Part shown: positions 1 through 64,000 of the stretch, piece after piece | Layout of the letters: each line of letters starts with the position of its first letter | Numbering within the stretch: position 1 is the stretch's first letter | NCBI GenBank assembly: GCA_964400685.1 | Contig: CAYNVT010000002.1 | Span: 25,870 to 89,869, forward strand | Source of the DNA: an uncultured Bacteriovoracaceae bacterium | Lineage (GTDB): Bacteria > Desulfobacterota > Desulfomonilia > UBA1062 | DNA: 64,000 nucleotides | Direction: 5' to 3' | The notes under the pieces: generated by a model | What the model was told of the DNA's origin: nothing | The model's input: only the letters and a program-made list of their open reading frames with translations | Database searches by the model: none | Position numbers and translations under genes: made by a program

Positions 1-624
1 TTGAGTAAGGATATCCTATTGGTGTCAAAACAGGATCGTGGTGAGATATTCGCTGTTTTCGATGGGATCAGCAGTGCTCCTAAGGGGATGAGTGCGGCTC
101 AGTATATGGCTGATCAATTGATTGAATTTTACCGGCAGACTGAAGAATATGGTCCTACCTGGGAAGGGCTTCAAAAACTATTATATAGCGGCAATCTGAG
201 CATATGTGAATGGGGGCTTATGCCCGGCACGGATAGACCCCTGGGTGGTTGTGCAGGTACTGTCGTATGGATCAAAGATAGTAATCTAACCGTGCTGCAT
301 GCAGGCGATACAATGGGAATATTGATTCGGGACGGGATCTCAGTACAACTCACAAGTTCTCATGAGCAAAAAGGGGCAATTTACCGCTATTTCGGGTTTG
401 GAAAAGGCCTCGTTATCGATGTGAATCATTACCAGGTCCAGGATGGTGATTTGATCCTGTTGTTTTCTGATGGAGTGACCAAGGTCTTCAGTCCAATGGA
501 AGCCGCCGACATAGTGATGAAATACGGGGATGCTGAAAAGGCCGTCTTCAGACTGGCCGATGAAACGCGCATGAAGGGTTCTACGGATGACATCACCGTT
601 ATTCTGGTAGAGATCGAGGAATAA
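1..624 (+). CDS. PP2C-family (SpoIIE-like) serine/threonine phosphatase, C-terminal part. The gene probably starts upstream of the window.
   Basis: Open from base 1. PP2C-like motifs: GGCAGTVVWIK, HAGDTMGIL, LLFSDGVTKVF, GSTDDITVILVEI. Confidence 0.6.
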   Translation: MSKDILLVSKQDRGEIFAVFDGISSAPKGMSAAQYMADQLIEFYRQTEEYGPTWEGLQKLLYSGNLSICEWGLMPGTDRPLGGCAGTVVWIKDSNLTVLHAGDTMGILIRDGISVQLTSSHEQKGAIYRYFGFGKGLVIDVNHYQVQDGDLILLFSDGVTKVFSPMEAADIVMKYGDAEKAVFRLADETRMKGSTDDITVILVEIEE

Positions 625-705
625 AATACGCCGTGTAGGATACCCAAAGCAACAAGGGCATGATTAATATTTCAAACCATAATATCTTAACGATTTACAC
701 AATGT

Positions 706-1998
706 GTGAGTAGTCAAATGAACAAGGGAATTTATGTTGCAGATAATCGGACGGTGTTTCATGAAGATACCGGCAAACTCTATTTTTTTAGCAAATCTTA
801 TGTCCAGGTCTTAAAAGGCTGGCCAAAACCGTGTGCCTGGATAAGAACTTATGAGACACCCCGTTGGACTCATTGCCGTCCATCTATTAAAATTCCCAAA
901 GGAAATCTGGAGGGGAAAATAAGGAAACTGTCCATGCCGTATAATCATCATGGTCAACTGCTTTTACCTGAATTTTATTATAAGAAAGAATTCAAGAAAT
1001 GGGAAGATCTGGCCTGGAACCGCTGGTATGATACCATCCCTCTCCATGTGCGGAAGTCAGTCAGCATCTATAGGGACCGGCAATGGCATATGCTGGAGTT
1101 TGTAGCATGTTGTGGCCCGGTGGCTTTGGATTTAATAAAAGCCAATCCTGCACTGGCATATGCCCTGGCGTCAAACTGGGTATTCCATAAACCGCAGATG
1201 AATCAACCGTTGCGCTTCGCCCAGGAACTTTTGAAAGCAGGCAAAAATCAGCGTGATGTTCTTGCATGGCTGGGTTTCCAGCCATCAGAGCAAATCCGCA
1301 GAATTCTCAGGAAGATAGTAGCCCGATCTGTCAGCATAGGTTCCCTGCTATCTTTACGGCAAAGGCTTCAGGATGACAGAGTCGTAAAAACCCTCAGTCA
1401 TCTGGACCGAATCAACAGAGGAGTTATCAGGATCATAATAGACCCTGAACTATTCAGATTTGTCTCACCTGTATTTCTTCATGAACTGTCCCAGAGCAAA
1501 AACGAAGACAGAAAAGCTACCACTGCATGGGTTTTAAGACACTTTAAAGGAGTGTATGAATATATTCTTTCATCGAATAGAAAATTTCCAGTATTGAATT
1601 CTTTAAAAAAACTGGATGAATTCTGTATTATGATTCAGAATAAAGTATGTAAAATTCAAAGCGGTAAAATCGATGTCGCATTTCCACCTCCACCCGTTGC
1701 CGGAACACCAAGCATAATTCCTTTCGTCAACTCACATGAATTGATTGAAGAAGGAGTTCTGCAAAAAAACTGTGTAGCAGACTATATTGGAAATGTTGCG
1801 TTTGATAAAAATATGTACCTTTACAAAATCCTTTCTCCTGAAAGATGCACTCTTTCATTGGAGAAGAACGGCTCCCAATGGAAGATCGGACAACTGGCCC
1901 GGGCATGCAACAGAGCGCCTTCAATTGAAACCATATCTTTTGTTAAGACTTGGCTTAAGGAAAATACCGCAAAAGAAGTTCTGCATGATAATCTATAA
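706..1998 (+). CDS. hypothetical protein (430 aa)
   Basis: Long ORF with no recognisable motif. Start uncertain: GTG at 706 or ATG at 718. Confidence 0.5.
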   Translation: MSSQMNKGIYVADNRTVFHEDTGKLYFFSKSYVQVLKGWPKPCAWIRTYETPRWTHCRPSIKIPKGNLEGKIRKLSMPYNHHGQLLLPEFYYKKEFKKWEDLAWNRWYDTIPLHVRKSVSIYRDRQWHMLEFVACCGPVALDLIKANPALAYALASNWVFHKPQMNQPLRFAQELLKAGKNQRDVLAWLGFQPSEQIRRILRKIVARSVSIGSLLSLRQRLQDDRVVKTLSHLDRINRGVIRIIIDPELFRFVSPVFLHELSQSKNEDRKATTAWVLRHFKGVYEYILSSNRKFPVLNSLKKLDEFCIMIQNKVCKIQSGKIDVAFPPPPVAGTPSIIPFVNSHELIEEGVLQKNCVADYIGNVAFDKNMYLYKILSPERCTLSLEKNGSQWKIGQLARACNRAPSIETISFVKTWLKENTAKEVLHDNL

Positions 1999-2158
1999 GA
2001 CATCGATTAAATCTCCACATACTATGATGAGAAATTGAACTGAATGAGCTTCGGCTGAAAACCAAGAACTGTTAAATTTGGTACAAGTTTTGTCAAGATT
2101 TCCGTCAAAGGTCGTCTTTTAAAATAATGGATCGACAATCAATAATGGAGGAAAATTT

Positions 2159-2881
2159 ATGAAGCTGGTTTTTAAGCGTGTGCAGAATATTAAGAAAAAT
2201 ATTAAGATATTTTACAGCCTTCTTATCGCCACTTGCCTTATTTTGAGCGCATGTTCCCATGTACCTGAAAGACATGTTCAAAGAGATGAAACGGCTTCAA
2301 AAAACATATTTGTTTCAGAGAAAGATCCGGATATCACCATCAAGCCGAACAGTGACTTTATTTATATCGGGAGCAAGGAGCTTTATGACAAGGGCAGCAG
2401 AGACACACAGTATGTTGAGAAGATGGAACAGTACACTTACATCTACGTTTCACAGGGAAAAGCAAAAAGAATACTGGTAGTCAAATTCTGTACCATAATT
2501 GATGACAGCTATACGTTTTTATCAGATTTCTTTTCATTCAGAATTAAAGGGATACTGGCCAGAGGAACCGAACTCTTGAGCGACGGAAACAAATACGGGT
2601 ATTGTATCGGAACCATGACCTCGGAATATGATGATACTTCTATGGCTCTTGTTGAAAAGGGCTATCTGCTTCCTGAGTGCCTGATGGTCAAAGAGATGGG
2701 TAGGATATATTCAGAAAAGTACGACAAAAAAATCCTCATTTCATATTACGAAGATATAGATGACACCGGAATAGACTGCAGCGACTGGCAGTGGGGCCTA
2801 GGATCAAAAGAAAAGAAGTACTTTATCGAAGGTTTCATCAAAAGAAGCAAAGAGGCTTTTTATATAGCCAACAAAGATTAG
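2159..2881 (+). CDS. putative lipoprotein (240 aa)
   Basis: RBS GGAGGAAAAtttATG. N-terminal hydrophobic signal with lipobox-like LILSAC. Confidence 0.6.
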   Translation: MKLVFKRVQNIKKNIKIFYSLLIATCLILSACSHVPERHVQRDETASKNIFVSEKDPDITIKPNSDFIYIGSKELYDKGSRDTQYVEKMEQYTYIYVSQGKAKRILVVKFCTIIDDSYTFLSDFFSFRIKGILARGTELLSDGNKYGYCIGTMTSEYDDTSMALVEKGYLLPECLMVKEMGRIYSEKYDKKILISYYEDIDDTGIDCSDWQWGLGSKEKKYFIEGFIKRSKEAFYIANKD

Positions 2882-3166
2882 AAATAAGGCTGTTTGCTGA
2901 CTTCGGATTCAATTTCGAAATCTATCAGCAAAAGAGCGTAAGGTATGACATGATGAGAAGTGCTGAGATGAAATCGATATCTGCTTTTCACAAAAAAGAA
3001 AGATCGATGGTTCAGAGTAGATCACAGCAATGCAACATATGAATCTTCAAGCAAAATTAATTATAATTAAAAGGAAATGCTATTGAAAATGAATTAAGTT
3101 TACTGTAGCGTAAAATTATATTGTTAAATGAATTAGATCAGTGAATCGATTAGGGCGGAGGTAATT

Positions 3167-3352
3167 ATGTCGGATTATTCAAGTTGTCCCAATTGCGGTC
3201 GCAAAGCCAGGAATGCAATTTCGAGCAATTATTTCCTTGTGTCCAAGTGCAAAGATTGCGGGAAAGTTTATTGCAAGGAGTGCGGCGGAAGTCACTGTCC
3301 TTCATGCGGTTCATCAAAATCGAGCGAAACCGGTAAAGTGTATGCGAAATAG
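3167..3352 (+). CDS. small zinc-ribbon protein (61 aa) with four CxxC pairs
   Basis: RBS GGCGGAGGtaattATG. Motifs: CPNCG, CKDCG, CKECG, CPSCG. Confidence 0.55.
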   Translation: MSDYSSCPNCGRKARNAISSNYFLVSKCKDCGKVYCKECGGSHCPSCGSSKSSETGKVYAK

Positions 3353-3654
3353 TACATCTATTTACAATCTCTAACTCGGGCTATGGATACTATAATCAAA
3401 AAGAAGAGCTTATGATTCCAATAGAGAAAGATCCATTCAGAGTAAGAGGAGATAACGATTTCCCATATCATGCATGCTGTGCATGTTGCGGCCACATGAT
3501 AATTCAAATTAGTGGCCACTTTTGGTGTGAGCAATATAGAGATGATGTTGACGCAGACCATGTTTGTAAAAGATGGACACAAAAATAAAATAAATTTCAC
3601 AAAAGATAATATGGCTTAGATTAATATCAGATATGGTTTTAAAGGAGATTATAT

Positions 3655-4098
3655 ATGTATTCCTGGGATATGAATAAGCACTTATGGCAAGACGAAAAAG
3701 CCTTTAAAGGTTTTGAAATTGCAGTTGTAGGTATGAGTAAAGCTTCCTTGGATAACCCTTTTGATTTTAAAATGATTGCCGATATTTTGGATGGAATTAT
3801 GCAATCATATGAAACAAAATATGGTCCCATTGAAGATCCGATCTTCTTTTGGTATTTTGCAACAAGCAATGCCTTTTTCCTTCAAACAGGAAAGAAGTTT
3901 GATGAGCTTGGACGAGCACGAATTGCCTATATAATGAATGGATATAAAGAAGGTCTAACCAAACATTTGCTATACCCTTCATATACCAAAGTTATGATGG
4001 ATGTAATTTTTGAGAATGTGGAACAATTTGCTAACGATCATGATAATGTCTGGTTTTCAAGTAATAAACATAAGTTTGTTCCTATTCCTGATAAATAA
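3655..4098 (+). CDS. hypothetical protein (147 aa)
   Basis: RBS AAAGGAGAttatatATG. AT-rich ORF. Confidence 0.5.
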   Translation: MYSWDMNKHLWQDEKAFKGFEIAVVGMSKASLDNPFDFKMIADILDGIMQSYETKYGPIEDPIFFWYFATSNAFFLQTGKKFDELGRARIAYIMNGYKEGLTKHLLYPSYTKVMMDVIFENVEQFANDHDNVWFSSNKHKFVPIPDK

Positions 4099-4119
4099 CC
4101 TAATTAAAGAGGCCAAGAA

Positions 4120-4332
4120 ATGAGCGAGAAGGAATTCAAGCAGACTTGCCCAGTATGTGGGAAAAAATCCGAAGAGGTTTATTATTGTAGTCGTTGTGAA
4201 CGATATTGGTGTCTATCTCTACGATGCCCTACAGCACCAAACCCATTAATTATGAAATACGGTTCATGGGAATTTAACTCTATTCGTAACTGTCCAAGGT
4301 GTAGGGATAGAGGACACGTTTATCTTAAGTGA
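4120..4332 (+). CDS. small zinc-ribbon protein (70 aa)
   Basis: RBS AAGAGGccaagaaATG. Motifs: CPVCG, CSRCE, CPRCRDRG. Confidence 0.55.
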   Translation: MSEKEFKQTCPVCGKKSEEVYYCSRCERYWCLSLRCPTAPNPLIMKYGSWEFNSIRNCPRCRDRGHVYLK

Positions 4333-4438
4333 CATGAAAAACATATTAAGCTCAACCTACTCGCTAATACAACTAGATAATTATTTGTTTTAGGTTGACA
4401 TGATATTTGAAAATATCACCTATTAAAGGAGATTGTAA

Positions 4439-4798
4439 ATGAAGATAAAACTTAGTCAAGTTGAGCCTTTTAGCGCTCCTCATATAGATAAACATCAAGC
4501 TGCACTATTTTCAGCTCATTTGACACCGTCAGATACATTCGACTTTAATGGTGATAAAATACCAAAAAGTATGTTGCTACATACCCTGAAATTTAATCTT
4601 CCAAGACATAGTTTTGCACATGGATACTTGTTATCCATAGATGTTGATAGATTCATACAAATTTGCGAGACTGGAGTATATAAATCAATGGGTGAAATTC
4701 TACAAATCTATGTAATCGGTGCCATTGAGATCGAATATGGTGGCGAAATGTCTGATACTAAAATTCGAGCAAAAAGTTTAAAACTAAATCTACAATAA
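4439..4798 (+). CDS. hypothetical protein (119 aa)
   Basis: RBS AAAGGAGAttgtaaATG. Confidence 0.5.
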   Translation: MKIKLSQVEPFSAPHIDKHQAALFSAHLTPSDTFDFNGDKIPKSMLLHTLKFNLPRHSFAHGYLLSIDVDRFIQICETGVYKSMGEILQIYVIGAIEIEYGGEMSDTKIRAKSLKLNLQ

Positions 4799-4842
4799 AG
4801 AAGACCAGCATTTAGCGAAACTATTCTTCGAAAGGAGATAAT

Positions 4843-5295
4843 ATGGACCTTGAATTAGTTGAAGATATTATTGAGTGGCTCAGGGAGTATGAATTTAAAA
4901 TAGATATTGTTAAAAAGGGAGTATTATATAACCTGTATTATAATCTACAAAATCCAGATAAAAAATACGAATTGGAATTCTATAAAGTTGACGAGGCAGG
5001 TACTCTCGGTCTAAAAATTCAATGGCACTATGGCAAAGTAGTAGATTTAAAAGCAACATTATTTTGCCTAACTCTAAACTGTACACTCTTTAAAGATAGC
5101 GGACCTTTATTCGCCGGATTTTTACCAATGTCTGATAAAAGCGTGGATTTTATGCTGGTCGGACAGATGATCTTTTCTCCAAATACTCCACCAGAGGAGG
5201 TTGCAACACTACTTTTTTTTAATGCATTCATGAATTATCTCTTTTTAGATATTAATATACCAGGTGTCCGGCTATATCCATTCAAGAAGGATTAA
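4843..5295 (+). CDS. hypothetical protein (150 aa)
   Basis: RBS AAAGGAGAtaatATG. Confidence 0.5.
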   Translation: MDLELVEDIIEWLREYEFKIDIVKKGVLYNLYYNLQNPDKKYELEFYKVDEAGTLGLKIQWHYGKVVDLKATLFCLTLNCTLFKDSGPLFAGFLPMSDKSVDFMLVGQMIFSPNTPPEEVATLLFFNAFMNYLFLDINIPGVRLYPFKKD

Positions 5296-5300
5296 ATATC

Positions 5301-5438
5301 ATGGCTATTTATAAGTGCAAGGATTGTCCTTTTTTTGAAAAAAAGGGGTCGTGGCCTGGCACGACTTTTTATTGTAACAAGTTCCACACAAAAGTCGATT
5401 ACAATAAATCCGCCTGTTCCGATATGAAAGGTAAATAG
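5301..5438 (+). CDS. possible Cys-rich mini-protein (45 aa)
   Basis: Below the ORF-track cutoff, found by reading. Sequence MAIYKCKDCPFFEKKGSWPGTTFYCNKFHTKVDYNKSACSDMKGK with CxxC ... C ... C spacing. Weak AAGGAT RBS. Confidence 0.3.
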   Translation: MAIYKCKDCPFFEKKGSWPGTTFYCNKFHTKVDYNKSACSDMKGK

Positions 5439-5556
5439 ATCGATGATTACGCTGGTGTGATCATTTTTCGTGGGCATATATGAAGGGTAAACTTATGCAC
5501 CCTCTTAAAAAAAAGCCGGGGTCCATAGAGTGTACGACTATGGGGATTGATGCAAT

Positions 5557-5868
5557 ATGATAGAAATTACTGGCGAAGTAGATCAAAAAGAAAGAAGTCA
5601 GATGATGAGACCTGGGGTTGTTAAGCCGGATCCCAAGGAATTCACACATATTCCTGTCTTTCGCCTTCGGATTTTGACCTCTTCCGGAAAGTTAGTACAG
5701 GTATTGTATAAAGGCGAACCGCCGGGTGATGCTGATATCGGGCATGAAGTTAAAGTGAAAGGGGTAGAGAGAGGTGGTATTATCCACGCAAGGAGTATTT
5801 TCAATTTAACAACAGACTCATGGGTAACAGCGCCCCCCGGACTTTTACAAAAACTCTTCGGAGACTAA
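5557..5868 (+). CDS. hypothetical protein (103 aa)
   Basis: ORF immediately upstream of the large ATPase, with a 9-nt gap. Weak RBS. Confidence 0.4.
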   Translation: MIEITGEVDQKERSQMMRPGVVKPDPKEFTHIPVFRLRILTSSGKLVQVLYKGEPPGDADIGHEVKVKGVERGGIIHARSIFNLTTDSWVTAPPGLLQKLFGD

Positions 5869-5877
5869 ATCAGTATT

Positions 5878-8800
5878 ATGGGAATATACGATAAACAAGC
5901 TCCAGATGATGACGTGACTAGCGCTGTTCAGATATTGGAGAGGAGGGACCTTGATCTCGTCACCGATATTGATCTGCACAGTTATACCGGATCAGGAAGT
6001 TCTGCTGCCTGGGAAGGGGCGCAGTTTGAATTTTTGAAAGTGAAGGCCATTTCAAGGTCACTTGCAGATAAAAAGTCTGATGTTGAGCGTTACTTGATGG
6101 AAGATGTCTTGTCTGGACTGAACGGTCTGAAAGCTCCTTTTGTTTATTTAATAATAGGGTCAGAATTGAAGGTTAGTATTTACCTTGGGATTTTAAATAA
6201 ATCTATGACCAAAACTTCTGTTCCCCTTCATCTTGATATGCTTTCAAGTTCGTTGCAGAGCACATTTCCTGACATAGAGCTTGAGGCGTTGAGTAAATAT
6301 GATGTTGATAGTAACATTGTGCAATTTATTCAAAAGTGCCGGTATTATGGCATAATGACCGGAGTTCCAACAGCAAAAATCGGAGTAGAAGAACATGGAA
6401 TCGAACAGATTGAGCGGTTGTTGAGAGGACTATACCGACAGGAATTTGGGTATATGATAATTGCAGATCCTGTTAATGATATTGATGTAATCAAGTCATT
6501 TGATGACATAGCAAATATTATCAGGGAAAAATCTCCATTAATAAAGGAATCAAAGCAAGTTAGTCAGTCATCAAGAGTTACTGTGAGCGGAGAATCGCTC
6601 AACAGATCAGTGCAATATTATGTGGAATTGCTTGAGGCACTGCTTGGAAAGTTACAATTGGCTAAAGCTCAGGGCATGTGGCGGACAATGGCTTATTATT
6701 TCTCCCCAAGCCATGCAACAACAGCCAAGATGAGCACTTTGCTGAGAACTGTGTTCAGTGGAGAAGAGTCAGTCCCTGAAGCGATTCGTACTATTGCTCT
6801 AACAAACAAGAATCCATCAGCAATCCTTACTCAATTCAGGCAGATTGAACTTGATTTGAACTCTCATACGGCATCTTCAGCAGATCATCCATTGCAAAAG
6901 ATAATAAAACACAAATTTGCATCAATCCTGAATTCCCGTGATCTAGCCACACTGACACACCTTCCAAAGGAAGAGATGCCTGGATATGACGTCAAGGATA
7001 CTGCGAGATTCGGTGTCTGTCTACCTGACAGGAGCTCTGCAGATACTCTTACTATTGGCGAGATAATAGATCGTGGCAGCGGTACAGGTAATCATTATGG
7101 CGTTTATGTACAAGAATTAGTTAAGCATGGTTTAATAGCAGGCGTGACTGGTAGTGGTAAGACTAATACCTGTCTGAATCTTATCAGTAGGCTATGGAAG
7201 AATGGTAATTCTGGAGTGCCGTTTTTGGTTATAGAACCTGCAAAAGCCGAATATCGATCTCTATTGAATATAGAAGGGTATGAAGACCTGCAGGTATTCA
7301 CTCTCGGGGATGAGATGACTTCTCCTTTCAGACTGAATCCCTTTGAGATAATGGAAGGGGTAAAACTTCAAACACACATAGATAACCTCAGGGCGGTTTT
7401 TAATGCAAGTTTTGTCATGTATGCCCCGATGCCATATGTTCTCGAGAGGTGCATCCATGAAGTATATAAAGATAAAGGATGGGATTTGACCACCAACCTG
7501 AATAGATCTTCTGGAACTACTGATAGAAGTCCTTATGGGGTATTCCCAACACTGACTGATCTCTATGAGAAAATCGATCCTGTAGTTGATGCCATGGGAT
7601 ATGAAGACAGACTGACGATGGATATTAAAGCTGGATTAAAAGCCAGGATCGGAAGCCTGAGAATAGGAGGGAAAGGTTCGATGCTTGATTCTTCTCTGTC
7701 TATTCCCATGGACAACTTATTGAATAAACCCACGATCCTCGAACTTCAGAGTATAGGGGATGATGAGGAAAAAGCATTTATCATGGGACTTTTGATAGCA
7801 AGGCTTTATGAATACAGGGAAATTGAAAGCAAAAGAAAAGGAAACAATGCCGGATTGAAACATGTCACCCTCATAGAAGAGGCACATAGATTGTTAACTA
7901 AAGCCTCCACGGATTTCGGCAATCTTGAGAACGTAAGCACAAAGGCAAAGGCTGTTGAGACCTTCTGCAATATTCTTTCTGAGATCAGAGCCTTTGGAGA
8001 AGGCATTTTAATTGCTGAGCAGATACCTTCAAAACTAGCCCAGGACGCAATCAAGAATACAAATCTCAAGATCATGCACCGGATTGTTGCTAAGGATGAC
8101 CGTGACCTGATGGGTGACACCATGAATCTTAATGAACAGCAGAACAAGTTCATTTCGATCATGGCCAAGGGTGAAGCAGCTGTTTTTTCAGAAGGGTTTA
8201 ATGAGCCTTTCCTGGTTAGAGTATCACATTACCAGTCATCGTCAAAAAAGATAAATCCTAAGGTTGACAGCATACAGGATAAGGATGTCAGCCGGTTTAT
8301 GGCAAATAAACTGAGAACACTTGATAATGTATTGGGCAGGCACAGCGGCTGCAAACAATGTCAGTATAAATGTGCTTATAGAGATACTGCAAATCATCTT
8401 CTTTCAAGTCAAGAACTTATCAGTTATTTTTGCAAATTCATATTTGCGATAATAGAAAAGCCAGACAGTTTAACAACTGTTTTCCCACCTTTCAGAGATG
8501 CCGTATTGATAGATTTAAGAGATTCATTACAGAAAGAAGAAGAAGTTAATGAGATCATGTTCTGCTTCCTGATAAATGCGGGTGAATCTTATATTCGTGA
8601 AAAGGGAAGGAAGTATGATCTAGCCTCGAAATATTTATTCGCTTTATTTAATACCTATAACAATTTTATAAATTCCTATTTTGCAATTCCTGTGAAGACA
8701 CAGTTATCAGATGATACCAGAAGGTATCTTAATGTATTCCAGAGATGTTATAGAGAAAGTTTTGCAACTGAAAATGGTCCCTTTCCTGGGTGCAACGAGT

Positions 8801-9093
8801 TTTGTAAAAACAGGTGCTTTTTTAAGTATGATGTTGAACCACTTATTAAGGATAATCTAAAAGACAAAGAATACAAAGAAATTATAAGGATCAAAGACTT
8901 AAAACAGGCTAAAGCAAGACTTAGGGAATACTGTATTGAAACTGCCCGAAATATGACTCTGGGTAATAACGGTAATAGCCCTGATTTTGTGGAGAATATT
9001 GCACTCTGCTTTTTTATACAGAAATCAGTCAAGGATAGAATGGATAAAGTTTTGGATAATGTGAAAAATTGGTTTTTTAACATAAAGGATTAA
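5878..9093 (+). CDS. large HerA/FtsK-superfamily (DUF87-like) P-loop ATPase with Cys-rich C-terminal region (1071 aa)
   Basis: Walker A GVTGSGKTNT. Walker B/DEAH-like VTLIEEAHRLL. C-terminal cysteine clusters CKQCQYKCAYRD and CNEFCKNRCFF. Confidence 0.7.
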   Translation: MGIYDKQAPDDDVTSAVQILERRDLDLVTDIDLHSYTGSGSSAAWEGAQFEFLKVKAISRSLADKKSDVERYLMEDVLSGLNGLKAPFVYLIIGSELKVSIYLGILNKSMTKTSVPLHLDMLSSSLQSTFPDIELEALSKYDVDSNIVQFIQKCRYYGIMTGVPTAKIGVEEHGIEQIERLLRGLYRQEFGYMIIADPVNDIDVIKSFDDIANIIREKSPLIKESKQVSQSSRVTVSGESLNRSVQYYVELLEALLGKLQLAKAQGMWRTMAYYFSPSHATTAKMSTLLRTVFSGEESVPEAIRTIALTNKNPSAILTQFRQIELDLNSHTASSADHPLQKIIKHKFASILNSRDLATLTHLPKEEMPGYDVKDTARFGVCLPDRSSADTLTIGEIIDRGSGTGNHYGVYVQELVKHGLIAGVTGSGKTNTCLNLISRLWKNGNSGVPFLVIEPAKAEYRSLLNIEGYEDLQVFTLGDEMTSPFRLNPFEIMEGVKLQTHIDNLRAVFNASFVMYAPMPYVLERCIHEVYKDKGWDLTTNLNRSSGTTDRSPYGVFPTLTDLYEKIDPVVDAMGYEDRLTMDIKAGLKARIGSLRIGGKGSMLDSSLSIPMDNLLNKPTILELQSIGDDEEKAFIMGLLIARLYEYREIESKRKGNNAGLKHVTLIEEAHRLLTKASTDFGNLENVSTKAKAVETFCNILSEIRAFGEGILIAEQIPSKLAQDAIKNTNLKIMHRIVAKDDRDLMGDTMNLNEQQNKFISIMAKGEAAVFSEGFNEPFLVRVSHYQSSSKKINPKVDSIQDKDVSRFMANKLRTLDNVLGRHSGCKQCQYKCAYRDTANHLLSSQELISYFCKFIFAIIEKPDSLTTVFPPFRDAVLIDLRDSLQKEEEVNEIMFCFLINAGESYIREKGRKYDLASKYLFALFNTYNNFINSYFAIPVKTQLSDDTRRYLNVFQRCYRESFATENGPFPGCNEFCKNRCFFKYDVEPLIKDNLKDKEYKEIIRIKDLKQAKARLREYCIETARNMTLGNNGNSPDFVENIALCFFIQKSVKDRMDKVLDNVKNWFFNIKD

Positions 9094-9125
9094 ATCTTAA
9101 ATTAAGAGTTAGGGAGGGAATAGGT

Positions 9126-10013
9126 ATGAAAGATGTTCCTCAAACTGATGAAACACCAGAAAAAGAGATTGCTCAACCACCTGAAAAGCAGCTCGATACA
9201 TATGATAATTTAAGAACAGATGACAATTCAGGACGAACTGAAACCTATGATGATCTGAGAGAAACCGGCGATGGGAAACAGATGAGCACATATGACGATT
9301 TACGGGCAGAGGACGAAGTAACAGAAAAAAAAGACTCAAAATCTGACGCTGACTCCTTAAAAATTAATAGGCATGAAATAGTTGAACAGCGAAGAATAGA
9401 TCAGGCTGCTGAGGACATCAAGCAAAATGAATGGATGAATCCCCAAAAATGGAAAACATTGAATGTCGACGATCAGAGACAAGCTCTCGAAGACTGTGGA
9501 AAATCCCTTGGAAAAGCATATGACCACCCCGAACCGCCAATCATAACCAAAGATTTGAACAATCCAAATTTACAAGGCACTTATGGAGATGGTTACTCAT
9601 ATCGTCCGGAAAGTCCTTATGCTGACAAGAATGGAGTTACTGGCGCTGACTATGGCATAGAAATAAATGAAAATAGCAGGAAGGATCTTTTTGGTGAAGA
9701 TCCACGGAAGGCTGTTGAGACCTACGGACATGAGTTCAGGCATTCATATCAGCATGAACAGGCATTACGTTACGAAAAAGGGTTCGGAGTTGATGATCCT
9801 GAAAAGGCTAAAGAATGGTCGGAAAATTTTAAGGACAATAACTATAAAAATGCGCCGGATGCTGAATTAGCAAAAAGTGATCCTGAAAAATATTATAAGA
9901 AGTATGAGGAATACAGAAATCAGCCGGTGGAAAGCGATGCTCGAGAATTTGGAAGAAAATTATCTTCCAGTGTTTATTCGGATTACGAAAACATTGAGAA
10001 GGAAGAAAAGTGA
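9126..10013 (+). CDS. acidic hypothetical protein with tandem TYDDLR-type repeats (295 aa)
   Basis: RBS GAGGGAAtaggtATG. Three degenerate repeats: TYDNLRTDDNSGR, TETYDDLRETGDG, MSTYDDLRAEDEV. Confidence 0.55.
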   Translation: MKDVPQTDETPEKEIAQPPEKQLDTYDNLRTDDNSGRTETYDDLRETGDGKQMSTYDDLRAEDEVTEKKDSKSDADSLKINRHEIVEQRRIDQAAEDIKQNEWMNPQKWKTLNVDDQRQALEDCGKSLGKAYDHPEPPIITKDLNNPNLQGTYGDGYSYRPESPYADKNGVTGADYGIEINENSRKDLFGEDPRKAVETYGHEFRHSYQHEQALRYEKGFGVDDPEKAKEWSENFKDNNYKNAPDAELAKSDPEKYYKKYEEYRNQPVESDAREFGRKLSSSVYSDYENIEKEEK

Positions 10014-10189
10014 ACATCGAAACTTTATGGCATTTATTGATATTATGAAAAATGTAAAATTGTTGACGATCTTCTTGATCATGAAGATTCACTTTATTGG
10101 GAAAACATATCTATGGGGGATACAATTAAATGGATGACTGCTTTCTAATCTCAAGTGAGCTGGATCACTATATTTTCAAGGAGGAATGA

Positions 10190-10528
10190 ATGGGTGGTCT
10201 TTCTAACGCACTCTGGCTATGGCTCCCGGTACTTATATATAAAATTATTGCGGCAATCTTCAGGACCATATGGAAATTCAACCTTTGGATTCTTCAGACG
10301 ATCAGTGGAGTACCCTTGTATTATTGCAGGCCTGAGTACCGTTTACCGGCGATTTTTTTAGGGACGTTAGGGTTGTTATTTGCGTTAAGCTGTCTATCAA
10401 TAATCCTGACATTGGGTTCCGTATCGAATTACAATGCTGAAAACATAAGCCAATTATTTGTATTTTGCATTGTTGGGCTTGGACTGCTGGTATTATGCAG
10501 AGTCCTAATAAGAAGAGGATCAATTTAA
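10190..10528 (+). CDS. small integral membrane protein (112 aa)
   Basis: RBS AAGGAGGaatgaATG. Three hydrophobic segments. Confidence 0.5.
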   Translation: MGGLSNALWLWLPVLIYKIIAAIFRTIWKFNLWILQTISGVPLYYCRPEYRLPAIFLGTLGLLFALSCLSIILTLGSVSNYNAENISQLFVFCIVGLGLLVLCRVLIRRGSI

Positions 10529-10530
10529 AA

Positions 10531-11196
10531 ATGAAAATAAAATATAAGAACACAAATTATAATATTCAATTTGGAATGGGACAACCATTGACAATGGGTG
10601 TTACGATAATAGGTGGAATATCGATCGTACTATATATCCTGACCCAGACGAAGAGAGATATCCTTTACCCTTTGTTAGGATTCATCCCGTCCAATGTCTT
10701 TGGAAAACTCATGGTCTGGCAGTTTGTAACGGCTAATTTTATGCACATTAATCTGACACATTTAATCTTTAATATGTTCGGGCTTTACATGTTCGGCTGT
10801 CCTGTTGAAAAGAAGATGGGGCAAATTGAATTTATCAAATATTTTCTTTTCTGTGGAATTGGGGGCTATTTGCTTGCATTTATTCTATGGCTCATCGGAT
10901 TAAGTCCGAATCATCTTATTATCGGAGCTTCAGCCGGAATTTATGGCTTATTGTTAGCATTTTCTCTTTTGTATCCTAATCAGAAGATATTGCTTTTCTT
11001 TGTCATTCCTATGCAGGCAAAATGGTTGGCTGTAATCTTCGGAGGATTAGAATTTTTCCTTATGTTCAGAAGTGATGGCATCAGCCACATCGGACATCTT
11101 GGGGGATTATTGGCAGGCTTAGGTTATTTTATGTATATGAAGAAAATAGACTATGATGATGAGGAGGATAATGATGAGGAGGAGAGCGATTCATAA
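10531..11196 (+). CDS. rhomboid-family intramembrane serine protease
   Basis: GASAGIYGLL (GxSG catalytic Ser) and HIGHLGGLLAG (catalytic His helix). Multiple TM segments. Start placed at the ATG after the upstream gene's stop; the track ORF extends further in-frame. Confidence 0.7.
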   Translation: MKIKYKNTNYNIQFGMGQPLTMGVTIIGGISIVLYILTQTKRDILYPLLGFIPSNVFGKLMVWQFVTANFMHINLTHLIFNMFGLYMFGCPVEKKMGQIEFIKYFLFCGIGGYLLAFILWLIGLSPNHLIIGASAGIYGLLLAFSLLYPNQKILLFFVIPMQAKWLAVIFGGLEFFLMFRSDGISHIGHLGGLLAGLGYFMYMKKIDYDDEEDNDEEESDS

Positions 11197-11487
11197 GATA
11201 TTATCTTAACAGGATAAACCTAAAAACGACTTTATTAGCGATAACCTATATGAATTTAGCATGCTATACAATTTATGATTTTAAAGTAATAAGTGAAAGG
11301 ATAAAACTAATAAAAACGTTTTATTCATGCCTGTTTAAAGAGGTATTCTTAAAGAGAAATTCTTTGGAAGGTTTTTTAAACAAGATCAATAAATTAATTG
11401 AGTTAGAGTTAATGTCTGTTTATTCAAACTGTTTAATAACTCCAGTATGGGGTTCAAATGAATTAAATTGAACACAAGGAGATATCA

Positions 11488-13821
11488 ATGGGAGGAATTG
11501 ATCTTGGCTGGAGTGGTAAACAGGATAATCCCAAACTGCGCCAGCAGATGACCGAAGAACTGGTTATTCTCTGCAAAGATATGGGCTGGGAGCATGAGGT
11601 CTTATCTCCACGGCAGACATTCACAACCATAGTAGAACCCCCTTACTGGTACATGATGCAACATAACAATCCCATGTATTCAGGTAACCCTGAAACAAAT
11701 TCTCCATCAGATCAAATAGAGCACAAATTTATTGGTGAGAAGGATATTACTGAATACGTTTATAAAATCCCGAATCCCTTGAAAGGGAAGATATTTGAGG
11801 TCGCACGTGAAGGAGTGATTATTTATCCCTATGGGACGGAACCCGATTTTATAACTGAATGCTCCTTTGCATTTATTCTTGGAAAAAATTTACCTTTCAA
11901 ATTGCAGAACAATATCGCCACCCAACCAGAAAGGTTTCATGATGGTGAAAAAAGAAATGATCATTTTATTCTTCATGGTGATGCACGAATGAACAGCAAT
12001 GCTGCATATGGCCTTTGCAAACTTATGACTATTATCAAGCGTTTATGGGTACCTGGTCTCACTTTTGATGCAGAAGGTATAGATGAGCAAGCAAAGAGCA
12101 TAGCAGAAAATTTTGGGATGTTCCTCACATCAGGCAAACAAGTGCTTGCACTTTTGAGGAGTAGTAAATTCAGGGATCAATTGGCCAAGTTAACATCATT
12201 TGCCGAGACTAGAATGAATGTGGGCAATTATCCGAAATTCTGGGACCGTTATTGTAGTTTCATTAAACACGTAGGGGATGCTCCTATCCCTGATCTGGAA
12301 GCTCTCACGGCCATGATGAATAACAAGTATGCCAATAAATGGCTGAAGGTTAGTATTGCCGCTTTGCTATTCACTCCCGGTAATGTCCATGAGTTCTTGC
12401 GGAATCATGATATCCGCGATCTGGGCACCCTCTGTGAAAGGGGCAAAGATATCCTGATGTGCCCTTATCCACCCAGTGTTGAAGATATGGGTAAGAATGA
12501 AATTGATGTTAACCTCCGTAAGGCACTCTGGTTCCTTGCAGATCCACAAACCGACATCGATGAAAATGAAATTATTGGATTTGTAGAAAACATCCCTGAA
12601 ACATCCCCAAAAACTTCACCTGTCGCTGCCAAGGAAAAAGTATCTGATCCGGTACCACATATAATCTGGAACGATACTGAACATTATGAGGCTATCTTAT
12701 CGGATATTTCATGTCAGATGAATGCCATGAATCCAAAGAACATCATGCAGTTCTTCAACAGTATAGATAAAATTGATTTCTCCATGGACGTGAGCCATAA
12801 GGTAATCTGGCATGACGGAATAGCTATTGCAGTTAAAAACCTGGATGCGATCTTCTTTTATAATATATGTGATCTTTGGGCTGGTTTGCCGGTTGTGGAG
12901 CAGATGTTTCAGGTTGACCCCGAACCTATATACAGTACCAGGGATGATTTTATAGAAACATTCATGCCATTGTTATATACGAGTAAGGATGAGATAATCA
13001 TAACTGGTTGCGGAAAGGAATTACGTTCAGAATTATTCAGATCTGTAATCTCTGAATGGAATATTGAATATAGGGAACCTCCTGAAGAAGCATGGAAGGT
13101 CAGCTACTGGATCAAGGAAAAGCATAGGGATTGGTATTTTTGGAAAGGACTTCTTATAAATGTGCAGGAACATGTGGGCGAAGACAAAAGTTCCATACAA
13201 ATGAGTGTTTGCCCTTTCACTGTATATCCGGAGATCATTAAATATATTCACGGATGGAAATATTTCTTCAGATTCTCTGAGTTATGCAATCCATTGAATG
13301 ATTATTTCTCACCGCTTACGACTAATCGTTTAAAGAGACTCGGATTCCAATTTCTGGCAGATCTTGTTCAAGTGTCTTATGAAACAATCATAGAGATGCT
13401 TAAGAAGACTCCGGGTAAAGGTGTGAGGTCAATCGAGGAGATAAGGGATGTATTTGGTAAAAAAGAAGATTTTCAAAATGGACGGATAACCTTTGGGATG
13501 AATCTAAAAGAGGATGTTCTTGGACCTGCATCAGCCTCGCGGTGGTGGCCGATGGCTAATCACAGACTCTGCGCTGATGCCCTCTGCAGGGGATGTATAT
13601 ATAATGAGAAAAGTGAAGACGACAGACGCATCTGTATTCTGCGGAATCAGACAATTCGGAATGAGCATGAAGAATTCTGCCTGTCATTTTGTTTACATGA
13701 AAAGATAAGAAAAAAACCTGATAATAATATTGCTTTAGGTCCAGTTTTTAGAATGTTTGCCTCTGGCACGATCGGTTTCAGACCGTATGATATCCCAGAT
13801 AAAATGAAGGAGGATATATGA
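11488..13821 (+). CDS. hypothetical protein (777 aa), first gene of the TPR-CHAT operon
   Basis: RBS ACAAGGAGAtatcaATG. No recognisable motif. Its stop overlaps the next start (ATGA). Confidence 0.65.
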   Translation: MGGIDLGWSGKQDNPKLRQQMTEELVILCKDMGWEHEVLSPRQTFTTIVEPPYWYMMQHNNPMYSGNPETNSPSDQIEHKFIGEKDITEYVYKIPNPLKGKIFEVAREGVIIYPYGTEPDFITECSFAFILGKNLPFKLQNNIATQPERFHDGEKRNDHFILHGDARMNSNAAYGLCKLMTIIKRLWVPGLTFDAEGIDEQAKSIAENFGMFLTSGKQVLALLRSSKFRDQLAKLTSFAETRMNVGNYPKFWDRYCSFIKHVGDAPIPDLEALTAMMNNKYANKWLKVSIAALLFTPGNVHEFLRNHDIRDLGTLCERGKDILMCPYPPSVEDMGKNEIDVNLRKALWFLADPQTDIDENEIIGFVENIPETSPKTSPVAAKEKVSDPVPHIIWNDTEHYEAILSDISCQMNAMNPKNIMQFFNSIDKIDFSMDVSHKVIWHDGIAIAVKNLDAIFFYNICDLWAGLPVVEQMFQVDPEPIYSTRDDFIETFMPLLYTSKDEIIITGCGKELRSELFRSVISEWNIEYREPPEEAWKVSYWIKEKHRDWYFWKGLLINVQEHVGEDKSSIQMSVCPFTVYPEIIKYIHGWKYFFRFSELCNPLNDYFSPLTTNRLKRLGFQFLADLVQVSYETIIEMLKKTPGKGVRSIEEIRDVFGKKEDFQNGRITFGMNLKEDVLGPASASRWWPMANHRLCADALCRGCIYNEKSEDDRRICILRNQTIRNEHEEFCLSFCLHEKIRKKPDNNIALGPVFRMFASGTIGFRPYDIPDKMKEDI

Positions 13822-14144
13822 ATTATGAGCAAGCCAGTAGATTGCTTGAACAAATCGAGAAGACCTCACTGGTTGAACTGAAACGTGAATTACTTATTAA
13901 AGCGACTGAATACGCCCATATCCGAGCGGAGTATTTCCTGACGGACCTGACAGGGAAAACCGAGATGGAAGACAGGCGCAAAAGAGCTCATAACTCCCTT
14001 ATTGATGCCTGTAATATCCTGAGCAGAAATATGCGCAGATTGGAAGAGGAAAATGACTGGCGGGGGGACCTGGGCGATGACCGCAAGGTCATTGGAGATT
14101 TTGCATGCTATGTTCATTGCATCCTTGGAGTTTCGGCAAGATAA
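13818..14144 (+). CDS. hypothetical helical protein (108 aa)
   Basis: Overlaps upstream gene by 4 nt. Ends 4 nt before the TPR-CHAT gene. Confidence 0.5.
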   Translation: MNYEQASRLLEQIEKTSLVELKRELLIKATEYAHIRAEYFLTDLTGKTEMEDRRKRAHNSLIDACNILSRNMRRLEEENDWRGDLGDDRKVIGDFACYVHCILGVSAR

Positions 14145-14147
14145 TTC

Positions 14148-16859
14148 ATGAGCGATAAAGAGATTATTTTCACTGACGAAGAGATCCAGAACTTGCTGGC
14201 CGGAGATGCCGGTTTCAAAAGGATGCTAAACGGCATGTCCAAAGGCCAGGCTGCAGGTGTAAAAAGCATTATAACGAATCACAAACTTCTGAACATTCTT
14301 ATGAAATTTCTTCCCAAAAATTATAAGTACCAGTTTCAACAGATCTTCGATAAGGGATTGACCAAACCGGACCATGCGGTCAGGTTCTATGAGGAAGGGC
14401 GTTTCTTCGAGGCGAGAGAGATGCTCCTCAAATATATAGAGCTCTTCAATTACACATCCGACACCAAGTGGGGGGCCTTGAATAAGGCTGTGGATTTCTC
14501 TACAAAACGCGCGAGATCATTGTGTTATCACCTTTTGGGCGAGATCGAATGGACTCTGGGAAATGCTGAAAATGCTGGCTATTGCTATGGTTGTTCCCTG
14601 GAGATTGCCAAAGAAATCAATGATGTGGATACGATTGCAAAAGCGCTGCTGGGGTTGGGCATCTACAACGGAGAGAAGGGAGAATATGGCCGGGCATTTG
14701 ATTACTGTCAGACTGCCCTCAAGACCATAGAAGGCTTGCCGGAAGATCCGTGGAGGTTGCGCCAGAAGACTCTGAATGCAATGGGCGTCATGTTAAGTTC
14801 TATCGGAGAGTCTGACGGTGCATGCGAATGCGCCTTGCAGGCGCTTGAAATATGCAGGGAGACAGACGACCGTAGAAACCTGCCGGTATGTCTGAATAAC
14901 TTTGCAATTAGACTGGTTGGTATAGAGGAATATGAAACAGCTTTAAATGTGCTCTATGAAGGTCTTGACATTGCCGAAGAGGAAAACAACCTGTGCATGC
15001 AGGCCCTGATACTGTGTAACCTGGGGGATGTTAAGGGCATGTATAATGGTCCCGATGCAGATGAAACAGTTATGGCAGACATCGAATTATTATATGAAAG
15101 GGCTTTGCAATTGGGTGAAGAAACCGGTTCAAAACCAATACAAGCCTTGGCAATGCGTTCTATTGGTCAACTCAACTGGCGCATGGGTGATTATAATGCT
15201 GCACTTGGCTATTTCGAAGATGCTTTGCAGATATGTCGGCGCATTGGTGCCAGGGCTGACGAAGCAGGGATTCTGCTTGATCTCGGGATGTTCTTAAGGG
15301 ATGGCTTTGATGATATTGAAGGGGCTTGTCAGAGGCTGAGGGAATGCATTGCAATCATAGAAACCATGAGAAGCGGCCTTAAAAGGGAGACCCATCGCAT
15401 AACCTTTGCCCATCAAAGCATTGAACCTTACGCCTTGATAGTGGAAAGTCTGGTGCAGTGCGGTCATATTGAAGAGGCTCTTACCTATGTTGAGAGGTCA
15501 AAATCCAGAGCCATGCTTGATTTGCTCGGCACAAGACTGCAAAAGAATATGCTTCTTAAAAGCGAGAGCCCTGAGTTTGTGCGGGCTTTGACTCTTTTGA
15601 AAGAAATGGATGAACTTCGTATGGCCCTTGATTCGCTCCAACACGATGAGGAAGGCGGCGATGAAAAAAGAGGAGGTCACACGGCATCAGATGCTGAATT
15701 GTCCAATGCCATGATTGATGAACTTATTCTTAAGGAAAAATCATTTGCCGCCGCTTACGCAGCCTTCAGCGCCGTTGATCCGGAGACGGCATCTCTCGTA
15801 GGTGTAGCGCCAGTGATGTTTGACCATCCTGCAGATATGCTGGATGAAGAAACGATCCTGGTAAACCTGTATCAAACAGATAAGGCTTTGTTGATGTTTT
15901 TTGTTGCAGGTGATGCCAACGTTGAATCTTTTACTGTACCCATGTCTGGCCTGGAAGCTGAAGAAATCATTTGGAACCTCACGCTATCAATGCAGGAAAG
16001 CGCTACATATGATGTTCGCGCGCATGCATATATCAGAGAGGTGCAGAGACCTCTGACTGACCTTTATGACAGATTATTCCAGCCGGTTGAAAAGTTGATT
16101 TCAAGATATAAAAGGATAATCATAGCTCCTCATCTCTTCTGGCACTACCTGCCGTTTCATGCCTTGTATGACCGGAAGGGGAAAGCCTTCCTCTGCGACC
16201 GTTTCGAGGTGGGGATTTGCCCCTCCGCTTCCGTGCTTAAGCTTTGTATTGAAAAGAACAGGACCGGCAGGGGCAGCGCATTGATAATGTCACGCGATAA
16301 TGGTGATCTGCCTTATGCAGACCATGAGGCTGATCTGCTGGCAGCCTCCTTTTATCCTGAATGTGCGGTATTCAAGGGACAAGATGCTAATTGGGGGAAC
16401 TTGAGGAGCCGGCCAGAAGGCTATGACATAATCCATCTGGCATGTCATGGTATGTTTGACGGGTCACAACCTTTTCTCTCCGGTATCGATATACCGCCTG
16501 ACGCAGATGAAGCCCGGAGGACATATCTGCTTGATCTGTTCGATATGCACCTGAATTGTACACAGGTGACATTAAGCTCATGTGAATCGGGGATGAACCA
16601 GTTCACATCGGCCGATGAATTGACTGGCCTAAGCAGGGGATTGTTCTATGCAGGTGCGGCTTCGGTTATGTTGAGCCTCTGGAAAGTCGGCGATGAATCC
16701 ACATGCCAGCTTATGGAGAATTATTACTGGCATTTTGCAAAAAACATGCGAACGAAAACACGAGCCTTGCAGCTTGCCATGCAGGCGCTCAAATCACGGC
16801 CTGAATTTGCACATCCCCGATTCTGGGCGCCATTTGTCATAATGGGGGACTGGAGATGA
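14148..16859 (+). CDS. TPR-repeat protein with C-terminal CHAT (caspase-like) protease domain (903 aa)
   Basis: TPR-like helical repeats in the N-terminal half. CHAT His/Cys dyad contexts IIHLACHGMF and VTLSSCESG. Confidence 0.8.
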   Translation: MSDKEIIFTDEEIQNLLAGDAGFKRMLNGMSKGQAAGVKSIITNHKLLNILMKFLPKNYKYQFQQIFDKGLTKPDHAVRFYEEGRFFEAREMLLKYIELFNYTSDTKWGALNKAVDFSTKRARSLCYHLLGEIEWTLGNAENAGYCYGCSLEIAKEINDVDTIAKALLGLGIYNGEKGEYGRAFDYCQTALKTIEGLPEDPWRLRQKTLNAMGVMLSSIGESDGACECALQALEICRETDDRRNLPVCLNNFAIRLVGIEEYETALNVLYEGLDIAEEENNLCMQALILCNLGDVKGMYNGPDADETVMADIELLYERALQLGEETGSKPIQALAMRSIGQLNWRMGDYNAALGYFEDALQICRRIGARADEAGILLDLGMFLRDGFDDIEGACQRLRECIAIIETMRSGLKRETHRITFAHQSIEPYALIVESLVQCGHIEEALTYVERSKSRAMLDLLGTRLQKNMLLKSESPEFVRALTLLKEMDELRMALDSLQHDEEGGDEKRGGHTASDAELSNAMIDELILKEKSFAAAYAAFSAVDPETASLVGVAPVMFDHPADMLDEETILVNLYQTDKALLMFFVAGDANVESFTVPMSGLEAEEIIWNLTLSMQESATYDVRAHAYIREVQRPLTDLYDRLFQPVEKLISRYKRIIIAPHLFWHYLPFHALYDRKGKAFLCDRFEVGICPSASVLKLCIEKNRTGRGSALIMSRDNGDLPYADHEADLLAASFYPECAVFKGQDANWGNLRSRPEGYDIIHLACHGMFDGSQPFLSGIDIPPDADEARRTYLLDLFDMHLNCTQVTLSSCESGMNQFTSADELTGLSRGLFYAGAASVMLSLWKVGDESTCQLMENYYWHFAKNMRTKTRALQLAMQALKSRPEFAHPRFWAPFVIMGDWR

Positions 16860-16932
16860 AAAATAATCCTTCAGAAAGGAGAGCTGTCAGATTTGATCGG
16901 AACTAATACATTTAATGAAATTTCAGTCTATT

Positions 16933-17247
16933 TTAAATGCTTTTTAGTATTGAGGTTCTTGTATTAGCGTACTCTTCTTTTGAAATTAATCCTTTGTTAA
17001 AGAGTTCCTGAAGTTTAGCTAATCTTGCTTCAGGAGTTGATGTTGCATTTTCGCGCCCCCTAGATTTTTCTCCAGCAATCTGCTGTAACATAGATATATT
17101 TTCTCTTGTTGCTTCTATTTGGTCGCTCTGTTCTTCATATGGTTCATCATCAATAATCTCTTGCAATATTTGCCTTTCATTATCAATTTCAATAAGAATC
17201 TCTTCCAATGTTCTTTTTTCCCAGTTTTCATAATAATCACGTCTCAT
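16933..17247 (-). CDS. SHOCT-domain protein (104 aa)
   Basis: C-terminal LAKLQELFNKGLISKEEYANTRTSIL matches the SHOCT motif. Confidence 0.5.
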   Translation of the reverse strand: MRRDYYENWEKRTLEEILIEIDNERQILQEIIDDEPYEEQSDQIEATRENISMLQQIAGEKSRGRENATSTPEARLAKLQELFNKGLISKEEYANTRTSILKSI

Positions 17248-17428
17248 ACTACACTCCTCAAATAATTAATTGTCAGAATCTCAATGCTTTCAAAAACTAT
17301 ATTGCCGCGAAATAATAATGTAAAAATATTAACTCGACAAGTTTACAATATATCCTGTTTCCTTAATATTTAAGAAGCAACAGGAATTAATACCCATCTC
17401 TTAACTAGATAATTTTATTTACCAGTTG

Positions 17429-17956
17429 TCATATTGGATCATTATAGACGTCACACTCATCTTCAAGCCATTCTGACAGGTTTTCTTTAGTAAGTTCGCG
17501 CATTGGCAATCGTGTAACACTGAACCCTGCACTTTTGAGCTTATTGACCATTATGGGGGCCTCAGAAGGATTCATTGAGTGAATGAGAATTGGAACTGAT
17601 CGAGGCACATAATCAATAATTGCATCAACAACGTTCATACCTGACAGCTTCTTTTCATCTGCGCAGACAATTTGTTCCTGCAAATCATGATCAAGCATAA
17701 TTCCTGAATAAGGTGAATCGCCCTGGCGACTTCGATGATCCATTTTAACTACACCGAGAGCTCTTCCTGCTGATGGCGCATGAACAACCCTTATATGTTT
17801 CGGAAGATACGATATCAGGATTCTCGCACGTTCCTGATCATCTTCAACCAGCAAGATCCTTTGAAAAGTGGGATTTTGATGTAAATCCATAATATGTTCA
17901 TAGACGAAATAAATCCAGAAAGTCGACTTCCATTTTTCTACCAATCGTCTTGACAA
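17429..17956 (-). CDS. stand-alone response-regulator receiver (REC)-like protein
   Basis: ILLVEDDQE ... IMLDHDL ... ILIHSMNP spacing is typical of a CheY-like fold. Start may be an internal Met. Confidence 0.5.
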   Translation of the reverse strand: MSRRLVEKWKSTFWIYFVYEHIMDLHQNPTFQRILLVEDDQERARILISYLPKHIRVVHAPSAGRALGVVKMDHRSRQGDSPYSGIMLDHDLQEQIVCADEKKLSGMNVVDAIIDYVPRSVPILIHSMNPSEAPIMVNKLKSAGFSVTRLPMRELTKENLSEWLEDECDVYNDPI

Positions 17957-18057
17957 AATAAAATCTACTTGTTAGCTACCCTTAGAGTTTTGGATTCCAT
18001 TTGATTGGGCATCAATAATTCCATAAAGAGGAGGGTACGCTCTTCGGACAGGAACAT

Positions 18058-19065
18058 ATGCCGCAAAGTCTGAATGTAGAAAAGATGAGATTTCAAGACT
18101 ACCCACGTTTATCCAATGCAGATCTTGTATCCATGTGCATAAACAAAGACCGTGATGCATGGAATGAGTTTTTCCGTCGATATGACCACGAAATTGAAAG
18201 AGCCATCATTAAAACCTTAAGACGAACAAATTATTACGTAGAAAATCAAGACTACTACCAGGATATCGTTTACGAGATAAAAGAGCCTGTTATTGTGAAA
18301 CTTTATCGGGACAAAGGACTTGAGGGCTGTGACCATCCGGAACGGGTAAAGGCATGGTTATGGAAGATTGCAATCAATAAGACTGTGGATTGGTTGAAGC
18401 AACGCAACGCGGTAAAGAACATACCAAAGAGATTTATCGAGGATACGCTGCTTTCTCTATATACACCTCTTAATGAAGATGAAGATATCATTTTGATCGA
18501 TAAAATCGAAGACGATTATGAAAGTGGACAAATAGATCATGATGAAGCCCTAAAAAACATTATCGATGATATTTTAAAACGGATAGAGGAGATTGACAAT
18601 ATCAGGGCATATTGGACACTTAAACTAAGCCTGATTGCCCACATACCGCTTACGGATAAAAATATACTAGCATTGGCAGAATTTAATGGTATGCCTGTGG
18701 AAGATGTACAGAAAAAACTGGTAGAAATTTACAAGTATGTGGATAAAAAGATTCAAAAAAAGGAGAAAAATGAAGCAAAAGCTATCACTCTTGGTTACAG
18801 GATTTTACGTCTCCAAGCTCTGAGTAAAATTGCTGGCAAGGAAGGCTTTTCTCAAAAGCAAACGGAATTAGAGGCTGAGATAATGGCGTGTTCTGTCCAA
18901 CGAAAAGATTGCATTACCCAGAGCCAGATAGTCTGTCGACCTTCAAACATGGACATCGGTCTGTTAGTCGGGTTACCGATAGATAAAGTCAATCAAGTCA
19001 CTAATATTCTCATTCGCATTCGGGATTCTTTGTCCATGAAAGCAGGTTATGTACAGGAGGATTAA
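18058..19065 (+). CDS. sigma-70 family (ECF-like) RNA polymerase sigma factor with extended C-terminus
   Basis: Region 2-like DAWNEFFRRYDHEIERAI and AWLWKIAINKTVDWLKQRN. Confidence 0.55.
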   Translation: MPQSLNVEKMRFQDYPRLSNADLVSMCINKDRDAWNEFFRRYDHEIERAIIKTLRRTNYYVENQDYYQDIVYEIKEPVIVKLYRDKGLEGCDHPERVKAWLWKIAINKTVDWLKQRNAVKNIPKRFIEDTLLSLYTPLNEDEDIILIDKIEDDYESGQIDHDEALKNIIDDILKRIEEIDNIRAYWTLKLSLIAHIPLTDKNILALAEFNGMPVEDVQKKLVEIYKYVDKKIQKKEKNEAKAITLGYRILRLQALSKIAGKEGFSQKQTELEAEIMACSVQRKDCITQSQIVCRPSNMDIGLLVGLPIDKVNQVTNILIRIRDSLSMKAGYVQED

Positions 19066-19138
19066 GACTCTATATAGGGATTCACAAAGATCCCTTGGAT
19101 ATTATTATGTAAAGTATCGTCTATAAGGAGTAGGGATA

Positions 19139-19981
19139 TTGGAAAAAGATAAAAAGATGTTTCTGGAGAGGGTTATACACATGGAAAAGGGATCCCTTAA
19201 ACCAGAAAATATTAGTAAGCCCATTCCAAACTGTGAACGGTTTGTAGAGGATGATTTTGATTCATATGTGAGAGAGAAGATGCCAGTCGCAAATATTGAA
19301 GTTTTTGAGAACCATTGTGTACAATGCATAAATTGCGCTAGACGTCTGATCCAGGCAAGAAAAACTTTGATTAGGGAACGGGAGAAAGTTAAAGCAGAAC
19401 AGGGCTATCAATGGACAATGCATCTACTGGATAGGATAGATCAGGAGAAACTAGCGAATGAACCTGTTAAAAAAGACTTCAGTGCAAATATCATCAGTAT
19501 TATACTAACTGGTATACAGGAAGTTCTTCAAGTGGTTCAAACAACAGGGGATGTTTTGGAGTTGGTGCCGATACAGTCGCGAAGATATCATTCAAAGCCA
19601 ATATCTGTTGGTATGGACACACAGAATAAAGACAATGGTGGAAAGAATATAATAAATGCACAGGAGTATGAAAATCAGTCAGCCATTCAGATCGTACAGG
19701 AATTTGAACAGCCCAGTATATCGGTCCAGTCGACCATCACCAGAGAAGGCACTGAATATCTGCGGGTTGTAGTTTCCGTATACGATAAGGATGTTGATGA
19801 TTTCATATCAGGGTTAGAGATACAAATACACCAGGGTCCGAATCTTGAACACACAACTCTGAGTGATTTAAACGGTGAAGCTAGCTTTCTGCTAAGTGTC
19901 GCGGTGGAGTATAAGATTGATATTATACGTGATAATACGTCTATCGGACGTATCCACTTAGAAATGCAAACACCTGTTTAA
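19139..19981 (+). CDS. putative anti-sigma factor with zf-HC2 zinc finger
   Basis: ENHCVQCINCARRL (H-x3-C-x2-C) near the N-terminus. Lies directly downstream of the sigma factor. TTG start at 19139 or ATG at 19157. Confidence 0.55.
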   Translation: MEKDKKMFLERVIHMEKGSLKPENISKPIPNCERFVEDDFDSYVREKMPVANIEVFENHCVQCINCARRLIQARKTLIREREKVKAEQGYQWTMHLLDRIDQEKLANEPVKKDFSANIISIILTGIQEVLQVVQTTGDVLELVPIQSRRYHSKPISVGMDTQNKDNGGKNIINAQEYENQSAIQIVQEFEQPSISVQSTITREGTEYLRVVVSVYDKDVDDFISGLEIQIHQGPNLEHTTLSDLNGEASFLLSVAVEYKIDIIRDNTSIGRIHLEMQTPV

Positions 19982-20192
19982 TGATGAAATATTTGATGTT
20001 TCATAGAGAAGTTTTCAATTAAAGTTCTCGTATCAGATATAGAAACAATGTGATATCCTTAAAGAGTTATTGGTTGAGGTATATTTAATGGTATTATAGG
20101 AGTGAAACGCTTGTAAACCCATATTACTAATTTACCCATATATGAATAATTATGAAAAAATGTATTCATCCAGCAAATTTTGAGGTGACTTC

Positions 20193-22004
20193 ATGGACGA
20201 GAATAGGACCGAAAATAAAGTGATGAATAGAAGATTAGATAAACTTGACGAATCTATGGTGTGCATGATGGTAGGTAGTGATCTAACCTATAGGGCTCAA
20301 GAAGGTCAGCTTAAACCCGTCATTGGCCGTAATGAGTCAGTCGATCATATTCTGGCACTGTTGTCTCGAAGGGGCATGAAGAATGTTATACTTACGGGGG
20401 ACCCCGGTGTTGGGAAAACAGTTCTAATCGAAGAAATCGCAAATCGGATTGCTAATGGTGATGTGCCGTCAACAATGTCAAAAGTTAGAATCATTCAGAC
20501 ATCTTTTTCCGAAATATGGGGTTATGTAGCAAATAGTGAAGATTGGGGAAAATATTTGAATACATTAAAGAAATTGTTGACCGAAATCCATGAAATGAAT
20601 GCCATTTTATTTATGGATGAAATTCATTCAATCTTTGGTCATCCATACAGCATGGCATATCTACGTCCATACCTTACCGAAGGGACATTGACTATTATCG
20701 GTGCAACTACTGACCATGAATATTATACATTTATAAATAAAGATCAAGCAACTGCAAGACGATTCGCTCATGTCCGAATCGAAGAAGCCAGTGAAACAAC
20801 TACAATCGCTATATTGGAAAAAGAATTATCCCAAATTGAATCCATATATGGATGTGGAATCGAGAATGAGGAAGTCATTAAATATCTTATAAAATTGAGC
20901 AACGCTTTCATTCCATACAGAAGTCAACCATCCAAAGCACTTGAAATTCTGGATCAAGTAGTTGTTTCCAAGTCAATCAGGAATGATACAAGTCCGATTG
21001 CGAAAGCTGATATACAGAAGGCCATAAGTCAAGCAGTCAATATACCCGAAGAGGCCATATCTGCACCGAAAGAGCGACTTGAAGCTATGGAGAATATACT
21101 AAATGCCCATATCCTGGGTCAGGAACAAGTTATTTCCAGGCTATGCAGGAGACTGTTGATATCAAAAGCTTCAGTTTGTGTAACGCCAGAACGTCCTGAT
21201 GGTGTCTTTATGCTGGCAGGTCCAACCGGGGTGGGAAAGACGGAATTGGCAAAGGCTCTTTCGACATACCTTACAGGAAGTGATAAAAATCTGATACGCT
21301 TGGACATGAGTGCTTTTTCTGGAGAGGAATCAATCTACTCGATCCTCGGTTATCCAGGGAAACAAGGTACTGATGATGTCCAGAACGTGCCCTTGCTGAC
21401 TCGCCAACTAAGAGCACAACCTTACTCGGTTCTGCTTTTAGATGAGATTGAAAAGGCACACAAAGTTGTGAGGTTGTTGTTCCTCCATGCATTCGATACA
21501 GGGAAGATGATTGATAACATAGGAAATGAAATCTTTCTTCGCAACACCGTTATTATTATGACGACAAACGTAGGTTTTTCGGTCAGGAAAGCAATCATAT
21601 CAATACCTGGACAAACTTTGGACAGGAATAATTTGGAATATGAGCATGCTGCAACGGAAAAAATAAAGGAAGAATTTCCTCAGGAATTTCTAGGTAGAAT
21701 TGATGATATCCTTTTCTTTAAACCGTTAACCAAAAATATTATGAACGGGTTTGTTGGGCAAAAGATACGCTGTTTGGAACAAATAACAGGCAAGAAATTG
21801 AATGCAACACAGAATGCAATCAAACTGATTTGCGAAAAAGGATTTCATCCTGAATATGGTGCTCGTGACTTGAATCGAGCCGTTGATGAGTTATTGGGTT
21901 ATAAACTGGCGCTTTTAAAGTTTTCTGTTGATTGGGATTCTATTTCAAGTATCAAAATTGATAGGTCAAAAACAAAGGATGAATTAAAATTAACAGCAAT
22001 ATAA
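20193..22004 (+). CDS. compact ClpA/ClpC-family AAA+ ATPase with two nucleotide-binding domains (603 aa)
   Basis: D1 Walker A GDPGVGKT. D2 Walker A GPTGVGKT. ClpP-docking tripeptide loop candidate TTNVGFSV. No large N-domain. Confidence 0.8.
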   Translation: MDENRTENKVMNRRLDKLDESMVCMMVGSDLTYRAQEGQLKPVIGRNESVDHILALLSRRGMKNVILTGDPGVGKTVLIEEIANRIANGDVPSTMSKVRIIQTSFSEIWGYVANSEDWGKYLNTLKKLLTEIHEMNAILFMDEIHSIFGHPYSMAYLRPYLTEGTLTIIGATTDHEYYTFINKDQATARRFAHVRIEEASETTTIAILEKELSQIESIYGCGIENEEVIKYLIKLSNAFIPYRSQPSKALEILDQVVVSKSIRNDTSPIAKADIQKAISQAVNIPEEAISAPKERLEAMENILNAHILGQEQVISRLCRRLLISKASVCVTPERPDGVFMLAGPTGVGKTELAKALSTYLTGSDKNLIRLDMSAFSGEESIYSILGYPGKQGTDDVQNVPLLTRQLRAQPYSVLLLDEIEKAHKVVRLLFLHAFDTGKMIDNIGNEIFLRNTVIIMTTNVGFSVRKAIISIPGQTLDRNNLEYEHAATEKIKEEFPQEFLGRIDDILFFKPLTKNIMNGFVGQKIRCLEQITGKKLNATQNAIKLICEKGFHPEYGARDLNRAVDELLGYKLALLKFSVDWDSISSIKIDRSKTKDELKLTAI

Positions 22005-22029
22005 TAGGCAAATAAGAGGAGATAAGTAT

Positions 22030-22563
22030 ATGAAATATGATGATATCAATCCGAAGAACATACTTTATAAGAATCGCATCCTTTTTCTTTCTGGTGATAT
22101 CAATCAGGAAAGGGCTTATGATATAATTCCAATGTTTATGGTTTTAGACAGCTTGGGTGAGGAACCGATAAAACTTTATGTTGACAGCCCCGGCGGCGAA
22201 ATGTCTGCCGGATTGGCAATTTACGATGCCATGCGATTTATAAAGGCGCCGGTTTACACAATATGCATCGGTCGAGCGGCTTCCATGGCAGCATGGATTC
22301 TTGCCGCAGGTGCAAAAGGAAACCGTATCGCTTCTGAAAATGCCCAGATAATGATACATCAGGGGCGTACTATGATGGGTGGTACATTTACCGATTTAAA
22401 AATCAGCATGAACGAATTTACCCGTATGGATCAACGTATGATAGATATTCTGTCAAAACATACAGGTCAAAGCCAGGATAACATTGCCAGAGCGCTTGAA
22501 CGGGATTGCTGGATGACCCCCAAGGAGGCAAAAGAATTTGGTATCATTGACTCAATTGTGTAA
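22030..22563 (+). CDS. clpP: ClpP-family serine protease
   Basis: GRAASMAAWIL (catalytic Ser), IMIHQG (His), ERDCWMTPKEAKEFGIIDSIV (Asp). RBS GAGGAGAtaagtatATG. Confidence 0.8.
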   Translation: MKYDDINPKNILYKNRILFLSGDINQERAYDIIPMFMVLDSLGEEPIKLYVDSPGGEMSAGLAIYDAMRFIKAPVYTICIGRAASMAAWILAAGAKGNRIASENAQIMIHQGRTMMGGTFTDLKISMNEFTRMDQRMIDILSKHTGQSQDNIARALERDCWMTPKEAKEFGIIDSIV

Positions 22564-22605
22564 GCATACGATTTGTAATAGAAATAGCAATAGGAGGTAC
22601 TGAAA

Positions 22606-23124
22606 ATGTCAATTCTAGTAGGTAATGAAATCCTGGCTGCAATAAAGCGAGGTGAAATTATCATTGACCCACTTGATGAATCTCAAGTCGGTCCCGGTTC
22701 TGTTGACCTTACTTTAGGGAATGATTTCAGGGTTTTCAGGAAACAGAGTAAGATCTATCATGTGCGTAATGAATCTGATTTTGCTGATGTCACTGAATTA
22801 GTTTCATTGGCGAGCGGGGATTATATCTCAATAAGCCCTGGTGAAATGATTCTGGGCATTACAAAGGAACGCATAACACTGAAGGAAACTATTGCCGGAT
22901 GGCTGGAAGGTCGCAGCCGTTTCGCCAGGTTTGGCCTGGCTGTTCATGTCACGGCAGGCTTTATGCAACCCGGCATTTCAAATCATCAGGTATTGGAGAT
23001 AGTTAATTTGGGCCATACGCCGCTGGCACTGTATCCGGGGACAAGAATCTGCCAGTTTATTTTTGAACGATGTGAGGGTTCGGCAAAATACCAGGGCAGA
23101 TTTGCTGATCAGGTAAAACCCTGA
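22606..23124 (+). CDS. dcd: dCTP deaminase
   Basis: N-terminal SILVGNEILAAIKRGEIIIDP ... VDLTLGN, typical of Dcd/dUTPase-fold deaminases. Confidence 0.75.
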   Translation: MSILVGNEILAAIKRGEIIIDPLDESQVGPGSVDLTLGNDFRVFRKQSKIYHVRNESDFADVTELVSLASGDYISISPGEMILGITKERITLKETIAGWLEGRSRFARFGLAVHVTAGFMQPGISNHQVLEIVNLGHTPLALYPGTRICQFIFERCEGSAKYQGRFADQVKP

Positions 23125-23149
23125 TAATTAAATTAATTCGGAGGGAGAT

Positions 23150-23767
23150 ATGAAAGATGGATCAAAAAAAATTGATTATGATAGTATCTTAAATAATATT
23201 CGAATTGATTTGTTTCCTTCAGAAAAGGAATGTGCTAACTATGCAAAATATGAACATCTTCCTGAATTTTTAAATAAGATTGATGAAAATGATTGGATAT
23301 CGGTCCTCAATCTATGTGATTTAAAAGAATTTAACCAACGGAATCTCGGATATGGACTTTTAAAAAAATTTAATTATGAGCCAATTAAAGATTTTGTAAT
23401 CAGACGCTTATCTAGCGATGATTTTTCTTTTAAAGATAAGGTTGCCTTGATATTTGTCCTCCTGGATTATGAAGGATTAGAATTAAAATATCATGAAAAA
23501 GCATTTCATATATTTAAAGAAAATAAAGATAAATTTATTGATCATATTAAGGATTGGTTAAATGGAATGAGTATAGTTGAGTATTGTAAATCAAGGATTA
23601 GTGGTGAAACGCCTAAGCCAAAAACCAAGCATTGGTTATACTTATACTGTTTACATCTGTCAAAAGAGATTGTTTGGGATATTTGTAAAAAAGAGACTTA
23701 TTTGAATGATATAGATGAAGTTGTAAAAAAAATGATTATAAAGTTAGATGATGAAATTGTTACTTAA
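23150..23767 (+). CDS. hypothetical protein (205 aa)
   Basis: RBS GGAGGGAGAtATG. K/N-rich with no motif. Confidence 0.5.
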   Translation: MKDGSKKIDYDSILNNIRIDLFPSEKECANYAKYEHLPEFLNKIDENDWISVLNLCDLKEFNQRNLGYGLLKKFNYEPIKDFVIRRLSSDDFSFKDKVALIFVLLDYEGLELKYHEKAFHIFKENKDKFIDHIKDWLNGMSIVEYCKSRISGETPKPKTKHWLYLYCLHLSKEIVWDICKKETYLNDIDEVVKKMIIKLDDEIVT

Positions 23768-23949
23768 TAATAACTAAGATTTTCATGCGTATTGAAATAT
23801 TATTTTACTAACTGACACTACAAATTTGTCTAAATAAATCTGATTTTATTCGGAATAATCGCGAAATCAAAAAGATACAATAATATAACATATAGATATT
23901 ATTATTATTCATGTTGGTATGTATATTGCTTAAAAGAATATAAAAAAAT

Positions 23950-24351
23950 ATGGGGAGCCAAAAGGTGAAGAATCTCCTGGTTGTTGATGATGAAGAAAAT
24001 TATAGGTTTTCTATTCAATTCGCATTGAAAAAGCATTACCAGATTTTTCTTGCCCGGAATATGGAAGAGGCATTGGAGATCCTGAAGCGAAATGATGTCA
24101 AGATAGACATGGCACTGATAGATATACGACTGGCAGCCGAGGATGATGAAAATATTGATGGTATAAAAATTCTTGAATGGATTCAAATGAATCAGGAAAA
24201 CATCGATGTGTTTATGATGAGTTCATACAAGGTATTTGACTATGGTATTAAGGCTTTGAACCTTGGCGCCAGACACTTTTTTGAAAAACCACTAGATATT
24301 ATATCACTGAAAACAATACTGAATGAAAAGAGTTCTTCTCATGGGGGATAA
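23950..24351 (+). CDS. single-domain response regulator (REC)
   Basis: LLVVDDEEN ... MALIDIRL ... receiver-domain motifs. Confidence 0.6.
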   Translation: MGSQKVKNLLVVDDEENYRFSIQFALKKHYQIFLARNMEEALEILKRNDVKIDMALIDIRLAAEDDENIDGIKILEWIQMNQENIDVFMMSSYKVFDYGIKALNLGARHFFEKPLDIISLKTILNEKSSSHGG

Positions 24352-25219
24352 CTATCTTCTGCAATTTATTGCAAATGGCTTGATCATGGGCTCTATTTAT
24401 GCGTTGACGGGTCTTGGTTTTTCATTAGTTTACAACACAACCCGTATTTTTCACATTGCATACGCTGCCCTTTTCACTGCGGGCGGGTATGCTTGTTATG
24501 TCTGTTCTGCCAAGGGCATCCCTTTTACACTTTCAATCAGTATTGCAGTAGTGGTCACATCATTTGCAGGTTTTCTAATAGAGAGAGCGGTTTATCGGCC
24601 TCTTTTTAAAAAAAATGCTTCTTTGGTCGTATATATAATCTCTTCCATTGGCGTTATGGCCCTACTTATAAATCTTATAGCTCTTGTTTGGGGAAATGAA
24701 GTGAAAATGCTAACATCCGGCATAAGTAGCGTTATAAATATTCACGGATTGACCTTTTCGATCATGCAGATTTACCAGTTGATATATTCTATTGTATGCA
24801 TCATCGCTGTGATGTCTTTAATAAGATATACAAAGGCCGGTATTTTTTTACGATCGATGAGGGATGATACGGACCTGGCAATGACTTTCGGATTGGACAT
24901 TTTCCGAATGCGGTCATATATTTTCATCATAAGCTCTGCCCTTGTTGGCCTTGCTGGTGGGCTTGTAGGTTATGACGTAGGCATAACCCCTTTTGGAGGT
25001 ATGGATATTCTACTTATATCCTTGGTAGCCCTGATAATAGGAGGAATCGGGCATTTCGAAGGGGTTATCCTGGGAGGATTCCTGTTAGGAATCATTCAAT
25101 CTTTAATCGCATATCAATTGTCGATAAAGTGGTCCGGAGCAACCGTATTCATAATACTGGTTGTTTTCTTAATTCTCAAACCTCAAGGTTTATTCGGCCG
25201 GAAAGCAAGGGAGATTTAA
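24323..25219 (+). CDS. livH: branched-chain amino acid ABC transporter permease (LivH-like)
   Basis: Conserved N-terminal LLQFIANGLIMGSIYALTGLGFSLVY and multi-TM topology. True start is probably an internal Met near 24341. Confidence 0.75.
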   Translation: MKRVLLMGDNYLLQFIANGLIMGSIYALTGLGFSLVYNTTRIFHIAYAALFTAGGYACYVCSAKGIPFTLSISIAVVVTSFAGFLIERAVYRPLFKKNASLVVYIISSIGVMALLINLIALVWGNEVKMLTSGISSVINIHGLTFSIMQIYQLIYSIVCIIAVMSLIRYTKAGIFLRSMRDDTDLAMTFGLDIFRMRSYIFIISSALVGLAGGLVGYDVGITPFGGMDILLISLVALIIGGIGHFEGVILGGFLLGIIQSLIAYQLSIKWSGATVFIILVVFLILKPQGLFGRKAREI

Positions 25220-26094
25220 TGAATTATCTTCTTCATCTGCTGATCATGATGAACATATATTTACCATTGATTCTAGGAATGAACCTTCTTGCAGGCTATT
25301 CAAACATGATCTCCATGTGTCAGGGGGCCTTCTATGGCATAGGGGCTTATATAACGGCAATTGTCATTGTTAAAATGAACTTGGGTTTTATGCCTGCAAT
25401 ATCTCTTGTCTGCCTCGGTGCGATTTTGTTCAGTCTTGTCATTTCCCTGCCGTCATTGAAGCTGCATGGTGACTATTTTGTTCTTGCAACACTCGCTTTC
25501 ATGATGGTTACATTTTCGATAATGTATAATTGGATACCTGTAACTAACGGACCTTATGGAATATCAGGGATTCCAAGACCCACTCTGCTGGGCATCGTCA
25601 AGATTGACACGATAGGCGCTTTCGCTCTCTTATCATCGATGGTTTCTGTATTAATGGTAATTGTTTTCAGGGCATTGGTTCATTCTCCTTTTGGAAGGGT
25701 TCTTCAGGCAATACGTGATGATGAAACACTTGTGGAAAGTTCAGGGCGGAACATTTTCCATTTCAAAGTATTTGCATTCGCCATCTCGGCAGTCATGTCT
25801 GCAATAGCCGGTTTTATGTTTGCTACCTACATGACATATATAGATCCTTCCAGTTTCACACTTGATGAGTCAATCTTTATATTGAGTGCTGCGATTATTG
25901 GAGGGACAGGAAATATAATCGGTTCAATAGTAGCTGTCTTATTTATAATATCTATCCCTGAATTGATTAGACTGATCCAGTTCCCTGATGCTATAGCGCC
26001 CAATATCAGGCAAATAATATACGGGTTGATTTTGATCCTGCTCATGTATTTCAGACCAAAAGGCCTCTTGGGAAAGCACGAGTTTGGAAAATGA
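25219..26094 (+). CDS. livM: branched-chain amino acid ABC transporter permease (LivM-like)
   Basis: TAATG overlap with livH. Multi-TM. Followed directly by the ATPase genes. Confidence 0.75.
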   Translation: MNYLLHLLIMMNIYLPLILGMNLLAGYSNMISMCQGAFYGIGAYITAIVIVKMNLGFMPAISLVCLGAILFSLVISLPSLKLHGDYFVLATLAFMMVTFSIMYNWIPVTNGPYGISGIPRPTLLGIVKIDTIGAFALLSSMVSVLMVIVFRALVHSPFGRVLQAIRDDETLVESSGRNIFHFKVFAFAISAVMSAIAGFMFATYMTYIDPSSFTLDESIFILSAAIIGGTGNIIGSIVAVLFIISIPELIRLIQFPDAIAPNIRQIIYGLILILLMYFRPKGLLGKHEFGK

Positions 26095-27071
26095 AAGGGG
26101 AAACCATTCTCGAAATCAATGATATTTCCAAAAGGTTCTTTGGAATGAAGCCGGAAGAATCCTTCTGGGTCTTGAATGAGATAGATATAAGCATACGACG
26201 GGGTAAAATAAGCGCCCTTATCGGATCTAACGGCGCTGGAAAAACAACACTTTTCAACATCATATCAGGGTTTCTGCACCCTGACGCCGGAAGCATTGTT
26301 TTTTTTAATTCAGCAGGTGATTCCCATTGCTTTGTCAATGCATCAGACAATAAATCAAAACGTTCTTTGTCTATTCCTCCTCACAGGATTGCAGCTCTCG
26401 GAATCGGCAGACTATTCCAGGATGTAAAAATGTATCCCCATTTAAGTCTGATTGAAAATATAATCATGGGTTCACAAAACAGACTTGGGGAATACCCTTT
26501 TTCTTATTATAAGAAAAAAAATAGAAAAATTGAATATGAAAGATTACATAAGGCTATTCGCATTGCAGATCAAGTCATGGGTGATTCCTTATCTGAAGAA
26601 ATACCAGATTTACAACCAACTCAAAGCATACAGCATAAGCCCAAGTTCTGGCCTTATAATAAATACATCACATGGAAGAATAGCTATAATAACTATGGTG
26701 ACATATTTGTGAATCCTATTTTCAGCTCTATTCACAATGATGTACTTTTGAGAAACGCCGGTGAATTTTCTTTCGGCCAGCAACGACTAATTGCACTGGC
26801 AGGCCTGTTCATGGGGGAATACGATCTGCTTCTTCTCGACGAACCGACCGCGGGAGTTAATCCAAAGATAATCAACAAAATATTGAAAATGATACGGCAT
26901 TATGTTGATGCATTCGGAAAAACCGTTATCATGATTGAGCATAACATGGAAGCTGTGCTTCAAATCGCAGATGACTGCTATTTCATGGATGACGGGTATA
27001 TTAAACATTTCGGTTCTCCGGCAGATATATTGGGAAACCCAAAAGTCAGGAGAGAATATCTTGGAGTCTGA
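26091..27071 (+). CDS. livG: ABC transporter ATP-binding protein (LivG-like) with ~70-aa insertion
   Basis: Walker A GSNGAGKTT, signature FSFGQQRLIALAG, Walker B LLLLDEPTAG. K/N-rich insertion between Walker A and the signature motif. Confidence 0.75.
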   Translation: MKGETILEINDISKRFFGMKPEESFWVLNEIDISIRRGKISALIGSNGAGKTTLFNIISGFLHPDAGSIVFFNSAGDSHCFVNASDNKSKRSLSIPPHRIAALGIGRLFQDVKMYPHLSLIENIIMGSQNRLGEYPFSYYKKKNRKIEYERLHKAIRIADQVMGDSLSEEIPDLQPTQSIQHKPKFWPYNKYITWKNSYNNYGDIFVNPIFSSIHNDVLLRNAGEFSFGQQRLIALAGLFMGEYDLLLLDEPTAGVNPKIINKILKMIRHYVDAFGKTVIMIEHNMEAVLQIADDCYFMDDGYIKHFGSPADILGNPKVRREYLGV

Positions 27072-27072
27072 A

Positions 27073-27834
27073 ATGAATGCCATGGAGATTACTGGACTGA
27101 CAGTTGGTTACAACAAGCGCTCAGTACTGAAGGAGCTCAACCTAAACGTTGAACAGGGTAAAATGATAGCGATTGTTGGACAGAACGGCGCTGGAAAATC
27201 AACGTTTATAAAATCTGTAATGGGATTTGTTCGGCCTTCATATGGCGTTATTAAACTCTTTGGAGAGGATTTAACATCTGGACAGGTAAAAGATAAAATC
27301 AAAAAAGGAATCTATTACTTTATGCAGGGTGGGAAAATATTCCCTTCACTAACAGTTATGGAAAATCTGCTTTTTGCAGGTCACACCATTGATAAAAATA
27401 ATCTGGAATTAAGGATAAATGCAATTCTCAAACTAATTTTTTCTGATAGTGAACAGGAAACAATCCAGGATGGGAAAACCACAAAGGCGCAGTTTTTGAA
27501 AAAAAATGCAACAACCTTGAGCGGCGGAGAAAGACACAAGTTAGCAATTGCCATGGTGCTTTTAAATTATCCAAGGATGTTGCTTCTTGATGAACCTTCT
27601 GCGGGTCTTGCTCCGCAGGATGCAAAGAAAATGTACGATATCCTGAATTCTTACAGAACTGAGCGTCAGATGACAATTATTCTGGTCGAACAGAATGTCA
27701 AGCTTGCTGCTGAAAACAGCGACGAGATGCATCTTTTAATGGGTGGCAGTATTTTACGATCAGTGAGTTGTACAGAACTGAAGTCTTATGACGGTAATAT
27801 TGACATGCAGAAACTGGATAAATTCTTCTTTTAA
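27073..27834 (+). CDS. livF: ABC transporter ATP-binding protein (LivF-like)
   Basis: Walker A GQNGAGKST, signature LSGGERHKLAIAM, Walker B LLLDEPSAG. Start set at the ATG just after the livG stop. The track's upstream extension overlaps livG. Confidence 0.75.
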   Translation: MNAMEITGLTVGYNKRSVLKELNLNVEQGKMIAIVGQNGAGKSTFIKSVMGFVRPSYGVIKLFGEDLTSGQVKDKIKKGIYYFMQGGKIFPSLTVMENLLFAGHTIDKNNLELRINAILKLIFSDSEQETIQDGKTTKAQFLKKNATTLSGGERHKLAIAMVLLNYPRMLLLDEPSAGLAPQDAKKMYDILNSYRTERQMTIILVEQNVKLAAENSDEMHLLMGGSILRSVSCTELKSYDGNIDMQKLDKFFF

Positions 27835-27843
27835 CGGAGCTAT

Positions 27844-29160
27844 ATGAGAATATTATTAGTAAACCCTTATTCATCCTATAAAGCATCTGGAATGAGGTTC
27901 CAGTTGCCGAACCCTGCTTTAGCTTCATTAACTGCCGTATTGAAGGAGGCAGGATTTTTATTGGATTTGTGCGATTTTAATATTTTTGAAAATCCAATGA
28001 TCGGTCACATTGAGAACTATCTTGAAGATAATAATTATTGTGCGGTTGGGATAAGTGTTAGTATCGATACGCTGGAATTCACATCTGGGATTATCAGAAA
28101 AATAAAGAAAATAAATCCCGATTTGCCTGTAGTTATCGGTGGAGTACCCCTTAAATATCAACCTGAGCTGTGGATGAATGAGACAGGAGCCGATATTGGG
28201 GTTATTGGTGAGGGTGAACAGACTGCACCTGAATTATTTACTGCGCTACATAACAAAGTGAACATATCGAACATAAATGGTATTATTTATAAAGAGGACA
28301 ATCAATTATTAGTAACTCCGCAGAGATTGATTTTAACTAGTTTGAACTGCCTGCCGATTTCAGATTATTCACTCTTCGATTTGAAGTCATATTTTTCCAG
28401 TCAGTTCAGCAGGTGGTTATTTAATAATCTGAAAGGTTTTTATGTCATGACTTCAAGAGGGTGTGTGTATAACTGCCATTTCTGCTCCTCTATAGGAGGC
28501 ATAAGGGCACTGACATCCGAGAGGGTAGCGCAGGAAGTATCCATGATTGTCGAAAAATACAAGCTTGAGTCTGTTTTTTTGCGTGATGACATTTTTACAT
28601 ACGATCAGAAAAGGGTGTATGAAATTTCAGAAAAACTAGGAGAGATGAATATACAATGGTTATGCATGTCCCGGCCCAACCTGTTATGTAGGGCAGGTGA
28701 TAAAGACCTCATTATGTATATGGCAAAAAACGATTGTCGAACAATAATGATGGGTATTGAGAGTTATAATCAGGATATTCTTGATAGAAACATGAAAAAA
28801 ATTAATGTGGATGATATTGACAGGGCAATTGATAATTGCCAGTCTGCCGGAATTCGTGTAATTGGCTTCATACTTTTTGGGCTGCCGGGAGAAACAGAAG
28901 AAACCATCAGGAACACGCTTGAATTCATAAAGAAAACCAATATTGATGTATCAGCAAACATACTGCAACCTCTTCCAGGTTCAAAGATTTATGAAGATGC
29001 CATAATTTCCGGGAAGATAAAAAATGAAGTTCAATATCTGAAGGATTTTCATTTGTTTTGGGACAGGGAAGGGGAATATCTGCCTGTAAACATGACATTC
29101 CTTCCGGATAATGTTATTTTAAATGCAGCAAATGAAGCTCAATGCTTTAAAAATAAATAA
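27844..29160 (+). CDS. B12-binding domain radical SAM protein
   Basis: N-terminal B12-binding-like region. Radical SAM motif CVYNCHFCSS (Cx3Cx2C). Confidence 0.7.
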   Translation: MRILLVNPYSSYKASGMRFQLPNPALASLTAVLKEAGFLLDLCDFNIFENPMIGHIENYLEDNNYCAVGISVSIDTLEFTSGIIRKIKKINPDLPVVIGGVPLKYQPELWMNETGADIGVIGEGEQTAPELFTALHNKVNISNINGIIYKEDNQLLVTPQRLILTSLNCLPISDYSLFDLKSYFSSQFSRWLFNNLKGFYVMTSRGCVYNCHFCSSIGGIRALTSERVAQEVSMIVEKYKLESVFLRDDIFTYDQKRVYEISEKLGEMNIQWLCMSRPNLLCRAGDKDLIMYMAKNDCRTIMMGIESYNQDILDRNMKKINVDDIDRAIDNCQSAGIRVIGFILFGLPGETEETIRNTLEFIKKTNIDVSANILQPLPGSKIYEDAIISGKIKNEVQYLKDFHLFWDREGEYLPVNMTFLPDNVILNAANEAQCFKNK

Positions 29161-29177
29161 AAATAAGAGGTGTAGCA

Positions 29178-30278
29178 ATGGAAAACAAATTAAAAAAAAT
29201 CATGTTCTTACTTTTAATATGTACAGTCATGATCATTTCCTGTAGTGGCGGTCAGAAAAAGGATAACACAGTCAAGCTGGGGGCAATAATTCCATTGACT
29301 GGTCCAATTGCTCCTATTGGCGAGTTAATGAAAAGCGGTCTCGAACTTGCCAAAGAGGAAATCAATTCACAAAGCGCGCAAACGGGCTTAAAGGTAGAAA
29401 TTGTTTACGGTGATAACAAAGGTTTGCCAAAAGATGCTGTTTCTCAAATTCAAAAACAGATAAGCATTGATAAAATAAAATATTTCATTGTGAGTCCTAC
29501 TCCTGCCTGCATGGCTGTTGCCCCTATCGTTGACAAGGAAAAGGTCATAATGTTTGCCGGTTCGCTGCACCCTTATATTACAGAGCAGAGTAAATATATT
29601 TACCGAACGACCGTAAGTAATGCCGAAGTTGATGAATTGATAGCCAGGTATGCAGAAAAGAATAATTTTAAAAATATTGCTGTCATCTACGTGGAGGATG
29701 ACTTTGGTCAATCATCACTGCAATACTTTAAAAAGGTTTTCAAAGGTAATGTTATAGCAGAAGAACCATACAGCGAAAAAGACAGTGATTTCAGGGAACA
29801 GATATTAAAGATTAAAAAGGCAAATCCTGATGCAATTTTAACTTATGGTTATGGTACTGCTTATCCGATTATTTTAAAACAAATGGTGGAATACAATATA
29901 AATTTGCCAATCCTATCTGATACATCTATGGCCAACCCTCCGGTTCAGGCAGTAATAAACCAATTGCCACAGGCTTTTACAGACAGAATAGTGTTTGCAG
30001 CGCCTCTGTTCAGCAAGAGGTTTGTTGAACTTACAAGAGAGAAATTTTCCAAAGAGGCGAATTTGAATTATGCTTTTACTTATGATTTTGTTAAAATTGT
30101 TTCACAAGCCATTGAAAAAAATGGCAATGATGTCGAAAAAGTAAGGCAATACATTAATAATTTGAAAGATTTTACAGGCGCTGCAGAAAAGATCACTTTC
30201 CTGCCGAACAGAGACACTCGATCTGCTGTAAGACTTATGAAAATGAAGAATGGAAAGATCGTGGAGTTGGATTCTTGA
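29178..30278 (+). CDS. ABC transporter substrate-binding lipoprotein (Liv/amide-type periplasmic binding fold)
   Basis: Signal peptide with LICTVMIISCSG lipobox. Periplasmic binding-protein-like sequence. Last gene of the ABC operon. Confidence 0.65.
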   Translation: MENKLKKIMFLLLICTVMIISCSGGQKKDNTVKLGAIIPLTGPIAPIGELMKSGLELAKEEINSQSAQTGLKVEIVYGDNKGLPKDAVSQIQKQISIDKIKYFIVSPTPACMAVAPIVDKEKVIMFAGSLHPYITEQSKYIYRTTVSNAEVDELIARYAEKNNFKNIAVIYVEDDFGQSSLQYFKKVFKGNVIAEEPYSEKDSDFREQILKIKKANPDAILTYGYGTAYPIILKQMVEYNINLPILSDTSMANPPVQAVINQLPQAFTDRIVFAAPLFSKRFVELTREKFSKEANLNYAFTYDFVKIVSQAIEKNGNDVEKVRQYINNLKDFTGAAEKITFLPNRDTRSAVRLMKMKNGKIVELDS

Positions 30279-30302
30279 TAAGATATTTTTATTGATGCCT
30301 GT

Positions 30303-30333
30303 CAAGAGCTCATCCATAAAAGATGAGCTCTTG
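30303..30333. terminator. perfect 12-bp inverted repeat hairpin (CAAGAGCTCATC-N7-GATGAGCTCTTG) between the ABC operon and the AT-rich island
   Basis: Read directly. 25 nt after the SBP stop. No obvious T-tract, so it could instead be an operator palindrome. Confidence 0.4.
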
Positions 30334-30378
30334 AAATATAACTGCAGCTTGGATAACTATTATGGAGGTTAGTTGAAT

Positions 30379-33345
30379 ATGAATATTAATGATAGCCAGA
30401 ATAAGGTTATAAATACGCTATTTTTCGATTCAAAATATCTGGAGGAATCTATTAATAATAACAGTATTTCTAGATATCTTAAGGAACGCCTAGAAATCAA
30501 AAAAATATTTGGAATAAATTATAGTCTTAAGAGTTTGTTAAATGATTTTACTAAAACTGATGACACAGATTCTGAAAAAACTAATAATCAAATTACTGGG
30601 ACTATTTCTTTTTATGATTCTTCCATAAAAAAATGGATAGATAGTTATATCCTTGAGTTTGGATTATCATCTGCCATGAGTGTGGTACTGAAACAATTCA
30701 AATCTTTTATCGCTGGGAAAGATTGTTATTCGTTAACGGAAATGCTCATTGATCCACGCAAAGACAATGATCATCTCGTAGAAAAAGAAATTAAAACATG
30801 TAAGTTTGTGAAAACAGATGAAGAAGAATTTGGTATTAGATACCATTTATATTCAAGAGATTCTAATGAGTTTGAATTTGAACATGATGGAAAAAATGTT
30901 ATTAAAATCAAATGTGATTGTAACGAATACAAATGCAATGAAAGGAAGTGTCCATGTTTTAATAAAGATAACTGTATTAAGTTACCCGATATACAAAGTT
31001 GCCTGAATAGAATAATGGTTAAATTCGATGGAGATTATAAGACAATTGACTTTTTAAAAAACATGACAGAAGAAAATGAAGATCGGTATAAAAACCTCTT
31101 CAAAATCCTGTATATTCAACATAAGGTATTTAAATGGAAATATCTTTACTGTTTTGTAGCAACCTCTGATATTCCTGCAGGTGTTATTTATATTTACTCG
31201 CGAAATAGACTTGAATCGGTAGAAATAAATTTCTTCCAGATCCTTGCAAATCAATTATTCCTGCAGTTTGCACAGGGTGTAACTGTTGCAAAAATTAAAA
31301 ATGATACAATAAAATCAGCAATTACTTCTATCCTGGTAGATTCGTTTGCTCACAACATAGCCGCGCACAGCCTTTCTGCTCTTTCCTGGTATTATGCGAA
31401 CAAATCAGAAAAAGAAGTGAAGGCGATACAAAACTTAAAGAAGATTATTGATAATGATATAGAACAAGATGAACAATGGTTGAAAAATATAAATATTGAG
31501 ATAGAAAAATATACGGCATTGGATAAGGATATAGCACATCTACTCAGATATATCAGGAACAAAGCTGCTTTCTGGAGCGGTGTCACACGTGATTTTGCCT
31601 GCGGCGGTGAGATTAAAACATGGTATGAGGTTATCAGCGAATTCATTGCAAATCCGCTATTCTTGGGCACCATTGCCCATTCTGAAGGCGTTAACATAGT
31701 AAAAATCAATGTTAAATATAAAGATTCAAAAAATATGGAGGGGCAAGGAAGCGAAGAGATCGACTTGTCAGCCCTTATAAAGGAAGATAAAGATAGACAA
31801 TATAAATCAATACTGGCCAAGGATAAAATTATCCTGGAAGATATTAAGGATGTTCTTGACTCAGAGGAGTTTAGTGTATTCCTTCCAAATGGTATTGTAG
31901 GTCGTCATGCACTATTTACAATATTTGAAAACACTCTGCGTAATTTTAAGCACGCGATTGATAAAACTCAACCTGTTGATTTCAATGTTTTAATCGAACC
32001 ATCAACTGAGGAAAAATTTCAAGAAAAGCAGTTTAAAGTAACTGTATGGCTGGGCAATAAGTCAAAGATTATGGAAACAAAGACTAAAGACGGAAAAAGT
32101 AAGCTGATAAAAGTTGAAGATGAGTTAAGACGGATAGAAGAACAATCAGTTACCATGGAGTCAGGCTCTCCGCGTATGGGTGGTAGCTCACAGGACAAGA
32201 TATGCGCGTCAATGCTTTATACCAATACATTCAGTAAAGTGCACATGAAGCGAAAAGACGCTCCTTGGATAAAATCTAATGTCGAAGAAGATCAAACATG
32301 TAAAGAAAAAGGGGAAATTAAAAAATCATTTTCAATCTGGAAAGGTGAAATATTTAAAGTATTTAAAGAAATTAAAAGTATAGGTAATGAAGATAATGAA
32401 AATGCAAGCCGTTTCAAGTTCGCAATTGTTCCAGAAAGTACTGAAGAAAAAGAGGAGATTTTTTCCAAGCTGGCAGATCAAGGTGTTATTAGAATCCTGG
32501 AATTGCGAGTGAATGCTGCCAGTATAATAGAAAATGACGGAATTTATAAGCGTTGGAATGGAAGTTGGATTCGTGGAATAAAATCAATTTGTTTGTGTTT
32601 TGGGGATACCCCATTATTTATTATGGATAACAATTTGGCAATTAGAAAACTTAATACAACTGATCTAGAATACAGTAATCTTAGACAAATAATAAAAGAT
32701 AATAAAACCATAGACGGAATAAAGATTATAAAATTCAAGCATGGGAAAGATGACGAAATAGAGAAAAAAGATCAAATTGACCACAGAGGTCAGTGTATAT
32801 TAGGACAGAAATATTTCCCAAGATTTAGTAGAGGATGTCCTGACTGGGATACAAATAAAACCTCCTCCTTCGAGCAGCAGGATTTTATCGAAGCATTGCT
32901 TACAAGGATAAAGATATATGACAATCGCATATTTAATCGAGCATTTGAAAATGGAAAATTGGAATTATTCAAAGAGCATTTATTTTTAGATATTTGTGCT
33001 GAAGAAAATAAAGAAGGTAAGCCTGAGCTCAAAATAGATGAAAACATAAATTTTCTTGTTGTTCACCTCAGTATGATCGAGGCTATGGGTTATACTGAAG
33101 ATAAATTTAACGAATTTATTGAAAGAGAAGTAGTAGAAAAAAAATATTTTAAAGACCATTTCAGGCTTGTTATAACAACAGGAAGAGGAAGATCTGAATG
33201 GAATAGAAATATCAAGCCCGAATATCAAAAATACATAATATTCAGACCGCCGGAATCATTGATGACGGGTATTGAGGATGGCCTGATACTTAAAGATGAT
33301 TTTCAGGTGAAATATAACCTGGTTAAAATACTATTTGGCTCTTAG
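30379..33345 (+). CDS. large Cys-rich hypothetical protein (~988 aa) with possible GHKL-like ATPase segment
   Basis: RBS GGAGGttagttgaatATG. Cys cluster CDCNEYKCNERKCPCFNKDNC. N-box-like FENTLRNFKHAIDKT and Gly-rich ESGSPRMGGSSQ; weak evidence. Very AT-rich with K/N/I-biased composition. Confidence 0.55.
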   Translation: MNINDSQNKVINTLFFDSKYLEESINNNSISRYLKERLEIKKIFGINYSLKSLLNDFTKTDDTDSEKTNNQITGTISFYDSSIKKWIDSYILEFGLSSAMSVVLKQFKSFIAGKDCYSLTEMLIDPRKDNDHLVEKEIKTCKFVKTDEEEFGIRYHLYSRDSNEFEFEHDGKNVIKIKCDCNEYKCNERKCPCFNKDNCIKLPDIQSCLNRIMVKFDGDYKTIDFLKNMTEENEDRYKNLFKILYIQHKVFKWKYLYCFVATSDIPAGVIYIYSRNRLESVEINFFQILANQLFLQFAQGVTVAKIKNDTIKSAITSILVDSFAHNIAAHSLSALSWYYANKSEKEVKAIQNLKKIIDNDIEQDEQWLKNINIEIEKYTALDKDIAHLLRYIRNKAAFWSGVTRDFACGGEIKTWYEVISEFIANPLFLGTIAHSEGVNIVKINVKYKDSKNMEGQGSEEIDLSALIKEDKDRQYKSILAKDKIILEDIKDVLDSEEFSVFLPNGIVGRHALFTIFENTLRNFKHAIDKTQPVDFNVLIEPSTEEKFQEKQFKVTVWLGNKSKIMETKTKDGKSKLIKVEDELRRIEEQSVTMESGSPRMGGSSQDKICASMLYTNTFSKVHMKRKDAPWIKSNVEEDQTCKEKGEIKKSFSIWKGEIFKVFKEIKSIGNEDNENASRFKFAIVPESTEEKEEIFSKLADQGVIRILELRVNAASIIENDGIYKRWNGSWIRGIKSICLCFGDTPLFIMDNNLAIRKLNTTDLEYSNLRQIIKDNKTIDGIKIIKFKHGKDDEIEKKDQIDHRGQCILGQKYFPRFSRGCPDWDTNKTSSFEQQDFIEALLTRIKIYDNRIFNRAFENGKLELFKEHLFLDICAEENKEGKPELKIDENINFLVVHLSMIEAMGYTEDKFNEFIEREVVEKKYFKDHFRLVITTGRGRSEWNRNIKPEYQKYIIFRPPESLMTGIEDGLILKDDFQVKYNLVKILFGS

Positions 33346-33359
33346 GAGGAGACATTATA

Positions 33360-34112
33360 ATGAACAATAGAAGAGTTTTAATTATTACCGTAAAAGATCA
33401 ACAGATAACTGGTAGTGATAACTTTCTGAAAGATTACCAAGTAAATAACTATCAAAAAGATTGTATCAGATTCATAGATCTTCCTAAAGAAGGAAATACA
33501 AAAGAGTCATTTAATGAATTTTTAACTAAAGTTAAAAATAACATAACGAATGAAAAACAAATAAATTATATTGCTCTAATCCATTCTTCCACACAAGTCG
33601 GAGATTCCGAAAACACAATATCAAAAGACGAGTCTTTAAGGAAAAAGATAGAGGAAACATTAGATATTCTTGTAGGATATTTTGAGGGTGGAGATAAAAG
33701 AATAAATAAATTACTTAATGATTTTCATCGTATTGAGCCGGATGCTTTAGAGAATGAAAAAATAAAAGATAATGTATTTAATGATATATGGAATGCATAT
33801 ATTAGAGAATCACCCCAAAAAAAATATTATGATTCTTTAAAGAAGTTCATTCCTGTATTAATTGATTTTCATGGGCTTAACGACTGTTCAAAAAATGAAG
33901 ATGCTTTTATGAATTACCTGAAAGAAGTGAAAAAAGGAAAGAGATGGGATAATCTGGAACCTTCTGAATATGATGAAAATTTAAATATGTTTATTAGCAA
34001 ATGTAAATCGCTTGAAAGCATAAAAAATGTCAAGGAATTCGAAACATGCTTTATTAATGGTGAAAACAACGTATTCAACGAATTCAGAAAATTGAGAAAT
34101 ATCACTGGATAA
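33360..34112 (+). CDS. hypothetical protein (250 aa)
   Basis: RBS GGAGGAGAcattataATG. AT-rich. Confidence 0.5.
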   Translation: MNNRRVLIITVKDQQITGSDNFLKDYQVNNYQKDCIRFIDLPKEGNTKESFNEFLTKVKNNITNEKQINYIALIHSSTQVGDSENTISKDESLRKKIEETLDILVGYFEGGDKRINKLLNDFHRIEPDALENEKIKDNVFNDIWNAYIRESPQKKYYDSLKKFIPVLIDFHGLNDCSKNEDAFMNYLKEVKKGKRWDNLEPSEYDENLNMFISKCKSLESIKNVKEFETCFINGENNVFNEFRKLRNITG

Positions 34113-34114
34113 TA

Positions 34115-34918
34115 TTGATGAGACTGGTCCTTGTAGATAACAATGTCTCTGTAACAAAATCTTTACAGCTTTATTTCAGGAATGTCTTCTATGAGCAGTT
34201 GCTGGTCTATCCGGATGTTCATCAGGAACCGCCTAAGGATGGCGATTCAATAGTCCTTAGAGAGCCGGTAGAGATATATAATGCCCATTATTCGATATAT
34301 TCACAATGGTGCTCATATGCTCTTAAACAGGGCCTTAACCTGCGTATAATAATACTTACAACTGAAGGAGTTGACCAGCTTGAACGAAACCCCTTTTGCA
34401 TCAATATTATTGATTTAAGCAAAACATTACGGGAAAAATTCCAGACAATTTTTTCTTATCCAGCAAAGCCGGATACAACTATTCCTGATAAATCAAATTT
34501 TGACGACATAATTATTCGGCTAAAGACATTTTTCAAGGGGCATGGTGAAGGCAGCCTGATTAAAAACCTCAATGACATCTATCAGGATGTCAGTATGGCA
34601 CCTGTACTGGTTGCGCAAGGCGACAATTCGGTGGAAGAATGCATTGATAAATTAATCCTTAAATGGGCTAAACCAAGATGGGAGATATTCAAGGAACGGT
34701 ATCATAAATATCTTATTTATTTCCGTTATCTTCCATATTATACCGACATATTACTTCTTGCGGAAAATTTTCATACGATTGACAGCTATTTTACAAATAT
34801 ACCGCGGGACGAAAAGGAATTTATCCATACAGATATGAGACCCCCCTTTTTAAAAATACTCAAGACATTGGATGACATTGACAGACTTTATATTAAAAGC
34901 GAGGGGCCAATAAAATAA
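34115..34918 (+). CDS. hypothetical protein (267 aa)
   Basis: Starts 3 nt after the previous stop. Its stop overlaps the start of the sigma54 activator gene (TAATG). Confidence 0.5.
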   Translation: MMRLVLVDNNVSVTKSLQLYFRNVFYEQLLVYPDVHQEPPKDGDSIVLREPVEIYNAHYSIYSQWCSYALKQGLNLRIIILTTEGVDQLERNPFCINIIDLSKTLREKFQTIFSYPAKPDTTIPDKSNFDDIIIRLKTFFKGHGEGSLIKNLNDIYQDVSMAPVLVAQGDNSVEECIDKLILKWAKPRWEIFKERYHKYLIYFRYLPYYTDILLLAENFHTIDSYFTNIPRDEKEFIHTDMRPPFLKILKTLDDIDRLYIKSEGPIK

Positions 34919-36333
34919 TGGCAATTAAAGTTCTTATCATAGACGATGACCCTGCATTCATTGAAAGGGTGAAATTCGGCCTGAAACCCTTCAGATTTAT
35001 CCCGGTTTCCAACATACAGATGGCAAAAGAAATGATTGACGATACCATTGATGTTGTTATGCTTGACCTGAATCTCGACCCCTCCACGGATACAATGGAA
35101 GGCCTCGAATTACTTGACTACCTGAAGAAGGAATACCCTCATATACCTGTAACCGTAATAACAGGCTATGGAAACATTGATGTTGCTGTTGATGCCATGA
35201 AAAGAGGTGCAGACGATTTTCTCAAGAAAAGGGACATGGATATAATCGAATGGCGGAAACGAATTGAAATTTTGGCAAAAACAAAACAGTTGAAGGAACA
35301 GGTTGCAGATTATGAACATGAAAAATATCAGTTTATCGGGAATACACCTGAGATTATCGACATAAAGAAGCACCTTCGAACTATTGGAAATTATCCGGAC
35401 ATTACAGTATTGATTAGAGGTGAAACCGGGGTTGGAAAAGAAGTTGCTGCAAAATACCTGCACAGTCACAGTCCGAGATGCAACAAACCTTTTGTGGTTG
35501 TTAACATCAGTTCTTTTCAACCATCTTTGCTTGAAAGCGCCTTGTTCGGTCATCGTAAGGGCTCTTTTACCGGTGCGGACAGGGACCGTCTTGGCTTTTT
35601 CCGCAAAGCAGATGGAGGTGTGCTGTTTCTTGACGAGATCGGTGATCTGTCTCTCGAAGCCCAGGGAAAGATTCTCCGGTTCCTTCAAGACAGGACCATC
35701 AATATCGTTGGGGAAGAAACAGATCTGTATATAGACGTGCAGGTCATTGCAGCGACAAACAAAAACCTTGAGAGTCTTATCGTTGAGGGAACATTCAGGG
35801 AAGACCTTTATTATAGGATAAAAAACTATACCGTTCTTATTCCTCCTTTAAGACATCGTACTGAAGATATCCCTCCTCTTATAAATCATTTCGCCACAAA
35901 GTTAGATTCAAACAAGGAATCAGGAAAACTTAGTAAGAAAGCCCTTGAAATCCTTATGAACTATGCATGGCCTGGAAATATCCGGGAATTAAAGAATACC
36001 ATAGATTATGCGTTAATAAAAAGTGGCCAGCAATGCATTGAACCTTGCCACCTTCCTGCTGATATAATTAGTTTACCAAAGACTCAGAAAGCGCTTTACG
36101 ATCCAGATATCGAATTTCCACTCGACATTGAAGAAAGGGCGAAAGTTCTCCAGCTAACCCTTATTGATCGGGCTCTCGAAGTTACTTTCGGCAATAAAAG
36201 CAAGACAGCAGAGTTTCTGAACCTCGACCTGGACAAGTTGATGTATAAAATCAAATCTAACCATACAATGATACTGAATGGACCATATGAAAGTATAAAA
36301 ATGTATTATAAAAGTCTTTTCGTTGAAAAATGA
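34918..36333 (+). CDS. sigma-54-dependent transcriptional activator (NtrC family: REC + AAA+ + HTH)
   Basis: REC VLIIDDDPAF ... VVMLDLNL. AAA+ GETGVGKEVAAKYLH, GAF-less ESALFGH, GSFTGA, GGVLFLDEIGDL, RFLQDRT. Confidence 0.8.
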   Translation: MAIKVLIIDDDPAFIERVKFGLKPFRFIPVSNIQMAKEMIDDTIDVVMLDLNLDPSTDTMEGLELLDYLKKEYPHIPVTVITGYGNIDVAVDAMKRGADDFLKKRDMDIIEWRKRIEILAKTKQLKEQVADYEHEKYQFIGNTPEIIDIKKHLRTIGNYPDITVLIRGETGVGKEVAAKYLHSHSPRCNKPFVVVNISSFQPSLLESALFGHRKGSFTGADRDRLGFFRKADGGVLFLDEIGDLSLEAQGKILRFLQDRTINIVGEETDLYIDVQVIAATNKNLESLIVEGTFREDLYYRIKNYTVLIPPLRHRTEDIPPLINHFATKLDSNKESGKLSKKALEILMNYAWPGNIRELKNTIDYALIKSGQQCIEPCHLPADIISLPKTQKALYDPDIEFPLDIEERAKVLQLTLIDRALEVTFGNKSKTAEFLNLDLDKLMYKIKSNHTMILNGPYESIKMYYKSLFVEK

Positions 36334-36363
36334 TTCTTATTTTTGTTAATAAAAGGGGCGTTT

Positions 36364-39012
36364 ATGATTAAAACAATAGATTTCATGGGAAATAATGATT
36401 TATACGAAGCGATATCAGCATACTGCAAATTCAAATCTGAAGGTATTGAACTGATAAAATTAAGCAATATAGACAATACCACGAATAATGTATTGATTGT
36501 TGATCTTCATGATAAGGAAATTGTCAAGTCATTGGGTAAGCATTTAACGAGAACCGGTTCAGAAGAAATCCCTTTCATTGTAATTGTGGGGTTGGAGGAC
36601 AATCTGAATGATTATGATAAGTACATTAATAACCCAATTATTGATGACTTGTCCCCCATCCGACTGATGACACATGCCTGCGGGAAAAGATATTTCAAAT
36701 ACTTCAGCCTGCCGGCTCAAATTTCAGCACTCATATCATTTATCCTTCATGACAAAAAACCATTAAAGAACCCTTTTAAGCATCTTTCCGAAATGGTTAA
36801 TGACTTGCCAACAACAATTAAAGATCCTTTCGAAGATTTCATTATAGAAACAGGAAGATTTACCGACCCTGATTACAGAAGAATGAAGAGAATGAAGGTA
36901 TTTCATGATGACCCAGATAGGCCGAAACATGAGATGCAGTATTATGATTATGTCATCGCTTACCTCAAGTATCAGAGTTCATTAAAAAACGAACCCTTCA
37001 ACATACTGGTTATCGATAATAAACCTGGTGGTGTTAGAATTAAAAGTACAGATGAATCAAATAAACCAGATGATAGTATTATTAAAGGTATAAATAAATC
37101 ACTTCGGGATGCCCTGAAGGACATCGAGAATATATTCAAAGGTTATAAATTCTGGTTAGTTGAAGAAAAAAAGCATTTCAGCGATTTAAAGAATCACCTC
37201 ACTAATTTCCTTCAAGAAAAAAATAGTAAGGATCATGCAATCAATGAAAGGGCAATATTAAGCAAGATTAAGAATACCAGCGGTGAAGATGAGGACAGCA
37301 AACCTTGCAGATTCAATGATATTGATCTCATCCTGATTGATCTCTTTTTAGAAGAGGATGACATGAGCGGTATAGATTTTCTTCATCTGTTCACCCTCCT
37401 TTATCCACAGATCCCGGCCTTTATTCTTAGTAACAGTGAAGACCCTGAGATGATCACAAAAACCATAAAAGAGAAGGCTGATAACTATATTCTTAAAAAA
37501 TGCATCTACTCAATGCCGTTTATTTATTACGATTATATAGAACAGCTCGGAAGACTGGTGGACTACATTGAAGACAAAGACCTGAAGAGAAATCTAATTG
37601 GCAACCTTCGTTACTGGCGATTTAAGAAAGAATTCATCTGGTTTGGTGACAAATGCTACCATATGATCAATCATTCTTTTAATCACACAAATAACAACTG
37701 GCTGTTAGCAAATCAGATTTTACCTCATATCATTGATTATATCGAGCAATCTGAACAGCAATTTTATGATGAAGACATCTATGTCCTAAGTATGGCCATC
37801 TGGTTGCATGACTTGGGTCATAAAGGCAACGAACATTATGGTGAACCCCATGAGATTAGAGATCTCCACGGACTGATCAGCGGGGAGATAATTATGAAAC
37901 ACCCCGAATCATACGGCATTTTCGGGTATAGTGAACAAGAAGGATGTTCATGTGTGTCTCCCTATAGATGGGCATCATTCAGTCACCATAAAACAGCATT
38001 AGAGAGTATAAGAGAGCGTCTGGCAAATATTATGAGTTCATGTTGCATGATGACAAATGTCAATGAAACCACTGATATTAATAGAATATATAAACAGGTA
38101 CGCCGGTTGACTATTCTTGAAAAGATTGCCCTGTTATGCATTTTCCACAAAAGCAACTTTCCATTGGATGAAAAAGATATTCTTCAATTCGGACAGAAGG
38201 GAAAGCGGATACCTCTAGATTGCTATATCAATAATGATCAGACAACAAGTCCTATTCACTTAAAAAGTCTCACAGATATCTTGATTGATGATAATTTCAT
38301 TCGTCTTATGGCCCTCTTCAGATTCATAGATGGTCTGGACATTAATGAAAATCGTGTCGGCGATGGCACTGAGGAGGCAGTGAAGAAAGAAACCATTTTT
38401 AGGGATATTGAATATCAGAAGCTTAAGCTGAAAAGAGAGGTTGAAAGCTTGATAGAAATCAATCTAAGAGAGTCAAATCTTGAAAAGAGGTTTTTTAATC
38501 TCTTCTACGAGAGACCTGTCCAGGATCTTGAGAAAAACACCTGGATAAGTGATGACCTGAAAAAAGAACAGCGTCTGTTTCTTGATACACTGCGGATTAA
38601 CCTGCCACTTGAGAATTATTATACATTATTGGAATACATTGAATTTTTATCAGTTCAAGATGGTCATTTTGGATTGCACAACAGCATTATCAGTGTCGAT
38701 ATTCAACCCATGGTATTACCTGTCGCAAAAGACGGACTTCCATGTTTTAAGGTCAGTTACAAATCATCCAAGAGGAAAGAACAGCTTGAATCTGATGATA
38801 TAAAAGTAAAGATAAGAGGGGAAAAAGATGGAAAATCCATACGAAACCATCTGCTTGGTTTTAAAGATAAAGAAAAGATTGAAGAAGGTTATGTAAGGAA
38901 AGAACTTAACAATGGGAAAATATATTTAAAAGAATGGTTCGAAATAGATTCAACAGAAATTATTATAAAGACCAAAGATGATAAAACTGAAGAAGAAACA
39001 AGAAAAAAATAA
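36364..39012 (+). CDS. large REC-like + HD-domain phosphohydrolase protein (~882 aa)
   Basis: Receiver-like segment DIDLILIDLFLEEDDMSGIDFLHLF. HD motif H-x(n)-HD in NHSFNHT ... AIWLHDLGHKG. No GYP motif seen. Confidence 0.6.
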   Translation: MIKTIDFMGNNDLYEAISAYCKFKSEGIELIKLSNIDNTTNNVLIVDLHDKEIVKSLGKHLTRTGSEEIPFIVIVGLEDNLNDYDKYINNPIIDDLSPIRLMTHACGKRYFKYFSLPAQISALISFILHDKKPLKNPFKHLSEMVNDLPTTIKDPFEDFIIETGRFTDPDYRRMKRMKVFHDDPDRPKHEMQYYDYVIAYLKYQSSLKNEPFNILVIDNKPGGVRIKSTDESNKPDDSIIKGINKSLRDALKDIENIFKGYKFWLVEEKKHFSDLKNHLTNFLQEKNSKDHAINERAILSKIKNTSGEDEDSKPCRFNDIDLILIDLFLEEDDMSGIDFLHLFTLLYPQIPAFILSNSEDPEMITKTIKEKADNYILKKCIYSMPFIYYDYIEQLGRLVDYIEDKDLKRNLIGNLRYWRFKKEFIWFGDKCYHMINHSFNHTNNNWLLANQILPHIIDYIEQSEQQFYDEDIYVLSMAIWLHDLGHKGNEHYGEPHEIRDLHGLISGEIIMKHPESYGIFGYSEQEGCSCVSPYRWASFSHHKTALESIRERLANIMSSCCMMTNVNETTDINRIYKQVRRLTILEKIALLCIFHKSNFPLDEKDILQFGQKGKRIPLDCYINNDQTTSPIHLKSLTDILIDDNFIRLMALFRFIDGLDINENRVGDGTEEAVKKETIFRDIEYQKLKLKREVESLIEINLRESNLEKRFFNLFYERPVQDLEKNTWISDDLKKEQRLFLDTLRINLPLENYYTLLEYIEFLSVQDGHFGLHNSIISVDIQPMVLPVAKDGLPCFKVSYKSSKRKEQLESDDIKVKIRGEKDGKSIRNHLLGFKDKEKIEEGYVRKELNNGKIYLKEWFEIDSTEIIIKTKDDKTEEETRKK

Positions 39013-39105
39013 ATAGACAGGTTTTTTTCGAGACAGACAGCAAACATATAGAAGCCTATCACAAATGGGCGAGAGTTTATCCCAAATGGCTGATGAAAAG
39101 AATCT

Positions 39106-40164
39106 TCATTTTAACCTGCCAAGAAAACGATTTTTAAACGATTTGCCATTTACAGATAAGACGACGGAAACATGTGGTTTCCTTTTGCATACATCGACAT
39201 CTTGCAATAAGGATATGTCGCTCGCGCCCGATTTCGATTTGTTTAATCTTGCATAAGCATCTTTATAAAGCGAATTGTGCCAGGGATTACGCGGACGACG
39301 GTCAATTATTGTCTGACCCAAGGCGATGCCAGGCTCAGTAACAACATCAACTTGATAGGTATCTTGTTTTGTAATCAAATCATCCCAGATGGCCAGGCCT
39401 ACAGCCAGGGGATCATGCAGATAGCAGCCGTTAAAACTTTCGTTTCTGTGATAGAAATCCATATACATCTGGCAAATGTCCCAGGTAAAATTGCTATTCC
39501 CACTTTTGTTCTTAAGGGTGTGCAACTCACTTCGAGTCAGTGGGCATTGCATGCAGGCATCGAGACCGACAACCGTCATTGGGACACCGAAATTAAGGAC
39601 TTCAGCTGCGGCATCGGGATCACAGAATGCATTGAATTCAGCGACCGGTGAAATGTTGCCGTGCTTCTCATAAGCACCGCCCATCCAGATTATTCGTTTG
39701 ACGCGTCTAACCGCCTCCGGATCTTTACTTATGGCAAGGGCGATGTTTGTCAAGGGGGCTGTGGCAACAATCGTGAGGTTCTGCAAGGGGAGTGATCGTA
39801 GGGTTTCCAGGATCAGATCAACGGCCGATTGCTTATCTATTTTATCCGAAGATGGATTCGGATATTTCGCTGAAACATCACCTAGTCCATCGGGACCATG
39901 GATTCCGCCCGCACGAAACGGGCTCCGTTTAACCGGACGCCATGCCCCCATTGCAACAGGCGGTAATGGTTTTCTTTGGACCTGTTCAAGCGTTTTTATG
40001 GCGTTCAGGGCACATTGCTCAACACCTACATTCCCACCGCAAACGGTGATCGCCTTAACGTCTATTTCCGGTGATTTCATTGCAAGCATTATAGCCAGAG
40101 CGTCATCAACGCCTGGGTCCATGTCAAGAAGTATGGGGTGAGATTTAGATGCCGTCTTTTTCAT
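39106..40164 (-). CDS. inosine-uridine-preferring nucleoside hydrolase family protein with C-terminal extension
   Basis: N-terminal ILLDMDPGVDDALAIMLA (DxDxxxDD Ca-binding signature of IUNH). Confidence 0.75.
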   Translation of the reverse strand: MKKTASKSHPILLDMDPGVDDALAIMLAMKSPEIDVKAITVCGGNVGVEQCALNAIKTLEQVQRKPLPPVAMGAWRPVKRSPFRAGGIHGPDGLGDVSAKYPNPSSDKIDKQSAVDLILETLRSLPLQNLTIVATAPLTNIALAISKDPEAVRRVKRIIWMGGAYEKHGNISPVAEFNAFCDPDAAAEVLNFGVPMTVVGLDACMQCPLTRSELHTLKNKSGNSNFTWDICQMYMDFYHRNESFNGCYLHDPLAVGLAIWDDLITKQDTYQVDVVTEPGIALGQTIIDRRPRNPWHNSLYKDAYARLNKSKSGASDISLLQDVDVCKRKPHVSVVLSVNGKSFKNRFLGRLK

Positions 40165-41533
40165 AAGTGCCTTCCTTGCTCTTTAAGTATGTTATAGCTC
40201 TTTCATATTTGGATACTGAGGAAACAGACAGTTCTTTATCCAGACTGCTCAGAAGTTCTGCAATGATGACGATATCTTCTCGTATCATACCCTTACTTTC
40301 TATTTCAATCTCCACATCGGCTCCGATTCGCCTATCATTGATATCATTAAAATACACGTGATCTACACAGACCTCCGCCTGCTGATTTTGCTTGTTGTTA
40401 ATTGTAATAGAAACACGATTGGTGTTAATTTTAACAGCTCTTACAAGAGATTTGCAGTCCGGGGCCAGATAACTGATAAGGCGGCAGGGAAGGGCAGAAA
40501 TGCGCTCTCCTTTTTCGAGTAACTCTTTTTCTTTAATTGAGATAGGAGCTTCTTCTTCCGATCGGCTATACCACATTCCTTTCTCATTGGATGTTGTGTT
40601 TTGAACTTTTGTTTTGAGTGTTATTTGAACATAATCTTTTTTCTCGCGTAAACGAAATGACATTCCTGCATTGAAAAGACAAAAATTGATGTCATCGAAA
40701 TAGGTATCCTTCTGTAAAACTGGTTTGGTTTCCGCAATAATCCCCATATCTAAAGATAATAATCCCTTCCGGCATGCCAAAATCAATTTCTCAAAATCCT
40801 TATCGTTCATGTTTGACCGTAATAGCTTACACTCAATATCGTAAGGAGAAGGGGACTTTTCCGGCGGTTGCGGGATTGTCGATAAATATCTATCCACTAT
40901 TTCATTATATTTTTTTATATAGGGATGAACTGTGTTACGCCTACCTGCTGCATGTTCGAGCTCAGGCAAAGTCCAATAATTTTTACCATGGAAATCATTT
41001 TCCGGATATACAACAGTTTTAATGGTCCCATTTTCGGCATTCCATCTTACCCAATGAAAATGATCTGGGTCGATACCGTTTTTAGTCAGGGGATGAATTC
41101 TGTGATATTGGACTTTTGATTCAACGCCATTGACCTTTTTAATCTTTTCAAATTGTCTGGCAAACAGAGGACTGTGGGAATAATCAGGACGAGGTATGAT
41201 GTAGTATAAATTAGGATTGATGTCTTCTTCCGCTGACAGATTTGAAACCACCATAGTAGGTGTTAAAATAGTATCTATAATATGAATTACACCGCCATCA
41301 TATCGAAAGGAGTATCCATTCATATAGAAGAAAATATCCTGGCAAGAAATAAGAATTCCAAAAGAGTCCTTATTCATAGTCATGCGCCAGTCATCTGGCA
41401 AATACTCGTTTATGTCAGCGACGATACGGACAAACAGTTCAACTGATAATCCTCCACCACGTTCTTTGTGCCTGGCGATAGGATGAATATCTTCAGGATG
41501 TTCTTTATCTTGTGTACGGGAAAAGACAAGCAT
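40145..41533 (-). CDS. two-domain protein: unknown N-terminal domain + C-terminal CYTH (triphosphate tunnel metalloenzyme)-like domain
   Basis: C-terminal half has IAETKPVLQKDTYFDD ... FRLRE ... ITLKTK ... ADVEIEIES, matching the CYTH ExK/RLR/TxK/EIEIE pattern. Overlaps the hydrolase gene by 20 nt. Confidence 0.6.
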   Translation of the reverse strand: MLVFSRTQDKEHPEDIHPIARHKERGGGLSVELFVRIVADINEYLPDDWRMTMNKDSFGILISCQDIFFYMNGYSFRYDGGVIHIIDTILTPTMVVSNLSAEEDINPNLYYIIPRPDYSHSPLFARQFEKIKKVNGVESKVQYHRIHPLTKNGIDPDHFHWVRWNAENGTIKTVVYPENDFHGKNYWTLPELEHAAGRRNTVHPYIKKYNEIVDRYLSTIPQPPEKSPSPYDIECKLLRSNMNDKDFEKLILACRKGLLSLDMGIIAETKPVLQKDTYFDDINFCLFNAGMSFRLREKKDYVQITLKTKVQNTTSNEKGMWYSRSEEEAPISIKEKELLEKGERISALPCRLISYLAPDCKSLVRAVKINTNRVSITINNKQNQQAEVCVDHVYFNDINDRRIGADVEIEIESKGMIREDIVIIAELLSSLDKELSVSSVSKYERAITYLKSKEGTYEKDGI

Positions 41534-41976
41534 TTAAATAGCCTCCTTATATATAAACAAATTTTAATTTTTTCTATGAAGCAGTTTGTTCAGGGAAATA
41601 AATTCTTAGCATCAACTATATACGAAAAAGTAACTGATTCTTAACCAGTTGAACACTATGGTATATACGATTATACAACTTAAAAGACAACTTTGTTTTA
41701 TCCATAGCATTGACATCAACCTTAACCGTGTATAAAACGAAGGATGAGATACTCTTACATGTGTGATAGATACATCCTTTCTTGAGATTGGGATGCATAT
41801 CATAAATGTAGAAACAAAAGACGAATTTTCAAGTGGGGTAATATCCCTTGATGACAGACCAACAAGGGCCCCTTTTTTCAGGAATCACGCAGAAAAAGTC
41901 ATTAACATCGTACTAGTGTTGAAAGAGAAAACTTTGAAGACTTTCTGCTCAAATTTCTCATTGAGAAGGGTTAATT

Positions 41977-43215
41977 ATGACTTTTATTAGTGATAGCACC
42001 CTGGATAAACCTAAAATCATAGAGGCTGTTAGTGTATTTATACAGCCCCTTCAACTTGAAAGTCCCGATTCTCTTAATGATTATAAATGGTCCAAAATCA
42101 ATGAAAACGGATTTGACGATGATGATATAAGAATTGTTCAGTTAAAAGAATGGCAGGAAGAAATCATTGAGTATGGAACTATTAAAATTCAGGCGAGATT
42201 ATTACCGAAAATAGGTTGGATAAAAAAATGTGAATGGGTGGCGCTCATTATTGAAGCCCATTTGAACATAACAGATAATGATCTATATATTGATGATCTG
42301 CTTTCGTTTAACGTTGGATTTCGTAAATCAAGAGGTTTACCGGTCCCTGATAATAGCCATTTCGAAATGAATATAAATAATTATCTTCTCTCAAATGGAA
42401 AGCCCTGTTCAGATATTTATAAAAGATATGCTGATGAGATATTTGGAATGAACAAATATAAACCACTTTTAAACCTTCAAAAATCAGTCATACTTTCTCT
42501 TGGACGATTTGATCGTATTTTAACGGATAAAGACCTTTATCGTTTTGGCAGTGTTGCCTATCCCCATGAGCAAATTTCGGATGAATGGGTCAATACTGCA
42601 AGAGAGAACATGGTTGATCGCTGGATAAAAACAGGTTGGCGTTGCTTCGCTTATTCATACAGTATGGTTTATGCTCTCAACGAGTCATATCCAGGTAGAT
42701 TAGATGATAAAATCAGAGGTAACTTTCTAGATAAGTATGTAAGAACTGGTGTAACAATTGCTTTGCATAGGGCTATGCTTCAAGAATTGCCCCTGAAGCT
42801 TAAACAGGCAGAGAGCTTGGCCGAAATGCGTAAATGCCATCAGGAAATGGCAAGAATCAATAACTATGTTGGAGTCCGATGGACTTCTGAGGGTACACAG
42901 AATACAAAAATTGAACAGATATGGCGCAAGGCTACAGGCATTGAAGACAGAATGAACGAAGTAAAGCTGTTGCTGGAAGAGAAGATTGATGTTTATGAGG
43001 CTCAGGAGGCAGATAGATTAAATAATGGAATTTTCATATTACAAATAATCTTTGGTGCATTCTATGGAGCACAAATTGGCCTGGCATTGGGATCGGATTT
43101 TGTCCATTTGATTTTGGGTATGGTGATTGGACTTGTATTGATATTTATATTTATTTGGTTAGAAAAACGAATAAAGATTTTAGAGCGAATCAAGAAAATG
43201 AGTATTTTTAAATAA
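41977..43215 (+). CDS. hypothetical protein with C-terminal double TM anchor (412 aa)
   Basis: RBS AGAAGGGttaattATG. C-terminal hydrophobic helices IFILQIIFGAFYGAQIGLALG and LILGMVIGLVLIFIFIWL. Confidence 0.55.
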   Translation: MTFISDSTLDKPKIIEAVSVFIQPLQLESPDSLNDYKWSKINENGFDDDDIRIVQLKEWQEEIIEYGTIKIQARLLPKIGWIKKCEWVALIIEAHLNITDNDLYIDDLLSFNVGFRKSRGLPVPDNSHFEMNINNYLLSNGKPCSDIYKRYADEIFGMNKYKPLLNLQKSVILSLGRFDRILTDKDLYRFGSVAYPHEQISDEWVNTARENMVDRWIKTGWRCFAYSYSMVYALNESYPGRLDDKIRGNFLDKYVRTGVTIALHRAMLQELPLKLKQAESLAEMRKCHQEMARINNYVGVRWTSEGTQNTKIEQIWRKATGIEDRMNEVKLLLEEKIDVYEAQEADRLNNGIFILQIIFGAFYGAQIGLALGSDFVHLILGMVIGLVLIFIFIWLEKRIKILERIKKMSIFK

Positions 43216-43497
43216 TAATGTTAAATTTTAAGAGGCTATTGTTTTTATGTATCGATAAGAATTGATCATAAATTCGTTGATAACTTTTTTACGATTACTA
43301 TAGTTTATGCTTGTCAACTATCAGTGTATAATGAGTCATAGACTTATTAAGGTATATTTTTTGTAATGATAGCATCCTTAAAACATAAAAAGGTTTTGAT
43401 ATTCTGTCTTAAATGTGATTACGTTTAACTGGTTATAATTTTAACTGTTTGTGTCTGATGGTGTTATTCGTGATCTGACACACAGGAGGTTCTTAAA

Positions 43498-45633
43498 ATG
43501 AACAAAAAAAAATATTACTTACTTATTATCTTACTATTGATTTTTCTAATCCCTCTTTTTGCCAGCTGTAAACAGAAAGTAGATGAAGTTAGAACAACGA
43601 AAGAAACTATAAATATTCAAAAGGTAAAAGCCATTGATGGGATTGATTTATATTTGCTCATTGATGAATCTGGAAGTATGAGCGGTCAAATGGGTACAGA
43701 TAAGGCCGGACTGCGATTCGATGCCGGAAAATATCTGATCCAGAACCTTCTTGTAAAAAATAGTGATCCAGAGAATCCTAATCGAGTGGCTGTTATTCAT
43801 TTCGGAGATGATGCAACTTCAAAAGGATTGATTGATCTTACTCTTGGTGGTGTAAAGGATCTGGCAGTGGCTGTTGATAGCGACAGCAAGATAAATATGG
43901 GGGATACAAGTTTTTTGAGAGCTCTTGAAAAGGTTGTGTTATTAGATTCATCAGCCCCTGAATGCAAGAATGTAAGGAATAAGATCATCGTCATTTTTAC
44001 TGATGGTGAACCCGATGATGCAAGACATCTGGCCTCCATCCAGAAGTATTTCAATGAGATCCAGTTATACTTTAAAGAAAAAATGAAGGGATTTTCACTC
44101 TATGTTATTGGCATTGACAATCAATCATCTCGAATCAAGTTTTCCGATACCATGCCGGAATGGAAGAAAGTTGCAGGCGATAACAACGTTCATGTCCTTA
44201 GGGATGTAAAAGATCTATATACAAAATTCAACCAGACGATCCAACAGATATTCGAGTTGCCACAAATAGAACGTGTTACTGTAACTAAATCTGAAGATTT
44301 TGAAGTACAGCCTTATCTGGACAAGGTTGAATTCCACATTTTCACAGAATCAAATATAAAACTTGGTATCCGAAGACCTGATGGAAAACTTGTGAATGTA
44401 AAAGATAATGGTGTTTCACAGAAAACAGTAGGCCGGTATTCAATTCTAACCATTAATAGTCCTGAACCAGGTCTATGGAAGTATGAAATACTTGAAGGAA
44501 CAGGAAGCGTTAATATCTTGAGGAACCCAATACCTTTCAGGCTACAACTGGAATATCCTCCGAGCGTATATCCTGTAGGAAAACCGCTCATGATTCGTGC
44601 TCAATTTACCAAGGCGAATGGAGAAGAGGTTAAAGAGTTACCTGATTATCCACTTTCATTTACTGCGAAGGTTACATCACCGGATTATCCCAATTATGAT
44701 GAAGATGTTCAATTCCTTCCCAAAAACAAAATAAACAAAACTTATTATGCAAGTTTACCTGTGAAAATTGAGAAACCAGGTGAATATCATATTAAGTTGA
44801 AAGTAAAAGGCGGAACGCGTTTTGAGACTTCAAATACGCAAAAGATTTTTGTTCAATCATATCCGTACTTCAGCTTTTCCATTCCAGAACCACTCAATAC
44901 ATATCCTCTGTGTAAGAGTATGAAGATTGAGGCGACAATCAGACGTGGGAAAGAGATATCTGATCCAAAGAAAGAGTATCAAGATAACCCCAATGATCTT
45001 GTCCTTGTTCAGATCGTTTCATCTTCAAATAACCAGTCTTCTCCTGCTGTGTGGCTTAATTATGAAGGCAAGGGGAAGTACAGCTCAATTATCCCATTTG
45101 AATTGAAAGAAGGTAATTATACTTTTGCTGCAAAGGTTAAAGGAGAACCTAGGTTAGCAGACAAAATGATACCAACTGAACAGATTGAGGACTTTGATTT
45201 CTTCGTTTCTCCTACGGGAGGTCAGCTTACAAGTTCTATTGCTAAGATGGCTGGTATGATAATTTTAACCATTCTTATCATCTGGAGTATCTGGATTGTA
45301 ATATGGTTAAATATATTTACGAAAAAATTTTCCGGATATTTAAATGTATCTATCGGAGATGAACAATATATTGAAGGATACCAGGAATTCAAGTGGCTAA
45401 GACCAATAACAGCAGATATTAGCGGTGTGATAAGTGATGAGGATTCCAGAAAAAAGAGTAAAAAGAAAATATCATTCTGGGTCAAGGCAAAAGGTGAAGA
45501 TACAGTTTGTGTATATATAGGCGGGTGGGTTTCATTATTCCTTATGGGGATTATTTCGAAGAAATCATCAGTTTCAAAAGATGATGGAAATAGTGAACTT
45601 GGAGAATATATTGCGATTAAGATAAGTCAATAA
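43498..45633 (+). CDS. exported von Willebrand factor A (vWA) domain protein with C-terminal TM anchor (711 aa)
   Basis: RBS ACAGGAGGttcttaaaATG. Signal/lipobox LIPLFASC. MIDAS DxSxS in DLYLLIDESGSMSG. C-terminal TM MAGMIILTILIIWSIWIVIWL. Confidence 0.75.
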   Translation: MNKKKYYLLIILLLIFLIPLFASCKQKVDEVRTTKETINIQKVKAIDGIDLYLLIDESGSMSGQMGTDKAGLRFDAGKYLIQNLLVKNSDPENPNRVAVIHFGDDATSKGLIDLTLGGVKDLAVAVDSDSKINMGDTSFLRALEKVVLLDSSAPECKNVRNKIIVIFTDGEPDDARHLASIQKYFNEIQLYFKEKMKGFSLYVIGIDNQSSRIKFSDTMPEWKKVAGDNNVHVLRDVKDLYTKFNQTIQQIFELPQIERVTVTKSEDFEVQPYLDKVEFHIFTESNIKLGIRRPDGKLVNVKDNGVSQKTVGRYSILTINSPEPGLWKYEILEGTGSVNILRNPIPFRLQLEYPPSVYPVGKPLMIRAQFTKANGEEVKELPDYPLSFTAKVTSPDYPNYDEDVQFLPKNKINKTYYASLPVKIEKPGEYHIKLKVKGGTRFETSNTQKIFVQSYPYFSFSIPEPLNTYPLCKSMKIEATIRRGKEISDPKKEYQDNPNDLVLVQIVSSSNNQSSPAVWLNYEGKGKYSSIIPFELKEGNYTFAAKVKGEPRLADKMIPTEQIEDFDFFVSPTGGQLTSSIAKMAGMIILTILIIWSIWIVIWLNIFTKKFSGYLNVSIGDEQYIEGYQEFKWLRPITADISGVISDEDSRKKSKKKISFWVKAKGEDTVCVYIGGWVSLFLMGIISKKSSVSKDDGNSELGEYIAIKISQ

Positions 45634-45664
45634 TCCTGAAGAGTATTCAAAGGAGGATCAAGGT

Positions 45665-48600
45665 ATGGCAAGTGCATTCTTAGTGGTTGGTGTTGGTGGA
45701 TGCGGTCGTGGGGTCTGTACTCACATTAAACATGATATTGAGCAGGAATTTGGTTCTCTTGAAGCAGCAAAGATTAAAATATTAGTTATTGATGGTCCTG
45801 ATAAGGACGATGTTTATGCACTTCCAGGCGGTTTTGAAATTGATACCGGAAAAGATTCACCAGAGTTTTATCGAACTATGATAACGCCAGCACCTGTTAT
45901 AAAAAATATTGCAGGGGGCAGAATCAGTTCCAATGAAGCTTATATAGCTCAATGGTTATCTCAAAAAGCAGCTGAAAAAATTCCCACAGATTCAATAGAT
46001 CCAACAACAGGTTTTGGCGGGCATAGATCACCGGGACATGCTTACTTTTATCTTGATGTAGGTAATATCAAAACCAGGTTAGTTAGAGAATACGATATTG
46101 CTAGAAAATTACTTGGTGGTTCGGAAAAATCATCGAATCAGGTTATTATAGTTGTTGTCGGTTCACAGTCTGGAGGCACCGGTGCAGGTCTTCTTTTTGA
46201 TGTTATGCATTTATTGAGAGATATTGCATTGCAGAACCATGATATGGTTATGAGCTTTCTACCTTTGGCGAACACATATCATAACCTGCCTTCCAGTCCA
46301 GGGCAGATGGCGAATCACAATGCACAGAATTTTGCTGGTCTATTGAATCTGATGCGTTTCATGACTACAACAAACAATTTCCCTACCATTATCAAGTACA
46401 GTGATATGGTTGAAGTACATAATGCACGCATTGCCGACATACCGTTTGTTATTGATGGAAATGTGCCCAATGCAAAGTTTAATGATGTGCCCCCACGGCT
46501 TGGTGTTGTTCCGGTAATTGCAGATTTTCTCCTAACAATTATTAAAGATAATATCAGGACATCAGTTCTTCAGCCACGTATTACTGACTGGGCACAAAAA
46601 AATATAGGAGCAGCTGAGTATCCAGAGAAGTATGCTGCTTTGGGGGCAACCTCAATCCGTTATTCCCATAAAGATATCCTGCAAACATTTTCATATCGGT
46701 TTACAGTAGCACTCTACGATCTAATTCTGAATCCAATTGGGACAGAGTTTGATAAGGGAAAGATCATCGCAAACAGTATCCTTAACCAGATAACCTTTAC
46801 TCAGATGGTTGAAAACCCTCAATCTACTTCTCTGGAACCGCCATCACCACCTAAGTTCAGCCCTGAGTTCAGGACGTTAGGTTCGCGTATCCGAACAGGA
46901 AATCCCGGTGAACAACCTTTCCCCTATCCGGCGAAACCTTTTACTGAACAGATTGATTATGGACATAGTGTTACGCGGCTTGGAGGGTTACGTGAGAAAG
47001 TAGATGTCAAGAATGATGCAATTAAGCTTAAGGAGAATTTAAAGCTACGGTTAGAAACCTGGATAATGAATCAACACGAAAAAATCGTGACTAGAGTGGT
47101 TAAAGATATTGAAGATCAAATGAATGATGTTTTTTATGTAAAACAAGGAGAACATCTTGTCCCCAGGACTCTACAGGATTCACCAAGTTCTATTATCATT
47201 GCCAGGGATTTACTTAAGTATTTATTGGAAAAGCTGGAGAATTATCAAGGGCATTTATCGTCTGAGTTTAATAATCTTATGTATCCGAACGGACCTGAAA
47301 AGAACAGCATCATTGCTGAGCATCTGCTTAAGTTGAATGATGCTGAAACGAAAATGATTAAAAGAAGTAGTTCTGAGACTCAGAAGAAATATCTTGAAGT
47401 GATGCAAAAGCATTTTAACCTTGAAGTATGGGATATTCTTGTTCAAGGTTCTCAATCTATTACGAGTGATATAATAAAGCGGGTTAATAGCCTATGGAAT
47501 CTCATTGGTGAAGGGGCGGATGGTTGGATCACAATCCTAAGGAAGTATCGGGATCTGATTAACGGAATGTACCAGGGAGATCTTGAAAGACGTCGTGGCT
47601 TTGATAAGATGCGTTTAAGGAGATACGTGCCTAATACTGGGAGCGAAGCGGAAGACCGGCTTTTTGAAGAAGTTGCCGTTCCGGTTTTGAATTCATTGAA
47701 ACCAAAGGTTTATTGGACCTTTGCTATAGACTCACAGATTCCTGGCAAGTATGAGATTCTGATTAACTCCCCTTCAGTTCCCAACTATGATAACAAAAAA
47801 TCAATCAACGATCTTCGAGATGTAATAACAGGGAAGAAATTGGAAGATGTTCATTATTATAATCCCTTCAGTCATTGTCAGTATGCAATCAACGAGATCG
47901 GTGGACCGCTTGATAACAAAACTGTCTGGGACATACTTGAAATTGAATGTAATGAGTGCTGGTGTAAGGATCAAAGGATACCACCTGATAGACGAAATTC
48001 AGATGCTTTTGCTTTATATCTTGCTGAGGATTTCTTGAAACGGTCTGATGTGGCACTTGATTATAGAAATGCAGATAACCTTTTGAAACAGGATTACACG
48101 ATATGTTATCTTCCAGGAGATATAGGTAGTGTAGGTGGAAAATTCATTAAGGAGTTGGAAAATAAAGACTGTCAGATTTCATCACATCAGGGTCTTTCAA
48201 AAGAAGTGAGAAGAGTGAATCTGCACTTTAGAATACCTATCAAACAGTGGGGTTATTATGGACAGGCCCAAACAGATTACGTGAAATATATAGACAGCAA
48301 AGTGCCCAAAATACTTATTGATATATATCCACAGGAACAGAATGCAAACCGGATCAGAAAATATATTGAATCTAGGATTGACTATTCCTTCACCCAGGTT
48401 ATAGAAACATCTGTTTCATCTTTATTATATGATTATAATATTTTTCAAAAAGCAGCTCTCTGTTACGTTATGGGCCTGATCCCTACGGTGGCAGGCGCTG
48501 AAGCGATTTCACCAAAGAGGTATTCTCTGTCATTAAACGCAGGATCAATGGACTTGGGAGAAGAGTGGGATATTTATACGCTTATGAATAACATTAACCG

Positions 48601-48862
48601 GCCGGAAAGAGAAATGACAGATAAGCATTGGCAATCAAACATAGATGTACATGATGAAATTACCTCCATCTGGAACATATTCTTACAAGGACGTGTACAA
48701 AATCTATCTGGATTGGCAGTGGATTTAAAGGCACAAGTTAAAAATATTCAGCTGCCTTCTCCACCAACAGGACAAACTGACTCAATTGACCCACAAGGCA
48801 AACAACATTTAACATTGGCCATCAGGGCTGTCGTAGAAGAATATGCGGAGCTGCTACAATGA
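45665..48862 (+). CDS. giant tubulin/FtsZ-superfamily GTPase-like protein (1065 aa)
   Basis: RBS AAAGGAGGatcaaggtATG. N-terminal G-box FLVVGVGGCGRGV (compare FtsZ GVGGGG). T4 tubulin signature VVVGSQSGGTGAGLLFD (GGGTGSG-like). Long C-terminal extension of unknown fold. Confidence 0.6.
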   Translation: MASAFLVVGVGGCGRGVCTHIKHDIEQEFGSLEAAKIKILVIDGPDKDDVYALPGGFEIDTGKDSPEFYRTMITPAPVIKNIAGGRISSNEAYIAQWLSQKAAEKIPTDSIDPTTGFGGHRSPGHAYFYLDVGNIKTRLVREYDIARKLLGGSEKSSNQVIIVVVGSQSGGTGAGLLFDVMHLLRDIALQNHDMVMSFLPLANTYHNLPSSPGQMANHNAQNFAGLLNLMRFMTTTNNFPTIIKYSDMVEVHNARIADIPFVIDGNVPNAKFNDVPPRLGVVPVIADFLLTIIKDNIRTSVLQPRITDWAQKNIGAAEYPEKYAALGATSIRYSHKDILQTFSYRFTVALYDLILNPIGTEFDKGKIIANSILNQITFTQMVENPQSTSLEPPSPPKFSPEFRTLGSRIRTGNPGEQPFPYPAKPFTEQIDYGHSVTRLGGLREKVDVKNDAIKLKENLKLRLETWIMNQHEKIVTRVVKDIEDQMNDVFYVKQGEHLVPRTLQDSPSSIIIARDLLKYLLEKLENYQGHLSSEFNNLMYPNGPEKNSIIAEHLLKLNDAETKMIKRSSSETQKKYLEVMQKHFNLEVWDILVQGSQSITSDIIKRVNSLWNLIGEGADGWITILRKYRDLINGMYQGDLERRRGFDKMRLRRYVPNTGSEAEDRLFEEVAVPVLNSLKPKVYWTFAIDSQIPGKYEILINSPSVPNYDNKKSINDLRDVITGKKLEDVHYYNPFSHCQYAINEIGGPLDNKTVWDILEIECNECWCKDQRIPPDRRNSDAFALYLAEDFLKRSDVALDYRNADNLLKQDYTICYLPGDIGSVGGKFIKELENKDCQISSHQGLSKEVRRVNLHFRIPIKQWGYYGQAQTDYVKYIDSKVPKILIDIYPQEQNANRIRKYIESRIDYSFTQVIETSVSSLLYDYNIFQKAALCYVMGLIPTVAGAEAISPKRYSLSLNAGSMDLGEEWDIYTLMNNINRPEREMTDKHWQSNIDVHDEITSIWNIFLQGRVQNLSGLAVDLKAQVKNIQLPSPPTGQTDSIDPQGKQHLTLAIRAVVEEYAELLQ

Positions 48863-49671
48863 TAATAATGAAGGATTCTAAATAATTTTGCATAACTGTA
48901 TTTATTGGATCACATTGCAATATTATTTGTTGAATAAAAGAATCTTTGCTAGGTATAGCAAACAAATTGGTAGATGCAACATAAGTACATTTTACGTTAC
49001 TTTCCAATTCTTCGGAAATGTATACGATAATTAGTCGTCCCTGAAAAACCCGATATCAGATCAGATGGGCGCCCAATTGAGGCGCCTGTTATGTTTTTGG
49101 GGGAAGAAAATGTGCCATAAAATGAGCACAAAAAAGAAGCAAGCTCTTTCATGAGCTTGGAAAAGTTGAAAGAGCTGATGCAAGCATAAGATCAACATGC
49201 CTGTTTTCCCTTGGTCACTTTTCAACTGAGGTCTGATGGGTTTCTAGCCGAGTGTGTCATAGGTATGAAATAAAATAATCTCATGTACGGGTTCTCTAAT
49301 CCAGTTAATTAAATTACAGTTCCCCATCAGGTTCAAGAATCGAATTACTTTTCTCAACTATCATTATATCCATAAATACTCCTACTTCTTAAAGACTATA
49401 ACGATAATTTTCATGAATTGTGCTCACCATTCTTTAAACTGACCAAAATCAAGGGACGGTATGTCAATTTTTCAGGTTTATCATATTAGGTTGCATTTTC
49501 CTGAGTTGACATAAGATGGGTTATTAGCAGCTTTTCATTGATACCAGGTTTTAAATAGCAGGATCACTTCTCCTACCTAACTTTAGAATAAAACATTCTA
49601 TGCATGGTCACATTTTTTGCCAAAGGCCGTCTATGTTTATCAAGAAAAAAAATAAATAAAGGAGATTGTAA

Positions 49672-50670
49672 ATGAGAAAAGTATCACTGTTGCTATCATT
49701 GTTATTCGTATTATTGCTTTCATCGCCGGCTTGGGCAATAAATGTTTCATTGACAACTACTATTGAGGGTGGGAACAAGCCGGTAGTAGTTGGAAAGACA
49801 AATTTACCTGATGGTATGAAGCTTTCTGTTTCAATGAATAGTAATAACAGAGTTCTTATTCGTAAAGATACAGTAACAGTTGTTAGTGGATCTTTTCGCA
49901 CTTATCCGTTTACCCGTAATGGTTCAGAGCTTAATGCAGGCTCATATACGGTTGTCATTAATTCACTTGGAACAGCAGACCAGCCTCCGTCAGTTCGAGA
50001 TGTTTTAGGTAAAGGCGGTAATAAGCTTACGGGGGCTAATGTTATAAAAACTAAAAATGGGAGCAATATCATATCATATAGCTTTTCTTTTTTGTTAAGC
50101 AGTAACAGTTCACCAGAAAAGGAAAAAGCTTCACAAAGCAATGAAAAATCATCAACTGTTTCAAACTTTTTTAAACGTCCAAACGGAAACTTGGAAGATT
50201 TTCAGATGAAGGGGAAGCTGGGAGTTGGTATCGAGATCTCTGTCGCAAATTTTGGTATTGGCCCAACAGTAGAATATTGGTTTACTGATAATATAGCAGT
50301 GGAGGCATTTTATTCCGGTTTGGCAGATTGGAATGCATATGGAGCACGTGGTGAATATCTTATTAATAAACCATTCTCAATTTCTAAGATAAAAGCAAAA
50401 CCATATATCGGTATTGGTTACTCTTGGATAAAAGGTCCATCTGAAGATTATGGCGGAGTATCATCCAAGATAGAGGGAAGTGGTTTCGACTTGCATGCTG
50501 GTTTACTTGCCTCTGTTCCATATCTACCCAAGAATCTTATGTCACGGATTGAAGTTAATTACTCAAACGCTGATGTAAAAACTACAGCCTCAGCTGGTGA
50601 TTACACTGCATCAAGTTCATCTAATTTCAGCAATTTCGGTGCTGGGATAGGTTTATACTACTTCTTCTAG
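49672..50670 (+). CDS. outer-membrane beta-barrel protein (332 aa)
   Basis: RBS AAAGGAGAttgtaaATG. Signal peptide ending SPAWA. Alternating amphipathic strands. C-terminal GAGIGLYYFF aromatic terminus. Confidence 0.65.
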   Translation: MRKVSLLLSLLFVLLLSSPAWAINVSLTTTIEGGNKPVVVGKTNLPDGMKLSVSMNSNNRVLIRKDTVTVVSGSFRTYPFTRNGSELNAGSYTVVINSLGTADQPPSVRDVLGKGGNKLTGANVIKTKNGSNIISYSFSFLLSSNSSPEKEKASQSNEKSSTVSNFFKRPNGNLEDFQMKGKLGVGIEISVANFGIGPTVEYWFTDNIAVEAFYSGLADWNAYGARGEYLINKPFSISKIKAKPYIGIGYSWIKGPSEDYGGVSSKIEGSGFDLHAGLLASVPYLPKNLMSRIEVNYSNADVKTTASAGDYTASSSSNFSNFGAGIGLYYFF

Positions 50671-50913
50671 GCGAGGGTTAGAAAGCCTCTGATTTTGAGA
50701 ATGGAAATTATCATGACACAGTATTTACAAAATACAAGTAACAAGGAATTAAAGAGGGATGGGATATATATTCCATCCCCTCCTTGTACGTTGTTCACTA
50801 ATCTTCATAATGATCGAGATATGTGGTCGAAATCGAATTAGAATTCCTGGTGGATTTTTCCGTCCAGATATCAATCTCCCTTGTGGACAATTTGAAAAGA
50901 AATCATCCAGCTG

Positions 50914-52107
50914 ATGTCAATTAATATATTTTCTAAATTGCTTATCCTTTCTATTGTAATCACTGTTGCTTGTAATCCTTCGTATGGGGCTGAAGGTCCG
51001 GAAATGACCGATCAGGAAAGTAATAAAGACCCTTCAAAGGAAAATCAGTTTGATACTTGTATCTCAGAGACAAAGAGCGCTTTATCAGGAATATCTTTAA
51101 AGCTTAGCATTGGAGGAGAAATTAATAATTGGAAAGTCGGGACAAGAAGCAGCAAGGAAGATCAGGAAAAGGTAATTGATTATGATTCTGAGGGGCTCGC
51201 ATGCGCCAGACTTCAGCTAAGTCTGGGTTCTCAAAACTATCCTGTTTTATACACCATGTATGAAACCCCCTTTAACCCGTCAGACAGGCAAAATGAAATG
51301 CTCCGGGTCAATAGCAAACAAGAAGGAGGGATGGAACTTTTCACTGGTTATATAGATATAGCACCTATTGTAAAATATATTATGCCCTCGAATTCATTCC
51401 TAGGAGCAGTTGCAGAGTTTCTTTTTTCTGTAAGATTCAAATATACAAGGGATCTTTTCTATTGTGATGCTGATGTACTTAAACCTTCATACTATGTGCC
51501 GATGACGGCAACGATAGATTATGTTGAGCGTGTGTTGTCAGGTATTGCCAAACTTGAACCGGGAGAGGAGATAACATTCAAATCACAGTTTGATTATCAG
51601 GAGATAACTCTTCCCTTATTTGATTTAGGGGATCCTGAAACAAAATTTACAACGCACAAATTCAGGATGGGATATTTCCAGATGAAGTACGGCAAACCAA
51701 CTGATGCGGTTGGTTTGCAAGTGGACAGGTTGCCTTTGATCTGCGAAACCGAATATGAATCACAAGGACTTGTCATTGCATTTCAAACAATAGATCCTAA
51801 TGCAGCAGGACTTAATTTTGATCTCAGTGTGGGTCTCGGAATAAACAACAGCGTAAAATCGGCAATAGATTTCGATCAGGTGTATGGGAAAAAGACAGAA
51901 GCATCTTTTGCAATGTGCACACTGGCGATATGGTACAACTTGTATTTTGGCAAAAAAAATAATTCAGGATTTTTCACTACTGTCGGAGGCTCAGTCCAGC
52001 CTGTAATAGCTGTTATCAAAACTGATGAAGACAATAGTTACTCAGCTATTTTTAGGGATGAAGACACCCTGTTCAAAGGCTTTTTCTCTATCGGGTATAG
52101 TTTTTAG
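50914..52107 (+). CDS. secreted hypothetical protein, possible OMP beta-barrel (397 aa)
   Basis: Signal peptide ILSIVITVACNPSYGA. C-terminus SIGYSF. Confidence 0.5.
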   Translation: MSINIFSKLLILSIVITVACNPSYGAEGPEMTDQESNKDPSKENQFDTCISETKSALSGISLKLSIGGEINNWKVGTRSSKEDQEKVIDYDSEGLACARLQLSLGSQNYPVLYTMYETPFNPSDRQNEMLRVNSKQEGGMELFTGYIDIAPIVKYIMPSNSFLGAVAEFLFSVRFKYTRDLFYCDADVLKPSYYVPMTATIDYVERVLSGIAKLEPGEEITFKSQFDYQEITLPLFDLGDPETKFTTHKFRMGYFQMKYGKPTDAVGLQVDRLPLICETEYESQGLVIAFQTIDPNAAGLNFDLSVGLGINNSVKSAIDFDQVYGKKTEASFAMCTLAIWYNLYFGKKNNSGFFTTVGGSVQPVIAVIKTDEDNSYSAIFRDEDTLFKGFFSIGYSF

Positions 52108-52338
52108 AAACTTTTGGCCATGGATGGGAAGATAAAGAATCATTGATTGATCAATAATTATTTTAAAAGTGAACATCGCACGCCCATCAGTAAACAAGGA
52201 TCAAACAAAGATTGAAAGTCAGAGGATAGAAATTGGTTTGAACAGAACAAAACAGGGAGGGGGCATGGGAAACAATCAATTGAAGCGGATCGGCAAATAT
52301 TTGCCATCTTATCTGGATCAACTCAAAGATCAGGTAAA

Positions 52339-53115
52339 AGCCTATCTCCAGAAATTGTTCCTACAGGATTTACTGATTTAGATTCATTCCTCAAGGGGGG
52401 CATGATACCAGGAAGGCTGTATGTGCTCTCAGGTGCTCCAGCAATGGGGAAAACATCCTTGGCACTCACTATCATGGAGCACTTGTCGATACATGAACAT
52501 CGCCCGGTAGTATATTTTTCGCCATTAATGCGCAGCTGTCATATGCTGGGGCGTCTATTAGCCTCTTTGACCGGGATAGAAATCAAGAAATTTCATAATG
52601 TCTTCATGCTGAATCCGGAAGAGCTTGAAAGGATTAGCACCAGTGCGCAACAAATTTATGAGGCGCCATTCTATTTGAATGAAGATGCTGAAATCACTGG
52701 TATTCAGATCTGTGAAAAGATCAGGGACCTCTCTTCCCGAGAAAAATTAGCCCTGGCAGTTATTGACAATAGTGAGTTTATATCTATAAAGGCAAGGTCA
52801 AAGAAAAAAAGCGATTCCTGGAAAATATTAAAGAAAGTGGCATTACAGTGCAGGATTCCGATACTGTTGATCAGAGATGTCAAATTTACCAGGAATGCTA
52901 GACGGCCAAATCTTTCGGACCTGAGGGGAACAGGAGTCATGGGAGATTTTGCCGATCTCGTCATGTTCTTACATCGCGGGAACGTCTATAAACCCGATGA
53001 GCTTAGAAACAATATAGCGGAATTATCAGTCCAAATGAACAGGTGTGGTCCGACTGGGACGTTACGTTTGCGATGGAATGCTGACCTGGCCAAGCTTTCT
53101 TCTTTATTAATATAA
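52339..53115 (+). pseudogene. DnaB-family replicative helicase C-terminal (RecA-like) domain only. N-terminal domain absent; likely a gene remnant.
   Basis: In-frame PEIVPTGFTDLDSFLKGGMIPGRLYVLSGAPAMGKTS (DnaB linker + Walker A), LAVIDNSEFIS (Walker B), RRPNLSDLRGTGVMGDFADLVMFLHR (arginine-finger region). A stop codon at 52336-52338 lies directly upstream of this frame. First Met is at 52402. Confidence 0.55.
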
Positions 53116-53287
53116 AAAAAATCAAATTCATGTCAGCGAGTAGCGCATTGATAGCAGGCAGCCCGCGGCGCCGCATCATCACTGCTCGGGATAGGGCTCA
53201 ATTCCTCCGCCTCAAGCGTCAACTAATTGAGAATAACAGATGAAGTGTCTAGCGACATCCGAAAAAACTAATCTAATTCAGTTATTA

Positions 53288-53515
53288 TGTCGATATCTGC
53301 ATTGCATATCGACATACTATGCAGATATTATAAGGTTCTCTAAAAATATAGTTCACTGTGACTTGAAAATTCATTTCGTAAACCACATGCTATAACCGCA
53401 AGGGATATTTATCTAAATTTATCAAAATGAATTTGTAATTTTGTATCCTTTTCTGCCGACGCTATGCAAAACATAATAATATTACACGACGCCATGCACA
53501 GTGTTCTTTTTCAAC
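53288..53515 (+). repeat. intergenic repeat family, copy A (long form)
   Basis: Shares the ATCGACATACTATGCAGATATTA ... TTTGTATCC ... CCGACGCTATGC ... CACGACGCCATGCAC ... CTTTTTCAAC backbone with copies B-D. Begins with a 9-bp inverted repeat TGTCGATAT-N9-ATATCGACA. Confidence 0.7.
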
Positions 53516-53541
53516 TAGACGCATTATAGATCAAATATACC

Positions 53542-54816
53542 TTGATTATTAGTATTACAGATGCTTATTATCAAGGTGTGAAATACAACAGTCGCATAGC
53601 CGAAGAAGACCTCAAATCAGCTTTCAAGGTTATGAGTGTCGTTATGGTTTCAGGCGCCAGACAGGTCGGTAAAACAACCATGATCAGGCATGTTTTTCCT
53701 GATATTAAAAGAGTTGAATTCAGTCCACATGGAGATAATCATGGCGCGAGAACAGATCCGCATCTTTTTTTAAACAGTTATCAAACGCCATTGATACTCG
53801 ATGAAGTCCAATATGTTCCTGAACTTCTATCTGCAATCAAGATGCGTCTTGAAAATATAAATGAGCCTGGCCAATATATTCTAACAGGATCGCAGCATCT
53901 TGCAATACTTAAAGCCGTACAGGAAAGCCTTGCCGGAAGAGTTCTGAATATCAACATGTATCCTCTTTCTTTTTCAGAGATTAAAGATATGGGAAAAAGC
54001 GCCTGCTGGCTTGGTAACTATCTTGAAAAACCATCATCGCTTTTATCTTTAAAATCTTTCAATGAAAATGAAAGCCTTGCTCATTGTATCTGGAAGGGTG
54101 GACTTCCCAAACTCCTTGAACTTTCCGATAAGATGGTTTTCAAATATTTGCATTCATATGTTGAAACATATTTATTACACGATGTTTTTACCCTTCTGAA
54201 TATAAGAAACAGAGATTCTTTTATGCTGTTTCTTGGACTTTGCGCAGCCTTGACTGCTCAGGAAATCAATTATTCCGAGTTTGGGAGGGCGTTAGGCATA
54301 AACCAGAAGACAGCCCAGAACTGGCTGAGTGTGCTAAGAAACACTTTCCAATGGCATGAGATTCTCCCTTATCACGGCAATACAATAAAACGTTTGAGTG
54401 AGAAGCCCAAAGGTCATTTTGGCGACACAGGACTTGCCTGCTATTTTCAGAGGATAACATCTCCACAGGCCTTGATTGTAAGCCCGTTGTTTGGCTCTCT
54501 TTTTGAAACATGGGCGTTCAATGAAATTCTCAGACAGACAACAAGCCTTGCCGCCATGCCAAATATCTGGCATTGGCGAACATCTGCCGGCGCCGAGGTT
54601 GACGTTATTCTTGAAATTGACGGAAAGTTTTATCCTATCGAGATGAAAAGCCGTACATCTCTGAAAAAGAAAGATGCAAGCGGCATCAATGCCTTTAGAG
54701 AAACATATGACAAGAATCTGAATATTATGCCTGGGCTCATTATATATGCCGGTGTTGAATGTTATTGGCTTACTGATAATATAATAGCAGTACCGTGGAA
54801 TCTGATTGGAAGATGA
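53542..54816 (+). CDS. AAA_14/DUF4143-family ATPase (424 aa)
   Basis: P-loop MVSGARQVGKTTMI. Family-typical architecture. Start codon uncertain. Confidence 0.7.
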   Translation: MIISITDAYYQGVKYNSRIAEEDLKSAFKVMSVVMVSGARQVGKTTMIRHVFPDIKRVEFSPHGDNHGARTDPHLFLNSYQTPLILDEVQYVPELLSAIKMRLENINEPGQYILTGSQHLAILKAVQESLAGRVLNINMYPLSFSEIKDMGKSACWLGNYLEKPSSLLSLKSFNENESLAHCIWKGGLPKLLELSDKMVFKYLHSYVETYLLHDVFTLLNIRNRDSFMLFLGLCAALTAQEINYSEFGRALGINQKTAQNWLSVLRNTFQWHEILPYHGNTIKRLSEKPKGHFGDTGLACYFQRITSPQALIVSPLFGSLFETWAFNEILRQTTSLAAMPNIWHWRTSAGAEVDVILEIDGKFYPIEMKSRTSLKKKDASGINAFRETYDKNLNIMPGLIIYAGVECYWLTDNIIAVPWNLIGR

Positions 54817-54893
54817 TAAAGCAATCAATTTATTGACAATAAGCTCAGAGAAGCAGTTTTAAGCTGTTTTCAAAATAATATTACAATTAGAAG

Positions 54894-55030
54894 TTTTGTA
54901 TCCTATTTGTATCCTTTTCTACCGACACTATGCGTAACATATTGATATTACACGGCGCCATGCACACTATGCACAGTGTTCTTTTTCAACCGTCTGCTTA
55001 AAATTGCGTAATTAAATTAATGGGTTAATT
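54894..55030 (+). repeat. intergenic repeat family, copy B
   Basis: TTTGTATCCTATTTGTATCC ... ACCGACACTATGCGTAAC ... CTTTTTCAACCG ... AATTAATGGGTTA. About 85-90% identical to copies C and D by eye. Confidence 0.7.
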
Positions 55031-55147
55031 TACTTCCCTATAAATACTACTTTAGATAATATTTAGAATTTCCCTACTTCGAAAATTTATAGATAATGGG
55101 CAATTACAATTTGATAGAAATGGGGGGGGGAGATTATCAAAGGATCA

Positions 55148-56311
55148 CTAATCACGATCATCATAGAACTTTAAACAGTTCTCATTGAGTGGATCAATTC
55201 TGTCTGCATATTTTTGCATCCAGTTTATCCAGTTTTCTATTTTTGTATTCGGAGGAATTTCACCAAAACGATTTATACAAGCTTGCTTGTATAAAGATAA
55301 ATACTCTCTTATCTCTTTGCTTTTTTTGAACAGGTCCAACTGATCATTTAGAAATTCAACCTTTTTCGAATAGACATATTCTCTGTGTCTTTGCTCTTCC
55401 CATAATCTTCTTTGTTCAGCCCATTTCTTTTCTTGTTCTTCCTTTTTAATTCGCCATTGTTTCTTGGCTAGAGCTGCTTTATTGAGACCTATAATAAAAT
55501 TATTGAGAAGATCCTCAACACGCTGGTTTTTTCCATCTTCCCATTTTTTCCTGGTTTTATCGAACTCTGAATCAACGATTTGCAAGCAGAGTCTTCCTGA
55601 TGGCTCATAATAATATTCATGATTATACAAAAAGTGATTTTCTCTTTCTCTTTTTTCTTGAAGCGTTGGTTTTTTCTCAAACCTTGAATAGGTCTCAATG
55701 ATTGAAAACCTGATATCTTCATCCAGTACTTTTACACTATTTTTTATCTCATCATCTGCTATTTTGACTATATAACCTCTCGATTCGAAAGCCTTCAACA
55801 ACGTATCAATGATAGTTAATGAACGAGATATGTTCTTTGGCGAAACATAAAGATCAAGACATTTTTTTGTTTGTGGTCTCACTAACCCTCTAAAATCGGG
55901 TTTCTGTTTTTGAAGATCTTTCTCTGTTTTAATAACCAATGGATGAGGTGAGGCTAGGGTGGCTGAGACCACGATTGAATTTTCATCATTTTTCTCAAAT
56001 TCTATGATTGCTTTTATTTCATCATTCTCTGATACATTTGTTGATCTTTCATTATTTTCATTTCTGGTAAAAGTATGAGATATAATATTTGTATCCTTCG
56101 GTAATTCTGGTAATGGGATCTGCTTTACGGAATAGCCATATTTCTTTCTTTGCCAGTATCCATTTGCAGGAACAGGGACATGAAGTTTCTTACAAACTTT
56201 TTTCAACCCATTGTCAGATATTCCATATTCTTTCGCAAGTCGAATCATTGGGGTTGTCCAAACTTTATTGTACAACTCATCACGGGTAATTATAGTGGTT
56301 TTATTAACCAA
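55148..56311 (-). CDS. hypothetical protein (387 aa), K/E-rich central region
   Basis: Long minus-strand ORF. Its N-terminus (VWTTPMIRLAKEYGISDNGLKKVCKKLHVPVPANGYW) has no family I can name. Confidence 0.55.
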   Translation of the reverse strand: MVNKTTIITRDELYNKVWTTPMIRLAKEYGISDNGLKKVCKKLHVPVPANGYWQRKKYGYSVKQIPLPELPKDTNIISHTFTRNENNERSTNVSENDEIKAIIEFEKNDENSIVVSATLASPHPLVIKTEKDLQKQKPDFRGLVRPQTKKCLDLYVSPKNISRSLTIIDTLLKAFESRGYIVKIADDEIKNSVKVLDEDIRFSIIETYSRFEKKPTLQEKRERENHFLYNHEYYYEPSGRLCLQIVDSEFDKTRKKWEDGKNQRVEDLLNNFIIGLNKAALAKKQWRIKKEEQEKKWAEQRRLWEEQRHREYVYSKKVEFLNDQLDLFKKSKEIREYLSLYKQACINRFGEIPPNTKIENWINWMQKYADRIDPLNENCLKFYDDRD

Positions 56312-56505
56312 ATCAGCCTTCCTTAATGCAGTTATTTGAGTGATTTATTTCTTTTAAAAACTAGCACATTTGATAACGTTTAAAAAGTATGTGCTCTTAA
56401 AATTATCGGTAAATATAATACCGGTCATGTCAACTTAAGTTATTCCTTTGTTTATTGACTATCTCCAGATAGTATGGAATAATCGTACTTACTGGAGATA
56501 ATTAA

Positions 56506-57114
56506 GTGAACAAGAGCGACCCGGTTTATCTTGATTACATATACCTGATGGATAAGCTTAAGGATTATTCATCACCGAAATCAAAACTTACAACTATGAT
56601 AAAATCAGGGGAAATCATTAAGGTAAAGAGAGGATTGTACCTTCCCGGCGATAGAAAATCTTATTCTCTCAAAACCCTGGCAAACAAAATTTACGGTCCC
56701 TCCTATATTTCATTTGAATATGCGCTATCCTATTACAATCTCATACCTGAAAGAACGGATGTGATAACATCCGCCAGTCTTGAAAAAAGCAAGAATAAGA
56801 TATTTGAAACACCGGTAGCAACCTTTGTATACAGAAGCGTTAGTAAGGATGTTTATTCTCTTGGGGTTGTTAGAAAGGAAGAAGACGGGAACCCTTTCTT
56901 AATCGCAACAAAGGAAAAGGCCTTATGTGATTTTTTATCAAAGATGAAGACAGAGGTATCAAATAAAAATATCAGGTCTCTTCTTATAGATGATCTCAGG
57001 ATTGATGAAGAAGAACTCCTCAAGCTTAATATTGATGATATTGCCGGGCTTGTTCCTCTCTACAGGAAAAAAAGTCTGACAGTTCTTCTGAATTTCTTAA
57101 AGGAAGGTTTCTAA
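56506..57114 (+). CDS. AbiEi-like antitoxin/transcriptional regulator (type IV TA)
   Basis: Immediately upstream of, and translationally coupled (TAATG) to, an AbiEii-type nucleotidyltransferase. Size and position fit AbiEi. Confidence 0.5.
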   Translation: MNKSDPVYLDYIYLMDKLKDYSSPKSKLTTMIKSGEIIKVKRGLYLPGDRKSYSLKTLANKIYGPSYISFEYALSYYNLIPERTDVITSASLEKSKNKIFETPVATFVYRSVSKDVYSLGVVRKEEDGNPFLIATKEKALCDFLSKMKTEVSNKNIRSLLIDDLRIDEEELLKLNIDDIAGLVPLYRKKSLTVLLNFLKEGF

Positions 57115-57986
57115 TGCATAACGCTGTTGCCGACATGCTGGATAAATACAACTGCAAGACTATCGATGATTACAGGAATGCCTTAAAAGAAATCATTCAG
57201 GAGATTGCGCTATTGGGACTTTTCAGGGGTAATTTTTTCGATTCCGCAGCGTTTTATGGTGGTACTGCATTACGGATTTTTTATGGCCTTGACAGATTTT
57301 CTGAAGACATTGATTTTTCACTTATAAGTAAATCTGAAGGTTTTAATATCAAGCCATTCTGCGAGGTTATAAAGAATGAACTCGATGCATATGGATTCGA
57401 TGTTGAGGTCTCGCAAAAGAAGAAAACAGCAGACTCAAACATTGAATCCGCCTTTATTAAAGGCGGAACCTTGATACATCTGCTGAAAGTTGGTGCCATT
57501 AATCCACCGATAAAGGGCATAACTGATAATGAACTCCTAAAAATAAAGATAGAAGTTGATACCGATCCGCCAGAAGGAGCGACATATGAAGTGAAGTATC
57601 TGCTCAACCCTATCCCATTTCATGTCAGGCTTTTTTCTCCATCTTCTCTTTTTGCCGGTAAAATTCATGCACTCTTGTTCAGGAACTGGAGGAGCGGCAG
57701 GATTAAAGGTCGCGATCTGTACGATTATGTCTGGTATCTTTCAAAATCGATTCCGGTAAATATCCATCATCTTGAAGGACGCATGAGGCAGACGGATCAT
57801 TTAAAAGATGGAGCAAGTCTAAATATTGAAAAACTAAAGAATCTCCTATTGAAAAGGTTTTCTTCTATTAACTATGAACAGGCTAAACAGGATGTTCTTC
57901 CTTTCATCAAAAAACCTGATGCATTGGGGATTTGGTCAGTAGATTTCTTCAACTCAATCACAAAGGACAAACTTATTTCTGAATAA
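57114..57986 (+). CDS. AbiEii/AbiGii-family nucleotidyltransferase toxin (DUF1814)
   Basis: FYGGTALRIFYGLDRFSEDIDFSLI, the GGTALR ... DIDF NTase signature of AbiEii. Confidence 0.65.
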   Translation: MHNAVADMLDKYNCKTIDDYRNALKEIIQEIALLGLFRGNFFDSAAFYGGTALRIFYGLDRFSEDIDFSLISKSEGFNIKPFCEVIKNELDAYGFDVEVSQKKKTADSNIESAFIKGGTLIHLLKVGAINPPIKGITDNELLKIKIEVDTDPPEGATYEVKYLLNPIPFHVRLFSPSSLFAGKIHALLFRNWRSGRIKGRDLYDYVWYLSKSIPVNIHHLEGRMRQTDHLKDGASLNIEKLKNLLLKRFSSINYEQAKQDVLPFIKKPDALGIWSVDFFNSITKDKLISE

Positions 57987-57991
57987 TGAAA

Positions 57992-58161
57992 TTTGTATCC
58001 TATTTGTATCCTTTTCTGCCGACACTATGCGTAACATATTGATATTACACGACGCCATGCACACTATGCACAGCGTTCTTTTTCAACCGGCCGCTTGAAA
58101 TTGCGTAATTATATTAATGGGTTATGTTACATTTTTGTCGATACGTCTGTTGAATGGGGTT
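57992..58161 (+). repeat. intergenic repeat family, copy C
   Basis: Near-identical to copy D from TTTGTATCCTATTTGTATCC through GAATGGGGTT, then diverges. Confidence 0.7.
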
Positions 58162-58485
58162 AAACAGGTCTATGGTGTGTATTACGCAATCTCAATTCTG
58201 GAAACAATATCCTGAAAGGAATCCTTCGACCAAATTGAGGGAGTCAAAGCGTCTTTGATGAAAGTTGATGCTTCGATTCGTGTTTTGTTAATGTCGAAAG
58301 TCTCGATAGCTTCATGAAAATGTCTGAAAAAAAGATCCCTTGTTAGTTCATGTGCCCTTTTCCGTTCTCTCCAGGCTGAGAATCTTTCCGATTGCCTTGT
58401 GTTATTCTTTTTCTTATATATTTATTGCTTTGATATTTAACCTGTTAGTTGTATTATTAGCCTTGTTTTTTGGGAGGTTTTATTC

Positions 58486-59793
58486 ATGAAAAGACTTATT
58501 GATAAGCATCTTATCAACTGGAAAACCGGAAAGAAAAGAAAATCACTTCTGTTGAGGGGCGCTCGTCAAGTTGGTAAAACCTATTCCATAAGGGAACTTG
58601 GAAAATCCTTTGAGCATTATTGCGAGGTCAATTTTGAAGAACACCCTGCGGCCTCCGAGATGTTCAAGCAGAGTCGCGATCCAGATGAATTGATGAAAAA
58701 GTTATCTGTCTATTTTGAAAAGCCGATAGTTGAGGGCAAAACGCTTCTTTTCCTAGACGAAATCCAGGCTTGCCCGGATGCGCTCAGAAGTCTTCGATTC
58801 TTCAATGAAAAGAATCCGGGGCTTCATGTCGCTGCTGCAGGTTCTCTTCTGGAATTCGCCATTGAGGAAATCCCCTCTTTTGGAGTTGGAAGAATTGAAT
58901 CTATATTCATGTATCCGCTTTCATTCTTTGAATACCTCGAAGCTGCTGGTCATAAAATTATGCTGGAAGCAATAATGGAGGCTTCTTATGATAAACCTTT
59001 GAATGACCAGACACACAGAAAGTTAATGGAGGAGCTCAGGTTGTTCATCTTAACCGGCGGTATGCCGGAAGCCGTTGAGGTTTTTATCGAGGCTTCAGAT
59101 TTCAGCCAGTCAAAAAAAGTGCTGGACGCCATTTTGATCTCCATCATTGATGACTTTGCAAAATACAGAAAAAGAACCCCTTTGGCCCGGCTTGTTGAGG
59201 TTTTCAAATCTATTGGCATCCAGGCTGGCCATAAATTCAAATACAGCAATGTCTCGGAAGATAAATCGATTGTTATTAAAGATGCGCTGTTAATGCTTAT
59301 CAAGGCGGGGCTTGCCTATCAGGTCATACACACATCCGCAGGCGGGGTTCCACTTGGAGCACAAATAGATCCAGCCAAATTTAAGGTAATCATGTTTGAT
59401 ACGGGACTGCAATTAAAACAGTTGGGGTTGAAGATGTCAGATTTAATATCTGAAGATATGAACACCTTTGTTAACAAGGGTGGTCTGGCTGAACAATTTG
59501 TAGGAACGGAACTGGTAAAAGCGATATCAATATCGTCACATCCGGAACTCTATTATTGGCATCGGGAATCAAAGTCGAGCAATGCCGAAGTGGATTATGT
59601 GATAGAAAATAATAATGGCATAATCCCTGTAGAGGTAAAGAGCGGAACAAAAGGTTCAATGCAAAGCATGAGGTTGTTCCTTAATGAACGCAAATTAAGC
59701 CGTGGCTTCAGGATATCTTCAGAAGGCTTTGGTCGCTATGAAAACATTATAGTGGTTCCCTTATACGCTGCCGGAAGGCTTTATGAATTGTAG
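58486..59793 (+). CDS. AAA_14/DUF4143-family ATPase (435 aa)
   Basis: P-loop LRGARQVGKTYSI. Walker B-like LLFLDEIQ. Distant paralog of the 53542 gene. Confidence 0.7.
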   Translation: MKRLIDKHLINWKTGKKRKSLLLRGARQVGKTYSIRELGKSFEHYCEVNFEEHPAASEMFKQSRDPDELMKKLSVYFEKPIVEGKTLLFLDEIQACPDALRSLRFFNEKNPGLHVAAAGSLLEFAIEEIPSFGVGRIESIFMYPLSFFEYLEAAGHKIMLEAIMEASYDKPLNDQTHRKLMEELRLFILTGGMPEAVEVFIEASDFSQSKKVLDAILISIIDDFAKYRKRTPLARLVEVFKSIGIQAGHKFKYSNVSEDKSIVIKDALLMLIKAGLAYQVIHTSAGGVPLGAQIDPAKFKVIMFDTGLQLKQLGLKMSDLISEDMNTFVNKGGLAEQFVGTELVKAISISSHPELYYWHRESKSSNAEVDYVIENNNGIIPVEVKSGTKGSMQSMRLFLNERKLSRGFRISSEGFGRYENIIVVPLYAAGRLYEL

Positions 59794-59916
59794 TCTCGGA
59801 CTATAGCGTAAGGTGCAAAGCATTTGTTTGTTTGGGTAATGAGTTTTGGTAATCACACTTAAATTAAAAAAATCTCCTCATAATATATTGTTTTCTGCAT
59901 AATATATCGGCTGGTT

Positions 59917-60222
59917 ATCGACATACTATGCAGATATTACAAGATGCCTCTATGAATACATTTCATGACAATTTAAAAAAGTTCACTTAATTAATCCACT
60001 ATTTATAACCGCAAGAAATAGTTAGCTAAATTGATCAAAATGAATTTGTAATTTTGTATCCTATTTGTATCCTTTTCTGCCGACGCTATGCGTAACACAT
60101 TGATATTACACGACGCCATGCACACTATGCACAGCGCTCTTTTTCAACCGGCCGCTTGAAATTGCGTAATTATATTAATGGGTTATGTTACATTTTTGTC
60201 GATACGTCTGTTGAATGGGGTT
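59917..60222 (+). repeat. intergenic repeat family, copy D (long form), contiguous with the tRNA-like 3' fragment
   Basis: Contains both the long 5' extension shared with copy A and the 3' extension shared with copy C. Confidence 0.7.
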
Positions 60223-60259
60223 CAGGGGGTCGAAGGTTCAAATCCTTTCGTCCCGACCA
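60222..60259 (+). other. tRNA-like 3' fragment (variable region + T-arm + acceptor 3' strand + CCA) without a matching 5' half
   Basis: T-stem GAAGG, loop TTCAAAT, T-stem CCTTT, then CGTCCCG-A-CCA. No complementary CGGGRYG 5' strand or anticodon arm within 100 nt upstream. Confidence 0.45.
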
Positions 60260-60368
60260 ATATAATAAAATAAACAACTAATCCGGGGTTGTTTTCTGAC
60301 AGATATCATTCCGATTTTCCGGCTATTCCTGAAGCGCTCTCCATGCTGCCTGTAATGTTTTTTTAATA

Positions 60369-63194
60369 TCAGAATGTGTATCCTATCGAGAAATGGAAGG
60401 CCCCGGGATTTTCATCTTCTCTGGGGTCTATTTTGAGCCCGTATAACAGACTTACCGGGCCGATAGGCGTGATATAACTAAGACCGAGCCCGACTGATGA
60501 GCGGAAACTGTCGGTCCCGGCATCCGTGACGGGTTTCTGAATTGAACCTGTATCATAGAAGAGAGTGGCTTCCAGGCTGCTGATCAGTTCTATTCGGGCC
60601 TCCAGGCTGGCATTTATGGAAAGCCGTCCACCGACCGGATTATCCTGGGAATCATAGCGGAGCATGTTCTCTGCATAGCCGCGCACCGAGAAGGTCCCTC
60701 CGAGATAAAACAGCTGGTCAACCGGGATCGAGCTTGAAGTGTCATAAGGATCGATATAGCCTACGCCCCCCATCCCGGCGAAAGTGACCCGCGACAATGG
60801 CCGCCAGTATCCACGCATAAGAAGCTTGTATTTAAAGAAATTGTCCAGAGAGTTCTCCAGACCCCTTGAAACATCAACGTATATAGATGAATAGATACCC
60901 TTCGAAGGCCGGACAAAAGAGTCCCGCGTATCATATTCCACTCCTGGTGTTGTTACCAGAATACTGCGCGGCAGATATGTATCATCGGTTACGATGGAGG
61001 AGTCTTGAGGGAACTGTTCACGTCGTTCGTACCTGAATCCCAGGCTTGCCGTTACATGCTCAGGGGTAAATTTGCGCTGGAAGTTTATCGAGCCTGCAAG
61101 GTCTTTGACTCCGAATGTCTGATTGAAGTCCTCCTTGCGTTCGTATGCTACTGAATAGGTTGTCGAGATATCGGTTCCGAATAAATTCCGCTGGTTAAGG
61201 GCGACCTCGCCTTTGTACCCGACCTGGCTTATCTCGCCGCTAACCCAGGTGTTATAGTTCATTCCGAAAAGGTTTCTGTCACCCGCCCGGGCATTTCCAT
61301 AGAATCCGTTGTCGCTCCTGTATCCCACGCCGCCCTGGATATAATACGGCGGTGTTTCCTCAACATCAACTAAAAGGGGTATACACTCTTCCTTATCCTT
61401 CAGGCCGGGGGTTTTGAACTGGACGGATTTAAATATCCCCATATCGCGGATGTTCTTCTGACCATTAAGAATCGCGGCAAGGGAGAACTTATCGCCGGGC
61501 TTGATCTTGAGTTCACGGTCAAGTATCTTCCTGCGGGTTTTCAGATTGCCTTTGTAGTAGATATTCCCCATGCTGACAAGAGGTCCTTCGTTGACTTCAT
61601 AGCTTACATCGGCTCCTGAACGGTCAGGTCTGAATCCGGCACTGCTTATTACTGATACATAAGGATGACCCGAAGCGGAAATCAGGTTGGCAAGCGAGAC
61701 CTCGTCTTTTTTCATCAGCATATCGCTGAAAGGCTGTCCCGCCTTGAGCCGAAGGGATTCCAGGGCTTTTTCCCGGGACATGACCGTTAGGCCCGTAATC
61801 GTAAGAGTCTTCACCAGGGACTCGACGCCCTCGTCGATGTTCATTGTGATATCAACTGAGGTTTTATCCTTACTCCAGACGATATCGGGGGTTATTTTCA
61901 CATCCTGATAGCCCGCCTGCAAATAGCGGTTCTTAATGGCTGAAATATCCATGTCCAGCAGCTCCGGTACATAGTCGTCTTCTTTTGAGAGGGCCCTGGT
62001 TCCTGTCTTTATTGTCTTTTTAAGTGCCTCCTCATCAAAGGCCGAATTTCCTGTGAACCGCATCGAGTTTACCGTTGTGTGCGGGCCTTCCGTAATGGCT
62101 AGTTCGATGCGGCGCGTGGTTAAGTCATTGTCTGTTGTCTTTTCATCGTGAATTTGCACTTCGGTGAAAAGATAGCCTGCCATGCGGTAGCGCTTCTTGA
62201 TGTTTTCGATGCTTTTGCGCAGGCCGCGGTCCCTTCGGTTGCCTTCCTTGAATATGACAAGGTCCTTCTTGAGGGTTGAGGACCAGAATCGATGATTGCC
62301 GGAAAAGGAGACTTCATAGCGCGGGCCTTCCTTGATGTTCAGGTCTATAGAAACAAGCGCCTTGCCGGGGTCCCTGCTTATGGTGGGATGTATCTCGCAT
62401 TCAGGGTATCGTCTCTTGTAGTAGAGCTTTGTAAGATTTTTAACATCCCGGTCGAATTTCTGTTCCTTGAAGCGCCTCGATTCGAGAATCAGGAAGGATG
62501 TCCGCCAGACATTCATGTGCATTCTGATTGCTGAAGTGGATATGCCACTGTTGCCGTCGATAGTGAAATCATCCAGGACATAATAGTCTCCTGGTTGTAT
62601 CTGCACGTTGATAAGGGATGTTCCGGCTGCGATATCACGGGCTTCCTCAATTTTCACTCTCGGCTGAATATAGCCCTCTAGGGTGTAAAGATCACCGAGA
62701 CGGGCCTCATGTTCGGTAAGAGACCCGGGAAGAAGCGTGTCGCCGGGGTAGATGCTCATGGCTTTCAGTACTTCGCTCTTGAACAGCGGATACTCGCCCC
62801 TGACCCTGATATCCCTGATCACACGTGCAGGCTTAAGGACAAAGGTGACCTCAATGCCATTATCAAACGCCTTGACCAATGGCATTATTTCCTCGAAGTT
62901 GCCGCTCAGGCTGAGGGACTCGACAGATTCTTTATATTTACCGGCAGTGAATTGTTCATTCTGATGAAGGACGATGAGATCGCGCGCCATCTGCTCTACC
63001 AAAGGGGTACACCAGGGGCATTCCGTGATTATGATGTCCACCCGGCGCATTACAGACCCTTCAAAGGTGGCGTAATTGAAGGCATCTTCCGTTAGAACAG
63101 GCGCATCCTCACCCGAGGCATTGGCGGCGGACACGATAATTAACAGCATGGCAGGCAGGAGCAGCTTTAAAATTATGGTTTTAACGGAATTCAT
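60369..63194 (-). CDS. bamA: outer membrane protein assembly factor BamA (Omp85 family; POTRA repeats + beta-barrel)
   Basis: Signal peptide. 941 aa. POTRA-like repeats. C-terminal barrel ending FHFSIGYTF. Confidence 0.75.
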   Translation of the reverse strand: MNSVKTIILKLLLPAMLLIIVSAANASGEDAPVLTEDAFNYATFEGSVMRRVDIIITECPWCTPLVEQMARDLIVLHQNEQFTAGKYKESVESLSLSGNFEEIMPLVKAFDNGIEVTFVLKPARVIRDIRVRGEYPLFKSEVLKAMSIYPGDTLLPGSLTEHEARLGDLYTLEGYIQPRVKIEEARDIAAGTSLINVQIQPGDYYVLDDFTIDGNSGISTSAIRMHMNVWRTSFLILESRRFKEQKFDRDVKNLTKLYYKRRYPECEIHPTISRDPGKALVSIDLNIKEGPRYEVSFSGNHRFWSSTLKKDLVIFKEGNRRDRGLRKSIENIKKRYRMAGYLFTEVQIHDEKTTDNDLTTRRIELAITEGPHTTVNSMRFTGNSAFDEEALKKTIKTGTRALSKEDDYVPELLDMDISAIKNRYLQAGYQDVKITPDIVWSKDKTSVDITMNIDEGVESLVKTLTITGLTVMSREKALESLRLKAGQPFSDMLMKKDEVSLANLISASGHPYVSVISSAGFRPDRSGADVSYEVNEGPLVSMGNIYYKGNLKTRRKILDRELKIKPGDKFSLAAILNGQKNIRDMGIFKSVQFKTPGLKDKEECIPLLVDVEETPPYYIQGGVGYRSDNGFYGNARAGDRNLFGMNYNTWVSGEISQVGYKGEVALNQRNLFGTDISTTYSVAYERKEDFNQTFGVKDLAGSINFQRKFTPEHVTASLGFRYERREQFPQDSSIVTDDTYLPRSILVTTPGVEYDTRDSFVRPSKGIYSSIYVDVSRGLENSLDNFFKYKLLMRGYWRPLSRVTFAGMGGVGYIDPYDTSSSIPVDQLFYLGGTFSVRGYAENMLRYDSQDNPVGGRLSINASLEARIELISSLEATLFYDTGSIQKPVTDAGTDSFRSSVGLGLSYITPIGPVSLLYGLKIDPREDENPGAFHFSIGYTF

Positions 63195-64000
63195 GTTTGA
63201 CCTGGATTTCAGCCCCGTAATTGCCGCTCGTGCCTGGGTAGCCGTTCACCATAAGATTGTCGAACAGCTTATAGGAAACAATCCCCCACTGGGATGTCAC
63301 GTTGTTCCGGGTTTCCATTTCATAGGAGATGCTGAAGCGTTTTGATATATCCTTGCCGACTGTGAACTTCATATCGCTGCTGGTTTTAGATCCAGTCGGG
63401 CTCGAGTATTCCAGCTTGAGGGTATCAATGCTAGCGGCTTTCTTGATCTCCGAGCCATATGTGCTTGCCAGCAGTTCTGCAGCCATGAGGGAAGGCGAGG
63501 CCTTTGCTGTAGAATTCTTTTGTGTGAGCTCGCTGAATGTTTTTCCCATGACAAGCAGGGAGACTATATCAGACTGGACCTCAGTCGGTTGAGAGCTCAG
63601 TTGCATTTTCAGGTTGTCGAGCGGGCCTTCGAGCGAGAGGTAAATGGTCCAGTCGCGTACCTTGGTCTGGCTTATAATATCCAGGTTCGCTTCGGTCCTG
63701 TTGGGATTCAGGAAATCGATGACGCCTCGTGTGACGGTGAAGGTGTTGTTCTGAAAGATAACCGTCCCATTTATTACGCTTATTCTGCCGTTTACCAAAG
63801 GATCGCCCACAGTGCCGGTTATTTCCAGGTCCGGGTTGAGTTCGATCAAAGCAACGTTGTTGTCTATTTTCACTTCACCGCGGCGCTTCATTCTAACGTC
63901 GAGGGTCATGTCTTTAATGAATGGCGGCAGGGCCTCCGTACGCCTGATGGAATGTTTGCGCTTCGGGAGGATTCCTTCGACAGCGCCGGTAAGGAGATTG
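63181..64000 (-). CDS. TamB-like translocation/assembly module protein, C-terminal (DUF490) part. The gene continues beyond the window end.
   Basis: ORF is open to the window edge with no stop upstream of the listed Met. C-terminal beta-rich DUF490-like tail ...GNYGAEIQVKHEFR. Overlaps bamA start by 14 nt. Confidence 0.55.
   Translation of the reverse strand, partial: NLLTGAVEGILPKRKHSIRRTEALPPFIKDMTLDVRMKRRGEVKIDNNVALIELNPDLEITGTVGDPLVNGRISVINGTVIFQNNTFTVTRGVIDFLNPNRTEANLDIISQTKVRDWTIYLSLEGPLDNLKMQLSSQPTEVQSDIVSLLVMGKTFSELTQKNSTAKASPSLMAAELLASTYGSEIKKAASIDTLKLEYSSPTGSKTSSDMKFTVGKDISKRFSISYEMETRNNVTSQWGIVSYKLFDNLMVNGYPGTSGNYGAEIQVKHEFR

What the first reader, a model, noticed from the sequence alone, without database searches (positions are those of the whole stretch)
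11488..16859. Translationally coupled 777-aa unknown / 108-aa / TPR-CHAT protease operon
The genes overlap or abut: ATGA overlap at 13818, then a 4-nt gap. The last gene encodes TPR repeats plus a CHAT caspase-like domain with an intact His/Cys dyad context (HLACHG, LSSCESG). CHAT proteases are the effector arm of several signalling and defence systems. The 777-aa partner has no recognisable domain and may be the sensor or substrate.
Basis: partly seen in the sequence, partly recalled or inferred. Interest (0 to 1): 0.7.

Follow-up and report, generated by a model that had tools for sequence, protein, structure and literature searches.

The report
Caspase-like protease with sigma/anti-sigma partners
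The three tightly packed genes are real and the last one is an intact caspase-like (TPR-CHAT) protease, but its conserved partners are a sigma factor and a zinc anti-sigma factor 1.2 kb downstream, not the two upstream genes, so it looks like a CRISPR-free cousin of the protease-to-sigma-factor switches known from type III CRISPR systems.

Summary
ORFs 11488-13821 (777 aa), 13818-14144 (108 aa, ATGA overlap) and 14148-16859 (903 aa) exist, but the second gap is 3 nt, not 4. The 903-aa protein is TPR + full-length CHAT, and its His767/Cys812 align with the catalytic dyad of craspase TPR-CHAT.

The proposed partnership does not hold. No CHAT ortholog locus has a 777-family gene beside it, and only one has a 108-aa homolog, 9 kb away. 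None of 6 777-family loci and none of 80 108-aa-family loci has either of the other two genes.

All 11 distinct loci with a full-length or near-full-length CHAT ortholog have an adjacent zinc-binding (ZAS) anti-sigma-like gene, and at least 9 also have a divergent ECF-like sigma-70 gene. In the window these lie at 18058-19065 and 19139-19981, separated from CHAT by two inserted minus-strand genes.

Most likely mechanism (inferred): a cytoplasmic TPR-CHAT protease cleaves or inactivates the anti-sigma factor and releases the sigma factor. This parallels Csx29-Csx30-CASP-sigma, CalpL/T/S and DdvA/DdvS, but without CRISPR.

The 777-aa protein belongs to a rare family (12 relatives among 1.84 billion representatives) with RNA polymerase alpha-CTD-like domains and a C-terminal Cys cluster. 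The 108-aa protein belongs to a widespread small family with no fixed neighbour. Both look like lineage-specific operon passengers.

The parts
14148..16859 (+). TPR-CHAT caspase-like cysteine protease, 903 aa, predicted cytoplasmic. Catalytic dyad His767/Cys812. Core gene of the conserved cassette.
   Evidence: Pfam CHAT is full length at E 2.4e-52, with TPR_12 x4. The dyad aligns with H585/C627 of Sb TPR-CHAT. It is invariant in the 8-sequence clade alignment and present in 10 of 10 orthologous loci. The best NCBIfam hit is Csx29 NF041237, E 5.8e-16, below its cut-off. No hydrophobic segment reaches TM level.
18058..19065 (+). Divergent sigma-70-family (ECF-like) sigma factor, 335 aa. It has sigma2 and sigma4 separated by an insertion of about 130-150 aa that includes a sigma3-like stretch. 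Conserved partner of the CHAT gene.
   Evidence: NCBIfam TIGR02937 sigma70-ECF matches 9 of 9 family members. The window protein scores E 3.2e-6. L009 scores 51.5 bits, above the 42.9 cut-off, with the model covered end to end. The type III-E CRISPR sigma model NF041236 hits 3 of 9. Pfam Sigma70_r3 hits 5 of 9. hhalign places it in register with E. coli RpoE sigma2. The top PDB hits are SigA/RpoS. It is adjacent to the CHAT ortholog in 9 of 11 loci.
19139..19981 (+). Soluble ZAS-type (zinc-binding) anti-sigma-like protein, 280 aa. It has an N-terminal C32...H59-x3-C63-x2-C66 motif, a conserved TTGE linker helix and a C-terminal beta-sandwich. Conserved partner and proposed substrate of the CHAT protease.
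   Evidence: The motif is invariant or nearly so in 11 sequences. The profile's top four PDB hits are the anti-sigma factors RslA, DdvA, RsiW and RsrA (E 0.026-0.34), aligned on the HxxxCxxC motif. zf-HC2 hits 2 of 11 and CarboxypepD_reg hits weakly. It is adjacent to the CHAT ortholog in 11 of 11 loci. No TM segment.
11488..13821 (+). 777-aa protein of a rare family. It has an N-terminal alpha/beta domain, RNA polymerase alpha-CTD-like helix-hairpin-helix domain(s) (clearest at about 600-660, a second candidate at about 290-320) and a C-terminal Cys cluster (C700, C703, C716, C731). It is first in the local operon but is not a conserved partner of CHAT.
13818..14144 (+). 108-aa helical protein of a widespread small family. 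Its invariant C-terminal motif is D-R-K-x-I-G-D-F-A. It is translationally coupled to the 777 gene here but has no fixed neighbour elsewhere.
   Evidence: 151 relatives were found in metagenome contigs and 80 loci were fetched. None has a 777, CHAT, sigma or anti-sigma neighbour. The largest neighbour cluster covers 6 of 80 loci. A 56% homolog in L001 lies 9 kb from CHAT, beside a 134-aa alpha-CTD protein. A homolog also occurs on a Mammaliicoccus plasmid. No Pfam, NCBIfam, PHROG, PADLOC or PDB match.
16933..17956 (-). Two minus-strand genes (a SHOCT-like 104 aa at 16933-17247 and a cREC_REC-like 175 aa at 17429-17956). They separate CHAT from its sigma/anti-sigma genes in this genome only.
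   Evidence: Pfam SHOCT E 5.8e-6 and cREC_REC E 4.5e-7. In the closest relative, L001, CHAT is followed directly by sigma and anti-sigma. cREC homologs lie beside HerA-like genes in L011 and L016.
11197..11487 (+). AT-rich spacer (26% GC) upstream of the 777 gene. It is the probable promoter region of the 777-108-CHAT unit. The 73-aa ORF inside it is probably spurious.
   Evidence: Composition. No homolog or domain was sought for the 73-aa ORF. This reading is an inference.

Best explanation
The 903-aa gene encodes an active-site-intact, cytoplasmic TPR-CHAT protease. It is the most conserved member of a three-gene cassette: an ECF-like sigma factor, a soluble zinc-binding (ZAS) anti-sigma factor and the TPR-CHAT protease. 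The cassette occurs mainly in Desulfobacterota.

The usual gene order is sigma, anti-sigma, CHAT. In this window, and in its closest relative, the order is CHAT, sigma, anti-sigma. Here two inserted minus-strand genes additionally split the cassette.

Proposed mechanism (inferred, not shown):
1. In the resting state the anti-sigma factor holds the sigma factor through its N-terminal zinc domain.
2. A cue sensed by the TPR/N-terminal part of the protease, or by a kinase/phosphatase pair that often accompanies the cassette, switches the CHAT dyad on.
3. The protease cuts the anti-sigma factor in the linker between its zinc domain and its C-terminal beta-sandwich.
4. The remnant is degraded, possibly by the ClpA/B-like + ClpP pair encoded just downstream.
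5. The freed sigma factor redirects RNA polymerase.

The 777-aa and 108-aa genes are co-transcribed with the protease in this genome only. They are lineage-specific passengers: one from a rare alpha-CTD-like family, the other a promiscuous small helical protein. They are not its conserved sensor or substrate.
For: Shown:
- CHAT domain and dyad.
- Tight ortholog clade at 35-55% identity.
- An anti-sigma-like gene is adjacent in 11 of 11 distinct loci and a sigma-like gene in 9 of 11. Gaps are from -14 to about 200 nt.
- Sigma identity.
- ZAS motif and anti-sigma PDB hits.
- All five proteins lack TM-level hydrophobic segments.
- The best curated-family hits for the protease and the sigma factor are the type III-E CRISPR Csx29 and CASP-sigma models, although below their cut-offs.
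- More distant TPR-CHAT proteins also sit directly after a Sigma70_r2 gene or a zf-HC2 gene.
- The 777 and 108 genes are absent from all other cassette loci, except one 108-aa homolog 9 kb from CHAT in L001.

Precedent from the literature:
- Csx29 cleaves Csx30 to release CASP-sigma (PMC10028731).
- DdvA fuses a ZAS anti-sigma domain to a TPR-CHAT domain (PMC11506125).
- The CalpL/T/S tripartite protease, anti-sigma and sigma system is described in the abstract listed.

A ClpA/B-like + ClpP pair lies right after the anti-sigma gene, and ClpB-like genes lie near the cassette in L002 and L012.
Against: No experiment or structure prediction links the protease to the anti-sigma factor; adjacency is the only evidence.

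No cleavage site is known. The conserved linker arginine is aligned inconsistently for the window protein: R149 in the 4-sequence alignment, but a Gly at the equivalent column in the 11-sequence alignment.

The anti-sigma assignment rests on a motif plus weak profile hits (E 0.026-0.34).

The window's sigma protein scores below the curated TIGR02937 cut-off (26.9 vs 42.9 bits).

In this genome the protease is transcriptionally separated from sigma/anti-sigma and joined to two other genes. This could mean a changed role here.

In L011 the gene upstream of the anti-sigma gene is not recognisable as a sigma factor.
Confidence: 0.55

Rival explanations
1. One reading: 777 aa, 108 aa and TPR-CHAT form one functional system. 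The 777-aa protein would be the sensor or substrate of the protease, and the 108-aa protein an adaptor or inhibitor.
For: The gene arrangement suggests co-transcription and translational coupling in this genome: an ATGA overlap, a 3-nt gap, no + strand terminator-like site inside, and an AT-rich spacer upstream. The 108-aa gene and CHAT share a higher GC/GC3 (0.46/0.49 and 0.47/0.49) than their neighbours. The closest relative island, L001, also carries a 108-aa homolog. The 777-aa protein carries an alpha-CTD-like domain, which fits a transcription theme shared with the sigma cassette.
Against: The trio is not conserved. No other CHAT-clade locus has a 777-family gene, and only L001 has a 108-aa homolog, 9 kb away and not adjacent. 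None of 6 777-family loci has a CHAT or a 108-aa gene, although only L008 and L022/L023 are long enough to be informative about CHAT. None of 80 108-aa-family loci has either partner. The 777 gene has a different base composition from CHAT and the 108-aa gene.
Confidence: 0.1
2. The protease is an output rather than the trigger. The ZAS anti-sigma factor senses the signal itself (for example thiol oxidation, as in RsrA), the freed sigma factor raises expression of the cassette, and the CHAT protease then cleaves other cellular or invader proteins as a caspase-like effector.
For: In most loci CHAT is the last gene of a sigma, anti-sigma, CHAT unit. It would therefore be induced with the sigma factor if the unit is autoregulated, as is typical for ECF sigma factors (established knowledge). 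The zinc motif C-x26-H-x3-C-x2-C matches the redox-sensitive ZAS class. CHAT proteases act as effectors in other systems; the SAVED-CHAT cascade is listed.
Against: No candidate effector substrate (gasdermin-like or toxin) is conserved next to the cassette. In the window and in L001 CHAT lies upstream of the sigma gene. Promoter-like motifs upstream of the sigma genes look sigma-70-like (TTGACA-N17-TAGnTA) rather than ECF-like. Both characterised cases that link a TPR-CHAT to a sigma factor place the protease upstream of sigma release.
Confidence: 0.22
3. The sigma factor is controlled mainly by Ser/Thr phosphorylation, through the kinase/PP2C pairs common in these islands. The TPR-CHAT protein would act as a scaffold or have an unrelated role.
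For: PP2C genes occur near the cassette in 5 of about 11 loci and Ser/Thr kinase genes in 4. The window has a PP2C gene at 1-624. ECF groups regulated by neighbouring kinases are documented (PMC8999054 and PMC7826278).
Against: The kinase and PP2C genes are not universal and are not adjacent. The anti-sigma and CHAT genes are universal and adjacent. An invariant catalytic dyad argues for an active protease rather than a scaffold.
Confidence: 0.08

Closest known systems
Type III-E CRISPR craspase signalling arm (Csx29 TPR-CHAT, Csx30, Csx31, CASP-sigma/RpoE)
   Same: A cytoplasmic TPR-CHAT protease is encoded with an ECF-like sigma factor and a sigma-binding inhibitor. The His/Cys dyad aligns. 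The best curated-family hits for the protease and for some sigma members are the III-E models. In craspase the protease cleaves the inhibitor to free the sigma factor.
   Different: The window has no Cas7-11/gRAMP gene and no CRISPR-like repeats. Scores lie far below the family cut-offs (58.5 vs 300 bits; 19.5-25.6 vs 100 bits). The inhibitor here is a 280-aa ZAS-type protein rather than Csx30, with no Csx30/Csx31 hit in NCBIfam or PDB searches. The activating signal cannot be a crRNA-target duplex.
DdvA-DdvS of Myxococcus xanthus (ZAS anti-sigma fused to a periplasmic TPR-CHAT, plus an ECF sigma)
   Same: A ZAS CHCC zinc anti-sigma domain, a TPR-CHAT module and a sigma factor occur in one regulatory unit. 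The DdvA N-terminal domain is among the top PDB hits of the anti-sigma profile. CHAT-mediated cleavage of the anti-sigma factor is the proposed trigger.
   Different: DdvA is one transmembrane polypeptide with a periplasmic CHAT that lacks a three-helix active-site motif. Here the anti-sigma factor and the protease are separate and soluble, and the sigma factor carries a large insertion.
CalpL-CalpT-CalpS (type III CRISPR SAVED-Lon protease, anti-sigma, ECF-like sigma)
   Same: A tripartite logic of protease, anti-sigma factor and sigma factor (abstract).
   Different: That protease is a cA4-activated Lon-SAVED enzyme, not a CHAT. It depends on CRISPR second messengers.
ECF54-type sigma factors with CHAT, carboxypeptidase or subtilase genes in their neighbourhood
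   Same: The genomic association of ECF sigma factors with CHAT-domain proteins has been noted in ECF classifications (PMC8999054).
   Different: ECF54 is actinobacterial and is described as lacking an anti-sigma factor. The present family is from Desulfobacterota, has a ZAS anti-sigma factor, and its sigma factor has an insertion. Group membership could not be tested.
RNA polymerase alpha subunit C-terminal domain (for the 777-aa protein)

Membership tests
CHAT domain proteases (Pfam PF12770, caspase-like clan) | Full-length match to the CHAT profile above the gathering score | tested here: met
   178.6 bits against a cut-off of 24. Profile positions 1-289 of 289, residues 633-901.
CHAT domain proteases (Pfam PF12770, caspase-like clan) | Catalytic His-Cys dyad at the conserved positions | tested here: met
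   H767 and C812 align with H585 and C627 of Sb TPR-CHAT (residue numbers counted by hand in the 7x8a_D alignment). PMC9729208 names these residues as the catalytic dyad. They are invariant in the clade.
Type III-E CRISPR Csx29 (craspase protease) | Match to NCBIfam NF041237 above its cut-off | tested here: not met
   58.5 bits against a cut-off of 300. Only the CHAT half aligns (residues 560-860).
Type III-E CRISPR Csx29 (craspase protease) | Encoded with Cas7-11/gRAMP and a CRISPR array | tested here: not met
   No direct-repeat family in the 64-kb window. No ORF over 1071 aa, and no Cas-like Pfam hit among the large ORFs scanned. No Cas7-11-sized ORF is evident in the listed genes of the related loci, but these loci were not screened systematically for cas genes.
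Type III-E CRISPR Csx29 (craspase protease) | Encoded with an ECF-like sigma factor and a sigma-binding inhibitor | tested here: met
   Sigma-like and anti-sigma-like genes are adjacent in 9 and 11 of 11 loci respectively. The inhibitor is not a Csx30 homolog.
Sigma-70 family, ECF-like (NCBIfam TIGR02937) | Sigma2 and sigma4 regions matching the superfamily model | tested here: inconclusive
   The window protein scores 26.9 bits (E 3.2e-6), below the 42.9 cut-off. All 9 family members match, and L009 passes at 51.5 bits with the model covered from position 2 to 165. hhalign is in register with RpoE sigma2. Family-level membership is supported; for the single sequence it is below threshold.
ZAS (zinc-binding) class I anti-sigma factors | H/C-x23-26-H-x3-C-x2-C zinc motif in an N-terminal helical domain | tested here: met
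   C32-x26-H59-x3-C63-x2-C66. C63 and C66 are invariant and H59 is at least 90% conserved in 11 sequences. The top four PDB hits are ZAS anti-sigma factors, aligned on the motif.
ZAS (zinc-binding) class I anti-sigma factors | Binds and inhibits its cognate sigma factor | not testable with these tools
   Needs pull-down, two-hybrid or a complex structure prediction.
DdvA-type TPR-CHAT anti-sigma factors | ZAS domain, one TM helix and TPR-CHAT in one polypeptide | tested here: not met
   There are two separate genes. The highest 19-residue Kyte-Doolittle mean is 1.46 (anti-sigma) and 1.18 (CHAT), below the usual TM level.
ECF54 group | Placement in the ECF54 clade of the ECF classification | not testable with these tools
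   ECF Hub group models are not available here. The literature describes ECF54 as actinobacterial and without an anti-sigma factor, which does not fit.
Known anti-phage defence systems (PADLOC-DB) | Match of the operon proteins to defence-system models | tested here: not met
   The 777-aa and 108-aa proteins have no hit. CHAT hits only generic TPR models.

The most novel reading that the evidence does not exclude
In this lineage the sigma/anti-sigma/TPR-CHAT switch may have acquired a new input. The 777-aa protein would act as a mimic of the RNA polymerase alpha C-terminal domain, a bait for factors that hijack alpha-CTD (for example phage transcription regulators). Together with the 108-aa protein it would pass that signal to the co-translated CHAT protease, which would then free the sigma factor. 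This would be a guard-type sensor of transcription takeover wired to a caspase-like protease.
Probability: 0.07. Interest if true: 0.8.

Novelty: new variant of a known kind. Interest (0 to 1): 0.5.

Why it matters
Protease-controlled release of a sigma factor is known for CRISPR-linked systems (craspase, CalpL/T/S) and for the membrane protein DdvA. In each case the input is a CRISPR signal or is unknown.

A soluble three-gene sigma/ZAS anti-sigma/TPR-CHAT cassette with no CRISPR component would be a simpler setting in which to ask two questions:
- What activates TPR-CHAT proteases outside CRISPR?
- Is the craspase signalling arm derived from such free-standing cassettes?

More distant TPR-CHAT proteins also sit next to sigma or zf-HC2 genes, so the association may be general for this very large, mostly uncharacterised protein family.

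For annotation, the result corrects a tempting but wrong inference from operon structure. The translationally coupled upstream genes are not the protease's conserved partners.

The 777-aa family is itself a rare, unannotated family with alpha-CTD-like domains.

Tried and rejected
- Word-indexed homolog searches found only the query itself for the 777-aa protein and for the sigma-like protein. The full HMMER scan was needed for the 777-aa protein.
- A single-sequence AF2 model of the 777-aa protein was unusable (pLDDT 33.7).
The sigma and anti-sigma folds were therefore not modelled.
- The afdb50 fold library was unavailable.
- BFVD (viral structures) gave no meaningful match for the 777-aa model.
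- Alignments of the 777 family were too divergent to seed a locus scan.
- PADLOC and PHROGs gave nothing for the 777-aa or 108-aa proteins.
- The phage and plasmid collections gave no relatives of the 777-aa protein. For the 108-aa protein they gave one plasmid hit. No plasmid resembles the region.
- Viral-contig scans for the CHAT clade, the 108-aa family and the 777-aa protein found nothing.
- The promoter/terminator scan was not above shuffled expectation.
- A repeat search for insertion boundaries around 8900-17500 gave only chance-level matches, so no transposon-like borders can be claimed for the 777/108 segment.
- A gasdermin-type substrate was considered for the 280-aa protein and rejected in favour of an anti-sigma factor, on the zinc motif and the PDB hits.
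Full report
**1. The observation**

The region contains three same-strand ORFs: 11488-13821 (777 aa), 13818-14144 (108 aa) and 14148-16859 (903 aa).

- The first junction is a 4-nt ATGA overlap.
- The second is a 3-nt gap (TAA-TTC-ATG), not 4 nt as written.
- Shine-Dalgarno-like AGGAG/AGGAGG motifs precede the first two starts.
- Upstream lies a 291-nt spacer of 26% GC. Its 73-aa ORF is most likely spurious.
- Downstream the next gene is convergent, at 16933-17247 on the minus strand.
- No + strand terminator-like site lies inside the unit. The promoter/terminator scan as a whole was not above shuffled expectation.

One transcription unit with translational coupling is therefore plausible in this genome, but it has not been shown.

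**2. The protease**

- Pfam gives a full-length CHAT match (E 2.4e-52; profile 1-289 of 289; residues 633-901) and four TPR_12 stretches.
- A phmmer alignment to solved craspase TPR-CHAT chains places His767 (HLACHG) on His585 and Cys812 (LSSCESG) on Cys627. PMC9729208 names these two residues as the catalytic dyad.
- Both residues are invariant in the 8-sequence ortholog alignment and present in all ten orthologous loci inspected.
- The best curated-family hit is the type III-E Csx29 model, far below its cut-off (58.5 vs 300 bits).
- No hydrophobic segment reaches transmembrane level.

**3. Who the partners are**

The protease has a sharply bounded ortholog clade. Seven proteins share 39-50% identity, after which identity drops to 25%. 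A further 12 loci turned up in species-representative genomes. Almost all are Desulfobacterota MAGs, plus one contig binned as Methanosarcinaceae.

I compared all genes in these loci with the window by BLASTP and with HMMs built from the alignments.

- In every one of the 11 distinct loci with a full-length or near-full-length ortholog, a homolog of window ORF 19139-19981 (280 aa) lies directly beside the protease gene.
- In 9 of the 11 loci, a homolog of window ORF 18058-19065 (335 aa) lies beside that. Of the other two, L010 is cut off upstream. L011 has an unrecognisable 256-aa gene in that position.
- The usual order is 335-like, 280-like, CHAT, with gaps from -14 to about 200 nt.
- L001, the closest relative, has CHAT, 335-like, 280-like.
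- The window has the L001 order, but with two minus-strand genes (SHOCT-like and cREC_REC-like) inserted after CHAT.

None of these loci contains a relative of the 777-aa protein. Only L001 contains a relative of the 108-aa protein (56% identity), and it sits 9 kb from CHAT.

**4. What the conserved partners are**

*The 335-aa family is a divergent sigma-70-family factor.*

- NCBIfam TIGR02937 (sigma70-ECF) matches 9 of 9 members. The L009 member passes the curated cut-off (51.5 vs 42.9 bits) with the model covered end to end across about 300 residues. This implies sigma2 and sigma4 separated by an insertion of about 130-150 residues.
- The window protein itself scores 26.9 bits (E 3.2e-6). 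All 15 of its best hits are sigma factors.
- The type III-E CRISPR sigma model hits three members (best E 1e-5).
- Pfam Sigma70_r3 hits 5 of 9 members.
- hhalign aligns the N-terminal part in register with E. coli RpoE sigma2.
- The top PDB hits are SigA, RpoS and SigB.

*The 280-aa family carries the zinc anti-sigma (ZAS) signature C32-x26-H59-x3-C63-x2-C66*.

- The profile's four best PDB hits are the anti-sigma factors RslA, DdvA, RsiW and RsrA, aligned on that motif (E 0.026-0.34).
- zf-HC2 is hit weakly in 2 of 11 members.
- It continues with a conserved TTGE helix, a variable linker and a beta-sandwich with weak CarboxypepD_reg similarity.
- It has no transmembrane segment.

The individual scores are weak, but they agree with one another.

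**5. Wider pattern and literature**

Two more distant TPR-CHAT proteins (27-30% identity) also sit directly after a regulator gene. One follows a Sigma70_r2 gene; the other follows a zf-HC2 gene with overlapping stop and start.

Published precedents:

- In type III-E systems, Csx29 cleaves Csx30, which binds and inhibits the ECF-like CASP-sigma (PMC10028731).
- In M. xanthus, DdvA is a ZAS anti-sigma factor fused through a membrane helix to a periplasmic TPR-CHAT. It is proposed to self-cleave and release DdvS, and that paper states it is the only characterised anti-sigma factor with a TPR-CHAT (PMC11506125).
- CalpL/T/S uses a Lon-SAVED protease, an anti-sigma factor and a sigma factor.
- ECF classifications note CHAT-domain neighbours for group ECF54, described as actinobacterial and lacking an anti-sigma factor.

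My literature searches found no description of a soluble, split, CRISPR-free sigma/ZAS anti-sigma/TPR-CHAT cassette. The library is incomplete, so this is absence of evidence only.

The window has no CRISPR-like repeats and no Cas7-11-sized ORF.

**6. The 777-aa protein**

- The word-indexed search found only the query itself.
- A full HMMER scan of 1.84 billion representatives found 12 relatives, 22-35% identical. The full-length ones are 652-753 aa.
- The alignment confirms the start codon and shows the following conserved features:
  - an N-terminal block (MG.D..W.G.Q..P.LR.AMTEEL; REGV..P.G; E.SFAF; IKRLWVPGL);
  - two helix-hairpin-helix-like segments;
  - a C-terminal block with W687-P688, C700-x2-C703, C716-x-L-R and F-C731.
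- With this 11-sequence alignment, AlphaFold2 gave a usable model (pLDDT 75.5, pTM 0.69). The single-sequence model reached only 33.7.

The family contexts vary and contain neither CHAT nor a 108-aa homolog.

- L022 has two PolIII-alpha-like genes, a pentapeptide protein, two CYTH genes, an ATP-grasp gene and an integrase.
- L008 has Wadjet jetABC on the other strand and a radical SAM/SPASM gene.
- L007, L021 and L024 are short contigs.

**7. The 108-aa protein**

- It has no match in Pfam, NCBIfam, PHROGs, PADLOC or PDB.
- A pattern scan of metagenome contigs found 151 relatives, of which 80 loci were fetched.
- None of the 80 has a 777-family, CHAT-clade, sigma-like or anti-sigma-like gene.
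- Its neighbours are heterogeneous. The largest neighbour cluster, a WYL-type regulator, occurs in 6 of 80 loci. Others include PP2C-like, DnaQ-like and HerA-like proteins, and even housekeeping-looking genes.
- A homolog lies on a Mammaliicoccus plasmid between an EEP-family nuclease gene and a PIN-like gene.
- In L001 its neighbour is a 134-aa stand-alone alpha-CTD protein. With the window, that makes two cases next to an alpha-CTD-like protein. This is suggestive but rests on only two loci.

**8. Synthesis**

The window and L001 are related islands that share several genes in shuffled order: PP2C (57% identity), PcfJ-like (47%), a HerA-like ATPase (37%), the 108-aa gene (56%) and the cassette.

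In L001 the HerA-like gene abuts CHAT. In the window, about 5 kb is interposed: a 295-aa gene, a rhomboid gene, and the 777-aa and 108-aa genes. No repeat boundaries were found.

The 777-aa gene has a base composition different from CHAT and the 108-aa gene (GC 0.40 vs 0.47 and 0.46).

The best-supported reading is that CHAT belongs functionally to the sigma/anti-sigma pair, and that 777/108 are lineage-specific operon passengers. The proteolytic-release mechanism is inferred from adjacency and from the three published systems, not shown. The main rival is that the protease is an induced effector rather than the trigger.

Frequent companions suggest additional layers of control:

- PP2C in 5 loci;
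- Ser/Thr kinase in 4 loci;
- HerA-like ATPase in at least 4 loci;
- ClpA/B-like in 3 loci, with ClpP directly downstream in the window.

**9. Verdict**

- Observation: confirmed, with a one-nucleotide correction.
- Interpretation: partly supported. The protease assignment is right; the partner assignment is wrong.
- What is there: a new variant of a known kind. It is a CRISPR-independent, soluble, three-gene sigma/ZAS anti-sigma/TPR-CHAT cassette, here split and fused into an operon with two unrelated genes. One of those genes represents a rare alpha-CTD-like family.
- Interest: moderate.

Noticed in passing
window 20193-23124: A ClpA/B-like double AAA+ ATPase (603 aa), ClpP (177 aa) and a dCTP deaminase-like protein (172 aa) lie directly downstream of the anti-sigma gene. 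ClpB-like genes also lie near the cassette in L002 and L012. These may degrade the cleaved anti-sigma factor, or they may form a separate nucleotide-depletion defence module.
   Followed up: partly
window 17429-17956 (-) and 5878-9093 (+): A cREC_REC-like 175-aa gene and a 1071-aa HerA-like ATPase (NCBIfam 'serine-rich protein' E 6e-50, HerA C-terminal region). cREC homologs sit beside HerA-like genes in L011 and L016, which suggests a separate two-gene module that recurs next to the cassette.
   Followed up: partly
window 1-1998; L001 17851-20650: A PP2C phosphatase and a PcfJ-like protein are shared with L001 (57% and 47% identity) but sit on the other side of the cassette. PP2C occurs in 5 cassette loci and Ser/Thr kinases in 4.
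   Followed up: partly
window 43498-48862; 36343-39012; 40145-41533 (-): A VWA protein (711 aa) is followed by a 1065-aa Tubulin_2-domain protein. There is also a REC + HD-CE protein (889 aa) and a CYTH-domain protein (462 aa). Together these look like a cluster of conflict- or signalling-type genes.
   Followed up: no
L009 (JBQVMC010000006.1): A complete sigma/anti-sigma/CHAT cassette lies on a contig binned as a Methanosarcinaceae archaeon. A bacterial-type sigma factor in an archaeon suggests mis-binning or recent transfer.
   Followed up: no
L106/L107 and L108: More distant TPR-CHAT proteins (27-30% identity) sit directly after a 191-aa Sigma70_r2 gene, or after a 199-aa zf-HC2 gene with overlapping stop and start. 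The association may extend well beyond this clade.
   Followed up: partly
window 17950-17978; upstream of the sigma genes in L001, L009, L016: A TTGACA-N17/18-TA(G/C)nnn promoter-like element lies about 80-110 nt upstream of the sigma gene in 4 of 8 loci. In the window it lies in the divergent spacer shared with the cREC gene.
   Followed up: partly
L001 21813-22494: The 108-aa homolog is followed by a 134-aa stand-alone RNA polymerase alpha-CTD protein (NCBIfam rpoA models, E down to 8.8e-12) and then a DnaB-like helicase. With the window's 777-aa gene, this is a second case of the 108-aa family next to an alpha-CTD-like protein.
   Followed up: partly
L011 11274-15765: Downstream of that cassette lie WXG100-like small proteins and a 1045-aa FtsK/EssC-like ATPase, which resemble a type VII-like secretion module.
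   Followed up: no
L014 1787-4470: The CHAT ortholog with the highest identity in named genomes (55%) is broken into three overlapping ORFs. This is either a pseudogene or an assembly frameshift.
   Followed up: no
window 11250-11471: A 73-aa ORF with 25% GC lies inside the AT-rich spacer upstream of the 777 gene. It is probably not a gene.
   Followed up: partly

What the first reader, a model, noticed from the sequence alone, without database searches (positions are those of the whole stretch)
30303..39012. Very AT-rich five-gene island: 990-aa Cys-rich protein, two unknowns, sigma54 activator, REC-HD phosphohydrolase
A sharp compositional shift begins right after a perfect 12-bp palindrome at 30303-30333. 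Genes are tightly packed (3-nt gaps, TAATG overlaps). The island pairs a canonical NtrC-type enhancer-binding protein with an 889-aa protein that has a receiver-like domain and an HD phosphohydrolase motif (WLHDLGHKG). The 990-aa first gene has a Cys cluster and a segment weakly reminiscent of a GHKL/histidine-kinase N-box (FENTLRNFKHAIDKT) plus a Gly-rich loop. It looks like a horizontally acquired signalling or defence module whose parts are individually familiar but whose combination is not.
Basis: partly seen in the sequence, partly recalled or inferred. Interest (0 to 1): 0.75.

Follow-up and report, generated by a model that had tools for sequence, protein, structure and literature searches.

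The report
Divergent kinase–sigma54 signalling system with effectors
The five genes are the centre of a much larger, conserved and apparently undescribed bacterial signalling system, built on a histidine kinase too divergent for sequence databases to recognise, that probably switches on both sigma-54 transcription and a nucleotide-degrading enzyme, much as some anti-phage two-component systems do.

Summary
The five ORFs are real, but the 'very AT-rich island' is overstated. Only genes A and B are AT-rich, and the hairpin at 30302-30334 is not a functional boundary.

- **B and C:** dark families, each with one invariant His. C is fused to sigma54 AAA+ activators in seven loci.
- **D:** a canonical REC-sigma54 activator.
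- **E:** REC plus an HD phosphohydrolase of the HD-CE family, not HD-GYP.

The A-B-C-D order recurs across about 118 species (Bacteroidota, Ignavibacteria, Cloacimonadota, Aminicenantes). In the window's lineage the conserved unit spans about 23.85-48.9 kb:
- candidate activator sites and a sigma54 promoter
- a standalone REC and a Liv-type ABC importer
- a radical-SAM enzyme and a lipoprotein binding protein
- A to E
- a nucleoside hydrolase and a CYTH protein
- a CorA-like membrane protein
- a vWA and tubulin-like pair

Other loci carry TIR, HD-CE-kinase or deaminase genes where E sits.

Best reading: a branched phosphorelay resembling Detocs, with added sigma54 autoregulation. It is probably a stress or conflict-response system. 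No description was found in the literature searched.

The parts
23849..23865 (+). Candidate upstream activator site, TTCGGAATAATCGCGAA (half-sites TTCGGAA / TCGCGAA)
   Evidence: TTCG(G/T)AA / TTACGAA half-sites recur 55-90 bp upstream of the -24 element in the window, L001, L012, L075 and L081. Nine were observed against 0.42 expected. The pattern was defined post hoc.
23915..23930 (+). Sigma54-type -24/-12 promoter-like element TGGTATGTATATTGCT
   Evidence: The only exact TGGYAY-N5-TTGC match in the 64 kb. It is intergenic, 20-35 nt before the REC start. A similar element occupies the same place in 7 of 8 REC-headed operons.
23950..24351 (+). Standalone receiver (REC) protein, 133 aa
   Evidence: Response_reg E 2.7e-17. 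DD13/14, D58, S and K residues are present. It heads the operon in relatives.
24323..27834 (+). Liv-type ABC importer: two BPD_transp_2 permeases and two ABC ATPases
   Evidence: Pfam. Syntenic with A in 12 of 56 loci that have upstream sequence.
27844..29160 (+). B12-binding radical SAM enzyme
   Evidence: Pfam B12-binding + Radical_SAM. A radical SAM, methyltransferase or Glycos_transf_3 gene holds this slot in relatives.
29178..30278 (+). Lipoprotein substrate-binding protein (Peripla_BP_6)
   Evidence: Pfam E 1.2e-41. It has a signal peptide with an IISC lipobox.
30302..30334 (+). Stable 13-bp hairpin between the binding-protein gene and A, with no U-tract
   Evidence: Not conserved in L001.
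30373..33345 (+). A: cytoplasmic divergent histidine kinase (variable N-terminus, GAF-like, DHp with His325, CA domain, conserved about 300-aa C-terminal domain)
33360..34112 (+). B: unknown 250-aa partner of A, invariant His75
   Evidence: Follows A in 55 of 62 loci. No Pfam or PDB match. Alignment A2.
34115..34918 (+). C: unknown two-domain 267-aa protein, invariant His142 (FFxGHG)
   Evidence: Present in 52 of 62 loci. Fused to the N-terminus of a sigma54 AAA+ activator in 7 loci. No Pfam or PDB match.
34918..36333 (+). D: REC-AAA+-HTH sigma54 enhancer-binding protein
   Evidence: Pfam and NCBIfam. D50, Walker A GETGVGKE and GSFTGA were read. Follows C in 49 of 62 loci.
36343..39012 (+). 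E: variable N-terminal domain + REC (D333, K385) + HD phosphohydrolase (HD-CE family) + C-terminal domain
39106..40164 (-). Inosine-uridine-type nucleoside hydrolase
   Evidence: Pfam E 2.8e-87. Fused to CYTH in L001. Adjacent to an E homolog in L086. Fused to one E homolog.
40145..41533 (-). CYTH (triphosphate tunnel) domain protein
   Evidence: Pfam. A homolog directly follows E in L083.
41977..43215 (+). 412-aa protein with two C-terminal TM helices, weakly CorA-like
   Evidence: PADLOC CorA-like E 1e-4. TM helices. A homolog follows E in L082 (E 1e-96).
43498..45633 (+). vWA-domain protein with N-terminal hydrophobic segment
   Evidence: Pfam. Homologs are downstream in L012, L075, L083 and L084.
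45665..48862 (+). Tubulin_2 (tubulin/FtsZ-like) 1065-aa protein
   Evidence: Pfam E 1.5e-25. Pairs with vWA in L075, L083 and L084; Tubulin_2 also lies near the system in L003 (with a Trypsin/vWA protein) and in L082.

Best explanation
The five genes are the core of a larger operon-like system of about 25 kb (window about 23.85-48.9 kb), built as a branched two-component phosphorelay.

Shown by the analyses:
- A has a histidine-kinase architecture with an invariant DHp histidine.
- D is a REC-sigma54 activator.
- E is a REC-HD phosphohydrolase.
- A standalone REC heads the operon, behind a conserved sigma54-type promoter with candidate activator sites.
- A-B-C-D is a conserved gene cassette.

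Inferred:
- A, together with its obligate partners B and C, senses a cytoplasmic signal. The signal may derive from what the Liv-type importer brings in and the adjacent radical-SAM or methyltransferase enzyme modifies. A then autophosphorylates on His325.
- The phosphoryl group goes to three receivers.
- Receiver 1 is D, which activates the sigma54 promoter at 23915 and so amplifies expression of the whole operon.
- Receiver 2 is E, whose HD domain is switched on to hydrolyse a nucleotide substrate. It probably works with the adjacent CYTH and nucleoside-hydrolase enzymes.
- Receiver 3 is the standalone REC, acting as a phosphate buffer.
- C probably docks on D's AAA+ domain, because in seven loci it is fused to such a domain.
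- Other lineages place TIR, HD-CE-kinase or deaminase genes where E sits. The system is therefore more likely a stress or invader (conflict) response than a nutrient regulon.
For: **A is kinase-like.**
- Model pTM 0.72.
- Foldseek top hits are histidine kinases (4gcz E 1.2e-5; HprS, CckA).
- Invariant H325 lies in DSFAHNIxAHSL. There is an N-box ENTLRNxKH, and a GG/Q motif at 601-605.

**Receivers.**
- D.
- Standalone REC.

**Cassette conservation.**
- 118 relatives among 185,579 species genomes.
- B, C and D follow A in 55, 52 and 49 of 62 loci.
- C-AAA+ fusions.

**Promoter.**
- A unique exact site in the window.
- The same element 10-47 nt before REC in 7 of 8 loci. The background chance is 0.010 per 60 nt.
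- Half-site repeats: 9 observed against 0.42 expected.

**Effector variability and nucleotide theme.**
- HD-CE+TCAD9+APH-like kinase, a deaminase, and LRR-TIR in other loci.
- IUNH and CYTH linked to E in the window, L001, L083 and L086, and in one fusion.

**Neighbourhood.** HerA-like, TPR-CHAT and AAA_14-DUF4143 genes lie nearby.

**Analogy.** Detocs uses a kinase, a standalone REC buffer and a REC-effector (bioRxiv 10.1101/2023.01.24.525353).
Against: - No biochemical evidence exists.
- A matches no HisKA or HATPase_c profile, in any of 34 family members. A canonical G1 box (DxGxG) is not evident, so A could be a pseudokinase or a non-kinase ATPase.
- The functions of B, C and A's C-terminal 300 residues are unknown. 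Profile comparison found no similarity to REC or to each other.
- No PADLOC defence model matched beyond generic sigma54-AAA, radical-SAM and weak CorA-like hits.
- The sigma54 pattern and half-sites were defined post hoc on related loci, so the P-values are optimistic. A 68-locus test was weak: 7 plus-strand against 2 minus-strand sites at score >= 13.
- The -12 element is degenerate in most relatives.
- An extracytoplasmic lipoprotein binding protein and an importer fit a metabolic regulon equally well.
- It is not known whether the genome encodes sigma54.
Confidence: 0.5

Rival explanations
1. This is an ordinary nutrient-sensing, NtrBC-like two-component regulon. The kinase senses the availability of a solute imported by the Liv-type transporter. 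D activates the sigma54 promoter to express the transporter and salvage enzymes (HD nucleotidase, CYTH, nucleoside hydrolase) for nucleoside or nucleotide scavenging.
For: - The sigma54 promoter-like site sits directly upstream of the REC/ABC-transporter genes.
- The binding protein is a secreted lipoprotein.
- The ABC genes are syntenic with A in several phyla.
- IU_nuc_hydro is classically a salvage enzyme.
- No PADLOC system matched.
Against: - In most loci (38 of 56 with upstream sequence) there is no transporter. Instead an unrelated helical protein 'U' precedes A.
- The slot after D holds TIR, HD-CE+TCAD9+kinase or deaminase proteins in other lineages.
- vWA + tubulin-like and CorA-like membrane genes co-travel with the system.
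- Three extra dark proteins (B, C and A's C-terminal domain) are unnecessary for a simple regulon.
Confidence: 0.25
2. A is not a phosphotransfer kinase. It is a GHKL-type ATPase or pseudokinase scaffold. B and C, each with one invariant His, are the real sensing or catalytic subunits. D is then controlled mainly through C docking on its AAA+ domain, and the receivers act as kinase-independent switches.
For: - A lacks sequence-level HisKA/HATPase_c membership and a clear G1 box.
- C replaces REC as the N-terminal module of sigma54 AAA+ proteins in 7 loci.
- B is A's most constant partner.
- The Aravind group has proposed kinase-independent receiver domains in conflict systems (PMC8195603).
Against: - The DHp-like helix carries an invariant His in an H-box-like motif. 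The N-box and G2-like residues are invariant.
- The receivers keep all phospho-acceptor residues: D333/K385 in E, D58 in the standalone REC, D50 in D.
Confidence: 0.15
3. This is a recently acquired genomic island or mobile-element cargo, delimited by the palindrome.
For: A and B are AT-rich: 0.326 and 0.276 against a mean of 0.391. The surrounding region contains other accessory-looking genes.
Against: - Synteny crosses the palindrome in relatives from other lineages.
- C, D and E have average composition and codon usage.
- No tRNA was found.
- The plasmid collection gave no match.
- The hairpin is not conserved in L001.
Confidence: 0.05

Closest known systems
Detocs (defensive two-component system; DtcA kinase, DtcB standalone receiver, DtcC receiver-effector; Rousset et al., bioRxiv 10.1101/2023.01.24.525353)
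   Same: - A cytoplasmic histidine kinase.
- A standalone receiver that could buffer stray phosphorylation.
- A receiver fused to a nucleotide-targeting enzyme.
- Effector domains swapped between lineages.
   Different: - The kinase here is a different, sequence-undetectable family with an extra 300-residue domain. No TPR sensor was detected.
- Two obligate dark partners (B, C) are present.
- A REC-sigma54 activator with a sigma54 promoter adds a transcriptional arm.
- The effector is an HD phosphohydrolase, with separate CYTH and nucleoside-hydrolase genes, rather than a PNP ATP nucleosidase.
- The system is embedded in a 25-kb unit with an ABC importer and a vWA/tubulin pair.
- No homology to Dtc proteins was shown.
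NtrB-NtrC type sigma54 two-component systems
   Same: D has the full REC-AAA+(GAFTGA-like)-HTH_8 architecture. There is a -24/-12 promoter with upstream repeated half-sites. An operon that includes its own regulators is probably autoregulated.
   Different: - The partner kinase is not an NtrB-like HisKA/HATPase_c protein by sequence.
- There are additional receivers with enzymatic output.
- C is an extra AAA+-associated module.
RtcR-RtcBA (sigma54 activator with a CARF sensor controlling an RNA-damage response)
   Same: Both use a sigma54 AAA+ activator to mount a stress or conflict response. In both, a non-REC sensor module can be fused N-terminally to the AAA+ domain (here C, in seven loci). 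The best PADLOC hit of D is the RtcR_PspF2 model, over the AAA-HTH part only.
   Different: D carries REC, not CARF. Nothing shows that C is CARF-like. No RtcB or RtcA genes are present.
vWA-centred 'ternary' and GTPase/tubulin conflict systems (Kaur et al. 2020, PMC7159879)
   Same: They share an effector vocabulary in related loci (TIR, HD-CE, TCAD9, APH-like kinase, deaminase). A vWA + tubulin-like pair lies in the neighbourhood.
   Different: No MoxR ATPase or GTPase core was found in 23.9-48.9 kb. That paper reports no histidine kinase among vWA-associated effectors, and its main text does not mention sigma54.
REC-HD / HD-GYP response regulators (e.g. RpfG-type)
   Same: A receiver controls an HD-superfamily metal-dependent phosphohydrolase.
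   Different: The GYP motif is absent. The HD domain belongs to the HD-CE Pfam family. There are large extra N- and C-terminal domains.

Membership tests
Two-component histidine kinases (DHp + CA/GHKL) | CA domain with the Bergerat (GHKL) ATP-binding fold | tested here: met
Two-component histidine kinases (DHp + CA/GHKL) | Helical DHp hairpin carrying a conserved phospho-acceptor His | tested here: met
   Long helix 280-359 plus helices 365-404. His325 is invariant in 34 sequences, within DSFAHNIxAHSL. Phosphorylation itself was not tested.
Two-component histidine kinases (DHp + CA/GHKL) | Sequence membership in HisKA/HATPase_c-type profiles; N, G1 and G2 boxes | tested here: inconclusive
   No Pfam or NCBIfam hit in A or in any of 34 homologs. 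N-box-like ENTLRNxKH and a GG motif at 601-602 are invariant, but no DxGxG G1 box is evident.
Two-component histidine kinases (DHp + CA/GHKL) | Autophosphorylation and transfer to a receiver Asp | not testable with these tools
   Needs biochemistry.
NtrC-family sigma54 enhancer-binding proteins (gene D) | REC + Sigma54_activat AAA+ with a GAFTGA-type loop + Fis-type HTH | tested here: met
   Pfam gives REC 2.5e-15, Sigma54_activat 2.4e-59, AAA_lid_14 1e-22 and HTH_8 2.1e-5. GSFTGA and Walker A were read from the sequence. The protein scores below every NCBIfam equivalog cut-off, so it is no named orthologue.
Sigma54-dependent promoter | TGGCAC-N5-TTGC at -24/-12, upstream of a gene and conserved | tested here: met
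   The exact relaxed consensus occurs once in the window, at 23915. A positional counterpart exists in 7 of 8 REC-headed loci. The -12 GC is degenerate in several. The transcription start and sigma54 dependence were not tested.
HD superfamily phosphohydrolase (gene E) | H...HD...D metal-ligand motif in an all-helical domain | tested here: met
Pfam HD-CE (PF24391) | Score above the gathering threshold | tested here: inconclusive
   The window's E scores 22.3 bits against a cut-off of 27. However, 20 of 43 homologs match, with a best E of 7e-12.
HD-GYP phosphodiesterases | HD plus the downstream GYP motif | tested here: not met
   The consensus of the 43-sequence E-family alignment has no GYP motif.
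Receiver domains (E, D, standalone REC) | (beta/alpha)5 fold with an acidic pair, phospho-acceptor Asp, Ser/Thr and Lys | tested here: met
- Standalone REC: D13/D14, D58, K.
- D: D9-D11, D50.
Detocs | Kinase + standalone REC + REC-effector encoded together | tested here: met
   All three kinds of gene lie in one co-directional run. The standalone REC is 6 kb upstream of A rather than adjacent.
Detocs | Homology to DtcA, DtcB and DtcC | tested here: inconclusive
   No PADLOC model other than sigma54-AAA models matched A-E or the standalone REC at meaningful E-values. I could not verify that this PADLOC release holds Detocs models. A has no TPR hit.
MoxR-vWA ternary conflict systems | MoxR AAA+ ATPase + vWA + a third core component | tested here: not met
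   vWA is present, but no MoxR-type ATPase occurs among the ORFs of 23.9-48.9 kb.
Mobile genomic island | Flanking tRNA, integrase or repeats; foreign composition; presence/absence polymorphism | tested here: not met
   No tRNA. The composition of C-E is average. Synteny continues across the proposed boundary. No plasmid match. Strain-level polymorphism was not testable.

The most novel reading that the evidence does not exclude
A-B-C is a previously unrecognised class of cytoplasmic danger sensor built on a cryptic histidine-kinase scaffold.

Together with a sigma54 activator it would form a new family of defensive two-component systems in Bacteroidota, Ignavibacteria, Cloacimonadota and Aminicenantes. 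These systems would combine a fast post-translational arm with a transcriptional amplification arm. The fast arm is a set of receiver-gated, lineage-swapped effectors acting on nucleotides or NAD: HD-CE, TIR, a deaminase, and a nucleoside hydrolase with CYTH. The amplification arm is the sigma54 positive-feedback loop.

The system may be triggered by a small molecule that is imported by a dedicated ABC transporter and modified by a radical-SAM or methyltransferase enzyme.
Probability: 0.3. Interest if true: 0.85.

Novelty: new variant of a known kind. Interest (0 to 1): 0.68.

Why it matters
- It would add a second, architecturally richer example of two-component signalling used as an effector-bearing response system. 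Detocs is the only one I found that has been characterised.
- It would be the first such system to couple sigma54-dependent transcription to receiver-gated enzymes.
- It defines at least five conserved protein families with no annotation: A, B and C in the window, plus 'F' and 'U' in relatives.
- It shows that a genuine histidine-kinase fold can be invisible to Pfam and NCBIfam. Censuses of two-component systems in the FCB group would therefore undercount such kinases.
- The conserved promoter and activator-site architecture, together with the invariant His and Asp residues, give directly testable hypotheses.

Tried and rejected
- **Sequence-family searches.** Pfam, NCBIfam and PADLOC on A, B and C, run singly and across all alignment members, gave nothing consistent.
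- **PDB profile searches.** A1, A2, A3 and E gave nothing.
- **Profile-profile comparisons.** A, B and C against each other, and against a REC profile built from these loci, gave no significant similarity. The idea that B or A's C-terminus is a degenerate receiver with His in place of Asp is therefore unsupported at sequence level.
- **Structure prediction of B and C.** The permitted homolog sets were too shallow: 9 and 4 clusters, with an effective depth of about 2. The last job went to E instead.
- **Global sigma54 test.** A test at 'operon starts' over 68 loci was weak. Only the positional analysis in REC-headed loci was informative.
- **Strict sigma54 consensus.** It is not repeated upstream of REC in other loci.
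- **Hairpin as terminator.** It has no U-tract and was not detected by the scan.
- **Rfam and tRNA scans.** Nothing found.
- **Organism identity.** Not recovered.
- **Literature searches.** Searches for sigma54 plus defence, and for HD-CE/TCAD9, found no description of this system.
Full report
**1. The observation**

The five + strand ORFs exist as described: A 30373/30379-33345, B 33360-34112, C 34115-34918, D 34918-36333 and E 36343-39012. They are separated by 14 nt, 2 nt, a 1-nt overlap and 9 nt.

The palindrome is a perfect 13-bp inverted repeat with a 7-nt loop at 30302-30334. It folds stably (z = -3.1 against shuffles). It has no U-tract and is not called a terminator.

The compositional claim is overstated. 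The stretch is 0.348 GC against 0.388 for the window. Per gene, only A (0.326) and B (0.276) are low. C, D and E (0.372, 0.404, 0.355) sit within one SD of the 41-gene mean of 0.391 +/- 0.046, and codon usage is unremarkable.

The Cys cluster is real but lies in a low-confidence, non-conserved part of A.

**2. What the five proteins are**

*D.* D is a textbook REC-AAA+-HTH sigma54 activator (Sigma54_activat E 2.4e-59). It scores below every NCBIfam equivalog cut-off.

*E.*
- E belongs to a family of 182 representative clusters.
- The invariant residues are the receiver Asp333 and Lys385 and a full set of HD metal ligands (H444, H448, H489, D490, H509, H602, D663). There is no GYP motif.
- Of 43 homologs, 27 match Response_reg and 20 match Pfam HD-CE, with a best E of 7e-12.
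- The AlphaFold model is very confident (pLDDT 84, pTM 0.89).

*A.*
- A has no hit in Pfam, NCBIfam, PADLOC or PDB sequences. This holds for the window protein and for all 34 aligned homologs.
- Its model (pTM 0.72) shows a long helical hairpin followed by an alpha/beta sandwich.
- Foldseek's top hits are sensor histidine kinases (E 1.2e-5).
- The alignment has an invariant His325 in an H-box-like motif (DSFAHNIxAHSL), an N-box-like ENTLRNxKH, and a GG/Q motif.
- A further about 300 C-terminal residues are highly conserved (D848, R850, H896, G935, R936) and confidently modelled, but matched nothing.

*B and C.*
- Both are dark families.
- Each has a single invariant histidine: B His75 and C His142.
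- None of A to E has a TM segment.

**3. Real extent and conservation**

The A family is rare. It has 57 clusters among 5.8 billion proteins, and 118 relatives among 185,579 species genomes. Most are Saprospiraceae/Lewinellaceae and other Bacteroidota, Ignavibacteria, Cloacimonadota and Aminicenantes.

Gene order was analysed on 81 loci. Of 62 loci with enough downstream sequence, B follows A in 55, C in 52 and D in 49. In seven loci C is fused to the N-terminus of a sigma54 AAA+ protein. That is direct evidence that C works with the activator.

E is not core. Among the A loci it occurs only in the window and its closest relative, L001/L002.

The unit does not start at the palindrome. In relatives whose A is 30-36% identical, the same upstream genes precede A: REC, two permeases, two ATPases, a radical-SAM or methyltransferase gene, and Peripla_BP_6.

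The contexts of E homologs extend the unit downstream:
- CYTH, a homolog of the 412-aa membrane protein, and the vWA + Tubulin_2 pair recur.
- A nucleoside hydrolase is adjacent to an E homolog in L086, fused to CYTH in L001, and fused to one E homolog.

The conserved unit in the window is therefore about 23.85-48.9 kb.

Most Bacteroidota loci use a different frame, U-A-B-C-D-F. U is a 400-480-aa helical protein with a weak polyprenyl-synthase resemblance. F is a protein with a conserved domain of about 560 aa. Neither family has an annotation, and neither is present in the window.

**4. Cis elements**

The only exact match to TGGYAY-N5-TTGC in the 64 kb is at 23915-23929. It is intergenic, just upstream of the standalone REC that heads the run. 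One match somewhere in the window is not surprising by itself: 44 of 100 shuffles gave at least one.

A similar element lies 10-47 nt before the REC start in 7 of 8 REC-headed operons. The background rate is 0.010 per 60 nt.

TTCG(G/T)AA / TTACGAA half-sites, spaced 10-11 bp apart, lie 55-90 bp further upstream in five of them. Nine were observed against 0.42 expected. In the window this is TTCGGAATAATCGCGAA at 23849-23865.

Both patterns were defined after seeing the sites, and the loci are related. The P-values are therefore optimistic. A broader 68-locus test was weak.

**5. Why it looks like a conflict system**

In other lineages the slot after D holds proteins with known conflict-system effector domains:
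- HD-CE + TCAD9 + an APH-like kinase
- a cytidine-deaminase-like protein
- the F protein extended by LRR + TIR

In the window, E is flanked by a nucleoside hydrolase, a CYTH enzyme, a CorA-like two-TM protein and a vWA/tubulin-like pair. The wider window holds a HerA-like ATPase, a TPR-CHAT protease and two AAA_14-DUF4143 ATPases.

Against this reading, no PADLOC system model matched. The binding protein is a secreted lipoprotein, which also fits a metabolic role.

**6. Most likely mechanism**

*Shown:* the domain identities, the conserved residues, the gene linkage and the promoter-like architecture.

*Inferred:*
- A, with B and C, senses a cytoplasmic signal and autophosphorylates on His325.
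- The phosphoryl group is passed to D. D then activates the sigma54 promoter at 23915 and amplifies the whole operon.
- It is also passed to E, switching on nucleotide hydrolysis that CYTH and the nucleoside hydrolase would complete.
- It is also passed to the standalone REC, which acts as a buffer.

This is the logic shown experimentally for Detocs, with its kinase DtcA, buffer receiver DtcB and receiver-effector DtcC (bioRxiv 10.1101/2023.01.24.525353). Here a transcriptional arm is added.

**7. Rivals**

- A plain nutrient regulon (0.25).
- A non-kinase scaffold model in which B and C carry out the sensing (0.15).

**8. Comparison with what is known, and novelty**

D is an ordinary family member. 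E is a member of an existing but uncharacterised family (HD-CE, annotated by one source only as 'CheY-like'). A is a histidine kinase by fold but not by any sequence model.

I found no paper describing this cassette. The Aravind-group conflict-system papers report no histidine kinases among vWA-associated effectors, and their main text does not mention sigma54. Searches combining sigma54 with defence returned nothing relevant.

I classify it as a new variant of a known kind: an effector-bearing two-component system.

**9. Limits**

- There is no experimental evidence.
- B, C and A's C-terminal domain remain unassigned.
- The source organism is unidentified.
- It is unknown whether the genome encodes sigma54.

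Noticed in passing
window 14148-16859 (+) and 5878-9093 (+): A 903-aa TPR + CHAT (caspase-like protease) protein and a 1071-aa HerA-like (DUF87) ATPase lie upstream. Both are typical of conflict or defence loci, so much of the window may be a defence-rich region.
   Followed up: no
window 20193-23124 (+): A two-AAA Clp/Hsp100-like ATPase (603 aa), a ClpP protease and a dCTP-deaminase-like gene sit immediately upstream of the operon. Whether they are housekeeping or linked to the system is unknown.
   Followed up: no
window 23150-23767 (+): This is the most AT-rich ORF in the window (GC 0.267, 205 aa, no Pfam hit). It lies just before the sigma54 promoter. Its only detected homolog among the loci sits inside the operon of L075, between the second ABC ATPase and the binding protein.
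   Followed up: partly
window 39106-41533 (-): The nucleoside hydrolase and the CYTH protein are separate ORFs that overlap by 20 nt. In L001 they form one 802-aa fusion protein. The window copy may be a split or frameshifted version.
   Followed up: no
L014:10448-10463 and L028:5901-5916: A perfect sigma54 consensus, TGGTACATAATTTGCA, lies at the A-B junction in two Saprospiraceae loci. This suggests an internal sigma54 promoter driving B, C and D there.
   Followed up: no
L086:16328-22003 (-): A 1891-aa protein fuses RNA-polymerase beta-like and beta'-like domains. It sits next to a sigma54 activator and an E homolog with a nucleoside hydrolase. This is an unusual small fused RNAP.
   Followed up: no
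L030:8495-11119 region; proteins P0010, P0016: Some A homologs are much longer (1400-1860 aa) and carry N-terminal methyltransferase domains. In them, the enzyme that is a separate upstream gene in other loci is fused to the kinase.
   Followed up: no
L001:974-1516: A group II intron-type reverse transcriptase fragment (RVT_1/GIIM) lies upstream of the closest relative's operon.
   Followed up: no
window 52402-59793: A truncated DnaB_C-only protein (237 aa) and two paralogous AAA_14-DUF4143 ATPases (424 and 435 aa) lie here. GC then jumps to about 0.50 at 60-64 kb, where a BamA/Omp85 gene sits.
   Followed up: no
window 1-64000: No Rfam family reaches its gathering score and no tRNA is present in the whole 64 kb.
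   Followed up: yes

What the first reader, a model, noticed from the sequence alone, without database searches (positions are those of the whole stretch)
39106..41533. Overlapping gene pair: CYTH-domain fusion protein and IU-type nucleoside hydrolase
On the minus strand, a 462-aa protein with an unknown ~230-aa N-terminal domain and a C-terminal CYTH-like triphosphate-tunnel domain (ExK, RLR, TxK, EIEIE motifs) overlaps by 20 nt a nucleoside hydrolase with the DxDxxxDD signature and a ~40-aa C-terminal extension. A nucleotide triphosphate-processing domain coupled to an N-ribosidase suggests a dedicated nucleotide or signal-degrading or nucleotide-salvage toxin-like module.
Basis: partly seen in the sequence, partly recalled or inferred. 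Interest (0 to 1): 0.6.

Follow-up and report, generated by a model that had tools for sequence, protein, structure and literature searches.

The report
Novel-domain CYTH protein with nucleoside hydrolase
The overlapping gene pair is real, and it belongs to a rare, previously undescribed three-part enzyme module (an unknown domain, a triphosphate-tunnel enzyme and a nucleoside-cleaving enzyme) that in other bacteria is fused into one protein and often lies beside type III CRISPR or vWA/tubulin-like conflict systems; it probably breaks down nucleotides, but this is untested.

Summary
A 462-aa protein (40145-41533, minus) has an unknown N-terminal domain (NTD, residues 1-228) and an intact CYTH domain. 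A 352-aa catalytically intact IU-type nucleoside hydrolase (NH, 39106-40164, minus) overlaps it by 20 nt and has its own Shine-Dalgarno site.

The coupling is not chance. Among 54 distinct related loci, 13 encode a single NTD-CYTH-NH protein. Six have a separate adjacent NH, 3 have a stand-alone NTD with an NH nearby, and 2 have the NH 15-20 kb away on the same contig. In 3 loci a bona fide uridine phosphorylase replaces the NH.

The NTD is the most conserved part. It has no Pfam, PDB-sequence or fold match, and only 52 clusters carry it among 1.84 billion representatives.

The module sits in recurring conflict-type contexts: type III-B Cmr/Cas10 (8 loci), CARF- or REC-HD-CE phosphohydrolases (13), vWA plus FtsZ-like-1 tubulin (12), and ClpA-like/ClpP, FtsK/HerA-like and MoxR-vWA genes. 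The window holds the CRISPR-less version, with a sigma-54 regulator and REC-HD-CE.

Best reading (about 0.4): an accessory nucleotide-catabolic effector module that runs from NTP or inorganic triphosphate through a nucleoside to a free base, probably a pyrimidine. The mechanism is inferred, not shown.

The parts
40850..41533 (-). NTD: N-terminal domain (residues 1-228) of the 462-aa protein. It is a new, uncharacterised beta-rich domain with the motifs INxYLPDDWR, PNLY, SPLFARQYEK, QYHRIHPLxK and YHGKDYW.
   Evidence: Invariant or near-invariant residues are N42, P46, W49, R50, N108, R126, Q127, H144, R145, H147, W164 and W187. There is no Pfam, NCBIfam or PADLOC hit, no PDB sequence hit, and no PDB or BFVD fold hit for a pLDDT-84 model. 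Only 52 clusters carry it among 1.84e9 representatives.
40145..40849 (-). CYTH (triphosphate tunnel metalloenzyme) domain, residues 229-462, plus the stop codon.
   Evidence: Pfam CYTH at 44.3 bits. The catalytic acidic and basic residues are conserved. Foldseek matches YgiF, SaTTM, AtTTM3, ThTPase and CyaB.
39106..40164 (-). IU-type nucleoside hydrolase, 352 aa. It overlaps the CYTH gene by 20 nt and so appears translationally coupled.
   Evidence: Pfam IU_nuc_hydro at E=2.8e-87. Best NCBIfam matches are RihC, RihA and UriH, all below their equivalog cut-offs. It belongs to a clade of about 31 dedicated homologues that share contigs with NTD-CYTH genes.
36343..39012 (+). REC + HD-CE phosphohydrolase (889 aa), convergent with the NH gene. 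This family (cluster c3) is the most frequent partner of the module.
   Evidence: Response_reg plus HD-CE. Homologues next to cmr genes carry a CARF domain (Cas_APE2256) in place of REC. The family is found in 13 of 54 related locus groups and comprises only 41 clusters.
34918..36333 (+). Sigma-54-dependent response regulator (REC-AAA+-HTH_8), directly upstream of the REC-HD-CE gene.
   Evidence: Pfam. The same gene order is seen in L054, L060, L061, L062 and L064.
41977..43215 (+). 412-aa protein with two C-terminal transmembrane helices, divergently transcribed from the pair. It is only a weak CorA-like candidate.
   Evidence: PADLOC CorA-like at E=1.2e-4. No Pfam, NCBIfam or PDB support. 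It is not found in any related locus.
43498..45633 (+). vWA-domain membrane protein (711 aa), cluster c11.
   Evidence: Pfam VWA. Its position next to the module is conserved in L060, L061, L054, L050 and L021.
45665..48862 (+). FtsZ-like-1 / Tubulin_2 protein (1065 aa), cluster c13.
   Evidence: Pfam Tubulin_2 at E=1.5e-25. It is conserved next to the vWA gene in related loci. This is the known vWA/FtsZl1 operon type.
20193..22563 (+). ClpA/B-like double-AAA ATPase (603 aa) and ClpP-like protease (177 aa). In 12 related locus groups their homologues lie directly beside the module.
   Evidence: Pfam. They are 58% and 69% identical to the neighbours of the module in L028 and L049.
5878..9093 (+). 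HerA/FtsK-like (DUF87) ATPase (1071 aa), homologous to the ATPase two genes upstream of the NTD-CYTH-NH fusions.
   Evidence: Pfam DUF87. It matches cluster c6 in 8 loci.
1..624 (+). PP2C-type phosphatase, cut at the window edge. It is homologous to the PP2C encoded downstream of the fusions.
   Evidence: 47% identity to the L032 PP2C-cluster gene (cluster c7). Pfam PP2C on the homologues.

Best explanation
The two genes encode a dedicated nucleotide-catabolic module of three parts: a novel N-terminal domain (NTD), a catalytically intact triphosphate-tunnel (CYTH) enzyme, and an N-ribosidase. The module acts as an accessory or effector component of NTPase- or signal-driven conflict systems: type III-B CRISPR-Cas in some genomes, and vWA/FtsZ-like-1, MoxR-vWA, FtsK-like and Clp-like systems in others.

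Proposed chemistry:
1. A nucleoside triphosphate is stripped of its phosphates. The CYTH domain either hydrolyses the NTP directly or hydrolyses inorganic triphosphate released by the associated HD-CE phosphohydrolase.
2. The resulting ribonucleoside is irreversibly split into base plus ribose by the NH. Where the NH is missing, uridine phosphorylase splits it into base plus ribose-1-phosphate.
3. The substrate is probably a pyrimidine, most likely uridine, ribonucleoside.
4. The NTD is the substrate-recognition, regulatory or additional catalytic element.

In this window the system has no Cas10. Its HD-CE partner carries a phospho-receiver (REC) domain in place of CARF and sits behind a sigma-54 response regulator, so activation would come from two-component signalling rather than cyclic oligoadenylate.

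Shown: the domain identities, intact active sites, the fusion and substitution pattern, and the gene neighbourhoods. Inferred: the substrates, the order of reactions, the role of the NTD and any defence function.
For: 1. Rosetta-stone coupling. Thirteen distinct NTD-CYTH-NH fusions, 6 separate adjacent NH genes (including the closest relatives L066 and L067), a CYTH-NH fusion in L059, and an adjacent NTD+NH in L060.
2. Functional substitution. In 3 loci without an NH, a uridine phosphorylase that passes the NCBIfam equivalog cut-off (344 bits against 262) sits next to NTD-CYTH. The NHs score best against the pyrimidine/uridine hydrolases RihA and UriH and plant NRHs. A xanthine/uracil-type permease lies next to the NH in L063.
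3. Both enzymes keep complete catalytic residue sets.
4. The closest structural relatives of the CYTH domain are inorganic triphosphatases and NTPases.
5. The HD-CE phosphohydrolase is the most frequent partner. Its gene overlaps the NH gene by 4 nt in L062 and directly precedes the NTD gene in L054, L056, L060 and L061.
6. Conflict-system context. Cas10/Cmr occurs in 8 locus groups, with a CRISPR array directly upstream in L037. These Cas10 proteins have a GGDE palm motif and no HD nuclease domain, so they depend on ancillary effectors. CARF-HD-CE follows the cmr genes.
7. The family is rare and phyletically patchy: 13 of 185,579 species genomes, spread over at least 7 phyla.
Against: - No biochemical data exist for any member.
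- No known TTM enzyme releases a nucleoside from an NTP, so a further phosphatase step has to be assumed (the NTD or HD-CE).
- IU-NH and Udp act on nucleosides, not nucleotides (established enzymology, from memory).
- In about 10 of 27 well-covered loci, neither an NH nor a Udp is found within 10 kb. In L054, L060 and L061 the NTD occurs without any CYTH within 10 kb, so the three parts are not an obligate chain.
- The NTD has no recognisable sensor or catalytic fold.
- HD-CE weakly resembles cyclic-nucleotide phosphodiesterases (PDEase_I in 3 of 8 members), which fits a signalling reading as well as a catabolic one.
- The clusters also carry ABC transporters, B12-radical-SAM enzymes, methyltransferases and an asparagine-synthase-like gene. 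These could point to small-molecule metabolism rather than defence.
- The window itself has no cas gene or CRISPR array.
Confidence: 0.4

Rival explanations
1. Second-messenger metabolism (on/off switch). The CYTH domain acts as a class-IV-type nucleotide cyclase, or as a triphosphatase on a 5'-triphosphorylated signal such as a linear Cas10 product. HD-CE is the matching phosphodiesterase. NH/Udp destroys the resulting nucleoside so that the signal is cleared irreversibly. The NTD binds the signal. This is analogous to the CorA + NrN/SAM-lyase arrangement of SAM-AMP-signalling type III systems.
For: - CYTH includes class IV adenylate cyclases, which are among the fold matches.
- HD-CE members weakly hit PDEase_I.
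- Membrane proteins sit next to the module: the CorA-like candidate in the window and the 600-aa multi-TM protein c27 in L001, L011 and L013.
- A second stand-alone CYTH gene accompanies the module in L001, L011, L013 and L059.
- The Cas10 partners have a palm GGDE motif and no HD domain.
- CARF-linked CYTH proteins near CRISPR loci are noted in PMC10910872.
Against: - Known cOA and SAM-AMP signals carry no triphosphate, and no ring-nuclease-like fold is detected in the NTD.
- The uridine phosphorylase substitution does not fit adenine-based type III signals.
- The module also occurs in many loci without any Cas10 or recognisable cyclase.
- The CorA-like call is weak and is not conserved.
Confidence: 0.25
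2. By-product clean-up or salvage for the surrounding metabolic genes. CYTH removes inorganic triphosphate and NH/Udp recycles nucleosides. Both would be generated by neighbouring enzymes (HD phosphohydrolase, radical-SAM/SAM-dependent enzymes, nucleases). There is no effector or signalling role.
For: - Radical-SAM, methyltransferase, aminotransferase, Asn-synthase-like and ABC-transporter genes recur in the clusters.
- The best fold matches for the CYTH domain are inorganic triphosphatases.
- The NH resembles ordinary salvage hydrolases at 35-40% identity.
- A nucleobase permease lies next to the NH in L063.
Against: - Housekeeping salvage would not need a dedicated, rare, highly conserved extra domain fused to both enzymes.
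- It would not be expected to be this rare and phyletically patchy (13 of 185,579 species genomes), or to lie next to cmr/cas10 genes and CRISPR arrays.
- The Udp found is of uridine type, not the MTA/SAH- or 5'-deoxyadenosine-nucleosidase type expected for SAM by-products.
Confidence: 0.15
3. Base-releasing signal generator. The N-ribosidase releases a free base or ribose derivative that itself serves as a second messenger for the vWA/tubulin or CRISPR-linked system. NTD-CYTH prepares the substrate.
For: Kaur et al. 2020 (PMC7159879) proposed that nucleoside-phosphorylase-type domains in MoxR-vWA conflict systems generate signals by base release. MoxR-vWA genes flank the module in L033, L041 and L051.
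Against: No receptor for such a product is identifiable. Uracil and ribose are abundant metabolites and would make poor signals. There is no direct evidence.
Confidence: 0.08

Closest known systems
CYTH / triphosphate tunnel metalloenzymes (E. coli YgiF, Sulfolobus SaTTM, AtTTM3, ThTPase, class IV adenylate cyclase CyaB)
   Same: Pfam CYTH above the cut-off. The charged tunnel residues are conserved (ExK, RxR, K, EEE, ExExE, KYER). The predicted fold matches these structures.
   Different: There is no sequence-level PDB hit. The domain is fused to a novel 228-aa N-terminal domain, not to CHAD or nothing, and often to a nucleoside hydrolase. The substrate is unknown. The first ExExK glutamate is Asp in the window protein.
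IU-type nucleoside hydrolases (RihA/RihB/RihC, UriH, plant NRH1/3, Crithidia IU-NH)
   Same: Full-length PF01156 match with the Ca-binding DxDxxxDD, AEFN and catalytic-His LHDP motifs. E values of 1e-40 to 1e-51 against solved enzymes.
   Different: It scores below all NCBIfam equivalog cut-offs. It forms a separate clade of about 31 proteins with an extra C-terminal-region segment. Members are embedded in, or fused to, NTD-CYTH proteins and sit beside HD-CE, vWA/FtsZl1 and cmr genes, not in salvage operons.
Type III CRISPR ancillary modules that control or execute nucleotide signalling (CARF/SAVED effectors, ring nucleases; CorA + NrN/SAM-lyase of SAM-AMP systems; the CARF adenosine deaminase Cad1). 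These are recalled from the literature, not tested here.
   Same: The module lies next to cmr/cas10 operons whose Cas10 lacks the HD nuclease and keeps the palm motif. It is accompanied by a CARF-HD protein and, in some loci, by membrane proteins. Its enzymes act on nucleotides or nucleosides.
   Different: NTD-CYTH-NH contains no CARF or SAVED domain. This enzyme combination has not been reported; the literature searches found none. The same module also serves CRISPR-less systems, including the one in this window.
Nucleotide-depleting defence effectors (dGTPase/dCTP deaminase, ATP nucleosidases of Detocs/CBASS Cap17, SAMHD1-type HD triphosphohydrolases). Recalled from the literature.
   Same: The proposed logic is the same: irreversible destruction of a nucleotide pool by phosphohydrolase plus N-glycosidic cleavage. 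An HD phosphohydrolase is the most frequent partner.
   Different: The enzyme families differ (TTM + IU-NH/Udp). The substrates are ribonucleosides and probably pyrimidines. No activity has been shown. Similarity of HD-CE to the HD triphosphohydrolase EF1143 is not significant (E=0.98).
vWA/FtsZ-like-1 (Tubulin_2) operons (Makarova & Koonin 2010, PMC2875224) and CRISPR-linked vWA/tubulin/phosphatase systems (Altae-Tran et al. 2023, PMC10910872)
   Same: The window has the vWA gene directly followed by a Tubulin_2 gene, with PP2C and transmembrane proteins nearby.
   Different: Those papers do not describe the NTD-CYTH, NH or REC/CARF-HD-CE components as parts of such systems. CYTH appears only in a figure legend for CARF-linked proteins.

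Membership tests
CYTH / TTM superfamily (PF01928) | Profile match above the curated threshold | tested here: met
   44.3 bits against a cut-off of 23.2, E=2.3e-11
CYTH / TTM superfamily (PF01928) | N-terminal ExExK motif and conserved basic and acidic tunnel residues | tested here: met
   D232-I-E234-C-K236, R294/R296, K307, E326-E328, R373, D391, E408/E410/E412 and K442. These are invariant or at least 90% conserved in 33-37 homologues.
CYTH / TTM superfamily (PF01928) | Eight-stranded antiparallel beta-barrel tunnel fold | tested here: met
   AF2 model with pLDDT above 90 over most of 230-450. Foldseek E values of 1e-10 to 1e-6 against YgiF, SaTTM, AtTTM3, ThTPase and CyaB.
CYTH / TTM superfamily (PF01928) | Metal-dependent activity on a triphosphate substrate, and which one (PPPi, NTP, cyclase) | not testable with these tools
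   Needs an enzyme assay
IU-type nucleoside hydrolase (PF01156) | Profile match and DxDxxxDD Ca-binding signature | tested here: met
   293.6 bits. DMDPGVDD at residues 14-21.
IU-type nucleoside hydrolase (PF01156) | Ribose-binding E/N pair and catalytic His-Asp (group I NH) | tested here: met
   AEFN and LHDP align with the same motifs in 6zk1 and 4kpo
RihA / RihC / UriH equivalogs (NCBIfam) | Score above the equivalog cut-off | tested here: not met
   202, 197 and 192 bits against cut-offs of 382, 433 and 450. It is a member of the superfamily, not of these named enzymes.
Type III CRISPR-Cas accessory gene | Recurrent adjacency to cas10/cmr genes in unrelated genomes | tested here: met
   Relatives lie beside Cas10/Cmr in L001, L007/L062, L011, L015, L018, L027, L037 and L066. 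A CRISPR array lies directly upstream in L037.
Type III CRISPR-Cas accessory gene | cas genes or a CRISPR array near this particular copy | tested here: not met
   No cas family, tandem repeat or Cmr-like profile anywhere in the 64-kb window
Type III CRISPR-Cas accessory gene | CARF/SAVED-type signal sensor in the protein | tested here: not met
   The NTD has no CARF/SAVED match by profile or fold. CARF is present only in the partner HD-CE protein of CRISPR-linked loci.
vWA/FtsZ-like-1 system (Makarova & Koonin 2010) | Adjacent vWA and Tubulin_2 (FtsZl1) genes | tested here: met
   43498-45633 is vWA and 45665-48862 is Tubulin_2.
CRISPR-associated CorA (for the divergent 412-aa neighbour) | Significant profile match and conserved association | tested here: inconclusive
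   PADLOC CorA-like at only E=1.2e-4, 19 bits. No Pfam or PDB support. Absent from all related loci.

The most novel reading that the evidence does not exclude
NTD-CYTH-NH, together with CARF/REC-HD-CE, is a previously unrecognised class of immune effector. The NTD would be a new ligand-sensing or catalytic fold. On activation by type III-B CRISPR signalling, or in this window by a two-component/sigma-54 input feeding a vWA/FtsZ-like-1 machine, the module would convert a ribonucleoside triphosphate pool (probably UTP/CTP) all the way to free base, ribose and phosphate. That would be the first pyrimidine-ribonucleotide-depleting defence and the first immune role for a triphosphate-tunnel enzyme.
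Probability: 0.25. Interest if true: 0.85.

Novelty: new variant of a known kind. Interest (0 to 1): 0.66.

Why it matters
If the module is an effector or signal-control unit, it adds a new enzyme logic to type III CRISPR accessory biology: a triphosphate-tunnel enzyme, an N-ribosidase and an unknown, highly conserved domain. It also links type III CRISPR biology mechanistically to the enigmatic vWA/FtsZ-like-1 'membrane-remodelling' operons, whose function has been open since 2010.

The CARF-to-REC swap in the partner HD-CE protein suggests that the same output machinery can be wired either to cyclic-oligoadenylate signalling or to two-component signalling. This is directly testable.

The NTD itself is a compact domain with no structural relatives and an obvious cluster of invariant His, Arg and Trp residues. 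That makes it a good target for structure determination and ligand screening.

Tried and rejected
- **NTD as a degenerate second CYTH domain.** hhalign of the NTD against the CYTH alignment gave probability 0.35%. Rejected.
- **The window's unknown 990-, 250- and 267-aa proteins (and cluster c42) as divergent Cas10/Cmr subunits.** hhalign probabilities were at most 0.5% for the three window proteins and 10.9% for c42 against Cmr5, which is not significant. Rejected.
- **Sigma-54 promoter in the 443-bp divergent intergenic region.** No match with up to 2 mismatches there, and the window-wide count is below chance.
- **Riboswitch or other known RNA upstream of the operon.** None found.
- **Invertible segment explaining the opposite orientation of the pair relative to related loci.** Only short, imperfect inverted repeats inside coding sequence.
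- **Phage origin.** No relatives in 2.9 million viral contigs.
- **CorA identity of the 412-aa neighbour.** No PDB support and not conserved elsewhere. Kept only as a weak lead.
- **HD-CE as a SAMHD1/EF1143-type triphosphohydrolase.** The only hit was E=0.98. Unsupported by sequence; it remains a hypothesis.
- **Source organism.** The exact-sequence look-ups returned no name or accession.
Full report

- One search lists two minus-strand ORFs, 40145..41533 (462 aa) and 39106..40164 (352 aa). They share 20 nt.
- The downstream ATG is preceded by AAGGAAGG, so translational coupling is plausible.
- Pfam places a CYTH domain at residues 267-446 of the first protein (44.3 bits, cut-off 23.2). It places a full-length IU_nuc_hydro domain in the second (E=2.8e-87).
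They are invariant or at least 90% conserved across 33-37 homologues.
- An AlphaFold model of the whole protein is confident (pLDDT 86, pTM 0.80). Its C-terminal half matches solved triphosphate-tunnel enzymes: YgiF, SaTTM, BH2851, AtTTM3, ThTPase and CyaB, with E from 1e-10 to 1e-6.
- The hydrolase keeps DxDxxxDD, AEFN and the catalytic LHDP. It aligns at E=1e-40 to 1e-51 with pyrimidine/uridine and IU nucleoside hydrolases. It is below every NCBIfam equivalog cut-off.
About 31 close stand-alone homologues share it.

**2. The N-terminal domain is the novel part.**

- Residues 1-228 (NTD) are better conserved than the CYTH domain. The motifs are INxYLPDDWR, PNLY, SPLFARQYEK, QYHRIHPLxK and YHGKDYW.
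- The NTD has no Pfam, NCBIfam or PADLOC hit and no PDB sequence hit even at E<=10 with a 52-sequence profile.
- A separate, confident model (pLDDT 84, pTM 0.82) finds no structural relative in the PDB or in BFVD.
- It is not a degenerate CYTH.
- The family is tiny. There are 69 clusters in a 5.8-billion-protein search. There are 52 clusters at 50% identity among 1.84 billion representatives. It occurs in 13 of 185,579 species genomes spread over Desulfobacterota, Nitrospirota, Nitrospinota, Margulisbacteria, Hydrogenedentes, Firmicutes and Pseudomonadota. None were found in viral contigs.
- The NTD is never fused to anything except CYTH, or CYTH plus NH.

**3. Is the pair conserved?** Strongly, and in every possible arrangement.

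I fetched 67 loci, which collapse to 54 groups at 90% identity. I analysed them with my own ORF, BLAST and HMM scripts.

| Arrangement | Groups | Examples |
|---|---|---|
| One NTD-CYTH-NH polypeptide (720-870 aa) | 13 | L003, L012, L027, L044 |
| NTD-CYTH with a separate NH within about 1 kb | 6 | window, L066, L067 |
| Stand-alone NTD (228-250 aa) with an NH nearby | 3 | L060 (NH adjacent), L059 (also has a CYTH-NH fusion) |
| NH of the same clade 15.6 or about 20 kb away on the same contig | 2 | L062, L063 |
| NH replaced by an adjacent uridine phosphorylase | 3 | L011, L018, L050 |

- In L066 the two genes overlap by 38 nt. In L067 they are separated by 41 nt.
- The uridine phosphorylase passes the NCBIfam equivalog cut-off.
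- Among the 27 groups with at least 10 kb of sequence, 17 have an NH or a Udp.
- Fusion together with non-orthologous replacement by another N-ribosyl-cleaving enzyme is about as strong as comparative evidence for a shared pathway can be.
- The Udp substitution, the RihA/UriH-like scores of the NHs and a xanthine/uracil-type permease next to the NH in L063 point to a pyrimidine, most likely uridine, nucleoside.

**4. What company does it keep?** Clustering all neighbours and scanning representatives shows recurring contexts.

- **Type III-B CRISPR-Cas.**
  - cmr2/cas10, cmr3-6 or a Cas10-palm protein lie next to the module in 8 groups: L001 (Desulfonema limicola), L007/L062, L011, L015, L018, L027, L037 and L066.
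  - L037 has a 37-nt-repeat CRISPR array directly upstream.
  - These Cas10 proteins have a GGDE palm motif and no HD nuclease domain.
  - The cmr genes are followed by a CARF (Cas_APE2256) + HD-CE protein.
- **The window's type.** The order is sigma-54 response regulator, REC + HD-CE protein, the NTD module, a vWA protein, then an FtsZ-like-1/Tubulin_2 protein. L054, L060, L061 and partly L050 and L021 share it. The REC-HD-CE protein is homologous to the CARF-HD-CE protein, with the sensor domain swapped.
- **FtsK/HerA-like type.** Tubulin_2, a FtsK/HerA-like ATPase, an NTD-CYTH-NH fusion, a ClpA-like ATPase, ClpP and PP2C (L003, L032, L040 and others).
- **AAA/radical-SAM/ABC-transporter and MoxR-vWA types.**

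HD-CE is the most frequent partner (13 groups). It comes from a family of only 41 clusters, and these share contigs with the NH and NTD-CYTH genes.

The 64-kb window contains homologues of nearly all these partner families: PP2C at 1-624, HerA/FtsK-like at 5878-9093, ClpA-like/ClpP at 20193-22563, and ABC transporter plus B12-radical SAM at 24323-30278. It also carries a CHAT-TPR protease at 14148-16859, which has no counterpart in the related loci. The window has no cas gene or CRISPR array.

**5. How does it most likely work?**

*Shown:* two intact enzymes, a third conserved domain, their obligate-looking genetic coupling, and a conflict- or signalling-type neighbourhood.

*Inferred:* the chemistry.

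- IU-NH and Udp act on nucleosides, while TTM enzymes act on triphosphates (established enzymology, from memory). The simplest joint pathway therefore runs from a nucleoside triphosphate to a free base.
- One attractive version uses the ubiquitous HD-CE partner as the phosphohydrolase that yields nucleoside plus inorganic triphosphate. The CYTH domain and NH/Udp would then consume those two products, making the reaction irreversible.
- That version has no sequence support. The match to the HD triphosphohydrolase EF1143 is E=0.98.
- The module also occurs in loci where no HD-CE is seen within 10 kb.
- The NTD may supply recognition, regulation or the missing phosphatase step. It can also work with an NH and without any CYTH (L060, L061).
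- I rate the catabolic-effector reading at about 0.4.

*Rivals:*
- Second-messenger synthesis or clearance. In its favour: class-IV-cyclase relatives, the weak PDEase_I similarity of HD-CE, adjacent membrane proteins, and a second CYTH gene in four loci. About 0.25.
- Metabolic by-product clean-up for the radical-SAM, methyltransferase and transporter genes. About 0.15.
- Base release as a signal, as proposed for phosphorylase domains by Kaur et al.. About 0.08.

**6. Comparison with what is known.**

- The two enzymatic domains are ordinary members of their superfamilies (see the membership table).
- The vWA + Tubulin_2 pair is the operon type described by Makarova & Koonin 2010.
- Altae-Tran et al. 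2023 noted vWA/tubulin/phosphatase systems near CRISPR loci, and CARF-linked CYTH proteins in a figure legend.
- Full-text searches found no paper that combines CYTH with nucleoside hydrolase in a prokaryotic system, or either one with type III CRISPR accessory roles beyond that legend.
- Kaur et al. 2020 mention neither domain.

**7. Verdict.** The interpretation as a dedicated nucleotide- or signal-processing module is supported in outline but unresolved in mechanism.

What is new is the three-part module with a structurally orphan domain, its interchangeable N-ribosidase, and its recurrent attachment to type III-B CRISPR-Cas and to vWA/FtsZ-like-1 systems through a CARF/REC-swapped HD-CE partner. 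I class it as a new variant of a known kind (nucleotide-targeting accessory modules of conflict systems), with interest 0.66.

Noticed in passing
window 36343-39012; L018:14613-16811, L027:16986-19073, L062:11562-13781 and 7599-10004: The HD-CE phosphohydrolase partner exists in two homologous forms. One is CARF (Cas_APE2256)+HD-CE, found directly after cmr genes. The other is REC+HD-CE, found behind a sigma-54 response regulator. L062 carries both forms 1.5 kb apart. This looks like a sensor-domain swap that rewires one effector from cyclic-oligoadenylate input to phosphorylation input.
   Followed up: partly
window 1-49000: Most of the window is one large ensemble of genes. Their homologues accompany the module elsewhere, in shuffled order: PP2C, HerA/FtsK-like ATPase, ClpA-like/ClpP, a small REC protein, a Liv-type ABC transporter, B12-radical SAM, sigma-54 RR, REC-HD-CE, vWA and Tubulin_2. 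Its overall function is unknown.
   Followed up: partly
window 14148-16859: A 903-aa TPR + CHAT (caspase-like protease) protein, typical of conflict systems. It has no counterpart in the related loci.
   Followed up: no
window 41977-43215: A 412-aa protein with two C-terminal TM helices and an FYGAQ segment reminiscent of the CorA YGMN loop. It has a weak PADLOC match to CRISPR-associated CorA (E=1.2e-4). It is divergently transcribed from the pair and absent from all related loci.
   Followed up: partly
L011:9660-10436, L018:8463-9197, L050:11575-12342: A bona fide uridine phosphorylase (above the NCBIfam equivalog cut-off) sits next to NTD-CYTH exactly in loci that lack the nucleoside hydrolase. 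In two of them it lies between the module and cas10.
   Followed up: yes
L001:10144-11946, and homologues in L011 and L013: A 600-aa protein with many TM helices, a soluble C-terminal domain and no family hit. It follows a stand-alone 208-aa CYTH gene, between NTD-CYTH and cas10. It is a candidate membrane effector.
   Followed up: no
L037:4171-5032; also L049:11546-11883 and L029:15028-15212: CRISPR-like arrays (period 73-75 nt). The L037 array has a 37-nt repeat, GTGAAAAAGGCAGACCGGATTATTGCGGGATTGAAAC, and lies immediately upstream of NTD-CYTH. The other two are short and were not examined.
   Followed up: partly
L063:6994-11035: In the 8.2-Mb genome, the dedicated NH lies in a run with a xanthine/uracil-type permease, a methyltransferase and a small AAA_28 P-loop protein. 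This run is about 20 kb from NTD-CYTH and sits next to REC-DUF87 and REC-containing giant proteins.
   Followed up: no
L060:9917-10657, L061:9968-10717: Stand-alone NTD proteins of the vWA/Tubulin_2-type loci carry a CxxC...-type zinc-ribbon-like insertion (KCPKCGQ) in the variable loop, plus an extra insertion after the HRVHPL motif.
   Followed up: no
window 52402-54816 and 58486-59793: A 237-aa protein consisting only of a DnaB C-terminal helicase domain, and two AAA_14/DUF4143 ATPases. These may be mobile-element or defence-island cargo downstream of the cluster.
   Followed up: no
window 60000-64000: GC content rises to 0.48-0.50 against about 0.38 elsewhere. This region holds a 941-aa and a 242-aa minus-strand ORF that were not analysed. 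It may mark the edge of the island.
   Followed up: no
L065:1-11053: An NH 76% identical to the window's lies in the run ClpA-like, rhomboid protease, vWA, Tubulin_2, NYN nuclease, NH, with no NTD-CYTH within 10 kb. This NH clade therefore belongs to the vWA/FtsZl1 system in its own right.
   Followed up: partly
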